The notes beneath the pieces are model-generated. The model was given only the letters and a program-made list of their open reading frames with translations, was not told where the DNA came from and did not search any database. 39,388 nt of DNA from a virus. Lineage: Duplodnaviria; Caudoviricetes. The stretch is taken from IMG/VR virus record IMGVR_UViG_3300037657_000017, positions 1 through 39,388 of that record; one strand, given 5' to 3'. A program made the translations under genes and the position numbers. Positions 1 through 39,388 of the stretch are shown here, piece after piece. Numbering within the stretch: position 1 is the first letter of the stretch; the number at the start of each line of letters is the position of its first letter.

Positions 1-264
1 CATGTTCTCACGGTGTCTCCGGCGGCACACCGTCCGCAAGGATAAAGGACGCCGACAAGCATAGCTGTTTGGCCGCCGCGCCCGTGACACGGCAGAGCGG
101 GACAACCGGACAGCGCGCGGGTAGCTCGGTGTGCGCTACTCGCATCCCTGACCACTATCGCGCCGCGCCGCCGTCAATGACCTCCTCCATGTGACGGTTG
201 ACGCGGCGTTCACTATCCCGGTGTGGGCTGTGTGTCACCAGGTCTTGCCCTCATCTGAATAGCG

Positions 265-1668
265 TCAACACGTGGTGAGATAGTAGCCATCGCGCGTGTC
301 TGCCGGCAGGAGCAGCGCCACATACGGCGCAACGGACGGCTGCGGCTTGACGGCAACGATGGTACGGTCGCGCATGAGGATGTCCGAAAAGAGGGATGTC
401 AGCAAATGGCGGCGCTCAGTCGCGTCGGCGTCTTGCCAGTGTGCGGGCAGGTCGCGCATGAACGCGGCGACAGCGGCCAGGTCAACGGCGGGCGATTGCT
501 CGCGCACCTCCAAGAGAGAGCGCAGGCGGTCGCGCTCGCGCAGGTAGACATCACGCGGCGTATCGCCCAGCACGTAGGTGTCGCGCAGGCGCTCAATCTG
601 GCGCTCAACCGTGGCGACATCGGGGCGCGACCGCTCGCCGGCAGGCCGTCCGGCGATCCGGCGCAGGGCGTCATCGGGAGGTGCGAGGCGCGCCAGAAGC
701 GGCGGTATCTGTGCAATCAGACGCGCCTCACCGACGCCACGCTGCGCACAGGCAGACCCGGCCCAGCGCCCGCCGCACACGTACACGGGGCCGCGCTGCT
801 GTGGCGTCTGTGCGTGGTAATGTTCACCGCAGAGAGCGCAGGTCAAGAGCGCACCGAACAGGTAGGCACGGTAAGTCGGCGGGTGCGAGGCGGTGCGGCG
901 ATTGGACGCAAGTGATTGTTCGGCCAGGGCAAAGATCGTCGGGTCAACGATTGGCTCATGGCTGCCCGCGTACCAGACGCCGTGATGCTGCACCTGGCCG
1001 AGATACAGGCGGTTATGCAGCAGCGGGGAGAAGCCGGACACGTGGCGCAGGTAGCCGGCGGCGGCGCTCTCGTCGCGCAGTTGGCGCAGGGTGCAGCCCT
1101 CTGCGGCCATCGCAAACAGGCGCTTGACGAGGGGCGCAGTGTCGGGATCGGGCACAATCACACCATCAACGCGATGATAGCCCAGGGCGCAGGTGCTTGC
1201 GTTATTCTTGCCTTGCGTGGCGCGCTCGCCCTTGCCTTTGGTGACATGGTGGGCGAGGTTATCCGAGAAGTAGGAGGCAAAGGCGCCGAGGATCACGAGC
1301 TGCAACTTGCCTTCCGGTGTGTCATAGGAGATGGCTTCAGAGAGTGAGACGAAGGCGACGTGGTTATCGGCCAGGATGCGGAAGACGGTCAGTGTCACCA
1401 TGACGTTGCGGCTGAGTCTATCCAGGGAATGCACAAGCAGCACGTCAACCTGACGCGCCTTGACAGCATCCAGCGCAGCGGTCAGGCCGGGGCGCTTCTC
1501 GATGCGCTCCGATCGGGCGCTAATGCCCTCGTCTGTTGTCTCCAGGGCAATGGTGTAGGTGCGGGCGGTGCAGGCGTCGTGGAGGGCGCGCCGTTGCGCG
1601 TCTAACGAATAGCCTTCCCGTTGTTGCTCTGTGGAGACGCGCGAATAGAGAGCGGCGCGAAGGGTCAA
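265..1668 (-). CDS. int: Large serine recombinase (phage integrase)
   Basis: N-terminal resolvase motif YSRVSTEQQ (catalytic Ser) and LDRLSRN; recombinase domain (LHNRLYLG...HEPIV); Zn ribbon CALC...YVC...C; coiled coil; 467 aa. Confidence 0.95.
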   Translation of the reverse strand: MTLRAALYSRVSTEQQREGYSLDAQRRALHDACTARTYTIALETTDEGISARSERIEKRPGLTAALDAVKARQVDVLLVHSLDRLSRNVMVTLTVFRILADNHVAFVSLSEAISYDTPEGKLQLVILGAFASYFSDNLAHHVTKGKGERATQGKNNASTCALGYHRVDGVIVPDPDTAPLVKRLFAMAAEGCTLRQLRDESAAAGYLRHVSGFSPLLHNRLYLGQVQHHGVWYAGSHEPIVDPTIFALAEQSLASNRRTASHPPTYRAYLFGALLTCALCGEHYHAQTPQQRGPVYVCGGRWAGSACAQRGVGEARLIAQIPPLLARLAPPDDALRRIAGRPAGERSRPDVATVERQIERLRDTYVLGDTPRDVYLRERDRLRSLLEVREQSPAVDLAAVAAFMRDLPAHWQDADATERRHLLTSLFSDILMRDRTIVAVKPQPSVAPYVALLLPADTRDGYYLTTC

Positions 1669-2141
1669 AAGCCTGTCACCTCTTTGATCTTGTATGATGT
1701 GGCGCTATCCTCAAGGATGATCGCCTTGAACTTCCACAGACCGCCCGGCTCCAGGCCGTTGACATTGGCCAGCGTGCTGCCCACCAATGCGCCGCTCTTG
1801 TCATACAGGCTGATGCTCACCTGGACATAGCCATGCGTTTTCGTGCTGTTGTTGCGCACCGTGCCGACAACGTAGCGGGCATACTGCTCGGAGAGGATGC
1901 TATGGTCCAAGACCTCCAGGGCCGGCTTCTGTGGCGTGTTCGTGGGCCGGGGCGTGTTCGTCGGTTTCGCAGCCGTGGCGATCGGCGCGCTTGTCGGCTG
2001 TGCTGATTGGCCGGCAACGGTTGCGACGGGCGCGGCTGTCGGCGTGGCGCTCGCGTCTTTCTTGCTGGGGCTGGCGACGGCGACGCACATGCAGATGAGA
2101 ACCAGGGCGACGATACCGATGAGGATGTTGCGCTTTGTCAT
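1665..2141 (-). CDS. Membrane-anchored FxLYD-domain protein, possible superinfection exclusion factor
   Basis: N-terminal hydrophobic anchor, PT-rich linker, then GTVRNNS...VSISLYDKSGALVG...LEPG typical of FxLYD Ig-like domain; sits between repressor and integrase. Confidence 0.8.
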   Translation of the reverse strand: MTKRNILIGIVALVLICMCVAVASPSKKDASATPTAAPVATVAGQSAQPTSAPIATAAKPTNTPRPTNTPQKPALEVLDHSILSEQYARYVVGTVRNNSTKTHGYVQVSISLYDKSGALVGSTLANVNGLEPGGLWKFKAIILEDSATSYKIKEVTGF

Positions 2142-2260
2142 CGTGTCTCCTACTGTCTACTGCGCTCACCGGCGCGGTTATACGTGCAATTGCGTACTTG
2201 ACGGCGTATCCGGCGGGGTGTACTCTACGTCTATCTACGTAGGAAGCGTTTACATTGGTG

Positions 2261-2303
2261 TTGACAAGCACAAAGACTTGTGAGACAATAGAACGGACGT
2301 TCT
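2261..2303 (+). promoter_or_regulatory. Sigma70-type promoter with overlapping LexA (SOS) box
   Basis: TTGACA (2261-2266), 17 bp, GACAAT (2284-2289, preceded by TGn); AGAAC-ggac-GTTCT at 2290-2303 covers the predicted start site. Confidence 0.8.
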
Positions 2304-2362
2304 GATACATACCCCATCGCTGCACCATCACCGCTGCCACTGCTGTTCGACGGAGAAGATTC

Positions 2363-2569
2363 ATGCAAGCGGAAAAGCCCTCGGAACCTACGCTACAGTT
2401 TCAGTACTGTCCCCGCTGTGGAGAGTCACGCGTTTTCCTGAACGGCGTTTGTCTTGCCTGTGCGCCTTCCGATGTTCCTCGTAGAGAAACCGCGCCATTG
2501 TCTCCAGCGTCCGTATTGTCCCGGCGTCCATATCGGGATAGTCGCGCCGCAACACCTCGGCAAGTGTAA
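2363..2569 (+). CDS. Small Zn-finger protein, candidate SOS-induced antirepressor
   Basis: GGAG RBS at 2352-2355; CPRC-x10-CLAC motif; downstream of the LexA-boxed promoter; overlaps the repressor gene antisense. Confidence 0.55.
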   Translation: MQAEKPSEPTLQFQYCPRCGESRVFLNGVCLACAPSDVPRRETAPLSPASVLSRRPYRDSRAATPRQV

Positions 2570-2789
2570 TCTCTTGCAGTGGGACGTCTGGCAAGAACTC
2601 CTGCACCGGGGTCTGTGTGTGGCGCGCAATCGCTTCGAGCGTGTCAAGGGTGATCCCTTTCACGTTGCCATGCTCATACGATGATAGCTGCGATTGGCTA
2701 AACCCCAGCTTCTCAGCAAGCTCGCCCTGGTTCAGGTCAGCCCTCTTGCGCGCCCTCTGTATGCGCTCCCCGATAGCAATATTGTCCAT
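2388..2789 (-). CDS. XRE/Cro-CI family HTH repressor without S24 peptidase domain
   Basis: IGERIQRARKRADLNQGELAEKLGFSQSQLSSYEHG is a classic HTH_3 sequence; divergent from the early operon. Confidence 0.92.
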   Translation of the reverse strand: MDNIAIGERIQRARKRADLNQGELAEKLGFSQSQLSSYEHGNVKGITLDTLEAIARHTQTPVQEFLPDVPLQEITLAEVLRRDYPDMDAGTIRTLETMARFLYEEHRKAHRQDKRRSGKRVTLHSGDSTETVA

Positions 2790-2803
2790 ACCGATATTCT
2801 ACA
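2787..2803 (-). promoter_or_regulatory. -10 element for a probably leaderless repressor transcript
   Basis: Minus strand TAGAAT (2801-2796) lies 6 nt upstream of the ATG; no SD sequence. Confidence 0.55.
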
Positions 2804-2918
2804 CCAGCCCGGCCCCGTTGTGTGCATTTCAGTCTGACCAAAAGAACGCCTCTCAGTAATGAGTTTTATCAGTTTCGCAAATTGGCCCCTAAAAACACGC
2901 CAAACGCTTGACAGTATA

Positions 2919-2927
2919 TGGTATAAT
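2919..2927 (+). promoter_or_regulatory. Early lytic promoter (extended -10)
   Basis: TGGTATAAT (TGn + consensus TATAAT) in the AT-rich divergent intergenic region. Confidence 0.65.
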
Positions 2928-2980
2928 ATTGGTGTAAGAGATAGCAAATAGAAGTACCACAAATAACGAGGAGAACACAA

Positions 2981-3139
2981 ATGGCAGACAACCAGACATA
3001 CAACCCGCTGGCCGTGGACGCAGAACTGATCCGGCTACACGCCGAGATGATGGCAAAGTGCTGGCAGGAGTGGAACACGTTATCCGCAGAACGCCAGGCC
3101 GAAATCCTGCGTGGGATGCAGGAGAACGCCGCACGGTAA
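2981..3139 (+). CDS. Small hypothetical protein (52 aa), first gene of the early operon
   Basis: GAGGAG RBS; MADNQTYNPLAVDAELIRLHAEMMAKCWQEWNTLSAERQAEILRGMQENAAR; below the ORF-track length cutoff. Confidence 0.7.
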   Translation: MADNQTYNPLAVDAELIRLHAEMMAKCWQEWNTLSAERQAEILRGMQENAAR

Positions 3140-3203
3140 CATGCACGAGGTCTGCCGGCCTTATCCGCAAGACCGGCACGGCAACACAGAGGAGGAAAAG
3201 CCC

Positions 3204-3389
3204 ATGAATGAAACAGCAGTTGAGGAGAGGGTCATCGTATCGGCGTGGCTGCCCGAACCGCTAGGCACACGCTTTGAGAACTACCGCTGGCGCAATCGCA
3301 TGACCAAGACTGATGTTGTCACGGATGCGGTGGTGGAATACCTGGAGCGCCATGACACCCAGCCCGCGCAAGAGCAGGCCCAGTCATGA
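3204..3389 (+). CDS. Ribbon-helix-helix (Arc/CopG-like) DNA-binding protein, Cro-position regulator
   Basis: GGAGG RBS; VIVSAWLP strand, helix, then MTKTDVVTDAVVEYL pattern. Confidence 0.7.
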   Translation: MNETAVEERVIVSAWLPEPLGTRFENYRWRNRMTKTDVVTDAVVEYLERHDTQPAQEQAQS

Positions 3390-3619
3390 CGCAAGACCAA
3401 GCGTGGCACGCACTCACGCCGCAGCAGCAGGACGCACTTGTCGCAGTATTAGCGTCCCACGTCGCATTCGTGGCCCGGCACCGGGCAGAATTGAGAGAGG
3501 AGGCAACACATGACATCACTGGACAAGATGTTCAACGCAATCGAAAAGAACCCGCCGTATCACATCGAGCGCACGATCACGCCGGAGCAGACGACATGCT
3601 TCATCATGCACAACGGTAA
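3386..3619 (+). CDS. Hypothetical protein
   Basis: ATGA coupling to previous stop; overlaps next ORF by 110 nt. Confidence 0.45.
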   Translation: MTQDQAWHALTPQQQDALVAVLASHVAFVARHRAELREEATHDITGQDVQRNRKEPAVSHRAHDHAGADDMLHHAQR

Positions 3620-3791
3620 CGTCGTCGCGGCAATGAGCGGGCCAGACTATGACGCCGTGACAGCACGGGCGTCGATCACATGCGGGCGGCTGAACTACCG
3701 GGCAACTGGCGTTGTATGCTCGCCTGTTCTGGAGCCGACGCACACGATCCCGGCGTGGGTGATGGCGGTGCAGGTGGAGGTGACAGCATGA
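3510..3791 (+). CDS. Hypothetical protein
   Basis: GGAGG RBS; coupled to next ORF. Confidence 0.65.
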   Translation: MTSLDKMFNAIEKNPPYHIERTITPEQTTCFIMHNGNVVAAMSGPDYDAVTARASITCGRLNYRATGVVCSPVLEPTHTIPAWVMAVQVEVTA

Positions 3792-3925
3792 TAAACGCAT
3801 TCGCGGCAGGAGCTTGCTTCATGGCAATGCTGTATCATCTTGCGAATAAGTCGTATGGATGGGCGGCGTTGGGGGCTGCATTTGTGATTGTCAACCTATT
3901 ATGGTGTTGGGTGGTGACGGCATGA
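3788..3925 (+). CDS. Small membrane protein (2 TM)
   Basis: GGAGG RBS, ATGA overlap, hydrophobic 45 aa. Confidence 0.6.
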   Translation: MINAFAAGACFMAMLYHLANKSYGWAALGAAFVIVNLLWCWVVTA

Positions 3926-4014
3926 TTGACACTCTCGCGTCTATCGGCGAGTTCATCCTGATCGTGGTCATCTTCCTGGCGCTGGGCTTCGTCTGCCTGA
4001 TGGCATCACTATGA
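3922..4014 (+). CDS. Small single-TM peptide (30 aa)
   Basis: ATGA coupling; MIDTLASIGEFILIVVIFLALGFVCLMASL. Confidence 0.5.
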   Translation: MIDTLASIGEFILIVVIFLALGFVCLMASL

Positions 4015-4104
4015 CGCCAGACAGCCCAGACTTCACCAACGGGCGGCTGCCCCCACCGGAGCCGCCAAAGAAGTAGGACGGCGCACCGGATGCGCAGGTA
4101 GGGG

Positions 4105-4380
4105 ATGGAATGGACAGTCACGGACCTAGTAGGCGTGTACCTTGATGTCGATAGCCTTCTCCAAGAGGGCAAGGTCGAGGCAGCCCGGAAGCGCTTGCAT
4201 CTAGCGATGGCTGATGCAGCGACGGGGAGAATCAGAGAACGGAGTTATGGGGAGCTGCAGCATGATTCGCAACCTGTCGCCATACATCGTGACCGAGCGC
4301 AGCGTACTACAGACACAGACCGACTATCGCACAATGGAGACGGTCATCACAGCAAACGGGCGTCCGATCGTGGCCTGTAG
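4105..4380 (+). CDS. Hypothetical protein
   Basis: Purine-rich RBS; operon position; overlaps next ORF. Confidence 0.45.
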   Translation: MEWTVTDLVGVYLDVDSLLQEGKVEAARKRLHLAMADAATGRIRERSYGELQHDSQPVAIHRDRAQRTTDTDRLSHNGDGHHSKRASDRGL

Positions 4381-4495
4381 CACGAAGCAAGAGGCCCAAG
4401 ACATGCTCACCTATTTGGATGATCGCAAGCCCCGGCGTACGGCAAACACGGCAAACATACCAAGCCCAAGCATTGAAGACATATTCGGAGTGTGA
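4262..4495 (+). CDS. Hypothetical protein
   Basis: GGAG RBS before MIRNLSPY; ends just before bet. Confidence 0.6.
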   Translation: MIRNLSPYIVTERSVLQTQTDYRTMETVITANGRPIVACSTKQEAQDMLTYLDDRKPRRTANTANIPSPSIEDIFGV

Positions 4496-4504
4496 GGAGG
4501 AATC

Positions 4505-5443
4505 ATGGACGCAGCACGGGGGTACGACCAGAGCAAGATCGACCTGCTCAAAGCGACCTACGCGAAGGGCGCAACTGACACAGAGTTACAACTGTTTCTG
4601 ACCGTGGCCCAGCATCGTGGGTTGGACCCATTCAGCGGTCAGATCGTGTTCGTCAAGCGCAAGCAGTTTGTTGACGGCGAGTACAAGGAAGTCGGCACAT
4701 TCCAGGTGACGATTGACGGCTTCCGGGCCATTGCCGATCGCACTGGCCAGTACATGCCGTCGGAGAACCTGCCCGTCTTCACCTACAAGAAAGACGGCAC
4801 ACTGGAATCGGCCATCGTTGAGGCGCTGAAGTGGCACGAGAAATCACAACAGTGGATGCGCGTCAAAGCCGTTGCCCGCTATGACGAGTTTGTGCAGATG
4901 ACGCGTGACGGCAAGCCGAACCATATGTGGGCGAAAATGCCGCACAACCAGCTTGCCAAGTGCGCAGAGGCGCAACTGTTCCGCAAGACCTGGCCGCAGC
5001 AGACGGAAGGGCTGGAAGTCGAGGGTGTCGAGGCGTTGCCGCCGGGCGCAATCGAAGGCCAGTACACAGCGATAACGGAAGGAAAGGCGCCCGCTTCATC
5101 GGCGCTGCCGGCTACAACTCAGCCAACACAACTTGACATTGCCCGCGCTCGCGTCCAGGAAATCGCAACACGGCTGACCGGACAGACACGCGAGGAGGCG
5201 GAGGCGGAACTTGCGGCGCACGAAGCGGAGACCATCCCCGCCGGCCATGACGAGCGCCTGGCCTTCATCGCTGCCCATTGCGCTGACATCAATTGGACGC
5301 CCCGCGACGTGAGCAAGTACGTCAAAGACACCTTCATGCACTCCAATCCCAGCCAATGCACCGATGACGAACTGCTCACCCTGTGCAAGATGGTGACGAC
5401 GAAGCCCGCGACCGACAACGACACGACAGGAGCGGGGAAATGA
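4505..5443 (+). CDS. bet: Bet/RecT-family ssDNA annealing protein
   Basis: ELQLFLTVAQHRGLDPFSGQIVFVKR, IDGFRAIADRTGQY, WAKMPHNQLAKCAEAQLFRKTWP motifs. Confidence 0.92.
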   Translation: MDAARGYDQSKIDLLKATYAKGATDTELQLFLTVAQHRGLDPFSGQIVFVKRKQFVDGEYKEVGTFQVTIDGFRAIADRTGQYMPSENLPVFTYKKDGTLESAIVEALKWHEKSQQWMRVKAVARYDEFVQMTRDGKPNHMWAKMPHNQLAKCAEAQLFRKTWPQQTEGLEVEGVEALPPGAIEGQYTAITEGKAPASSALPATTQPTQLDIARARVQEIATRLTGQTREEAEAELAAHEAETIPAGHDERLAFIAAHCADINWTPRDVSKYVKDTFMHSNPSQCTDDELLTLCKMVTTKPATDNDTTGAGK

Positions 5444-5877
5444 GCGAGACACTCAACGACCTGGCACGCACGGTAGCACTCGCACGGCAAGAGGAAGACC
5501 ATCTCAAGGCGCTGGTCAAGGAATCAGACGAAGCGTACGCGCTACAGACCGCCTACATGCGTGAGCAACTGAAAAAGGCCAGCGACGCAGCCCGCCAAGC
5601 GGAGTTTGAGCTACGCATCGCATCGCTCAAGGCGTGGGAAACAGACGGCAACAAGCACCAGCCCGGCGCAACCATCCGCATGATGAAGCGGGTGCTGTAC
5701 GAGGCGAAAGACGCGATGGCCTGGGCGATGGAGCACAAGATGTTTCTCAAGCTCGACGATAAAGGCTTTGAGCGGTACGCCAAAGAGACGCCGCCGGACT
5801 TCGTGCTAGTGCAGGATGAAGCGACAGCGGCCATTGACAGCGACCTGAGTGCGTTCCTGAAGGATGGTGCGGAATGA
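5440..5877 (+). CDS. Gam/siphovirus gp157-like coiled-coil protein
   Basis: N-terminal coiled coil, short beta-rich C-terminal part, adjacent to bet. Confidence 0.55.
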   Translation: MSETLNDLARTVALARQEEDHLKALVKESDEAYALQTAYMREQLKKASDAARQAEFELRIASLKAWETDGNKHQPGATIRMMKRVLYEAKDAMAWAMEHKMFLKLDDKGFERYAKETPPDFVLVQDEATAAIDSDLSAFLKDGAE

Positions 5878-6086
5878 GCGAGGCGCCGAAGGTTTGCCCG
5901 CTGTTTATGATGGCGAAGGTCGCGGGAATGGAGAACGCCGGTAACCGCGCCGAGGAATGTATCGAGGAGCAGTGCGCATTCTGGGTTCACGAGGTGCAGG
6001 ATTTCAGCGCTACCAAGAGCACCGACTACTCCGAGTGCAGCATCCCGTACATGACAAAGGCCGTCGAGCGGTTGTCTCTGAAGTAG
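5874..6086 (+). CDS. Small Cys-rich protein
   Basis: CPL...CIEEQCAFW...C motif common in phage small proteins; ATGA coupling. Confidence 0.65.
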   Translation: MSEAPKVCPLFMMAKVAGMENAGNRAEECIEEQCAFWVHEVQDFSATKSTDYSECSIPYMTKAVERLSLK

Positions 6087-6550
6087 CACTCCCAGCGGCC
6101 ACTCGCTTACGCACGACCGCCGGTCAGTGAGCGACCGAGCCTGCACACCCGTTTGACGGGCAAAGGAGGTCGCCTCCTCAATCGCTCATGGTACGGCAGT
6201 CCGGCGCAAGACGGGCTGCAAACAACTGAATGGGGCGCTCCATACGCGCTCCGATACCAGCCAGCCGGGGATAGTATAGGGTATCGTGATTCTATCCCCG
6301 GCAACGACACAGAACACGCTCACCCATGCGCCCGCCGGACACGCCTCACGCCGAATAGTCTGAACGGCGACCAATGAGGCTCGGCAGATGACAACCCGAC
6401 TGTGACGGGGACGCGGAGTACCGCTGAAACGTTGTGAGGTGAGCAACCCAGACGCTAGGGATATAGCGCCAGACGCACCACAGGACGCCCCATGCCGCTC
6501 GACGTGTAGGCTCCAGGCCTATGCGGGGCGGGGTCGAAGTCGGCGGCAAA
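6087..6550 (+). ncRNA. Candidate large structured non-coding RNA, family unassigned
   Basis: 480-bp gap in an otherwise tightly coupled operon containing more than 12 mutually compatible helices, long-range pairings and a pseudoknot; G-U pairs favour the + strand. Confidence 0.65.
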
Positions 6551-6567
6551 GATAAAAGGAGGGGGAG

Positions 6568-7248
6568 ATGTTCAAAGTAGGGGATGAGGTGTTGGTCAAG
6601 GCGAAGGTTGTCAAGGTCAACAGCAACAACAGCAGTAATTATCCATACAAGGTTGACTTCGGTGACGATTTTTCGTGGCGTTCTGCCGCCGACATCCTGC
6701 CCGTCCCTACTGCGCCGACGTTCCGCGTGGGGGATAAGGTGAAACCGACCATTGGCGTAAGATCGCGCACGGTCGAGGTTGTTGTAGGGCAGCAGCCGTG
6801 CTACAAGATAAACGGTAGCCTTTACATGTACGCCGAGGCCGATCTTACGCTTGTCGAGAAAGCAGCGCCCGCCAAGCCCGCCACGTCCTACTCGCTCTTC
6901 GTCGATGACACCAACGACATCGACTGGCGGCGCATCTGTGAGGAAGCAGATGCGGGGACGGATGTCATCAAGGTGACAGCGCCAGGTGTATCTACTGTTC
7001 TCCTGTTGCGCGAGTCGTGGCTACGCAGGGCTAATCCCGATTGGACTTTGGGTGACGGTAGCGTGCAGGCAACGCTTGACGGCTACCGTACAGCAATCAA
7101 TGTTGTTGCTCCTGACGGCTGGCGTGTTCGTGTGCCTGGTGAAAGGTGGGAGAGCAGAATGCTTACCCATATCGCCGCCATTCGCGCCGCCATCGCCGCC
7201 AAAGAAGCCGCCGCGAAGAAGATCGAGGTGAAGGTCGAGGTGGTGTAG
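6568..7248 (+). CDS. Protein with two tandem KOW/SH3-like repeats
   Basis: FKVGDEVLV and FRVGDKVKP repeats; strong AGGAGG RBS. Confidence 0.75.
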   Translation: MFKVGDEVLVKAKVVKVNSNNSSNYPYKVDFGDDFSWRSAADILPVPTAPTFRVGDKVKPTIGVRSRTVEVVVGQQPCYKINGSLYMYAEADLTLVEKAAPAKPATSYSLFVDDTNDIDWRRICEEADAGTDVIKVTAPGVSTVLLLRESWLRRANPDWTLGDGSVQATLDGYRTAINVVAPDGWRVRVPGERWESRMLTHIAAIRAAIAAKEAAAKKIEVKVEVV

Positions 7249-7271
7249 GGCGGAAACACAGGAGGCACAGC

Positions 7272-7652
7272 ATGATCGCTCTTTCCGGTCGTTGCCCTGG
7301 TAGAGGGGAATCAGAACGCCGTCAATGCGTCTGCGGTGTGATCGTCTACAGCTACATGGGCCATGAAACCACGGCGCAGCGGCGCATCTACGAGGATAAG
7401 ACCGGGCTTATTCACGATTGCCCGGCGGTGCGACTGACAGACATCATTGAGTGTCATTGCGGCGACATGGTGCAGCGCTATGACGACGGCCATAAGATGA
7501 ACATGGACAACACGCCGCACACCTGCGCCAAGCCGGTCACGGTCACGATTGCGCCGCCGGCCACGCCAGCGCCCAAGCAGGCGCCAAAGCCCGTCAACCC
7601 GTCCGGCCATTGGAAGGGCGTCGTCTCAACAGAGATTCATCGGGGAGTGTAG
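7272..7652 (+). CDS. Protein with two CxC...HxC metal-binding repeats
   Basis: GGAGG RBS; CVC...HDC and CHC...HTC. Confidence 0.65.
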   Translation: MIALSGRCPGRGESERRQCVCGVIVYSYMGHETTAQRRIYEDKTGLIHDCPAVRLTDIIECHCGDMVQRYDDGHKMNMDNTPHTCAKPVTVTIAPPATPAPKQAPKPVNPSGHWKGVVSTEIHRGV

Positions 7653-7655
7653 GGT

Positions 7656-8957
7656 ATGCCAGCATCTGACGCGCAGGTCTATGACACACCGGGCGGGTAT
7701 CGCTTCTATTGGCCAACTGAGCACTTACAGATCGCCGTCAAGCGGCTATCGGATAACCGGCGCGACCAGTCCACGAGCGCCGAGATCCGCGTCGAGTCGC
7801 TTGACCCGGTTGCGCCCGGCCATATCCACCAGGCACGCGTCAATCTGACATCGACCCAGGCAAAGAACAGCCTCATCAAGCAGCTCAAGGAAGCAAACGA
7901 GGTCTTTGATTGGCCGGGCATCGTGGAGACGCTGTGCTTCCAGACGCTCGAGCTGCACCGTCAAGGTGAGCCGCTACAGATGATTGGCGATCGGCCACTA
8001 TCCGGCGGCACAAAGTATCGCTTGCGCCCATTGGTGCCGGAAGGAATGCCGGCTATTATCTTTGGTGAAGGGGGAACAGGCAAGAGCTTTATTGCACTTC
8101 TGGCGGCGATCCTGGTGCAGACGGGGCAGACCGCTATGGGCTTGCGACCCACGCAAGGCAATGTGCTGTACCTGGACTATGAGACATCGGCAGAGACACA
8201 GAATGAACGGGTGAGGGCGATTTGCGCGGGCATGAACACGCCGTCAACACAAATCGCTTACAGGTATTGCTATCACCCGCTGGCAGAGGACATCGAGACG
8301 ATTCAGGACATGGTGGCGGACAAGGCTATCTCCTTCCTGATTGTTGACAGTCTGGGGCCAGCCTGCGGCGGCGATCCGAACGAAGCGGAACTCGCCATCC
8401 GTATGTTCAATGCACTCCGGCAGTTGCGCGTTTCCTCGCTGTTGATCGACCACGTAGCAAAGAACTTGCAGGACGGGCAGAAAGCGTCACCATATGGCAG
8501 CGTCTACAAGACGAATCTGGCTCGGTCTGTCTGGCAGATCAAACCAGCCGCAGGCACAGAGGGCTTTCATACTCGCGTTGGTCTTTACCATCGCAAGGTG
8601 AACTTTGGACCTCTTATGACGGATGGCCTGGGCTTTGGCATGACCTACCAGAACGACCAAAATGAGCAACTTACCAGCGTGCAGATTGAGAGCATCGGCG
8701 TGAAAGATGACGTTGACCTCTCCAAGAATCTGAGCTTGCGTAAGCAGATTGAGAACTGCCTTTCCGGGCGGCGTATGACCATTGACGACCTGGCTATCGA
8801 GTTGGGGATGTTAGACGACAAGCAAGAGATCGACCGGAACAAACGAGAGGTGCTGCGCGTCACACTGGCAAAGGGCAAGGGGCATAGCTTCCAAAAGTGG
8901 GGGGATAATTGGGGTTTACTCGCGATTGACCAGGCTCCGTATGAGGATGAAAGTTGA
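7656..8957 (+). CDS. Replication protein, RecA/DnaB-like AAA (RepA/AAA_25-type) helicase
   Basis: Walker A GEGGTGKS, VLYLDYE, Walker B LIVDS, IDHVAK, PYGS; HTH-like C-terminus. Confidence 0.88.
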   Translation: MPASDAQVYDTPGGYRFYWPTEHLQIAVKRLSDNRRDQSTSAEIRVESLDPVAPGHIHQARVNLTSTQAKNSLIKQLKEANEVFDWPGIVETLCFQTLELHRQGEPLQMIGDRPLSGGTKYRLRPLVPEGMPAIIFGEGGTGKSFIALLAAILVQTGQTAMGLRPTQGNVLYLDYETSAETQNERVRAICAGMNTPSTQIAYRYCYHPLAEDIETIQDMVADKAISFLIVDSLGPACGGDPNEAELAIRMFNALRQLRVSSLLIDHVAKNLQDGQKASPYGSVYKTNLARSVWQIKPAAGTEGFHTRVGLYHRKVNFGPLMTDGLGFGMTYQNDQNEQLTSVQIESIGVKDDVDLSKNLSLRKQIENCLSGRRMTIDDLAIELGMLDDKQEIDRNKREVLRVTLAKGKGHSFQKWGDNWGLLAIDQAPYEDES

Positions 8958-8960
8958 CAA

Positions 8961-9052
8961 TCCGTAACGCGTTACGTAGCGTTACGCGGAAGTTACGCGT
9001 AATTCCGTAACGTAATTACCGGGGATATGTAATATCCCCGGATTACATTACG
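8961..9052. repeat. Putative replication origin with GTTACG/CGTAAC iteron-like repeats and a hairpin
   Basis: Palindrome CGTAACGCGTTACG (8963-8976); GTTACG at 8981 and 8992; CGTAAC at 9006; perfect IR CCGGGGATAT-gta-ATATCCCCGG (9019-9041); directly after the helicase stop. Confidence 0.7.
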
Positions 9053-9135
9053 GCGCAATTAGAGAAGATAGCATCATAATCCCGCAGGCTGCGGATCAAT
9101 CGCTGCACAACATCGTCGCCCAATGGTGGGAGGCT

Positions 9136-9735
9136 ATGATGAACGGGTGTCCGAGAGGATGGCAGTTACCATACGGCGTGTCATGTAGTGAGATTCAATC
9201 CGACATTCTGTGCGAAGCGTGTCAGACCGGCGGCCTGGGCTATCGGATGCAACGAGCCATGCGCCTGGCGCGCATCCTCGCACCGTTGCTGGCGGCGCTG
9301 ATTGCCGTCATGCTCACCACTGCGCCGGCGAGCGCAGCACACAACCCGGAGCATTGCAACGCTGCGCTCGAGGCGGCGGTTATCTCAGGGCAGGCGCTCG
9401 TCAAGGGCGGCTACATGCAGGAAGGCCGGGCGGTCGCAAACGTCATCTGGAATGGCTATACCTACGTGTGTGTGCTGGGAGTGCGAGACGCTGTTGCCGT
9501 GGCCTGCACGATCTTCCCTTGTCGCGATGTTCTGGGCTACATCGAGAGAGACGCATGGAATCATGGCACAACACTGAGCAAGACCTTGAATGCAAAGGCA
9601 ATCTCTGATTGGGCGAAGGGAGTTGGCAGCCGTGTTGTCCTCGTCGTTACCGTCAATCCGTCTCTCATCGACCCGTCGTGCTATGTCGTCCACCAGGGCC
9701 GCAGAGTCAACGTCTGCCGCCCAGTGGCGCAATAG
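9136..9735 (+). CDS. Membrane-anchored or exported Cys-rich protein
   Basis: GGGAGG RBS; Cys-rich N-terminus, hydrophobic signal-like stretch ending in ASA, Cys-containing C-terminal domain. Confidence 0.7.
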   Translation: MMNGCPRGWQLPYGVSCSEIQSDILCEACQTGGLGYRMQRAMRLARILAPLLAALIAVMLTTAPASAAHNPEHCNAALEAAVISGQALVKGGYMQEGRAVANVIWNGYTYVCVLGVRDAVAVACTIFPCRDVLGYIERDAWNHGTTLSKTLNAKAISDWAKGVGSRVVLVVTVNPSLIDPSCYVVHQGRRVNVCRPVAQ

Positions 9736-9745
9736 GGAGGGCGAC

Positions 9746-9862
9746 ATGCTTCTCGTGCTAGGCGTCATCGCGTTCCTCGTCATCGCCGCTGTGGTGTTCT
9801 GCGTCTGGGCGGCGGACGCGATCAGCGACTATACCGAGGAAAGTACGCATGGGGGAGGGTGA
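9746..9862 (+). CDS. Small single-TM protein
   Basis: GGAGG RBS; MLLVLGVIAFLVIAAVVFCVWAA. Confidence 0.6.
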   Translation: MLLVLGVIAFLVIAAVVFCVWAADAISDYTEESTHGGG

Positions 9863-9866
9863 GGGG

Positions 9867-10088
9867 ATGAAAATACAAGAGTTGCAACTAGTCACGAAGA
9901 CGACATACGAATGGCGTACCGTCATCGAGGCGAAGGATCGCATGATTCGTGTACTAATGGATGATGGCGCAGACTTGAAGGTGAGCGATCAGGAAGGGCT
10001 ATGCATCAGCGCAAGCAATGGCCGATTATTTGTTCTTCCTGTTGCGGCCAATGCTGTCAAGATTGAAACAGAACAGGAGGGGGCATAG
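9867..10088 (+). CDS. Hypothetical protein
   Basis: GAGG RBS before MKIQELQ. Confidence 0.6.
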   Translation: MKIQELQLVTKTTYEWRTVIEAKDRMIRVLMDDGADLKVSDQEGLCISASNGRLFVLPVAANAVKIETEQEGA

Positions 10089-10107
10089 TCTTGACAGTGG
10101 TGACGCC

Positions 10108-10179
10108 ATGAGCGACACGGCGTGGATTGTCTTGCTGTTTATCCTGCTGTTCGGCGTCAGGGTACGCATGACGTGGTAG
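10108..10179 (+). CDS. Possible single-TM micropeptide (23 aa)
   Basis: MSDTAWIVLLFILLFGVRVRMTW fills the intergenic gap; weak RBS. Confidence 0.35.
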   Translation: MSDTAWIVLLFILLFGVRVRMTW

Positions 10180-10191
10180 TAGGGAGGGGGG

Positions 10192-10539
10192 ATGGCTGAG
10201 TTGACACCTGGCCGCGAGATGGATGCGGCGGTTGCGAGGGAGATAGGGTGGAAGTTGGAAACGGGCTATTCCAAGTATCCGCAATGGGAACACGCCCACG
10301 GTCTGCGCCCTGCTGCAAATTGGATGCCGTCAACCCGTAACGAGGATGCGCTCATCGCTGCCAACGAACTATTAGCGCAGAAGCGTATCGGGGCGTATGC
10401 CGTCATCGTGCTACCAGACCACGCCGAGGCAAAGTTGTACAACGACGCACATGACCCGATAGCAGGCGAGGACGGCAAGACACTGGCCGAAGCCATCTGT
10501 GCGGCCATCCTCGCATTGGAGGCACATGATGGACGCTGA
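10192..10539 (+). CDS. Phage ABA-sandwich (BC1872-like) domain protein
   Basis: GREMDAAVAREIGW...PSTRNEDA...TLAEAICAAIL pattern. Confidence 0.75.
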   Translation: MAELTPGREMDAAVAREIGWKLETGYSKYPQWEHAHGLRPAANWMPSTRNEDALIAANELLAQKRIGAYAVIVLPDHAEAKLYNDAHDPIAGEDGKTLAEAICAAILALEAHDGR

Positions 10540-11083
10540 GCGCGTCGAGAAGCTGATCGGGCTGCACGCGGACTTGGAGCAGGCGGTACGCGAGATACCA
10601 CTCACGTTTGGACAGATTGCTCTCATTGACGCCGAGGACTATGAATCAGTATCAGCATATCCGTGGCGCGCTATGCGAGACGAAACAACGGGCGGGTGGC
10701 GCGCCCATACGACTGTTTATGATGGCAATGGGAAGCGGCACGATATTCAGATGTCCCACCTTGTTATGCGTGCCGAACCAGGCGATCAAGTTGACCATCG
10801 TTTCCACAACACACTTGATAATAGGAAGGCCAACTTGCGCAAGTGTACGCAGGCGCAAAATAACTTCAACCAACGGCCTCGCAAGGGAACGTCAGAATAC
10901 AAGGGCGTGTCATGGGAAAAGCGTCGCTGCAAGTGGCGAGCGCAAATCGTGTACAACTATAAGAACAAGTTTATCGGCTGCTTTTCCAGTGAGGTGGACG
11001 CTGCACGCGCTTACGATAAGGTAGCCCACATTTTGTTTGGTGAGTTTGCTTTCCTCAACTTTCCAGCGGAGGTGATGGCGTGA
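10526..11083 (+). CDS. HNH homing endonuclease with C-terminal AP2 domain
   Basis: VDHRFHNTLDNRKANLR HNH core; YKGVSW...WRAQI...IGCF...AARAYD AP2 domain; lower GC than neighbours. Confidence 0.93.
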   Translation: MMDAERVEKLIGLHADLEQAVREIPLTFGQIALIDAEDYESVSAYPWRAMRDETTGGWRAHTTVYDGNGKRHDIQMSHLVMRAEPGDQVDHRFHNTLDNRKANLRKCTQAQNNFNQRPRKGTSEYKGVSWEKRRCKWRAQIVYNYKNKFIGCFSSEVDAARAYDKVAHILFGEFAFLNFPAEVMA

Positions 11084-11409
11084 ATACTGGTGACGCACGG
11101 GCCACGCTTACAACGGTGATACTTGGTGTGCTGACCGAGCGCCTGGATGTGGTTATGGCGCTTGACGCTCTCGGTAGTGACACGGTTGAGTGCCTGACAA
11201 GGGCGCTTGTTACTGGCGTGATAACATCATCGGTATGTGCTGCGTGCGAGGAACACCCGTCCGTGGCGCGGGTGTGCGCGACGTGTAATGCGGGGTGTGT
11301 GGCAGGGACAACGTTGCATAACGAGGCACTATTCGCCTGTCTTGCGGGGACAGTAGACGGTATTATCCACATGCCGTTCGGCTGCACAGAGTGGCGGGCA
11401 AAGCCATGA
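11080..11409 (+). CDS. Hypothetical Cys-rich protein
   Basis: GTGA coupling; CAAC, CATC, FGCTEW motifs. Confidence 0.6.
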   Translation: MNTGDARATLTTVILGVLTERLDVVMALDALGSDTVECLTRALVTGVITSSVCAACEEHPSVARVCATCNAGCVAGTTLHNEALFACLAGTVDGIIHMPFGCTEWRAKP

Positions 11410-11672
11410 CCGAGCCCTCCCTGTTCGTCTTGCTCGACTTCGCGTCGTCGCCGGAGATTCGCACGGCCAAAGCCAGGGCCAATCGCCTCTTGACAGCGTG
11501 CGACAAGTACATGCAGCTGCACGGCGACCAGCATCTGACCGTGTTTGTCTCGAAGGCGCTGGCAGAGGCGGGCAAGGCACTGGCAGAGATGACGGATCCC
11601 AAGAATATCATGGTGATCGAGCACGCCCGTTTCCGGGGATTGCAGTGTGGCGTGCAGGGGGAGGGGGGATGA
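11406..11672 (+). CDS. Hypothetical protein
   Basis: ATGA coupling at both ends. Confidence 0.6.
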   Translation: MTEPSLFVLLDFASSPEIRTAKARANRLLTACDKYMQLHGDQHLTVFVSKALAEAGKALAEMTDPKNIMVIEHARFRGLQCGVQGEGG

Positions 11673-11911
11673 CCACACAGCAAGCCGAGCCACAGATGAC
11701 GCTTGACGAGATACGCGAGAAGTTCTGCCTGCCGCCGATAGCTGGCGAATCGCACGCCAAACGTCGCGAGCGCCTGGACAAAGCGCAAAGCCTGGGCCTC
11801 ATCACGCCGGTGGACCGGGCGCGCCTGGACTTTCAAGACGAGGTTGCAGCATTCAAGGCAGGGATGCGCGCCGCATGGCAAGCCGTCAAGGACGCATGGA
11901 GGGAGAGATGA
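11669..11911 (+). CDS. Hypothetical protein
   Basis: GGAGG RBS, ATGA coupling. Confidence 0.6.
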   Translation: MTTQQAEPQMTLDEIREKFCLPPIAGESHAKRRERLDKAQSLGLITPVDRARLDFQDEVAAFKAGMRAAWQAVKDAWRER

Positions 11912-11997
11912 CCGCAGAATCAGCCGTCATCGCCCTAGCGCTCGTTTGGCTGGTTGGGCTGGCAATCATACTCTGGCCGTTGGGGAGAAAGCGATGA
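11908..11997 (+). CDS. Single-TM micropeptide (29 aa)
   Basis: MTAESAVIALALVWLVGLAIILWPLGRKR; GGAGG RBS; ATGA coupling at both ends. Confidence 0.55.
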   Translation: MTAESAVIALALVWLVGLAIILWPLGRKR

Positions 11998-12125
11998 CCC
12001 GCCTACGTGACTGTATCCCCGTCCGGCTGCTTGCATTCTTTGTGGCGCTATGCAGGGCATGGCGCGATGTGCGCGAGGAGCACGAGGTTGCGGCCAGGCT
12101 TGACGCCGCATGGAGGGAACGATGA
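11994..12125 (+). CDS. Small hypothetical protein
   Basis: ATGA coupling; GGAG RBS. Confidence 0.5.
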   Translation: MTRLRDCIPVRLLAFFVALCRAWRDVREEHEVAARLDAAWRER

Positions 12126-12313
12126 TCGACCCGCCGCAATCTGAGATACTGAAGGCCTATCGCAAGCTCTACCGGGAACGCGTGCACCTGGACGGCACCG
12201 ACACACGCGACATCGACCACCGGTTGAGCGTGCTGAGAGAGTGGATGGATGCGCCAACGCGACACCAGGCGGCGCTTTATGAACGCAACTACAGGAAGAC
12301 GCATGGAGGGTAG
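12122..12313 (+). CDS. Hypothetical protein
   Basis: GGAGG RBS; ATGA coupling. Confidence 0.6.
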   Translation: MIDPPQSEILKAYRKLYRERVHLDGTDTRDIDHRLSVLREWMDAPTRHQAALYERNYRKTHGG

Positions 12314-12314
12314 A

Positions 12315-12482
12315 ATGACCAATGAAACTTTCATTATGATCGTGGCGTATCTCAACGGCATATTCGGCCTTGCATGTATCCTGTCGAATAGGCAGGAAAC
12401 ACAGTTGCGCGGCATCGGCTCGCTATTGTTTGCGATCATGCTCCTGTTGGGGCAGATTGTGGGAGGCCCCCATGCACAGTGA
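12315..12482 (+). CDS. Small membrane protein (2 TM)
   Basis: GGAGG RBS; two hydrophobic segments. Confidence 0.6.
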   Translation: MTNETFIMIVAYLNGIFGLACILSNRQETQLRGIGSLLFAIMLLLGQIVGGPHAQ

Positions 12483-12804
12483 CCCCTACGCCAGTCCCAT
12501 CATCTGCGCCGGGCGCGGCATTGACCGTGGCTACCTGGAGAAGTGGCGCACGCGTGAGCAGTACGGCGCAGCCGATCGCGACACGTTCATCGCCTTCGAC
12601 TACCTGCTGCCGGCAGAGCCGCCGACGCCGCGCAAGATGCGCACATGCCGCACCTGTGGCTGCCAGTTCCCTCAGCTTGACGGCGGCGGCAACCAGCCCA
12701 ATTGTGTGGCCTGTCGCGACAAGGCGGCGGATGAGGCAGACGCACGGCGACGGGCGGCGCGGGCTGAGAAGATGCGCCAGAAGCGCGAAACATCAAGCAA
12801 ATAG
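12472..12804 (+). CDS. Zn-finger protein with basic C-terminal helix
   Basis: CRTC...CVAC followed by Arg/Lys-rich helix; last early gene. Confidence 0.65.
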   Translation: MHSDPYASPIICAGRGIDRGYLEKWRTREQYGAADRDTFIAFDYLLPAEPPTPRKMRTCRTCGCQFPQLDGGGNQPNCVACRDKAADEADARRRAARAEKMRQKRETSSK

Positions 12805-12816
12805 CCGTTTGTGACC

Positions 12817-12845
12817 TTGACACTTCGGGCGTCGTGTGTGAAAAT
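12817..12845 (+). promoter_or_regulatory. Putative late promoter
   Basis: TTGACA (12817-12822), 17 bp, GAAAAT (12840-12845) preceded by TGn. Confidence 0.5.
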
Positions 12846-12865
12846 ATGAGCGTTGGAGGGGCTAC

Positions 12866-13060
12866 GTGCCCCCAACACCGCAGCAAATAACTGAAGAGCA
12901 ATTCTGGGCGTGGCTGGCTACAATTCCGCTTGACCCACACTTCTACGGCCAAATCACTCTAACCGTGCGGGCGGGCGTTGTCGCCGAGGTCGAGCAGCGG
13001 CAGACCTTCAGAAAGCCACCACGTCAACAAGGCGGCCTTACCAGGCAGCCCGAGGAATGA
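12866..13060 (+). CDS. DUF2292/YezD-like small protein
   Basis: FYGQITLTVRAGVVAEVEQRQTFR resembles the DUF2292 [FY]G-x-[IV]...G-x-V...E core; GGAGG RBS with GTG start. Confidence 0.6.
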   Translation: MPPTPQQITEEQFWAWLATIPLDPHFYGQITLTVRAGVVAEVEQRQTFRKPPRQQGGLTRQPEE

Positions 13061-13074
13061 TCGGCACAATACCG

Positions 13075-13124
13075 ACGCCTCATCTATGCGAGTCATCGCA
13101 TGGGTGAGGCGTTTCGTCGTTTCT
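13075..13124 (+). terminator. Intrinsic terminator ahead of the packaging genes
   Basis: 17-bp stem (13075-13091/13096-13112, two G-U pairs), GTCA loop, U-rich tail TTCGTCGTTTCT. Confidence 0.7.
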
Positions 13125-13206
13125 ACGGCATATCGTTGTGGACGCGCCGGGCGGCTCTGCCGCTTACGATTGCGGGAAAACTGACGCATGGTGGGGGCGT
13201 CACTCT

Positions 13207-13425
13207 ATGAGCGTGACGTTTCTAGCGACTATCTCGATGTTGCAATCCGCTATCCAGATTGCAGGCGACGGCGGGGCACGCATCAAACTGGACATCGACG
13301 ACACCGGCATGGACGCGGTCATGGCTCTATCAGGGATGCGCGGCGAGTTGCTGCGGGTGACAGTGGAACTAGCAGACGCACCACAAGACGCAAAAAAACG
13401 GAAGGAAAAGCGTGACAGGACGTGA
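13207..13425 (+). CDS. Small hypothetical protein upstream of terminase
   Basis: MSVTFLATIS...GGARIKLDI...LRVTVE; overlaps terS start. Confidence 0.65.
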   Translation: MSVTFLATISMLQSAIQIAGDGGARIKLDIDDTGMDAVMALSGMRGELLRVTVELADAPQDAKKRKEKRDRT

Positions 13426-13747
13426 CGAGCGCGGACGGTTCCTGAAGGGCGGTGACGGCGGGCCTGGGCGTAAGCCCCTTGAGGTCAAGGCCGATATTGT
13501 CCGCGCGCTCAACAGTGAGATAACAGAGACGGATGCTGTCAAGCTGCTTGCCGCGTGCGTGAAACGCAAGGAAGGATGGGCGCTCAAGTTGTGGTTTGCC
13601 TATCTGTGGGGTGAGCCAATACAGCGCGTCGAGGCGAGTGGGCCAGATGGCGAAAGACTCACGTTTGGCATCCAGCCAATCGACTACCGCACCGGTTTGG
13701 ACGCGATTGCGCCCAGACCAGTATCAGATAGCGACACATCCGGCTAA
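13412..13747 (+). CDS. terS: Terminase small subunit (DUF5681-like)
   Basis: GRFLKGGDGGPGRKP N-terminus; directly before terL. Confidence 0.75.
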   Translation: MTGRDERGRFLKGGDGGPGRKPLEVKADIVRALNSEITETDAVKLLAACVKRKEGWALKLWFAYLWGEPIQRVEASGPDGERLTFGIQPIDYRTGLDAIAPRPVSDSDTSG

Positions 13748-14930
13748 GACAAAGGTTCTGGCAGCAGGCCGTCGCTTCGGAAAGACGGTATTGGGCGGTG
13801 GCTGCGTGATGAACTGTGCGGGGCGCGGTGGTCGCGTGGCCTGGATTGTCCCAGAGTATCGCAACGGGCGTCCGTTGTGGCGCATGGCTGAGGCGTCTGT
13901 CGCACGTCTGCTCAAAGCGAAGCTGGTCAGTGTCAACGAATCGGAGCGCCTGATCACGTTTCGCAATGGTGGTAGCCTGGGCATCTACACGGCAGACAAC
14001 CCGTCAAGCATCCTGGGCGAGGCGTTCAACCTGATCGTTGTCGACGAGGCTGCTCGCGTCAAAGAAGACGTGTGGTATGAGACGATACAGCCCACCCTGG
14101 CCGATGTCAACGGCGACGCGATCCTGATCAGTACACCGAAGGGGCGTAACTGGTTCTGGCGTGAGTGGGTGCGCGGGCAGACAGATAACGGCGACATCAA
14201 ATCATGGCAATGCCCGACGACAGCAAACCCCAACCCCAACATACAGCGGGCGGCGCTCATGGCAGCGGAGCGCATCCCGGAACGCATTTATCAGCAGGAA
14301 TGGCTAGCACAGTTTATTGAGTCAGGCGGCGGCGTCTTCCGCCGCATCACAGAGGCGGCCAAAGCCCTGCGCCAAGACAAGGCCATCACCGATCACCGCT
14401 ATGCGTTCGGGGTGGACTGGGGCAAGAGCAACGACTTTACCGTGATCGCTGTCTGGGATTTGACGCTCAAAGCGCTCTGTGCGCTCGACCGATTCAATCA
14501 GATCGACTACGCCGTGCAGTTGGGGCGCTTGCAGGCGCTCTATGAGCGATTCACATGGACAAGCGACGATGGCCAGGGCGGGGTCATCCTACACCCACCC
14601 ATCACGATCATTGCAGAGTCAAACAGCATGGGGCAGCCGCTTGTCGAAGCATTACAGCGCATGAATCTGCCTGTGCAGCCGTTCACGACCAGCAACGCAA
14701 CCAAGACAGCGGCGATTGACGCGCTGGCCCTGGCCTTCGAGCGGGGCGACGCGACGATCATTGACGACAAGACGCTCATTGCTGAATTGCAATCCTATGA
14801 GATGGAACGCCTGCCCAGCGGCCTGTTGCGCTACTCAGCGCCGGAAGGCATGCACGATGATACGGTCATGGCGGCGGCAATGGGCTGGCAGGCAGCGTGC
14901 AACACACTCGATGGGCCTCTTATGTACTAA
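13647..14930 (+). CDS. terL: Terminase large subunit
   Basis: AGRRFGKT Walker A, VVDEAA Walker B, ISTPKGRNW, GVDWG nuclease motif, HDDTVMA; start codon uncertain. Confidence 0.95.
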   Translation: MAKDSRLASSQSTTAPVWTRLRPDQYQIATHPAKTKVLAAGRRFGKTVLGGGCVMNCAGRGGRVAWIVPEYRNGRPLWRMAEASVARLLKAKLVSVNESERLITFRNGGSLGIYTADNPSSILGEAFNLIVVDEAARVKEDVWYETIQPTLADVNGDAILISTPKGRNWFWREWVRGQTDNGDIKSWQCPTTANPNPNIQRAALMAAERIPERIYQQEWLAQFIESGGGVFRRITEAAKALRQDKAITDHRYAFGVDWGKSNDFTVIAVWDLTLKALCALDRFNQIDYAVQLGRLQALYERFTWTSDDGQGGVILHPPITIIAESNSMGQPLVEALQRMNLPVQPFTTSNATKTAAIDALALAFERGDATIIDDKTLIAELQSYEMERLPSGLLRYSAPEGMHDDTVMAAAMGWQAACNTLDGPLMY

Positions 14931-14943
14931 GGCGGTATAGCCT

Positions 14944-17061
14944 ATGGACTTCACAACGAGATTACGGGCGGCATTACGCCTCTTCAAGACCGGAAGCGCC
15001 GACATCGGCAATGCCGCAACGTTCGGCTATACGCCTGATGAGTACCAGCCTGCCGAGTATGTCACCTATCTGGCGACATCGAATGCGGTCTATACATGTG
15101 CGCGCCTGCGTGCTGACGCGCTGGCCAGTCTGCCCATGCGCCTGTATCGCGGCGTGGGCGACAAGCGCACCGAGGTCACGGCGGGCGCGCTCTACAAGCT
15201 GCTGCACATGGTCAACCCGCATTGGACGATGCAACGCCTGACCGCCATGCACGAATACAGCATGTGCTCATGGGGCGAAGATTACTGGTTCTTAGAGCGC
15301 GGCATGAGCGGCAAGCAGCCGCCGCGTGAAATCTGGTGGGGGCGCGCTGATCGCGTGACCGTCTACCCGCACCCGACCGAGTACATTGCAGGCTATGGCT
15401 ACCTTCCGGCAGACGGGCAGCAGGAGATACCGTACACACCCGACGAGGTGATCGCCTTCCGCAACCCGAACCCGGCCAATCAATATCGTGGCCTGTCATC
15501 GTTGGCAGCAGCCCGGCTATCGGCAGACACGGCAAGCGCGGCGATGAAGAGCAACCGGGCCATCTTCGCCAACGGCGTGCAGATGGGCGGCATGATCAGC
15601 CCCAAGAGCGGTCAGACGTTTACGGCGGAGCAGGCCAAAGACCTGGAGACCGACATCGCCCGGCGTTTCAAGGGCGCCGACAAGGCACACAAGATTGGCG
15701 TGTTCCGCTTTGAGGCTGAGCTAAAGTCTGTCGGTATCACGCCCAAAGATGCGGAGTTCCTGGGCATGTTGCGCTGGACATTGGAAGACGTGTGCCGGGC
15801 CTATGGTGTGCCGCTTGACCTGGTGGGCGGGCAGCGCACCTACGAGAACACGAACGCCGCCATGCTCGCGCTGTGGACGCAGACGGTCATACCAGCCAAG
15901 CGCCTGCTCGAGCAGGAATTGACCGAGCAGCTACTCCCGATGTTCCCTGGCCAGGCGGACAGCATCGAGCTTGACACGTCTGATGTCGCCGTGCTGAAAG
16001 ACGACGACGCGGCGGCCTGGGTCATGGCGCAGGGGCAGATTGACCGGGGCGCGATCACGATCAACGAATGGCGCGAGAAGCAGGGGATGACGCCGGTTGC
16101 ATGGGGGAATGTGTTCTGGGCGTCGAGTGCCATGACGCCGGTCGAGAATGGCGACAAGCCAGAGCCGCCACCTGCGCCGGTTGTTGTTGCGCCTAAGGAA
16201 GAAACCGAAGAAACCGAAGAAACCGAAGAAACTGTTTCTTCGGAGGAAAGTAAGCAGCCCGAACGCATGGCGCGCATGATTGACTACGCCTACGGCAGCG
16301 AGCTACACCGGCTCTATTGGCTCAACTTCACACGGTCAACCGACTCTTGGGAGAAGCGACTCACGCCAGTGGTGCAAGAGCTATTCCGCCGGCAACGACT
16401 GAGCGTGCTTGACCGCCTACGGGGTAGGTCCATGCGCTCGCCTGCTGACGTGGCCGATGACCCGTTTGACAAGGCGACGTGGGTCAAGCGCTTCCGTGAG
16501 GCCGTCAAGGTTGTCATTGCGGCGATCATCGAAGACGCGGGCGAGTCGGCGCTGAAGGCGTTGGCGCTGAGTATGGGCTTCGATGTGCACGACCCACGCG
16601 TCGACGCCTTCCTACTGGCCAGGGCGCAGCGCTTCGCAGAGCACGTCAACGATACGACATACGAGGCATTGCAGAAGTCGCTCATCGAAGGCATCAATGC
16701 GGGCGAGGATATTCCGACGCTAGCCGCACGTGTTGACGCCGTGATGCACGACAGAATAAAGAGCACGCCGGAAGCCATCGCACGCACCGAGGTGATTGGG
16801 GCGTATAACGGTGGGACATTGCAGGCATGGAAGCAGTCAGGCGTCGTGACAAAGAAGACATGGCTGGCTGCCATTGATGGGCGGCAACGGGATACACACG
16901 AAGAGGCGCACAACGAATACCAGGCGCATCCAATACCCATTGAGAATGATTTTGTCGTGGGCGGCTTCTCCGGCCCGTGTCCCGGCTCAATGGGCGACGC
17001 GGGGGAAGACATCAACTGTCGCTGCACCATGACGGCAGTTATCGACGTGCTGGATAAGTAG
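14944..17061 (+). CDS. HK97-family portal protein fused to a C-terminal MuF (Mu gpF) minor head domain
   Basis: Portal motifs (GLSSLAAA, CRAYGVP, TINEWRE); acidic linker; IARTEV...KKTW...R..H...INCRC MuF signature. Confidence 0.92.
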   Translation: MDFTTRLRAALRLFKTGSADIGNAATFGYTPDEYQPAEYVTYLATSNAVYTCARLRADALASLPMRLYRGVGDKRTEVTAGALYKLLHMVNPHWTMQRLTAMHEYSMCSWGEDYWFLERGMSGKQPPREIWWGRADRVTVYPHPTEYIAGYGYLPADGQQEIPYTPDEVIAFRNPNPANQYRGLSSLAAARLSADTASAAMKSNRAIFANGVQMGGMISPKSGQTFTAEQAKDLETDIARRFKGADKAHKIGVFRFEAELKSVGITPKDAEFLGMLRWTLEDVCRAYGVPLDLVGGQRTYENTNAAMLALWTQTVIPAKRLLEQELTEQLLPMFPGQADSIELDTSDVAVLKDDDAAAWVMAQGQIDRGAITINEWREKQGMTPVAWGNVFWASSAMTPVENGDKPEPPPAPVVVAPKEETEETEETEETVSSEESKQPERMARMIDYAYGSELHRLYWLNFTRSTDSWEKRLTPVVQELFRRQRLSVLDRLRGRSMRSPADVADDPFDKATWVKRFREAVKVVIAAIIEDAGESALKALALSMGFDVHDPRVDAFLLARAQRFAEHVNDTTYEALQKSLIEGINAGEDIPTLAARVDAVMHDRIKSTPEAIARTEVIGAYNGGTLQAWKQSGVVTKKTWLAAIDGRQRDTHEEAHNEYQAHPIPIENDFVVGGFSGPCPGSMGDAGEDINCRCTMTAVIDVLDK
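16198..16243 (+). repeat. Tandem 9-bp repeat (GAAGAAACC x4) followed by one inverted copy
   Basis: Encodes EETEETEETEET in the portal-MuF linker; GTTTCTTCGG (16234-16243) is the reverse complement of the unit. Confidence 0.9.
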
Positions 17062-17071
17062 GGGGTACACC

Positions 17072-17836
17072 ATGATTCAATTCATTCGAGCGTTCGCACA
17101 GAAGCCGACAGAGCAGGATACGCCGGATGCGCCAATCCGCTTCATTGCATCGACCGAGGGCGTCAAGAGTGACGGCGTTGACCTGCGCATGGAGGATTGG
17201 CTGCTTGACCGCTTCTTGCAGCATCCGGTTATCCTCTACGCCCACGACTACAGCGGCAACACGCTGCCGATTGGCACCGGCGCACCCGGCTTTGAGGGGC
17301 GCAACATGGTCATGTCGGTGGCCTTCGATGTTGACGACGAGTTTGCGATGAAAGTCCGCGCCAAGACGATCAAGGGCATGATGGGGGCAAGCGTTGGTTG
17401 GGAGCAGGTTCTCAGAGACGGGAAGCCGAAGAACGAGCTTCTCGAGATGAGCATCGTCCCCATACCCCTTGACCCCGCCGCATTACCGCAGCGAACGCAG
17501 CGTGCTATGGCCGATCTTGGCCGGCAGCTTGCCCAGATCGCCGGTGATGATAGCCCCGACTTCTGGCAGACGGGCGACATGGCAGACATCGACAAGCGGA
17601 TCGGCGCGGTGCTGAGTGCGCGCAACCTCGCCGACCTGGAGCAAGCAATCAGCCTTATCCAGACAGTCATCGAGCGCGCAAAGAAGCAAGAAGACAAAGC
17701 AGAGGACAAGCCTGAACCGGAACGCCTTGCCCATGTGGTCATGGATGGTGAGGAAAAAGATGTTCCCTACACCACTATTGACTTGACGGGCGTGGCGCGG
17801 GAATGGGCCGAATCTCTGACACGCATGGGGGTGTAG
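17072..17836 (+). CDS. HK97-type prohead protease
   Basis: ILYAHDY (His), ASVGW (Ser), ELLEMSIVPIP motifs; between portal and capsid. Confidence 0.88.
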   Translation: MIQFIRAFAQKPTEQDTPDAPIRFIASTEGVKSDGVDLRMEDWLLDRFLQHPVILYAHDYSGNTLPIGTGAPGFEGRNMVMSVAFDVDDEFAMKVRAKTIKGMMGASVGWEQVLRDGKPKNELLEMSIVPIPLDPAALPQRTQRAMADLGRQLAQIAGDDSPDFWQTGDMADIDKRIGAVLSARNLADLEQAISLIQTVIERAKKQEDKAEDKPEPERLAHVVMDGEEKDVPYTTIDLTGVAREWAESLTRMGV

Positions 17837-17837
17837 C

Positions 17838-19286
17838 ATGGACGAGCAACTTCTGAAGGACATCAGCGCCCGTTTGCAGGCGCTTGGTGAGAACGTGAGC
17901 GACGACAAGATTCGCAAGCTGGTCAAGGAGCAGTTTGACACCCTGGCCGCTGATCCCGAATGGAAGCGCAAGATGCGCTTTGGCGCGGAAGACAAGAAGC
18001 TGATCGGCTCGAAGTTCAGCCGTTGGAATCTCAACACCGCTGACATCGAGTTCCTGCACGACATCATGGTCGCTGAGAAAGAGCGCGGCAAGCGCGGGCC
18101 GAGCGAAGACCTGGCCAATGCTTTCAACGCCGTCAGCGAAGCGCAGTATATCCCAGAGGCGCAGATCCGCGAGATGGACAAGACGGCTATCGACAACATG
18201 TTCCCGCGTGTCAACAAGCACAACCGCGCTGAGTACGAGGCGGCTGTGCGCGCGATGGACACCGCCGAGAGTGGCTACGGCTCGCAGTTGATCGGCGCGC
18301 AGTACGTGGGCGATATGTGGGAAGCGGCTCGCGCTGAGTCCCGCGTCGCCGGGCTGATCGGTTCCTTCGAGATGACCGCACCGACCGCCTACCTGCCCGT
18401 GGAAGTGGACTTCCCGGCCATGACGTTTGTGGCTGAGAACACCGACGCCGACGCGACCTACCTCACGCCGTATGCGACCGTCAAGACCGGCAGCAACCGC
18501 GTGACCGTCACAGCAAAGAAGTTCGTGATCCGCCAGGCGTGGAGTGGCGAGATGGAAGAGGACAGCATTATCCCGTTTATCCCCTTCCTGCGCCGCCAGG
18601 CTGCTCTCTCGCTGGCCTTCTACCAGGACGCGCTCGCCCTCAACGGCGACACGACCGTGACCACAGGTATCAATGACGCCAATCTGACCGTGGGCGCGAC
18701 GCACTACTCCGGCGCTCTGGACGGTATCAGGCACGTCGGTCTGGTTGACAACACCGGCAACAAAGCATCCGCCGCCAACACGCCGCCATCGCTCGTGCTC
18801 TTCAAGGCGATCTATGGCCGCATGATTGACGCGACCTACATGCACGACTGGGGCCATCCCAACAACCCGAAAGACCTCGTGCACATCGTTGACCCGTACA
18901 CCGCTGACGAGCTGGTTTTGATTGACGAACTGATGACCAAAGACAAGGCGGGCGACGAAGCAAGCGCCTTCACCGGCCAGGTCACAAAGATCATGGGCCA
19001 CCCTGTCATTTCCAGCATTGCCCTGCGCAAGACGGACGCGACCGGCTACATGGACACTGGCGCAACATCGAATGAGGATTACGGCTCAGTCGTGACCTTC
19101 AACCGCAATGGCCTGAAATGGGGCTGGCGTCGGCGCATCAAGATCGAAACAGAGCGCCGCCCTGGCGTTGACCAGACCTTCATTACGTCCAGCCTGCGCC
19201 TGGGCCTGGGCCGCTTCACACCGACCGGCGCAGCCAGCGGCATGGAATGGGCTGATGTCCTGTACTACCTGAACATTGGTGCGTAA
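17838..19286 (+). CDS. Major capsid protein (HK97 fold) with N-terminal scaffold-like domain
   Basis: Position; FVAE, SGEMEEDS, ALNGD, IMGHPV motifs; 482 aa. Confidence 0.92.
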   Translation: MDEQLLKDISARLQALGENVSDDKIRKLVKEQFDTLAADPEWKRKMRFGAEDKKLIGSKFSRWNLNTADIEFLHDIMVAEKERGKRGPSEDLANAFNAVSEAQYIPEAQIREMDKTAIDNMFPRVNKHNRAEYEAAVRAMDTAESGYGSQLIGAQYVGDMWEAARAESRVAGLIGSFEMTAPTAYLPVEVDFPAMTFVAENTDADATYLTPYATVKTGSNRVTVTAKKFVIRQAWSGEMEEDSIIPFIPFLRRQAALSLAFYQDALALNGDTTVTTGINDANLTVGATHYSGALDGIRHVGLVDNTGNKASAANTPPSLVLFKAIYGRMIDATYMHDWGHPNNPKDLVHIVDPYTADELVLIDELMTKDKAGDEASAFTGQVTKIMGHPVISSIALRKTDATGYMDTGATSNEDYGSVVTFNRNGLKWGWRRRIKIETERRPGVDQTFITSSLRLGLGRFTPTGAASGMEWADVLYYLNIGA

Positions 19287-19297
19287 CGCAATCTGAT

Positions 19298-19328
19298 GGC
19301 GGGGAGCTAACCCCTCCCCGCCTATCTT
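19298..19328 (+). terminator. Hairpin or weak terminator after the capsid gene
   Basis: GGCGGGGAG/CTCCCCGCC 9-bp stem followed by TATCTT. Confidence 0.55.
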
Positions 19329-19340
19329 GGAGGCAACACA

Positions 19341-19766
19341 ATGCAAATCAATCGCGTACTTTCCGCATGGCAGCTTGTCCCGCTGTACTTTGCACAGGAC
19401 GCTGTCGCCGCGTCACAGACCGCCGTCGCTCTCAAGACGACCGACGCCAACAACTCCGTTGCGCTCAATGTCTACTACACTATGCCGTTTGCAGGCGAGA
19501 TCATCGGCGTTAGCTCCAACCTGGACACGGCAGGCACAGCAGGCTCGTTGACCATCAATCCCAACCTCTCCGGCACAGCCGTTTCCGATCCTGAGATCGC
19601 CATGACCACCCTGGCCTATGGCAGCGACGCGTGCAAGCGCGGCGCGAACGCCTTTGCCAAGAATGCGCTCGTTGGCTGCAAGATCACGACCAGCGCCGAT
19701 TGGGACGGCACAAGCGCAGACTTGCAGGTTATCGTCTGGGTGCTGCTCAACGTTTCAGGCATCTAA
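19341..19766 (+). CDS. Probable capsid decoration/cement protein
   Basis: Immediately after MCP; beta-rich; MPFAGEI pattern. Confidence 0.55.
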   Translation: MQINRVLSAWQLVPLYFAQDAVAASQTAVALKTTDANNSVALNVYYTMPFAGEIIGVSSNLDTAGTAGSLTINPNLSGTAVSDPEIAMTTLAYGSDACKRGANAFAKNALVGCKITTSADWDGTSADLQVIVWVLLNVSGI

Positions 19767-19829
19767 GCAACACAGATAGATGCACCAACTCACGGCCCGA
19801 AGCCGTGTAGACACATTTGGAGGACGACA

Positions 19830-20501
19830 ATGACCACGCTTTATGAAGTTCGCCAGGATTCCCTGCTGTCGCTGGGCGACGGCAACACACCGCCGAATCC
19901 CCTGTTGCGCATGGGCATTCCCGCCTACGCCAGCAAGTGGGACCTGTTCGCCCTGGGCGGGCGCATGTTCAACCTGAAGCAGACGACCATCGGCACCGTC
20001 TTGAGCGGCGCGACCGCTGACAACGGCGGCATCGTGCTGACTGTTCCCTGGGTGCAGTTCAGCGTCCCGACCGGCACGACCGTCTTCCCGCACCGCCTCA
20101 ACCTGTCTCTGGAAACAGCAGCTGGCACACTCAACGAAATCGCCTGGGTCTACACCCAGACGGACAGCTATACATCCGGCGGCACAGCCTTGACTCCGCT
20201 CAACTGGAAGTCGGGCGGCGCGTCGAGCGCCTGCACCTCGGCTGTCGTTGGACCATCCGGCGGCGTCATCACCGAGGCGGCCATGGTGGGCGTGCGCGCT
20301 CTGTATCAGGACGTTGTGCCTGCGGCCTTCGCAGCCAACGCCACAGACCAGTACACCATCAACTACGTCATCGACGACCTGGTGCCCGTCATCGGCCCGG
20401 CGTCCGTGATCCTGTTCCTCACCGGCGCATCGACCACACCCAGCGGCTTCTTCACGCTTGACTGGGCTGAGGTCGACACCGTGAACGTGAAAGCAGGCTA
20501 G
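19830..20501 (+). CDS. Putative structural protein (beta-rich)
   Basis: GGAGG RBS; Gly/Thr/Ala-rich; head module. Confidence 0.6.
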   Translation: MTTLYEVRQDSLLSLGDGNTPPNPLLRMGIPAYASKWDLFALGGRMFNLKQTTIGTVLSGATADNGGIVLTVPWVQFSVPTGTTVFPHRLNLSLETAAGTLNEIAWVYTQTDSYTSGGTALTPLNWKSGGASSACTSAVVGPSGGVITEAAMVGVRALYQDVVPAAFAANATDQYTINYVIDDLVPVIGPASVILFLTGASTTPSGFFTLDWAEVDTVNVKAG

Positions 20502-20511
20502 CAGTAGCAAC

Positions 20512-20537
20512 GGGGAGGCGGGGCGACTCGCCTCCCC
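20512..20537 (+). other. GNRA-capped stable hairpin (mRNA stability or attenuation element)
   Basis: 11-bp stem, GCGA loop, no U tract. Confidence 0.5.
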
Positions 20538-20549
20538 ACAAAGGACAAC

Positions 20550-20750
20550 ATGGCACGGTACATGGTCACACGGGCGTGCGAGATAGACGGCAACCTGTAC
20601 GTGAAAGGCGATGTCGTCATCATCGAGCACACACAGCACGCGGCAAACATATCCAGCATGAGCGAAGGGCTGCTTATGCCGCTTGACGAACGCGCACCAG
20701 ACAAGCCGGAACATGATCGCATGGTCAAGGCCACGAAACACAAGAGGTAG
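20550..20750 (+). CDS. Small head-associated protein
   Basis: AGGA RBS; YVKGDVV...DRMVK pattern of small post-capsid ORFs. Confidence 0.6.
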   Translation: MARYMVTRACEIDGNLYVKGDVVIIEHTQHAANISSMSEGLLMPLDERAPDKPEHDRMVKATKHKR

Positions 20751-20753
20751 GCA

Positions 20754-21359
20754 ATGGCAACACACGGCTATATCACCCTATCGGAGTTGCGCGGCGAGAT
20801 CGGCATCACCGTCGCCAGTGACACGACAGACGACGCCCGGCTTGAGGCGGCGATCGAAGCCGCGTCACGCGCCATTGACAACGAGACGGGGCGGCACTTC
20901 TACCTGGACGCTACAGCATCGGCGCGCTACTACACGGCGGAAGACGGCGACTACCTGCGCGTTGACGACATCGGCACAGCGACCGGGCTGATTGTGCAGA
21001 CCGACGACGACGACGACCGCGACTATGACTATACCTGGGCGTCAACGGACTACGACACCGAGCCGGAGAACGCCATCGCTGACAGCAGGCCGATCACGGC
21101 GCTACGCATCACGCCGCTGGGCCAGTACGTCTTCCCGCGCAATCGCCGGGGCTGCAAGATCACGGCAAAGTGGGGCTGGCCTGCTATTCCTGACGTGATC
21201 CGCACGGCGACGATGATCGAGGCCTTCCGGCTCTACAAGCGCCGTGATGCGCCGTTCGGCGTCATGGGGAGCGTGGAAACCGGGCAGATGACCATACCGG
21301 CGCTTGACCCGGATGTGAAGCGGCTGATTGCACCGTACCGCAAGATGGGGGTAGGCTGA
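20754..21359 (+). CDS. Head-tail connector (HK97 gp6 / SPP1 gp15-like adaptor)
   Basis: YITLSELR...IEAASRAIDNETGRHF...WGWPAIPDVIRTA...DPDVKRLIAPYR. Confidence 0.85.
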   Translation: MATHGYITLSELRGEIGITVASDTTDDARLEAAIEAASRAIDNETGRHFYLDATASARYYTAEDGDYLRVDDIGTATGLIVQTDDDDDRDYDYTWASTDYDTEPENAIADSRPITALRITPLGQYVFPRNRRGCKITAKWGWPAIPDVIRTATMIEAFRLYKRRDAPFGVMGSVETGQMTIPALDPDVKRLIAPYRKMGVG

Positions 21360-21481
21360 TGGCTGGAATGCCAATTGTTATTACCATGTTGTCACACCAA
21401 GAATGGTCACTGATCGGGTCAATTATCGTACTTGTGGCCTGCATCTGGATGCTTAGGGGCGTACTGACGGGGAGACTCTGA
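21359..21481 (+). CDS. Small single-TM protein (40 aa)
   Basis: TGATG coupling at both ends; WSLIGSIIVLVACIWML. Confidence 0.5.
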   Translation: MAGMPIVITMLSHQEWSLIGSIIVLVACIWMLRGVLTGRL

Positions 21482-21864
21482 TGGCCGGCGGCGTCGAGGT
21501 CGAGATTGTCGGCCTTGCGGCGGTGCTGGATAAGCTCAAGCCGTCGCTCTACGCCGTACCATTGCGGCGCTTCTGGGAGCGGGCCAGCATCACCGTGCAG
21601 AGCAACGCACGCAAGCGGCCACGAATGCCGGTTGACACGGGGCGGCTCACGAACAGCATAGCCTATGAGATCGACGGCGCAAGCCCGCCGCAATATGCCA
21701 AAGTCGGCACAGACGTGTTCTATGCGCCATTCCAGGAGTTCGGCACAAGCCGGGGCGTTCCTGCCCGCATGTTCCTGCAAGGCGGCTTTGAGGATTCATC
21801 GGGCAGCATCAACACGTTCGTTGGCGTGCTGGGCGACGAGATTGCGCAGAATTGGGGGAAGTGA
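21481..21864 (+). CDS. HK97 gp10-family tail completion protein
   Basis: PVDTGRLTNSI...YAPFQEFGT...PARMFL. Confidence 0.9.
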   Translation: MAGGVEVEIVGLAAVLDKLKPSLYAVPLRRFWERASITVQSNARKRPRMPVDTGRLTNSIAYEIDGASPPQYAKVGTDVFYAPFQEFGTSRGVPARMFLQGGFEDSSGSINTFVGVLGDEIAQNWGK

Positions 21865-22280
21865 TGGCAGTACAGGCAGCGATTACCGCGCTACAGGCGT
21901 TGGTGCTCAACGTGACGGGGATCCGCGAAGCCCCGGCGTATTCGACCGAAGCACCGACTATCTTTCCCTGCTCGGTCTGCCTGCCCTATGAAGGCGACAT
22001 GACCGGCATGGGCGGAACGTGGCGCAAGAACGTTGACACCGTGACGCTGGATATTCACGTGGCCCGGCGTGACCTGAAGTGGGACATTCGCACCTTGACG
22101 CCATACGTGGACAGTATCAGCAACATGCTTGCAGCCAATCCGACAATCAGCGCCAGCGTGGATACGATCGTCTACCCCGTCCCCTGGCGCCTGATGGTCA
22201 TGGATTGGGCGGCGGGCAACGTCAAGACGATTTGCATTCGCTTCTTGGTGACATTCAAGCATCAGACAGTGTGCACATAG
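21864..22280 (+). CDS. Tail terminator-like protein
   Basis: Position after gp10; ~138 aa. Confidence 0.65.
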   Translation: MAVQAAITALQALVLNVTGIREAPAYSTEAPTIFPCSVCLPYEGDMTGMGGTWRKNVDTVTLDIHVARRDLKWDIRTLTPYVDSISNMLAANPTISASVDTIVYPVPWRLMVMDWAAGNVKTICIRFLVTFKHQTVCT

Positions 22281-22288
22281 GGGAGGAC

Positions 22289-22972
22289 ATGAACATCAAG
22301 CCTCTGCTCGGCTTCCCGGTCGAGCGCACAGGCACGGTCAACGGGGAGACGCTGCAAGCAATGGCGCGCATATGGGCGCAGGGCTGGCCGCAAGTCTGGA
22401 CTGATTACGGACGCATCGACCTGACCCGCTGTAGGATGGCCCAAGAGCTACTCAAGAGCGATTGCACGCATCTGATTATGCTCGACGCTGACCACATTCA
22501 CCCGCCGGAAGTGGTGCACAAGCTCCTACGTTGGGCGGTCAAAGACAGAGACAAGTACCAGGTTGTGGGGGGCTTGAATTACCGGCGTGGCGAGCCGTAC
22601 GAGGCGCTGGCCTTCCTGAGAGATGAGAATCGCAACTACTACACCTATGAGGATTGGCCGCCGGGCCTGCACCAGGTGGCGGCGCTGGGCACGGGGAGCA
22701 TCTGCATTGATCGGCGGGTCTTCGAGGCCATCCCTGCACCGTGGTTTGCCTACTCCTACCCGCAGAAGTACACGGACGATGGCAGCTTTGGATGGCCCAC
22801 GGAGGATACGTACTTTGCACAGAAATGCGAGGAGTGCGGTATTCAGCAGTGGGTTGACACAACGGTCACAAGCCCGCACGCAAAATGGGTGTATGTGGAT
22901 AAAGCATACGGCGACGAACACAGGACTAAGACGCATTCTCCACAATCGAATGACATGACGGGCAGTAAGTGA
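22289..22972 (+). CDS. GT-A fold (GT2-like) glycosyltransferase
   Basis: THLIMLDAD (DxD), GTGSICIDRRVFE, TEDTYFAQKC motifs; GGAGG RBS. Confidence 0.85.
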   Translation: MNIKPLLGFPVERTGTVNGETLQAMARIWAQGWPQVWTDYGRIDLTRCRMAQELLKSDCTHLIMLDADHIHPPEVVHKLLRWAVKDRDKYQVVGGLNYRRGEPYEALAFLRDENRNYYTYEDWPPGLHQVAALGTGSICIDRRVFEAIPAPWFAYSYPQKYTDDGSFGWPTEDTYFAQKCEECGIQQWVDTTVTSPHAKWVYVDKAYGDEHRTKTHSPQSNDMTGSK

Positions 22973-23540
22973 TGAGGTTCGTCAGGGCGTTGGCTGCATC
23001 GTAGTCTTCGCCAAAGGAAAGCAGCGGGCGAATATGGTGAATGTGAAGTTGTGCGTCTAGCTGCTGCTGAGTGATGCCGCAACGCTGACATGTATGGTTA
23101 TCGCGATCGAGTACAAGAGCGCGCTGGTCGCGCCAGTGCGGGGCATAGTATGGTGGGTATCCGCCTTTCCATCGGGGGTGATCGGGGCCGACACGGTGGG
23201 AAGATTGCCATTGACCCGTGCACACCAGAGAGCAAAAGACGTGTTTTGGCGTGCGCTTACCGGAGTTCATACACTTGCGGGTGATTGGGCCGCCACACTG
23301 AGCACACCGGGGACGGTGCTCTGCACGCTGGTGCTCAGCATCACGCCATCTGTGAAGGCCGGAACAGTGGCCGGAGCAGGTAGTGGTGGGGTGGCTTCTA
23401 GAGGTAGTGAATTGCTTATGACAGACGGGGCACGTTTGGGTAATTGTGCGGCAAGCGGAGCAATACTTACACCCGTTGTGGCTATTGGTGAACGAAGCGC
23501 CGCACTGGGCGCAAATAACAGGCACTGTGCGTCGTGGCAT
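22926..23540 (-). CDS. HNH endonuclease with N-terminal Zn-finger repeats (mobile homing-type)
   Basis: Three CxxC...CS repeats; HPRWKGG; RDNHTCQRCG...HIHHIRP...NLITYCPSCH. Confidence 0.92.
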   Translation of the reverse strand: MPRRTVPVICAQCGASFTNSHNGCKYCSACRTITQTCPVCHKQFTTSRSHPTTTCSGHCSGLHRWRDAEHQRAEHRPRCAQCGGPITRKCMNSGKRTPKHVFCSLVCTGQWQSSHRVGPDHPRWKGGYPPYYAPHWRDQRALVLDRDNHTCQRCGITQQQLDAQLHIHHIRPLLSFGEDYDAANALTNLITYCPSCHSIVENAS

Positions 23541-23643
23541 TATGTCTCTCCCGTGTGAGATTGTTGTCCCGTGGCGTGTGTGTGGACCTCATCACGGGAA
23601 TGAGTGTCAGCGGTTCATGAGGCCGCTCTAGGTCCACAGACAC
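23541..23643 (-). ncRNA. Cloverleaf-like structured leader of the HNH gene (C4-antisense-RNA-like architecture)
   Basis: Closing stem GTGGACC/GGTCCAC, hairpins AGCGG/CCGCT and CTCAT/ATGAG; loop UCCCGUG complementary to two downstream CACGGGA sites. Confidence 0.7.
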
Positions 23644-23644
23644 A

Positions 23645-23673
23645 AGTATAGCGTTTCTTGACACAATAGTCAA
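23645..23673 (-). promoter_or_regulatory. Sigma70 promoter of the HNH cassette
   Basis: Minus strand TTGACT, 17 bp, TATACT. Confidence 0.8.
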
Positions 23674-23688
23674 GTGGAGGGTAATACG

Positions 23689-24720
23689 ATGGGTATCCGT
23701 GCCCTTTCGAGGATCGAGATCGGAAAAGAGACCACAGCCGGGACTGCAGTATCGTGTGATGTTCTGCTCCAGGCAGAGGGCATGATGAAGGATGCACAGG
23801 ATCGCGCCTTCCCGGTCGAGGGCAGCGAGTTTGTGTTTCCGACATCCGGCAGCTACATCCGCAAGGAAGGCGTCGAGATCACGCTTGACGACAGCCCGGC
23901 CACAACGGAGATTTTGCCGCACATCTTTGGCATGGGTGTTGCGGGCGGCGTGAGTGCAGCGGCCGCGGACGGTTCGGCGTACGCCTACATCTACCCCTTC
24001 CCGATCACCGCAGCCAACACCGCGCCAGACCCCTACACCATCGAAGGCGGCGACGACTCGGAAAGCGGCGAGGCGTCGTATTGTTTCGCCACACGGTGGG
24101 GCTTGAAGTGGGCGGCAGGAGAGGAACTGATGATGAACGCCGACATCGTCGGGCGGCAGTGGACAGATTGCGCATTCACCGGCACAAATCCGTCTGTGGC
24201 GCTGCACTACCTCCCCAAAGCGAAGCTGTACGTTGACGCGACCGGCGCAACGGGCTTCAACACACAGAAGACGCAGACGTTCATGGGCTTCGAGGTGGAG
24301 GGCGGGGGATGGAAGCCGGTGCATACCGGCGACGGCGAGTTGTTCTATACCTTCCCCAAGTATTACGGCCAGAAGGAAGGCAACGAAATCACCGGCGTCA
24401 TCACCTACGAACACGACGCCACGGGTGAGGCTGAACTGAACTTTGCACGGGCTGGCACGGTTCGCCTGGTCAAGGTTGTCTTCGAGGGCGACGCGGTGGC
24501 GACAGGCGGCACAACCTACAGCAAGCACAGCGTGATCTTCGATGCGGCGATTCAGTACACCGATGTGCCGGAGTTGGAAGACCTCGACGGCAACAATACC
24601 GTACCGCTTCCTTTCCGTGTGGTCTACAGCGTGGCCGATGCAACAGCGATTATCTCCGGCCCAACAGGGACAGGCGCGGGCGGGCTGGTGGTTGTCAATG
24701 AACTTTCAGCTTTGCCCTGA
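23689..24720 (+). CDS. Major tail (tube) protein
   Basis: IEIGKETTAGTAV N-terminus, YTIEGGD; upstream of chaperones and tape measure. Confidence 0.85.
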   Translation: MGIRALSRIEIGKETTAGTAVSCDVLLQAEGMMKDAQDRAFPVEGSEFVFPTSGSYIRKEGVEITLDDSPATTEILPHIFGMGVAGGVSAAAADGSAYAYIYPFPITAANTAPDPYTIEGGDDSESGEASYCFATRWGLKWAAGEELMMNADIVGRQWTDCAFTGTNPSVALHYLPKAKLYVDATGATGFNTQKTQTFMGFEVEGGGWKPVHTGDGELFYTFPKYYGQKEGNEITGVITYEHDATGEAELNFARAGTVRLVKVVFEGDAVATGGTTYSKHSVIFDAAIQYTDVPELEDLDGNNTVPLPFRVVYSVADATAIISGPTGTGAGGLVVVNELSALP

Positions 24721-24729
24721 GGATAACAC

Positions 24730-24945
24730 ATGAAGCTCTATCTGTGGCGTGACGTGTTCAATGTCGAATACGGCGGCATTGCGTTTGCGGTGGCTGAGTC
24801 TGTCGAGGCGGCGCGAGACGTGATCGCCAGCAAGGGCGAAGCAGGCTTTGGCGTGCAGCATGACCGGCTGGCTGTCATCAAGGAACTAGAGCACACGCAG
24901 CCAGAGGTGCACGACCTACCGGCTGGCTTCTACTTCTCATACTAG
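24730..24945 (+). CDS. Small hypothetical protein
   Basis: GAGGA RBS; AFAVAESVEAAR motif. Confidence 0.65.
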   Translation: MKLYLWRDVFNVEYGGIAFAVAESVEAARDVIASKGEAGFGVQHDRLAVIKELEHTQPEVHDLPAGFYFSY

Positions 24946-24960
24946 CGCATAAGGAGAAAC

Positions 24961-25323
24961 ATGGGAACGCGTAGTCACTTTGTCCCAAGCGCGCCGGTGC
25001 GCGTCGAGCATCCTGATTATCCGGGTGAGTGGGTAGACATCAAGCCCAAGCTGTCCGTTGGTGATCGTAACGCGCTGTACACGGCCATGATGTCGATCGA
25101 AGACAACAAGAGCGAGATCGCCGTTGGCGGCTATCTCCAGGCGCTCTTGGAGTCGGCTATCGTTGACTGGCATTTGCTTGACGCGGACGGTGCGCCGATC
25201 CCGTTTGACAAGGCGCTCATCACCAAGTTCGACGTTGACGACCCGCTCATCGAGAAAGTGCAGGACGAGGTCGCCAAGCGGAACCCTTTCGGAAAGAAGA
25301 CACCGATTGGGAGCGCAGCATAG
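24961..25323 (+). CDS. Tail assembly chaperone (G-type)
   Basis: IVDWHLLDADGAPIPF motif; ends with slippery NPF codons. Confidence 0.85.
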   Translation: MGTRSHFVPSAPVRVEHPDYPGEWVDIKPKLSVGDRNALYTAMMSIEDNKSEIAVGGYLQALLESAIVDWHLLDADGAPIPFDKALITKFDVDDPLIEKVQDEVAKRNPFGKKTPIGSAA

Positions 25324-25529
25324 CCAAAGAGTACGAGATGCTTTACAAGGGGCTGCGCAACACCGTGCCACATTCACGCTATGGCAATGAGATCATGGTC
25401 ATCGAAGCGACCGGCTGGACAGATGACGAGTACAATGCGCAGCCCTGGGACATGGTGACAGAGTTGGGTATCCGGCTCCAGAAGCGGGCTATCGGCGAAG
25501 CATACCACAGCAAGCACAAGGGAAAATAG
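25284..25529 (+). CDS. Tail assembly chaperone GT extension reached by -1 frameshift
   Basis: C CCT TTC slippery heptamer at 25284-25290; -1 frame is open to the stop at 25529. Confidence 0.8.
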   Translation, partial: PFRKEDTDWERSIAKEYEMLYKGLRNTVPHSRYGNEIMVIEATGWTDDEYNAQPWDMVTELGIRLQKRAIGEAYHSKHKGK

Positions 25530-25530
25530 C

Positions 25531-28032
25531 ATGGCGTCAAATGCAGCGCTAGAACTGGTCATGTCTATGAAGGATGAGATCAGCGGGCCACTGAAAGAGC
25601 AGACGGGCGCGCTAGAGAAGCTCGGCGGCGCTGCATCCGGCATTGCAAAGGCTGGCCTGATTGCGGCCACCGCGGGCGCAACCGCGCTTGCGGGCGCGCT
25701 GACGTTCTCGGTCAAGGCTGCAATGGAAGCGGAAGTCATCGACAAGCAACTTGACGCCGTGCTGAAATCCACCGCTGGTGCGGCGGGCATGTCCAAAGAG
25801 GCAATCACCGGCCTGGCCAATGAGCTAGGCGGTCTGACCATGTTCGAGGACGACGCCATTGTGAGCGCTCAAAGCATGCTGCTCACGTTTACCAGCATCG
25901 GCAAGGAAGTCTTCCCTGCCGCGACAGAAACCGTGCTGAACATGTCGCAGGCGTTGGGGCAAGACCTGAAATCATCGGCCATGCAGCTGGGCAAGGCGCT
26001 CAATGCACCGGTTGACGGCATTGCAGCGCTACAGCGCGTCGGCGTCAAGTTCACAGAATCGCAGAAAGCGGCTATCGAGAAGATGGTCGAGATGGGCGAC
26101 ATCGCAGGCGCGCAGAAGATCATCCTGGCAGAGTTGGAAACAGAGTTCGGCGGCGCAGCGAAGGCAGCCGGGCAGACGTTCAGCGGGCAGTTGACCATCC
26201 TCAAAAACAACCTGGGCAACGTTGCGGAGACAATCGGCGGGGCACTCCTTCCGGCGCTTACGGGCATGGCAAGCGGCCTTGTCGCGGCGCTCAATAGCGG
26301 AGAGGTGCAGGCGGCGATTGCGACGTTCTCTGACATGCTGACAAGCCTGGCAACCGGAGACGTGCGCGGGGCGCTCGACGCGCTGGCCTATGGCGTCTAT
26401 GAGATATTCGGTGTTGACATCCGGGGCGCAATTGACATGGCCTCCGCAGCCTTCGCGCAAATCTCCGCATTCATCCAAGACAACGTTATCCCCGCCTTCT
26501 GGCAAATAGCGGGCGTGGTGCAGACCTTCGTCAGCGAACACGCTGAGGGGCTGAAAAACGCGCTCATCGCTATCGGTGTTGTGCTGGCGGGCGCGGCCAT
26601 CCTCACGGGTATCATCGCTATCGGTGGGGCAATCGCTGCGCTTGTCAACCCCGTGACGCTCATCATCGGCGCGGTTGCGCTCCTGGCCGTCGCCTGGACG
26701 GAGAACTGGGGCGGCATTCAAGAGAAGACGCAGGCTGTGCTTGACTTCATCATGCCCTATGTGCAGCAAGCGATCACGTTTATCCAGACCACGATCACCA
26801 CGATCATGGCGGCAGTGCAAACGTTCTGGGCTGAGAATGGTGACGCGATTCTGGGTAAAGCACAAGAGATATGGAACACGATTCAGGACTTCATCGGCGC
26901 GGCGATCAAGTTCGTGCAGTCAGTCGTGAGCAACACGATCGACGTTATCTCGCGCCTGTGGGCTGAGAAGCACGACGCGATCATGGCGACGGTCAACACG
27001 GTCTGGGCGCTGATTCAGAACGTGATACAGACGACCGTTGACGTGATTCAGGGCGTTATAACGACATTTACCAACATCCTCAAAGGCGACTGGAAAGCAG
27101 CGTGGGAGAGCATCAAGGAAACAGCGCGCACGCTGTGGGAAGGCATCAAGGAGCATATCAGCCTGACCATTGACGCGATCAAGGGGATCGTTGACGTGGC
27201 GCTGGCGCTGCTCAAGATCATGTTTGGCGAGAAGCTGGAGCAGATACGGGCGGCGATCGCGCTGAAATGGGAAGAAGTCAAGACAAACGTCAACACGTTC
27301 CTTGAAGACGTGAAAAAGGCCATTGGTAACTTCTCTCTTGTGGAAGTCGGCAAAGACCTGATACAAGGCATGATCAATGGCGTGGGCAGCATGGGCGGCG
27401 CGCTGGCGTCGGCGGCTGCGAACCTGGCGTGGCAGGCTATCCAGGCAATCAAGAATGCTCTACTCTCACACTCACCGTCGGAAGTGACACACGACATCGG
27501 TATTGACTTCGGCCTGGGTTTCGCCAACGGCGTCTACGCCATGATCCCGGAAGTGGCACGTCAGGCGCAGAGCATGGTCAATGTGGCGGTTGCGGCAGCG
27601 CAAGAGGCGCAGCGCATCATCAGCGGCACAGGCAGGGGCGGCATCCCCGCCGTGCCCGGCGATCCGACTCACCCTGGCCTTGAGCCTATTGAGATAGAAG
27701 TACCCACTGGGCGCGAATTCAAGCCGCCAAGCACGGGAACAAAGCCGCCGCCAAGCTATGTGAAAAAGGGCAAGACCGTCTACGACCCTAGCAACCCGTT
27801 CACGTATGGCGGCAGACCGACCGTAGACCCGCAAACGACCACACGACCAACGGGCGGCGGTGGCGGTGGGGGCGGCGGTGGATCATCCAGCGCGGGCGGC
27901 AAGACACAGATTGACAGATTCGGCGGCGAGGCGCTGGCGCAGTTGGCGGTAATCCTGAAAGGCCAGACAGCGGAGGACGCGGAGCGCGCCGCTCGCGCCC
28001 TGGAGTTCAAGATGCGTTGGAGCGCAACATGA
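25531..28032 (+). CDS. Tape measure protein
   Basis: 833 aa, Ala-rich helical, periodic Trp/Phe repeats, SHSPS motif. Confidence 0.95.
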   Translation: MASNAALELVMSMKDEISGPLKEQTGALEKLGGAASGIAKAGLIAATAGATALAGALTFSVKAAMEAEVIDKQLDAVLKSTAGAAGMSKEAITGLANELGGLTMFEDDAIVSAQSMLLTFTSIGKEVFPAATETVLNMSQALGQDLKSSAMQLGKALNAPVDGIAALQRVGVKFTESQKAAIEKMVEMGDIAGAQKIILAELETEFGGAAKAAGQTFSGQLTILKNNLGNVAETIGGALLPALTGMASGLVAALNSGEVQAAIATFSDMLTSLATGDVRGALDALAYGVYEIFGVDIRGAIDMASAAFAQISAFIQDNVIPAFWQIAGVVQTFVSEHAEGLKNALIAIGVVLAGAAILTGIIAIGGAIAALVNPVTLIIGAVALLAVAWTENWGGIQEKTQAVLDFIMPYVQQAITFIQTTITTIMAAVQTFWAENGDAILGKAQEIWNTIQDFIGAAIKFVQSVVSNTIDVISRLWAEKHDAIMATVNTVWALIQNVIQTTVDVIQGVITTFTNILKGDWKAAWESIKETARTLWEGIKEHISLTIDAIKGIVDVALALLKIMFGEKLEQIRAAIALKWEEVKTNVNTFLEDVKKAIGNFSLVEVGKDLIQGMINGVGSMGGALASAAANLAWQAIQAIKNALLSHSPSEVTHDIGIDFGLGFANGVYAMIPEVARQAQSMVNVAVAAAQEAQRIISGTGRGGIPAVPGDPTHPGLEPIEIEVPTGREFKPPSTGTKPPPSYVKKGKTVYDPSNPFTYGGRPTVDPQTTTRPTGGGGGGGGGGSSSAGGKTQIDRFGGEALAQLAVILKGQTAEDAERAARALEFKMRWSAT

Positions 28033-28973
28033 GCAGCTACCGCTTCTTTCACATTGACCCGGATGGCGTCGAGTACCCGCTGAATGATGGCGTCAATACC
28101 TGGCTGGAAATCGGCGGCATGTTCGGCTTCGGCCTGATGCGCCTTGACGTGGCAGCGGAGCGTATGCCGTATGAGCATGGCGTCACGGTCATTGGCGAGC
28201 CATACATGCCGGCGCGTGAGATGAGTATCGCTATCGGCATTGGCGACACGTCACATGCGGCATGGGTAGCGCGTGACAACGCCCTGCGTGACAACTGTTC
28301 GCCATTCCGTGACCCCACGCAGCGCTGCGTGCTGAAAGTGCTACGGCCTGACGGCAACGAGCGGCGCATTGACGCCTGGCTGGTCGAGTACAGCGGCGAC
28401 ACGGGCGACATGAACGGGCCAATGTTGGGGCGGCGCGTGCTCACCTACTGGGCGCCTGACCCCACGTTCTATGACCCGGTTGCGGTCACGGAGTCATTCG
28501 GCGTGCAGCCGGGCGGCGGCTGGTCGTTCTCTTTCACCTTCCCGCTGACGCTGACGGCAGCTGACGACTCCGGCGGCGTGACCTGGCCGCTAGAGTTCCC
28601 GTTTTCCTTCGACGCGGCAAACGTCACGACGCGGCAAGCGATCATCTACGCCGGAACAATGCCGACATTCCCGGTCATTCGCTGCTATGGCCCTGCCGAT
28701 CATCCCCGCGTGGAGAGTGTGACCCTGGACAAGCTGGCCCAGGTGGTGCAGGAAATGGAGAGCGGCGACTATATCGACATTGACATGAGTGCGCTGTCGG
28801 CGACGTTCCATGACGCCACAGACAACAGCGATACGGACGTGACCAATCAGATCACTGATACAACGCAGTTCTGGAGCTTGCGGCCAGGTGCGAACACAAT
28901 CCGCGTGACAATGATGGGCGCTGGCAATGGCGGCGTGCTGATGACATATACCAAGCGGTATCTAGCAGTCTAG
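28029..28973 (+). CDS. Distal tail protein (Dit / Sipho_tail)
   Basis: Follows TMP; APDPTFY, GTMPTFPVIRCYGP, LRPGANTI motifs. Confidence 0.85.
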   Translation: MSSYRFFHIDPDGVEYPLNDGVNTWLEIGGMFGFGLMRLDVAAERMPYEHGVTVIGEPYMPAREMSIAIGIGDTSHAAWVARDNALRDNCSPFRDPTQRCVLKVLRPDGNERRIDAWLVEYSGDTGDMNGPMLGRRVLTYWAPDPTFYDPVAVTESFGVQPGGGWSFSFTFPLTLTAADDSGGVTWPLEFPFSFDAANVTTRQAIIYAGTMPTFPVIRCYGPADHPRVESVTLDKLAQVVQEMESGDYIDIDMSALSATFHDATDNSDTDVTNQITDTTQFWSLRPGANTIRVTMMGAGNGGVLMTYTKRYLAV

Positions 28974-28984
28974 GAGGGCAACAC

Positions 28985-29974
28985 ATGGCGCAACTATCTT
29001 TCCCGTGGCCGGGTGATTCAGGCGCAGGCGGCACAGGCGATTGCGGCCCGTACACAGCGGACGCGTTCAGCAACTGGTACGAAAAGCTCTTCTGCTCGGA
29101 CTCGACAAACGAGTGTGTCATTCCCAATATTGGCAACGAATTGGCCGTAACGGGGACGGCGACACCGCTCAGTGTCAATACGGGCAGCGCCCTCGTCAAC
29201 GGCAAGTTTTACAATAACAGCGCCGCGACCACGCTGGCGATTGCAACACCCGTCGCGGCGACACGCATTGACCGCGTGATTCTGCGGGCTGACTACACGG
29301 CGCAGACGGTGCGGCTGGTGCTCTTGCCTGGTGCGGAAGGCGGGGCTGCTCCTTCGTTGACCCAGACCGATGGCACAACGTGGGAAGTGTCGCTGGCCCA
29401 GGCGTCCATCACGACCGGCGGCGTGGTCACATGCACAAGCGAACGCGTGTTCCTGCACTTCAACAGCGACATCGAAACGGCGATGGTGGAAGCAGGTGCT
29501 ATCACGGCGGCGGGGATTGCTAACAGGACGCGCACGTTTATTGTCCCAGGCCTGGTCTACAACGGCTCAGATAGTGCGTTCGGCATAGCCGGGGCAGACG
29601 GTCAGCAGATGATCGACAATAAGAACGTGACAGCCTACGGGGTATTCTACATGCCGTCAGATTACGTCAGCGGCATGACTGTCAGCGCACTTGTCCACGG
29701 TGCGGCAAGCGGCGACTGCTACTGCTCCGCGCAGCTTCGGGCGGGCGCGCTTACTGAGGATTTCGGCGTCCATAATAGCGACATCTTTTCGACAGCAGTG
29801 CAGGTCTTGGTAGCGGGAAAGTTGACCGCTGTTGCGGCGATTGCGGTCACACAAGCAACCGCTGGCGACGCTGTGTACGTTCAATTCTTCCGCGACGGCG
29901 ACGCAGCGGAAGACACCGTTGGCAATATTGTCTACTTCATCGGCTTCCAAGTGACGTACACAGCGGATAGCTAA
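28985..29974 (+). CDS. Minor tail / baseplate protein
   Basis: LSVNTGSALVNG...RIDRVILR...WEVSLAQ pattern of siphovirus minor tail proteins. Confidence 0.75.
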   Translation: MAQLSFPWPGDSGAGGTGDCGPYTADAFSNWYEKLFCSDSTNECVIPNIGNELAVTGTATPLSVNTGSALVNGKFYNNSAATTLAIATPVAATRIDRVILRADYTAQTVRLVLLPGAEGGAAPSLTQTDGTTWEVSLAQASITTGGVVTCTSERVFLHFNSDIETAMVEAGAITAAGIANRTRTFIVPGLVYNGSDSAFGIAGADGQQMIDNKNVTAYGVFYMPSDYVSGMTVSALVHGAASGDCYCSAQLRAGALTEDFGVHNSDIFSTAVQVLVAGKLTAVAAIAVTQATAGDAVYVQFFRDGDAAEDTVGNIVYFIGFQVTYTADS

Positions 29975-29982
29975 GAGGCGTC

Positions 29983-31050
29983 ATGTCAGAGTATACCGTG
30001 TGGCTGCTCGATACATCCTATGGCAAATATCGGCGGGTCAAGCCGGTGCGACTGGCGTTCTGGCTGGCCGTCAACGGCATGGGCCCGCTGGAAGAGCTAT
30101 CTGTCGCCGCCAATGACCCGATCACGGCATCGCTCACCCTCATGCGGCGCGTGCTCATTCTGCGCAACGGCGCGCCGATCTGGGGCGGGCGCATCATGGG
30201 CGAGGGCTGGACAATCCCCGACAGCGCACCATCCGGCGACACCTACACCGTGCGCGGCCTTGACCACGCTGACTATGCGCAGGCGCGCGTGCTGTTGGCA
30301 GACGCCGGGCAAGACTACGATGAGCAGACAGACCATGCCGACGATGTCGCGAAGGCGTATGTGCGGCGACACCTGGGCGCAAGCGCAGCCGCGGCGCGCC
30401 GCTATACCGATCTGACCGTCGCCGATGACCTGCACCAATGCGCGAGTGTGCACAAGCGCTGGCGCGGCGAGGATATGTTGACCCGGCTGCAAGAGTTGGC
30501 CAGCGAGCAGAGCTTCTACTTCCGCTTTGTGCCGACCGCTTCCGGCTGCACGTTCACAACGAAGTACCCGCTGTGGGGCGTGGATAGGACACGCAATAAC
30601 GGCGTCAACGTCGAATGCGTCTGGTCGCTCGGACAGCGCAACGTCACCAGCATGGACTACACCGGCGACATCACGCAGCATTTCAACTACATCTACGCCG
30701 CCGGCCAGGGCGAGGGTGCGGAGCGCATCGTTGAGGAGCGGAGCACAACGGCAGACGTGACGGCATACGGGCGGCGCGAATACTGGAAGGATGCGCGCAG
30801 CTACAGTGAGACAGCGGACTTACAAGCGGAAGCCCTCGCCGCATTGCGCGAGTTCCGGCCACTACGCACGCTCTCAGCACAGCCGATCGAATCCTCATTC
30901 ATGGCGACGTGGGGGCTGGGTGACAAGGTGACGATCTTCGCACGCCGCCAGTATCGGGAGTTCTCGATGGATGGCATTGTCAGCGCGGTCAAGGTCACAC
31001 TTGACGCCGACAGCGTGACGCGGGCGATTCCGCATGTGGTGGAGGTATAA
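29983..31050 (+). CDS. Baseplate hub / Gp37-like (ReqiPepy6-type) tail protein
   Basis: YAAGQGEGAER, YGRREYWKDAR, WGLGDKVT motifs. Confidence 0.85.
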   Translation: MSEYTVWLLDTSYGKYRRVKPVRLAFWLAVNGMGPLEELSVAANDPITASLTLMRRVLILRNGAPIWGGRIMGEGWTIPDSAPSGDTYTVRGLDHADYAQARVLLADAGQDYDEQTDHADDVAKAYVRRHLGASAAAARRYTDLTVADDLHQCASVHKRWRGEDMLTRLQELASEQSFYFRFVPTASGCTFTTKYPLWGVDRTRNNGVNVECVWSLGQRNVTSMDYTGDITQHFNYIYAAGQGEGAERIVEERSTTADVTAYGRREYWKDARSYSETADLQAEALAALREFRPLRTLSAQPIESSFMATWGLGDKVTIFARRQYREFSMDGIVSAVKVTLDADSVTRAIPHVVEV

Positions 31051-31280
31051 TGCCAAGCTATGATAGCGGGCCGGATATTCTGTCACGGATTGCGGCGCTG
31101 GAGCGGCGCATCAAGCATCTGGAGGCCAACCCTGGGCCCGGCTGGAGCAGCGCCTGGGACGGCGTGCATGCCATTCTGGGAAGCTATCACATCTGGATTG
31201 ACGCGACAGGCGACGTGCGCATCAAGAGTAGCGCGCCCACCAGTGACACGGACGGGGCAATCATCGGCACGCAGTCATAG
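31050..31280 (+). CDS. Small tail-associated protein
   Basis: Short coiled coil plus HIWIDATGDVRIKSSAPTSDTDG. Confidence 0.65.
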   Translation: MPSYDSGPDILSRIAALERRIKHLEANPGPGWSSAWDGVHAILGSYHIWIDATGDVRIKSSAPTSDTDGAIIGTQS

Positions 31281-31317
31281 CAACCGCTGTCGCATTGAGT
31301 GAGCAGAGGGTGAGAAC

Positions 31318-31755
31318 ATGAAACGCGTGCTTCTGGCGATCCTGTTGTGTGCGTTCGTGGTCAGTGTGGCATCGGCAGACGTGCCAATCGGCTCGATGAC
31401 GTTCTACGCCAAGTATGTCACGCCGGATGGCAACACACACCCACTGACCGGCTTCGTGATGTATGGGACGAGCAACGGATTCAGCGGCCTGACGCCGTGG
31501 ACGAAGTGCTGGCTGAATGACAAGGGCGCGTGCCGCATTGACCTGCCATTGCCTGTCATCTGCTGGTCAGGCACCGACGCCTGTTTCACGCTCAACGGCC
31601 AGTGGGTGTATTGGACGATCGCGCCATTATACGCCGACACCTGTACGCTGTCGCCGTCAGGCAACCCGCAGGCGCGGCAAGGCGTCACGTGGATTGCAAC
31701 GCAGAAAGTCATCGTGGGAACGGTCTGGGAAGGGGAGTGTCAGAGGGGATACTAG
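31318..31755 (+). CDS. Exported Cys-containing protein with signal peptide
   Basis: MKRVLLAILLCAFVVSVASA signal peptide; six Cys in the mature part. Confidence 0.7.
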   Translation: MKRVLLAILLCAFVVSVASADVPIGSMTFYAKYVTPDGNTHPLTGFVMYGTSNGFSGLTPWTKCWLNDKGACRIDLPLPVICWSGTDACFTLNGQWVYWTIAPLYADTCTLSPSGNPQARQGVTWIATQKVIVGTVWEGECQRGY

Positions 31756-31802
31756 ATGCTGCACAACGAGTACGCCGAACGCAACAGACAGGAGAAACGA
31801 CA

Positions 31803-32141
31803 ATGGCATACGCAGATTTGACACCGGCACAGAAGGACGCTATTCAGAACGTGTTGACACCGATCATTCGCCCCAGCGTGGGAGAAATGCGGCGCGTCGT
31901 CAACCTGTGGAAGCAGGTAGGGGCGCTGTGGGGAGACAACAAAAGCGAGTTCCGCGGGGCGATGGCCGCGCTCGTCGCTGCTGACATGATTCCCAACACG
32001 GGCGGTTTGGCCGGCGCAGGTGAGATCACGCGCGCCGAGCTTGTCTCGATGATCGCTGATATGGCCGCTGTCGTTGCAACGTGGGAAGACGCCACGCGGC
32101 TTGGCCTGTGCGTGCGGCTGGCTGGGATCAACGCCGAATAG
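31803..32141 (+). CDS. Hypothetical protein
   Basis: AGGAG RBS before MAYADLT. Confidence 0.65.
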   Translation: MAYADLTPAQKDAIQNVLTPIIRPSVGEMRRVVNLWKQVGALWGDNKSEFRGAMAALVAADMIPNTGGLAGAGEITRAELVSMIADMAAVVATWEDATRLGLCVRLAGINAE

Positions 32142-32149
32142 GGGGCGTC

Positions 32150-33277
32150 ATGGCAATAACAGAATGGTACGTCGATCCGGCGATCAATGGCAATTCCGGC
32201 GCAGGCTCGATCGGCGACCCGTTCGGCGATCTGGCCTATGCGCTGTCGCAAATCACGCGTGACGCGACCAACGGCGACCGCATCAATATCAAGGCGGGCA
32301 CGGCTGAGGTCATGGCGGCTGCTATCAGTCTGGCAACCTATGGCACGCCGACAGCATCTGTGCCCCTGATTATCCAGGGGTACACAAGCGCAGCGGGAGA
32401 CGGTGGGCGCGGCGAGATCAACAACGGCGGCGGGAATGTCTCCGTCTACAATAGCGCGACTGTGCCCGTGTCATTCATCGACATGAAGCTCGGCAACACC
32501 GGCACGGCGACACCAATCACCGTAGGGCCGGGGGCGTTCGTGGTACGCTGCGAGATTCACACGTCAAGCGGGGTTCCGTTCTTGTATGGCACGGGCGGCG
32601 CTGTCGGCGCATTGATCGGTTGCTACCTGCACGATCTGACAGGGGCATCTATGGTGCGCGTGGGTAACGGCAACGTTCCCGGCGGCGTCGTCTATGGCAA
32701 CTACATGATTGGAGCGCCGACGACATACGGCATTTATCTCAATGGAAACTCAGCCGTGTGTGTCAACAACGTTGTCATACTCCAAACAGATACCAGCACC
32801 TACGGCATCTATGGAGAGCGCGCCGGTGCGCTTGTCGCCAACAACAGCGTGTATTGCAGCGCCGCCAATACGCAGTACGGCATCTACGTGACCGAGATGG
32901 GCATTGCGCTCAACAATATCATCGAGGGATGGAGTGGGGCGGGCGGTGTGGCGCTGCGCTTGCAAGCGGGGACGATCATCAGCGCAGGAAACGCCTACTT
33001 CAACAATACCAGCAACGAGTCAGACGCAAGCAAGTTTCACATGGCCGTGACGCCGAACGACGCGCTGGCCGCGAGCGCATGGGTGAGCGCGGCAACGGGA
33101 AACTTCTCAATCAACGGTGTGATCGCTGGCGTGACAGAGGACGGCTATCCGCTGGTATGGCCAGGGTTGACAACGAGTACAGCGCCAAAGCCGGATAAGG
33201 GTGCGGTGCAGTCAGGCGCAGGTACAGGCGGCGGCGGTATGTTCATCTCGCCATTACGTAGCGGAGTAGGAGTCTAA
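32150..33277 (+). CDS. Right-handed beta-helix (pectin-lyase-like) tailspike / depolymerase
   Basis: WYVDP...GSIGDPF...GDRINIKAG cap motif; repeated YGIY, NN ladders; PDKGAVQ C-terminus. Confidence 0.8.
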   Translation: MAITEWYVDPAINGNSGAGSIGDPFGDLAYALSQITRDATNGDRINIKAGTAEVMAAAISLATYGTPTASVPLIIQGYTSAAGDGGRGEINNGGGNVSVYNSATVPVSFIDMKLGNTGTATPITVGPGAFVVRCEIHTSSGVPFLYGTGGAVGALIGCYLHDLTGASMVRVGNGNVPGGVVYGNYMIGAPTTYGIYLNGNSAVCVNNVVILQTDTSTYGIYGERAGALVANNSVYCSAANTQYGIYVTEMGIALNNIIEGWSGAGGVALRLQAGTIISAGNAYFNNTSNESDASKFHMAVTPNDALAASAWVSAATGNFSINGVIAGVTEDGYPLVWPGLTTSTAPKPDKGAVQSGAGTGGGGMFISPLRSGVGV

Positions 33278-33278
33278 C

Positions 33279-34175
33279 ATGGTTAAGAGCGGTCAAGCAT
33301 GTGCCGAGGCGTTCGTCTGTCTGCTGAATGGCGCGCCGACAGCGCCGACAGTCGGGCCAGCGGGAACACTCTACGTCAACGGCGTCGCAAATGGGGCGGC
33401 TGTGACGATCACTGGCGCGAATCCCTACAAATGGGCGGTGACGCTGCCAGCCCTCACGGCGGGCGATTTGGTGAGCATGTACATCACCGCGACAATTGAC
33501 GGCACATCGCGCTCGGCGTTCGTCTGGCAGGAATCAGCCGATACCAAGCGCGTGAGTGACCTCGTTGACGCGGCGGCGGCGCCAACGGCGCAGGCCATCG
33601 AGGATGAAGTGCTCAATGCTCTCACCTCTGCGCATCAGACAACAGGCAGCGTCGGCAAGGCAATCAGCGACGCGGGCGCAGCGGGCGATCCCTGGGCGGC
33701 GACAACGCGCACACTGACCAGCACAGCAGCGGCGACAGCAGCGGCGGTATCAGGCAGCGTTCTGGCCATCACGCGTTATGCCACATACGACGCGACGATT
33801 TCCAGCCTGACGATTCAATCCACATGGACAGCGGTCAAGTTCACCATCAAGCGTGACCCGTCCGACGCCGACAGCGCAGCATGGTTGCAGATGATCGTGA
33901 GCAATCCGGCGGCGGCGAGCACGGACGGCGTGCTCTACGTCAACGGCGTCGCGGCAACGGTCGCACAGCGCACGCAGGGCAGCCTGACCGTCTCACAGTC
34001 CGGCGGCACATGCGCCATTCATCTGAGCGATGACTTGACGGCGGCACTCGAAGAGATGGCTGACTACGGGTACGACATGAAACAGTACTACACAGACGGC
34101 ACAGAGACGAAGAGTACGGTCCTGACCCGCAGCACGGTTAGCTGCACAGCGACAGAGACGGCGGCATTGGCATAG
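33279..34175 (+). CDS. Tail/baseplate protein with C-terminal BppU-like Ig domain
   Basis: Ala/Thr-rich; VKFTIKR...AIHLSDDLT...YGYDMK pattern. Confidence 0.6.
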   Translation: MVKSGQACAEAFVCLLNGAPTAPTVGPAGTLYVNGVANGAAVTITGANPYKWAVTLPALTAGDLVSMYITATIDGTSRSAFVWQESADTKRVSDLVDAAAAPTAQAIEDEVLNALTSAHQTTGSVGKAISDAGAAGDPWAATTRTLTSTAAATAAAVSGSVLAITRYATYDATISSLTIQSTWTAVKFTIKRDPSDADSAAWLQMIVSNPAAASTDGVLYVNGVAATVAQRTQGSLTVSQSGGTCAIHLSDDLTAALEEMADYGYDMKQYYTDGTETKSTVLTRSTVSCTATETAALA

Positions 34176-34241
34176 CGCTGGACGTCGTGCGCATCGTACA
34201 GATAGGCCGGCGGCGACACGCCGGAGGGCAGGGGCAGGGGT

Positions 34242-34595
34242 ATGGAAGCATCGCAAGTAGTGAACATTGGGCAGACGTGGGCGGTCTATTTCCCGGCGTT
34301 GGCGCTGGCGGTGGCCTGTTTGTGGGTACTCTGGCAATTCACGACGAAGTCGCTCAAGGAACACAGAGATGACCGCGATAAGTGGCTAGCATCTCTCACG
34401 CAGTTGACCGACGCGTTTCGCGATGAGCGCGCCCAGGACAAGGCGTACCAGGATGATATGCGCCGGGGCATGGCAACGGCGATGGCAACGGCAAGCGAAG
34501 TGCTCAAGGAATTGGTCGAGCATCGCAAGGCCAGTGAACCGGCAGCGAAGGTCATCATGGACGCGGAACCGCACCCCAAGCGGCGCGCCAATTAG
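34242..34595 (+). CDS. Holin-like protein (1 TM plus coiled coil)
   Basis: N-terminal TM followed by charged helix; directly after tail genes. Confidence 0.55.
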   Translation: MEASQVVNIGQTWAVYFPALALAVACLWVLWQFTTKSLKEHRDDRDKWLASLTQLTDAFRDERAQDKAYQDDMRRGMATAMATASEVLKELVEHRKASEPAAKVIMDAEPHPKRRAN

Positions 34596-34621
34596 CACGT
34601 TGACAACCGTATAGGAGTGAC

Positions 34622-35554
34622 ATGGCACACGCACATGTTTTTGTGTCTGACCCGCACTACGCAAGCCGGTTCGGGCTGTGCAGGCCGGGGACGGTGCTTC
34701 TCGACCACCTTGACGGCGTGCGTGACTACATCCTGGAATGCAATACGCACGCCCGTACACAATGGCTACCGTCTATCGTTGGGGATATACCGCGCATCGT
34801 CTACTTCACGGGCGATCTCGTTGACGGCACAAACAAGAAATCTATGATGGTCACAGACGATGAGACAGAGCAGTCGGATATGGCCGTTGACGGGCTGAAA
34901 CTGTGGTGCGACGGCGCTGAGTGTTCCTATGCTGTGGCGGGGACTGAGTACCACAGCGGCAAGGGTGGCAAGTGGGACAATCATATCGCCAAGCTCCTGG
35001 GCGTCAAGCCTGACGACGCCGGCGCATATGCCCGTCCGCACCTGTTTACCACCTATGACGGCGTGATGTTTGACATCGCACACCACATCGGCAACACGTT
35101 TGTGCCAGCATCGAAGTACACGCCATTGCAACGTGAGTTTGTAGCGGCTGCTGTCTCAGCATGGGGCGGTGAATGGCCGAAAGCGGACTGGATTATTCGG
35201 GCGCATTCGCACCACTATCGTTGGATACCGGAAGACGAGGAAGCGCCGAACATCCTGACGCTACCAGGCTGGCAGGCCGCTGGCCCATACGTCAACAAGA
35301 TTGTGCGATCTGCGCCGTTTGCCATTGGCCTGTGCGTTATCATCACGGATAACGGCACGGCGAAGCTACACCGCAAGTTGTATAAATGGGCGACGCCCAA
35401 AGTGGAGGTATCAGGGTGGACAGCACCGGCACAGCAGCAGACCCCAAGCCCCGTTTCTCAGCCGAGCAACTCAACGCCTGGCTCAGTGAAGCCTTCGATG
35501 ATCGACCGGATACGCAGCCGGTTGACTACCACGGACGCACCTGCAAAGAGCTAG
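34622..35554 (+). CDS. Calcineurin-like metallophosphoesterase
   Basis: SDPH, TGDLVDG, GTEYH, AHH, AHSH metal-binding motifs. Confidence 0.85.
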   Translation: MAHAHVFVSDPHYASRFGLCRPGTVLLDHLDGVRDYILECNTHARTQWLPSIVGDIPRIVYFTGDLVDGTNKKSMMVTDDETEQSDMAVDGLKLWCDGAECSYAVAGTEYHSGKGGKWDNHIAKLLGVKPDDAGAYARPHLFTTYDGVMFDIAHHIGNTFVPASKYTPLQREFVAAAVSAWGGEWPKADWIIRAHSHHYRWIPEDEEAPNILTLPGWQAAGPYVNKIVRSAPFAIGLCVIITDNGTAKLHRKLYKWATPKVEVSGWTAPAQQQTPSPVSQPSNSTPGSVKPSMIDRIRSRLTTTDAPAKS

Positions 35555-35712
35555 CGCGGCGCTGGCAAGTGAGCGACGAAAAGGCAATGGAGCGCATACA
35601 CGACATGGTTGACATGGGGCGGATGAAGTGCGTCTTTGAGAAGCGGCTGACGTATGCCGGGTATTCATCGGCGCGGCCTGTCTACATCGAGTTGGGGGAG
35701 CGCGGCGTATGA
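35416..35712 (+). CDS. Winged-helix-like protein
   Basis: GGAGG RBS plus GTG; TCKELARRWQVSDEKAMERIHDMVDMG HTH followed by a wing. Confidence 0.6.
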   Translation: MDSTGTAADPKPRFSAEQLNAWLSEAFDDRPDTQPVDYHGRTCKELARRWQVSDEKAMERIHDMVDMGRMKCVFEKRLTYAGYSSARPVYIELGERGV

Positions 35713-35903
35713 CCCCACTCGCACCGCAGCCCACATGCCCCGAATGTGACAGCCCCAACGTGGTGCAGGTTATCCCGGTCACGTTCGGCGTGCTGGAATG
35801 CCTGGACTGTCACACGGTCTGGAATGAGGAATCAATGCCGGAGAACGCACACGACCGCGCACCGCACAAGGCGATACGCAAGATGAGGAAGGGGGACGCG
35901 TGA
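35709..35903 (+). CDS. Zn-ribbon protein
   Basis: CPEC...CLDC. Confidence 0.65.
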   Translation: MTPLAPQPTCPECDSPNVVQVIPVTFGVLECLDCHTVWNEESMPENAHDRAPHKAIRKMRKGDA

Positions 35904-36517
35904 CGCGCACAACAATATTGTTGTTCATAGCGATTTTGCTATGTTCCTGCAATCCGGCGCCAACAGTCGCGCCCGTGACGCCAATCCCTACGCCGACGTC
36001 GACGCCACAAGCCACGGCAACGCCTGTCGTGTGTCCGTCCGTCGCTCTTGCCGTCTCCGTCTATGAGCTGCTGCCATCCGGCTACGGCGGCCCGCCAATC
36101 GCAGGCGCGGTGCTGACATTCCTACCCATATACGAAGGGGAGGGTGTGTCATTGGTAACAGGCGAATCAGGCCATGCCGTGACACGCATCACGCCGGGAA
36201 CCTGGGAATTGATAAGCTACGTGCTGCCTGTGGGCTTCGTTCCCATGCAGGATACTGAGGCATATGGCTGGCCGGAGTACGTCTACGCGTCGCCGGGTGC
36301 TGACAACGTGCTGACGTTCTTCGTGCATCGCATCGCGCCAACAGCCACGCCGACTGTGCCAGGTGCGACGCCGACGCCCGCACCGTATCAATGCCCGTCC
36401 TATCAGACTATGTGCCGTGTGACGTGCGAGGCGAATCAGGTTGTCAATCCGCTGGGACTTTGCGGACAAGGGTTCGTCTGTTGCGCGGTCAAGCCGACAG
36501 CAACGGCTGTACCATAG
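35900..36517 (+). CDS. Lipoprotein with PT linkers, beta-sandwich domain and C-terminal six-Cys module
   Basis: Lipobox-like LCSC; PTPT linkers; GAVLTF...TGESGHA pattern of carboxypeptidase-regulatory-like domains; C-x6-C-x3-C-x11-C-x5-CC. Confidence 0.75.
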   Translation: MTRTTILLFIAILLCSCNPAPTVAPVTPIPTPTSTPQATATPVVCPSVALAVSVYELLPSGYGGPPIAGAVLTFLPIYEGEGVSLVTGESGHAVTRITPGTWELISYVLPVGFVPMQDTEAYGWPEYVYASPGADNVLTFFVHRIAPTATPTVPGATPTPAPYQCPSYQTMCRVTCEANQVVNPLGLCGQGFVCCAVKPTATAVP

Positions 36518-36530
36518 GGAGGGGGAGCAT

Positions 36531-36604
36531 ACGGGATTGGTCTAATGGCAGGGCAGTCGCCTCCAAAGCGACAGGTGGGTGTTCGATTCACTTATCCCGT
36601 GCCA
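36531..36604 (+). tRNA. trnW: tRNA-Trp(CCA)
   Basis: Acceptor ACGGGAT/ATCCCGT, G73 and encoded CCA; anticodon arm GTCGC-CTCCAAA-GCGAC; TTCGATT T-loop. Confidence 0.93.
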
Positions 36605-36635
36605 ATGTTCATTTGGAAGGCATTAGGAGGATACC

Positions 36636-36995
36636 ATGATTTACAGTGTTGAGTCGTACCTGATTGACCGACCGACGCACGACAAGCCGCGCCAATGTCC
36701 GTATGCGCTGGTTCTGGGCGCGAGTAAGGGCGGCAGCATGGTCGAACGCTGCGGGCGCATGGAGCATCACGACGGGCCACACGCCTTCACAACTGGCGGG
36801 GAGTATGACGGCAAGACGCCGTCTGTTTTGCTGCATGTCGAATGGGCGACGGTTCAGGCTGATGACGCGTTCGCAATACAGCGAGATTGGTCAGAAGCCT
36901 GCAAAGAGGGCAAGACCATACCGAAGGGGCTGATACCAAAGCAGGGGCTGCGGCACCGTCCCAATGAGCATTGCGACTGCGGGGGAGAGGAATGA
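36636..36995 (+). CDS. Hypothetical protein
   Basis: GGAGG RBS; C...C...HHDGPH motif. Confidence 0.6.
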   Translation: MIYSVESYLIDRPTHDKPRQCPYALVLGASKGGSMVERCGRMEHHDGPHAFTTGGEYDGKTPSVLLHVEWATVQADDAFAIQRDWSEACKEGKTIPKGLIPKQGLRHRPNEHCDCGGEE

Positions 36996-37186
36996 AACGC
37001 ATACGCGCCTGGTGGTGCGCGAGGTTCGGGCATGATTGGCGCTTCGTGCGCTACCATGTCAAGACGTTCATCGGCTCGGACATCCCAGACCTCGTGATTG
37101 ACGAGGAATGCGCACGGTGCGGGGAGACGCGAGCGCGTGTCGTTGGCCCGGTGCGCGTCACGATGACGGTGGAGGTGGAGAAGTGA
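36992..37186 (+). CDS. DUF1660-like small prophage protein
   Basis: CARFGHDW...CARCG motif. Confidence 0.65.
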   Translation: MKRIRAWWCARFGHDWRFVRYHVKTFIGSDIPDLVIDEECARCGETRARVVGPVRVTMTVEVEK

Positions 37187-38370
37187 ACGCTTACGTCAAG
37201 GAATTGATCGCGCTGCGCCAGTCAACAGGCTGGCCCACCAAGCGGGCTATCCATGCCAGCGACCAAGCGGGCGACACATGGGACGGTTTCTACAAGCATC
37301 AAGTCTCGCGTTGGGTACAAGGCGGCTTCTCTGGCGTCAAGATCATCGCGCACGGCGATAACCAGGTCAACACGATCATCGAAGCCAACAAGGTCAACTA
37401 TCGCCCGGTCTGGATAGTGCGCTTCTATGGCAACAATGCGCCTGATGACATCATTGATACCAACATCGTCAAGAAGTACGTCGCCCAGGGCGTGCGTTTC
37501 TTTGAGTGTACCGCAAACGAGTGGTACGCGTCGCACGAAAACAAGTGGGGGCGTGCTGGACAGGCTATGCCTGCCGATTGGCCGGAGCAGATCGCCCACC
37601 AGTTCGGGATGCAAGCGGCGGCTATCCTCTCTGCCGGCGGCGTGCCGATCACGCCTGCCTTTGAGCCGTGGCATTGGGACAAGTTTGCAGCGCTGTTTAC
37701 TGTGCTGTGCGAGGACTACGCCAGCGTGCTACGTCAATCAGTCGTGGGCGGGCATTGGCGCACGCTCAACCATCCCCCGGAGTGGCACAAAGACCCCGGC
37801 TGCTATCTGGGATGGAAAGACGTTGACGCCTTCCTGTTTGCCAAGATGGGCGAGCATCTGCCGCTGATTTGCACCGAGGCGGGCCCTGAGCCGCTGTGGG
37901 ACGATGATAAGACGCTGCCGCCGGTCAGTGTGGATATGCACGCTGATTGGGTCAAGCAGATACTCGCCTACCCAACGCCTGACTGGTATCTGTTTGATTG
38001 CCTCTGGGAGTGGAAAGGACGGGGCGGCTTTGCACGGGCAAGCTACATCGAGAACCCACTAATGCAAGGCGCTGATCTTCCCGTCGTCAACCTGCTCCAG
38101 ACGTGGCGACCGGATGCGCCGACGCCGACATTCACCGATGACGGCTTGCGTGCCTATGGCGAATCGAAGCCGTCCGAAATCCGCATATTCACGGGCGCGG
38201 GGCTGTACAAACGCAGCCTTGAGCTACAAGCTGGCTTTCCAGAAACCAATGAGTGGACAGCGCACGGGCGCATCTGGCAAAAGTACCAGTGGATGATCGG
38301 CTCATGTCGTGACAAGACGTATGACGACATGCGCTTTGTGGAGCGCACGGATGTGAGACGACCGACGTAG
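37183..38370 (+). CDS. Clan GH-A TIM-barrel glycoside hydrolase, candidate endolysin
   Basis: IVRFY, ECTANE (acid/base NE), GGHW, PLICTEAG (nucleophile), CLWEW; located in the lysis region. Confidence 0.7.
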   Translation: MNAYVKELIALRQSTGWPTKRAIHASDQAGDTWDGFYKHQVSRWVQGGFSGVKIIAHGDNQVNTIIEANKVNYRPVWIVRFYGNNAPDDIIDTNIVKKYVAQGVRFFECTANEWYASHENKWGRAGQAMPADWPEQIAHQFGMQAAAILSAGGVPITPAFEPWHWDKFAALFTVLCEDYASVLRQSVVGGHWRTLNHPPEWHKDPGCYLGWKDVDAFLFAKMGEHLPLICTEAGPEPLWDDDKTLPPVSVDMHADWVKQILAYPTPDWYLFDCLWEWKGRGGFARASYIENPLMQGADLPVVNLLQTWRPDAPTPTFTDDGLRAYGESKPSEIRIFTGAGLYKRSLELQAGFPETNEWTAHGRIWQKYQWMIGSCRDKTYDDMRFVERTDVRRPT

Positions 38371-38383
38371 CATGGAGGAAACA

Positions 38384-38653
38384 ATGGATGCAACTGTGAC
38401 CGTCAACATCTCGGAGTGTGAGCACGAGCTGGAGCATTGCCCGTGCTGCGATACGGTGCGCTGCAAGAAGTGTGGCAAGGTGTGGGGCGGCGAGACCAAG
38501 CGACTAGACTATCCAGACCCACAGCCGTATATTGGCAAAGAGACATGGCCGCAACGATGGGAGTGGGGGTGGCCTGGCCCTAATTCTACAGGCGGCTCCA
38601 GAAGTATGAGCGGGGAATCGTGGCTGCGAAGATTGGGGAATGGGATAAGGTAA
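38384..38653 (+). CDS. Small Cys/His-rich protein
   Basis: GGAGG RBS; CEH...CPCC...CKKC. Confidence 0.6.
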   Translation: MDATVTVNISECEHELEHCPCCDTVRCKKCGKVWGGETKRLDYPDPQPYIGKETWPQRWEWGWPGPNSTGGSRSMSGESWLRRLGNGIR

Positions 38654-38666
38654 GGACGGTGAAGCG

Positions 38667-38888
38667 ATGACCTGGCAATATCGCCTGATGCGCCGCTCAT
38701 GCTCTGGCCCTGCGTGGTACGAGATTGTGCGCTACTACACCGAAGAGGACGGCTCGCACAGTTGGTCAACTGGCATTCATGCGCCAAGTGGTCAGACGCC
38801 GGAGGAATGCAAAGAAGACTACGCGCTGATGGCCGAGGCGTTCGCAATGCCGGTGTTGGATGAGGCGTTACTAACAGAAACGGGGTAA
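38667..38888 (+). CDS. Hypothetical phage protein
   Basis: MTWQYRLM...YY...W...AEAFAMPVL pattern. Confidence 0.7.
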   Translation: MTWQYRLMRRSCSGPAWYEIVRYYTEEDGSHSWSTGIHAPSGQTPEECKEDYALMAEAFAMPVLDEALLTETG

Positions 38889-38890
38889 AA

Positions 38891-38947
38891 CGATAATAGC
38901 AAATCGGCTATTATCGGATGTGTGCATAACGGACATCGCTATGCACA
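38891..38947. repeat. Two tandem inverted repeats upstream of the holin
   Basis: CGATAATAGC-N6-GCTATTATCG (38891-38916) and TGTGCATA-N11-TATGCACA (38921-38947). Confidence 0.8.
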
Positions 38948-38968
38948 GATGTGTGAATAGTGGAGGGT

Positions 38969-39253
38969 ATGATGGACTGTATCAGCTTTTGGGTGTGGAT
39001 TGGCAGCGGTGTCTTCATCGTGCCACTGCTCGCGTTCCTCAAGGCATTGCCCGGCGTGGGCGTCTATGTCGAGCGCTACGCCATGTGGGTTGCGCCGATC
39101 CTGGCTGCGCTCGCGCCGCAGATCGCCCAGGTGTTCACTGGCTACTGTGCGGTGATTGACCCGGCGTTGTGGGCGTTCATCTACGCCGGCGCGGTGTACC
39201 TTGTGTCTCAGCTTGCGTACTGGGCGTCGAAGAAAGCGGGCTTGAAGGTCTAG
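38969..39253 (+). CDS. Holin-like protein (3 TM)
   Basis: Three hydrophobic segments and basic C-terminus; last late gene. Confidence 0.7.
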   Translation: MMDCISFWVWIGSGVFIVPLLAFLKALPGVGVYVERYAMWVAPILAALAPQIAQVFTGYCAVIDPALWAFIYAGAVYLVSQLAYWASKKAGLKV

Positions 39254-39388
39254 GCGTTACCATGCGGGGGTGCTACACCTGCTCCTAGCCGTCACTGGCA
39301 GGTACAGAGACGCACAGTCTCAGGCTGAGGCGCGAGCCCAACGGTCTAGCCGGATAGCAGATAGGGCAGCCCCCCCCCCCCGCCTGTT

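Follow-up and report, generated by a model that had tools for sequence, protein, structure and literature searches.

In phage P4, the origin of replication comprises ori together with a second site, crr. Excerpts of PMC9942202 only mention crr; those of PMC4234260 describe pRN1, whose replication gene is followed by a stem-loop origin, and the stem-loop priming sites of RSF1010, which are used with a RepA helicase. According to excerpts of the respective papers, the early message of phage T7 carries five RNase III signals (PMC3867540), the c4 RNA represses a co-transcribed operon (PMC8198154), and the large RNAs GOLLD and ROOL often adjoin tRNA genes (PMC12286853).

The locus considered here, a gap at positions 6087-6567 of a phage genome, resembles each of these systems in part. 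As with the RNase III stems of T7, a long imperfect intergenic stem is predicted straight after a stop codon in a polycistronic early message; unlike them, it measures ~125 nt, ends in a three-way junction, has an alternative fold, and represents one site rather than five. Like pRN1, RSF1010 (ssiA/ssiB), and P4, the phage has a helicase gene followed immediately by a stem-loop gap, part of whose sequence recurs at a second site, but here only a 9-bp arm is common, the spacer is different, and the second site has no recognised iterons and lies in a probably transcribed leader. In common with P1 c4 and P4 CI, the early transcript of this temperate phage would contain a short segment that could pair with complementary stretches on either side of it; unlike them, the gap shows no family match, and no anti-repressor or terminator was found beside it. 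Similar to GOLLD and ROOL, the gap is phage-borne, non-coding, several hundred nucleotides long, and predicted to form multibranch folds; it differs in being shorter than ROOL env-120 (659 nt) and GOLLD (often >800 nt) and in having no Rfam match, no tRNA neighbour, and no pseudoknot beyond one candidate. We tentatively read the gap as a set of separate cis-acting control modules, lying between the genes for recombination and those for replication, rather than as one large RNA, an interpretation to which we assign somewhat less than an even chance.

The phage and the setting of the gap

The window, that is, the whole stretch of DNA analysed, is a complete virus record of 39,388 nt from a temperate, long-tailed, uncultured phage. 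It encodes a serine integrase (265-1668, minus strand), a repressor (inside 2142-2980), a Bet/RecT protein (4505-5443), and terminase, portal, capsid, and tail proteins, and its only tRNA gene, tRNA-Trp(CCA) at 36531-36604, is located among the late genes (ARAGORN). Since the named relatives of the integrase are mostly from Chloroflexota, the host likely belongs to this group. Two sequencing runs that contain most of the window are of groundwater DNA.

The 481 nt of the gap separate the stop codon of a 70-aa gene (6086) from the next gene, which encodes 226 aa and starts at 6568. A sequence-only reading had singled it out as the largest intergenic gap of the genome, which held once three larger apparent gaps proved to be filled: 2142-2980 by the repressor gene, 22973-23784 by an antisense HNH gene, and 35904-36635 by an ORF and the tRNA-Trp gene. 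The HNH endonuclease gene (22926-23540, minus strand; PF01844) runs antisense to the tail operon, and a second gene of this kind, HNH-AP2, is found at 10526-11083.

The upstream gene (5874-6086, plus strand; codon score +19 bits) encodes a small cysteine-rich protein of 70 aa, and its TAG forms the 5′ border of the gap. This stop looks real because the closest clusters in the ESM Atlas consist of viral proteins about as long (52-79 aa). Downstream, a Shine-Dalgarno (SD) sequence at 6557-6562 precedes the gene of a 226-aa protein (plus strand, ending at 7248) with two predicted SH3-like barrels of the KOW/Tudor type, the fold matches being weak (best E 2e-3). Its C-terminal domain is common to a few unnamed proteins and bears no family name. 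A role as an RNA-binding antiterminator was considered and set aside, as the matches are at fold level only (E 2e-3 or weaker). Further downstream, a 126-aa cysteine-motif protein (7272-7652) stops at a TAG, and the gene of a RepA-like (AAA_25) helicase (7656-8957, plus strand; PF13481, E 2e-23; PHROG helicase, E 2e-10) begins in-frame one codon on; readthrough at the 7652 junction would yield a fused replication protein consisting of the cysteine-motif protein and the helicase.

Coding status and transcription

The gap does not code for protein. Of the 17 ORFs of at least 10 codons that touch it, none scores above 0 when codon usage is modelled on this phage, in agreement with the earlier remark that no convincing ORF was present; the genes on either side each reach about +20 bits on this model, which is not sharp, since some real genes of the phage reach only +4. 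The frame following the upstream TAG is open for 96 codons; its score is lower than that of any of the 93 true-frame segments, and it is devoid of the GC3 bias of the phage genes and has no family or phage protein match. Readthrough or recoding of this TAG was rejected in view of the codon scores and the similar-length viral relatives of the upstream protein. Furthermore, the changes seen in two related contigs (X3 and X4, described below) are, by eye, spread evenly over codon positions. A consensus scan called no sigma-70 promoter or intrinsic terminator on either strand of 6087-6567, so the early message likely runs through the gap. Its G+C content is 63%, with no A+T-rich tract.

Known RNA classes and homologues

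An Rfam search, proposed in the sequence-only reading, gave no match to the gap at the gathering score, and the three matches up to E 10 were all far below their cut-offs, with the miRNA and thermoregulator hits due to chance. Within the gap, Rfam matched no RNase P RNA, group I or II intron, small ribozyme, or riboswitch, and no 6S, SRP, Y RNA, or CRISPR repeat; neither ARAGORN nor Rfam found a tmRNA in the window. The claim that the region cannot be assigned to tmRNA, RNase P, group I/II introns, or known ribozymes is thus borne out. The GOLLD, ROOL, and OLE covariance models also left the gap unmatched, as did the c4 models (up to E 10); c4 and Chloroflexi-1 are both Rfam families according to an excerpt of PMC2864571, and the gap matches neither. 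Short motif likenesses to known RNA classes, picked by eye, were rejected, the motifs being out of order. The element is uncatalogued, and no description of it was found in the literature; four of its 10-nt motifs are absent from the three supplements searched, of six, in the catalogue of viral RNA candidates PMC10690425, whose alignments may cover the 5′ module.

No homologue of the full gap was found in any data searched, and none of its central or 3′ domains in any search made. BLAST of the gap against phages and plasmids was negative. DNA patterns of the gap returned 0, 7, 8, 23, and 6 stretches from viral contigs, and a metagenome pattern search returned 6, all of them chance on inspection; a genome pattern search and a Bet alignment gave 0 matches, and a Bet search in viral contigs gave 0 and then 1 distant locus. 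The capsid alignment set comprised 80 of 135 loci, and all 80 were searched by BLAST and nhmmer. In addition, 49 capsid-related records and the Bet record were searched whole (with DNA and two single-sequence covariance models), and 40 stretches of 23 records were searched again, with no homologue in either case. The best covariance-model hit among these relatives was discarded because it sits within an FtsK-like gene. This blank among the capsid relatives says little, as they have almost no early genes in common with the window. Elsewhere in the window, two 19-nt matches to the gap (13373, 33071) and one 12-nt complement (13097) do not exceed chance, such hits occurring in 19 of 81 tiles.

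Three capsid-related phages contain strongly folded gaps rich in repeats or palindromes (L162, 13268-13727, minus strand; L159, 8184-8565; L172, 15583-16195, minus strand). These are unrelated in sequence to the gap at 6087-6567, those of L162 and L159 look origin-like, and the z values computed for relatives' gaps (8 shuffles) are too noisy for use. The viral contigs L028, L032, L034, L037, and L042 have a hairpin-containing sequence in common around the site that the pattern search hit, likewise unrelated to the gap element.

Folding strength of the gap

Every helix and hairpin named in the sequence-only reading was recovered in place or within 1-2 bases; the hairpin at 6196-6219 is present in the sequence but lies outside the preferred fold, its bases joining a longer rod instead. 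The folding z-score, for which a value near zero was named there as a refutation, is -2.79 on the plus strand and -2.69 on the minus strand, and the advantage over shuffles is about equal on both strands. There are nine Watson-Crick helices of at least 7 bp in the gap (shuffle mean 5.9; 5 of 60 shuffles reach nine) and 30 of at least 6 bp (shuffle mean 26.3). Among the 481-nt tiles of the genome, the gap ranks 24th of 81 in GC-corrected energy, 6th of 81 in ensemble diversity, 26th of 81 in confident pairs, and 4th of 41 in z (14 shuffles each), and an unbiased local scan places its best structure 18th of 158 non-overlapping hits on the plus strand and 8th of 144 on the minus strand. The stability of the whole region is unexceptional for its own genome.

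The 5′ part (6087-6263) has a z of -3.28, with 0 of 150 shuffles as good. The 3′ 265 nt (6303-6567), which hold most of the nested helices named earlier, have a z of -0.31, with 39 of 100 shuffles as good, this cut at the palindrome ignoring the predicted domains and removing one strand of a closing helix. By predicted domain, the z values on the plus and minus strands are -3.1/-3.9 (domain I, the rod), -3.0/-2.6 (domain II), -2.3/-0.5 (core, 6310-6450), and -2.8/-1.1 (domain III); they favour the plus strand for the 3′ half, yet all are inflated because the borders were taken from the predicted fold. Domain II is predicted to be a closed multibranch domain (6230-6493, plus strand), composed of a closing helix (6230-6241/6483-6493), a four-way element (6318-6444), and a hairpin (6453-6468). 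Over 6229-6494, ensemble diversity is lower than in all 60 shuffles, and the unpaired linkers are A-rich (0.44). Domain III is a hairpin with G-U pairs just 5′ of the ribosome-binding site of the next gene (6494-6547, plus strand; second estimate of z -3.2).

These observations bear on the possibility that the gap yields one large structured RNA of ~265-460 nt, belonging to an undescribed class, cut from the early transcript, and acting in trans like GOLLD and ROOL. Such an RNA would fit the biggest gap of a packed genome, the three tidy predicted domains, the low diversity, plus-strand preference, and A-rich linkers of domain 6229-6494, and the lack of an Rfam match. We nevertheless regard it as unlikely, in view of the ordinary stability of the whole region, the z of the 3′ 265 nt, the domain borders chosen after folding, the sole pseudoknot candidate (6252-6258/6280-6286) being reached by 259 of 5000 shuffles (chance ~0.05), the blank among 50 capsid- or Bet-related records, and a distance of ~30 kb to the window's only tRNA gene (36531).

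The 5′ module and its two relatives

The comparative data consist of two short contigs, one of run X3 and one of X4, from a single wastewater study, and the letters compared extend 30 beyond each end of the conserved block. This block, the core of module 1, spans 60 nt (6093-6152, plus strand), of which 59 are identical in X3, and it is the sole piece of at least 40 nt among seven records of that run compared with window positions 1-20,000. Upstream of it, X3 carries a different gene end, also with a TAG 6 nt before the block; identity to the window starts 6 nt past this TAG and falls after 6152. X4 matches 6011-6143 with five differences, three of which lie in the 6-nt spacer between TAG and block and show the same letters as X3. 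It is equally close to the window over the upstream gene and over the block, and capsid pieces at 85-90% are among the eight pieces listed for X4.

In simulated folding of the growing transcript to 6190, a hairpin forms first (6095-6144, plus strand; 6103-6110/6127-6134, cap 6115-6125), and the block alone also folds as this hairpin (z -1.5). Because the block coincides with this self-contained, first-folding hairpin, the conserved unit appears to be a short module that follows the stop codon. A stabler alternative is predicted to be an imperfect rod of ~125 nt (6095-6219, plus strand) that ends in a three-way junction and contains 43 pairs, its main helices having pair probabilities of 0.9-1.0; in the predicted switch, 6127-6134 leaves 6103-6110 to pair with 6182-6189. 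The rod has 21 of 29 in-register Watson-Crick pairs, a value reached by 1 of 200 shuffles and by no other of the 81 tiles, with the window length picked after the rod was seen. Two small hairpins are also predicted at 6148-6178 (plus strand); in the second, an SD-like AGGAGG (6164-6169) is base-paired to the complementary 6173-6178.

Beyond the block, X3 aligns without gaps over 6153-6182 (22 of 30 identical), and its eight changes (by eye) fall in loops in five cases and break pairs in three, so that all three paired-site changes are disruptive; no compensatory change was seen in the gap in the X3 and X4 letters. X3 keeps the SD-like word AAAGGAGG at 6162-6169 and loses its pairing complement, and no second X3 piece was reported over the 3′ arm of the rod (6177-6209), though the contig extends 57 nt further.

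Recent recombination alone could yield a 60-nt identity, and phage Rad52-like recombinases use short homologies, as an excerpt of PMC3945230 states. Most of the gap might be a decayed gene or unselected DNA, with only the 5′ block kept as a hairpin and ribosome-site cassette at a recombination boundary. The SD-like word that has lost its partner in X3, as if a gene began soon after, the missing second X3 piece, and the 96-codon open frame would all agree with decay, and gaps of at least 300 nt are common among the relatives (68 in 773 kb, by a crude gene caller). We judge this rather improbable, as the frame scores below every true-frame segment, lacks GC3 bias, and matches no family, the origin-matched palindrome (see below) and the in-register rod would be left unexplained, and the reading rests on X3 letters up to 6182.

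It is less probable still, and in our view quite doubtful, that the 5′ module works as an antisense switch resembling P1 c4 and P4 CI, in which a small RNA from 6127-6146 would pair with targets both up- and downstream and gate the replication genes. This segment has five potential partners of 7-10 bp (at 6103, 6182, 6317, 6377, and 6504; a raw count), a folding switch is predicted during transcription, 6173-6178 can pair with the SD of gene 6568, and repression of a co-transcribed operon is what c4 itself brings about; however, no c4 model of Rfam matches, no anti-repressor was found adjacent, there is no terminator to gate, and the SD complement is lost in X3.

A palindrome shared with an origin-like gap

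The strongest helix of the gap is a perfect 11-bp palindrome with a 17-nt spacer (6264-6302; module 2). Its 9-bp arm occurs exactly four times in the 39 kb, making up this palindrome and another at 9019-9041, and this is the only arm pair sharing at least seven bases among the 13 perfect inverted repeats of the genome. The simulated chance of shared arms is 0.0057 for any pair and 0.0024 for this arm, the match having been noticed post hoc and shared-arm pairs being present in 3 of 23 related records, both of which count against a modular reading. The spacers between the 9-bp arms differ (19 nt at 6264-6302 versus 5 nt at 9019-9041), which makes a single dimeric protein at both palindromes awkward.

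The second palindrome lies in a 181-nt gap (8958-9138) that contains short palindromic repeats and a long stem-loop. On both strands, no other stretch of the genome folds as strongly in the local scan (z about -6.7); the A+T fraction of this gap is 0.54-0.63, and one hexamer has all three of its genome copies in it. The comparison with pRN1 and RSF1010 suggests that it is probably the replication origin. None of its short repeats occurs in 6087-6567.

The shared arm, a RepA-type helicase encoded 1.1 kb downstream, and a rod and palindrome that fold equally well or better on the minus strand would also suit a structure acting as DNA, with single-strand hairpins serving as an auxiliary origin or priming site, but this is improbable given the missing origin-type repeats, the 63% G+C without an A+T-rich tract, and a central core and 3′ hairpin that prefer the plus strand and use G-U pairs. 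A new class of phage RNA of 265-460 nt that carries a copy of the origin hairpin and binds or titrates the replication helicase is a similarly slim prospect; if true, phages that likely infect Chloroflexota would use it to coordinate early transcription with the onset of DNA replication.

A proposed modular control region

The interpretation of the gap as a modular cis-acting region, which we hold provisionally, is based on the lack of any promoter- or terminator-like site in a consensus scan, the occurrence of the block behind different upstream genes, and palindrome arms that recur only in 8958-9138. The concentration of folding in 6087-6263, the coincidence of the block with the first-folding hairpin, and the precedents of T7, pRN1, and RSF1010 also speak for it. 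Taken together, the X3/X4 comparison and the shared palindrome suggest parts with separate histories. Counting against it, the comparison is confined to two short contigs whose identity recombination could explain, the paired-site changes in X3 are all disruptive, the longest unbroken helix of the rod is 8 bp and the minus strand folds slightly better, and the central domain is well defined on the plus strand only and would be unneeded by a mere leader. The sequence-only reading had offered two options, a novel structured non-coding RNA and a complex cis-regulator. As to the first, the region is indeed non-coding, uncatalogued, and partly folded, but a single ornate GOLLD- or ROOL-like RNA of ~460 nt lacks support, considering the near-zero z of the 3′ 265 nt, the absence of central or 3′ homologues in the searches, the lack of compensatory changes in X3 and X4, and parts that seem separately derived; the second is compatible with the data and is now the favoured form.

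In a modular region of this kind, the gap would be transcribed within the early message from a promoter near 2920. The 5′ module, right after the stop codon, would fold first into the hairpin and then into the long imperfect rod, which may act as an RNase III-type processing or stability signal that parts the upstream message from the replication-gene message. By prediction, the rod is long, mostly double-stranded, and intergenic in a message, as RNase III stems are. The palindrome at 6264-6302 may be a second site for a factor that recognises the origin-like hairpin, possibly the helicase or its zinc-finger neighbour (7272), and binding there could feed back on the replication genes or offer an additional point for loading; like crr/ssi-type accessory sites, it shares sequence (the 9-bp arms with 9019-9041) with a putative origin. 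The 3′ hairpins would then form the leader structure of gene 6568. The block may additionally be a crossover point for module swapping, as it is the most conserved short stretch and lies beside the Bet/RecT gene. If the modular reading holds, the gap is a modest and so far uncatalogued regulatory element of phages whose hosts have received little study, and it warns that tidy folds are weak evidence in DNA of 63% G+C. Should the origin hairpin that it shares work in RNA, early gene expression would be tied to replication through RNA in an unusual way.

Other structured sites in the genome

The second-largest gap of the genome (12805-13206) is located upstream of the terminase genes. It contains a promoter-like site at ~12818-12846 (by eye) and, at 13074-13113, an 18-pair hairpin (z -7.0) with a weak U tract, an arrangement resembling a late promoter, leader, and terminator. 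In the portal gene, a 9-nt unit is present in three direct copies at 16205-16243, with its complement coming next, and a strongly folded pair of hairpins is found near the right end of the window (38891-38965).

What the first reader, a model, noticed from the sequence alone, without database searches (positions are those of the whole stretch)
22926..23673. Autonomous HNH cassette with a cloverleaf leader that targets its own ribosome-binding site
Seen (minus strand): TTGACT-17-TATACT promoter, then a three-way RNA (closing stem 23576-23588/23631-23643, hairpins 23609-23627 and 23588-23604). Its 7-nt loop UCCCGUG is exactly complementary to two downstream CACGGGA copies (23567-23573 and 23549-23555), the second overlapping the GGAG SD of the HNH gene. 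The cassette lies antisense within the late operon and overlaps the glycosyltransferase 3' end by 47 bp. Established: P1/P7 C4 and P4 CI RNAs are cloverleaf antisense RNAs processed from the transcript they repress. Inference: a mobile nuclease carrying its own RNA silencer, expressed only transiently in naive cells; a guide role is less likely.
Basis: partly seen in the sequence, partly recalled or inferred. Interest (0 to 1): 0.75.

Follow-up and report, generated by a model that had tools for sequence, protein, structure and literature searches.

The report
Twin-target RNA lock on phage nuclease
A DNA-cutting-enzyme gene inserted backwards among this phage's tail genes has its own predicted promoter and starts with a predicted three-armed RNA whose loop matches two downstream sites, one over the ribosome-binding site; a distant relative keeps the same pairings in different letters, so it likely acts as a built-in brake on making the enzyme.

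Summary
Observation confirmed. The promoter, three-way fold, 7-nt loop, twin targets, HNH gene and 47-bp overlap are all present. Twin-target pairing arose in 0 of 20,000 shuffles. One direct homologue (L341, HNH 47% identical) keeps the loop and both targets, with 3 compensatory stem changes and a replaced P2 hairpin. New here: the SD-proximal target sits in the loop of a small SD hairpin (kissing-loop geometry), and the fold starts at the predicted transcription start. The cassette is optional at the glycosyltransferase/tail-tube junction, and a 43%-identical homologue there is leaderless. A sequence-unrelated leader family shows loop-target covariation ahead of HNH, GIY-YIG, LAGLIDADG and TnpB genes, which argues against a guide role. 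Best reading: a translational lock acting within the same transcript (0.5). No Rfam match; no paper found. The scan reported this class before on other DNA (26 notes, at least 24 genomes).

The parts
23645..23673 (-). Predicted sigma70-type promoter (-35 23673-23668, -10 23650-23645), directly abutting the tail-tube gene's ribosome-binding site on the opposite strand
   Evidence: equivalent promoter in L341
23581..23638 (-). Predicted three-way-junction leader RNA: P1 23638-23632/23587-23581, P2 23627-23623/23613-23609, P3 23604-23600/23592-23588; predicted start site about 23637
   Evidence: 3 compensatory changes versus L341
23593..23599 (-). 7-nt P3 loop UCCCGUG (anti-SD)
   Evidence: sequence; invariant in L341
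23567..23573 (-). Target 1, complementary heptamer 7 nt after P1 (likely competing decoy or second binding site)
   Evidence: kept in L341 10 nt after P1 while its flanks diverged
23545..23560 (-). Predicted P4 hairpin (4 bp) showing target 2 (23555-23549) in its loop and covering the SD GGGAG (23552-23548)
   Evidence: 5-bp version in L341
22926..23540 (-). Free-standing HNH endonuclease, 204 aa, N-terminal CxxC zinc-ribbon repeats, H169/N188/H197 invariant in the homologues aligned
   Evidence: PF01844, phrog_1271, alignments; GC3 0.605, lowest of 22 long ORFs measured
22289..22972 (+). Glycosyltransferase-like gene; its last ~15 codons are the antisense of the HNH 3' end, in place of the tail found in homologues
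   Evidence: weak PF00535; C-terminal alignment
23689..24720 (+). Tail tube gene, downstream flank of the insertion
   Evidence: homologues carry PF18906; 'tail tube' reading of that accession is recalled

Best explanation
This is an optional, likely mobile homing-type HNH cassette whose leader RNA likely locks its own ribosome-binding site: the predicted P3 loop would pair within the same transcript with the loop of the small hairpin that carries the SD (a kissing-loop lock), keeping nuclease output low. Steps. (1) Shown in sequence: promoter motif, fold, loop, two targets, ORF. (2) Shown by comparison: P1/P3 pairing and conservation of loop and targets (L341); loop-target covariation in an analogous family. 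(3) Inferred: a host sigma70-type polymerase transcribes it from about 23637, including in the lysogen, so the nuclease must be held down. (4) Inferred: P1+P3 form first, P4 forms about 20 nt later, and the 7-bp kiss blocks 30S loading. (5) Most speculative: target 1 is transcribed 18 nt before target 2 and competes for the loop, giving a short or fractional window for translation. (6) Inferred from T4 precedent: the little nuclease made cuts cassette-free alleles near the glycosyltransferase/tail-tube junction in co-infecting relatives and is copied in by recombination; late-operon transcription through the cassette would add antisense repression.
For: Direct homologue L341: 23 of 23 proposed pairs hold in both sequences, 3 by changes on both sides, and slid controls pair 29-67%. 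P2 sequence is replaced yet still folds. By my reading, P1 begins 6-8 nt after the -10 box in the window, L341, L145, L161, L343 and L344. No terminator-like site lies between RNA and targets, so the pairing partners share one transcript, with 24-25 nt from P1 to target 2. In the window the nested ensemble leaves the SD 8% unpaired, versus 52% when the loop is forced open. Analogous family chosen only by a P2 seed: the loop pairs 6 or more bases with its own downstream region in 16 of 22 versus 56 of 462 mismatched pairings, 0 of 100,000 permutations; the target is enclosed by a hairpin of 3 or more bp in 19 of 20 (null mean 2.4 bp, 0 of 500). Two genomes each hold two intact leaders with different loops, each matching its own gene. 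G-U pairs in L161, L145, L344 and L293 work only on the nuclease sense strand. Optional presence: 13 of 25 tail-tube loci with a glycosyltransferase homologue have it ending within 35 nt of the tube start; HNH hits in 2 of 80 loci (self and L402).
Against: Only two direct family members; the shuffle control is reached in 54 of 500, and loop and targets do not vary between them, so their pairing is shown by conservation, not covariation. The covarying family differs in sequence and junction geometry, its members are related to each other, and 2 of 22 (L238, L339) lack a matching target and were dropped before the P4 count. In L341 the nested fold sends the loop to target 1 and leaves the SD 73% unpaired, the opposite of the window. 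One loop cannot use two targets at once, so a pure cis lock does not by itself explain target 1. No kissing-loop energies were computed and there are no expression data. Cassette-free loci are distant (tube identity 45% or less), not true empty alleles.
Confidence: 0.5

Rival explanations
1. C4/CI-like trans silencer: a ~57-nt RNA is released by 3' processing or premature termination, accumulates, and binds targets on new transcripts; target 1 would soak up the transcript's own loop so that silencing depends on accumulated RNA, giving a burst of nuclease only in naive cells and cross-repression of incoming cassettes with the same loop.
For: Two conserved targets; L341 folds loop-to-target 1 in cis (-22.4 versus -16.1 kcal/mol for target 2) with the SD open. 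The isolated 57-80 nt RNA folds stably as the junction. P1+P3 give a tRNA-like 7+5 bp stack with a 7-nt loop. L013 and L246 put the loop in a terminator-like hairpin followed by two targets. Loops differ between leaders of one genome. Precedents: C4 (PMC5320573, passages), P4 CI and IsrK (PMC4825925, passages).
Against: No Rfam C4/c4-2 match at E up to 10; no upstream target; no 5' precursor; no U-tract; no unusual C-over-G bias after P1 (30% of windows are as biased); single 7-bp contact; in the window the nested fold favours target 2.
Confidence: 0.3
2. Two-state switch or kinetic timer: the leader flips between the junction and a nested fold in which the loop strand zips onto one target, controlled by transcription timing, by the opposing late transcript or by an unknown ligand or protein.
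For: Nested alternative folds are 6.3 kcal/mol more stable than the junction plus P4 in both homologues when no kissing energy is counted. The loop begins with UCCCG, the L5 consensus of cobalamin riboswitch kissing loops (PMC10327014, passages).
Against: The preferred nested fold differs between window and L341; P2 sequence is not conserved, so no ligand pocket is evident; no cobalamin riboswitch match in Rfam.
Confidence: 0.13
3. Guide or scaffold RNA for the nuclease (IscB/omega-RNA-like).
For: Structured RNA directly 5' of an HNH gene; weak HNH-only match to an IscB structure (E 0.0013).
Against: L342 (43% identical, same site) is leaderless, with ATG 6 nt after the -10 box; at 204 aa there is no RuvC or RNA-binding scaffold; analogous leaders sit on unrelated nuclease families; the loop matches the gene's own RBS.
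Confidence: 0.03
4. Chance complementarity in an ordinary leader.
For: The heptamer is common; about 1.5% of ATG starts show the single-target pattern (10 of 672).
Against: 0 of 20,000 shuffles give two targets; conserved with compensatory changes at 47% protein identity.
Confidence: 0.02

Closest known systems
RBS-sequestering hairpins of T-even homing endonuclease genes (I-TevI/II/III, segB, Aeh1 mobE; PMC2988022, passages seen)
   Same: Free-standing phage endonuclease held down by RNA structure over its ribosome-binding site
   Different: T4 uses one local hairpin bypassed by a late promoter inside it; here a three-way junction starts at the gene's own sigma70-type promoter, pairs loop-to-loop and has two targets, and the cassette is antisense to its operon
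P1/P7 C4 antisense RNA (Rfam RF01695) and P4 CI RNA (seen through passages of PMC5320573 and PMC4825925)
   Same: Three-helix RNA in the leader of the transcript it would repress; a loop complementary to an RBS region
   Different: No sequence or model match; no RNase P 5' leader; no upstream target; one pairing loop; controls a nuclease, not an antirepressor or replication operon; trans action not shown
Cobalamin riboswitch L5-L13 kissing loop (PMC10327014, passages seen)
   Same: Junction loop starting UCCCG kissing a downstream hairpin loop to block translation in cis
   Different: No aptamer core, no Rfam match, no ligand expected
IscB/omega-RNA (HEARO) systems (recalled)
   Same: Structured RNA 5' of an HNH gene in a mobile cassette
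   Different: No RuvC or PLMP domain, RNA much shorter, leaderless homologues exist
Terminase-associated phage HNH (PDB 5h0m; best solved relative, E 8.9e-9)
   Same: HNH catalytic domain with zinc site
   Different: Not next to terminase, optional, antisense, with extra zinc-ribbon repeats

Membership tests
C4 antisense RNA / c4-2 / P4 CI | Match to the Rfam covariance models | tested here: not met
   none at gathering score; none at E up to 10 in 23300-23900
C4 antisense RNA / c4-2 / P4 CI | Three-helix fold with an exposed loop complementary to the RBS region | tested here: met
C4 antisense RNA / c4-2 / P4 CI | Two pairing loops (a', b') or targets both upstream and downstream | tested here: not met
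   only the P3 loop has targets, both downstream; the P2 loop is not conserved in L341
C4 antisense RNA / c4-2 / P4 CI | 5' end cut by RNase P from a longer precursor | tested here: inconclusive
   P1 begins at the predicted start site, so no 5' leader is predicted; start site not mapped
C4 antisense RNA / c4-2 / P4 CI | Stable small RNA acting in trans | not testable with these tools
   needs RNA data or experiments
Free-standing homing endonuclease | Intact nuclease domain with DNA-binding repeats | tested here: met
Free-standing homing endonuclease | Optional presence between conserved genes | tested here: met
   occupied in window, L341, L342, L402; relatives are distant
Free-standing homing endonuclease | Cleaves cassette-free alleles and is over-inherited | not testable with these tools
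   needs biochemistry or crosses
T-even HEG RBS hairpin | Structure over the SD | tested here: met
   P4 and loop pairing, predicted only
T-even HEG RBS hairpin | Late promoter inside the structure that bypasses it | tested here: inconclusive
   only sigma70-type sites scanned; none inside; this phage's late promoters are unknown
Cobalamin riboswitch | Aptamer core matching Rfam models | tested here: not met
IscB/omega-RNA | RuvC + PLMP + HNH protein with obligatory RNA | tested here: not met
   204 aa, Pfam HNH only; leaderless homologue L342

The most novel reading that the evidence does not exclude
Homing endonuclease cassettes carry their own RNA immunity system: the leader releases a small tRNA-shaped RNA that silences the nuclease in resident genomes and any incoming cassette with the same loop, while the upstream target copy prevents self-silencing so that the enzyme fires only on entry into a naive cell; different 7-nt loops define non-cross-reacting immunity groups shared across HNH, GIY-YIG, LAGLIDADG and TnpB nucleases.
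Probability: 0.25. Interest if true: 0.78.

Novelty: new variant of a known kind. Interest (0 to 1): 0.52.

Why it matters
How free-standing homing endonucleases limit damage to their own phage and host is known mostly from T4 hairpins, and that review calls the control of the remaining ones not obvious (PMC2988022, passages). This element gives a concrete, testable RNA mechanism that travels with the nuclease and recurs, in different letters, on unrelated nuclease families. The twin-target form with its own promoter is a good case for separating a cis lock from a trans, entry-triggered silencer. Compact leaders with swappable 7-nt loop/target pairs could also serve as orthogonal translation switches.

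Tried and rejected
Rfam: window at gathering score gave only tRNA-Trp; 23300-23900 at E up to 10 gave 4 chance-level hits; 10 related loci at E up to 0.1 gave none. Exact-heptamer collection scans were mostly chance: one search gave 7 loci (self, L013, 5 unrelated), and one search gave 119 loci, mostly without a stem around the loop. A loop-free pattern for the direct family (119 loci; 84 distinct matches scored, L341 included) gave only self, L341 and one doubtful hit, L479. Flanking repeats or target-site duplication: none evident. Rho-type C-over-G bias: not unusual. Sequencing runs: no RNA holder listed; two DNA runs carry the same cassette with no differences or joints, and one may be this DNA's source. 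Genome scan: 2 haloarchaeal loci without the leader. The first automatic family analysis (16 of 22 usable) mis-folded several members and was redone by position. The MAFFT alignment of that family did not register the targets, so no pair count or covariance model was made from it. One GC3 value was out of frame and is replaced; the end coordinates printed, the window, L344 and L207 folds and two flank translations were mis-set and not used. Literature: 9 searches listed no paper on this leader. PMC10690425's supplement lists unnamed candidate RNAs within 25 bp of HNH, GIY-YIG and NUMOD3 genes, but its files 1, 2 and 4 were not searched, and the supplement of PMC5737381 could not be read, so an unnamed prior prediction is not excluded.

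Full report
Setting. The window is a temperate-looking siphophage record: serine recombinase, HTH repressor, RecT, terminase, portal, head and tail genes, 55% complete by CheckV. It is held by two groundwater DNA runs, one possibly its source. Between a glycosyltransferase-like gene (22289-22972) and the tail tube gene (23689-24720) lies, on the opposite strand, a 204-aa HNH gene with zinc-ribbon repeats (PF01844; phrog_1271).

Observation. The promoter motif and the heptamer are each within chance, but their arrangement is not: 34 of 20,000 leader shuffles give a loop with one SD-proximal target and 0 give two. It is the only such case among 115 window ATG starts, and the two-target form occurs in 0 of 672 starts in 79 other HNH loci. 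Two refinements follow. Target 2 is displayed in the loop of a 4-bp hairpin that also covers the SD.

Direct homologue. The metagenome scan returned 9 loci. L341 encodes a 47%-identical HNH, also antisense and directly before a tail-tube start (my reading). Its leader keeps the promoter spacing, the loop and both targets. P1 and P3 differ by 3 double changes and no broken pair (23 of 23 pairs), and P2 has an unrelated sequence but still folds. With two sequences this is strong in pattern but weak in statistics (54 of 500 shuffles reach it). The loop-target pairs are invariant, so they are supported by conservation only. Closer homologues (71% and 75%) have no DNA available here. Three pattern scans of viral contigs found no further direct member.

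Mobility. Of 80 tail-tube loci (self included), 25 have a glycosyltransferase homologue nearby, 13 of these end within 35 nt of the tube start, and only self and L402 carry an HNH of this family. L341, L342 and L402 hold three different HNHs antisense at the same position. The window's glycosyltransferase follows its homologues up to a conserved EH and then runs into HNH antisense sequence, which explains the 47-bp overlap as an insertion scar. The HNH has the lowest GC3 of 22 long ORFs (0.605; flanking genes 0.74). These relatives are distant, so a true empty allele was not seen, and cleavage is untested.

Wider class. Among 80 viral HNH loci most have no such leader: of 62 distinct ones, 39 had no promoter seen, 5 were leaderless, 10 had short and 8 long leaders. 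By inspection L145, L161, L201 and L207, plus L343 and L344 from metagenomes, carry a closing stem with an internal anti-SD segment in different letters. G-U pairs there work only on the sense strand. A seed from L201's P2 hairpin, independent of loop and target, retrieved 22 distinct leaders among 121 loci. Their P3 loops pair with their own downstream region far better than with others' (16 of 22 at 6 or more bases versus 56 of 462; 0 of 100,000 permutations on 19 distinct words; relatedness not corrected). In 19 of 20 the target sits in a hairpin loop (L238 and L339 dropped for lacking a target; L282 and L313 targets set by eye). Of 16 downstream ORFs scanned, Pfam gave HNH or NUMOD3 (2), GIY-YIG (3), LAGLIDADG-like (1), TnpB (1), CapR (1), DUF7487 (2), HTH or zinc ribbon (2) and nothing (4). 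Two records hold two intact leaders each, with different cognate loops; a third holds one intact and one broken copy. This family differs from the window's RNA in sequence and junction geometry: it is an analogue, not a homologue.

Mechanism. The RNA pairs with its own RBS region, is dispensable for the nuclease family (L342 is leaderless), and rides on unrelated nucleases, so it is regulatory rather than a guide. Cis versus trans is open. For cis: both partners lie in one transcript 24-25 nt apart, no terminator-like site separates them, there is no Rho-type bias, no processing is needed, and in the window the SD is 8% unpaired with the loop free versus 52% with it forced open. For trans: the second target, L341's preference for target 1 with the SD 73% open, the tRNA-like 7+5 bp stack, and terminator-type variants with twin targets (L013, L246). 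I commit to the cis kissing-loop lock with target 1 as a competing decoy (0.5), ahead of the C4/CI-like trans silencer (0.3) and a two-state switch (0.13). No kissing-loop energy was computed and no RNA data exist here.

Comparison with what is known. It works like the T-even HEG RBS hairpins (PMC2988022, passages) and like the cobalamin riboswitch kiss (PMC10327014, passages). It resembles C4/CI in layout (PMC5320573, PMC4825925, passages; PMC2864571 and PMC5737381, passages) but fails the C4 membership tests that could be run. Rfam has no match, and nine literature searches listed no description (search listings only). PMC10690425 (passages and one supplement table) lists unnamed candidate RNAs before HNH and GIY-YIG genes whose sequences I could not see. 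This scan has noted the class on other DNA: 26 notes in at least 24 genomes and a groundwater phage case; none matched this sequence or genome. Those notes are unchecked leads; the score rests on my own tests.

Verdict. A real, conserved, uncatalogued regulatory leader on an optional nuclease cassette; a new variant of a known kind; interest 0.52. What this case adds is the conserved twin target behind a dedicated promoter, which makes the cis/trans question directly testable.

Noticed in passing
window 36531-36604 (+): Phage tRNA-Trp(CCA) whose 3' end, just before the encoded CCA, reads the same 7 letters as the leader loop; within chance (7.5 expected in the window)
   Followed up: partly
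window 23622-23617 (-): The P2 loop holds 6 nt complementary to the P3 3' strand/P1 junction and could open P3; not conserved in L341
   Followed up: partly
window 10499-11083 (+): A second HNH gene (HNH_3 + AP2) with low GC3 (0.62) and no loop-target leader at any of four starts tested
   Followed up: partly
L013 1150-1256 and L246 200-312: Terminator-like hairpins with an anti-SD loop followed by two targets, before an MT-A70 methyltransferase gene (L013, same heptamer as the window) and an unannotated 101-aa ORF (L246)
   Followed up: partly
L250/L561 and L563: One record carries two leaders of the seed-defined family with different loops, one in front of a TnpB (Cas12f1-like) gene
   Followed up: partly
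L141-L150, L184, L202, L342-L344, L402: Many HNHs of this family appear to sit antisense with their promoter right against the ribosome-binding site of a plus-strand gene; orientation was not counted systematically
   Followed up: no
L341 1943-2728: A second zinc-ribbon-repeat gene, probably another HNH, lies about 1 kb from the first, beyond the glycosyltransferase
   Followed up: no
L150, L175, L191 upstream of the HNH start: Simpler or inverted variants of loop/SD complementarity in HNH leaders
   Followed up: no
window 14944-17061 (+): Portal protein fused to a Mu gpF-like domain
   Followed up: no
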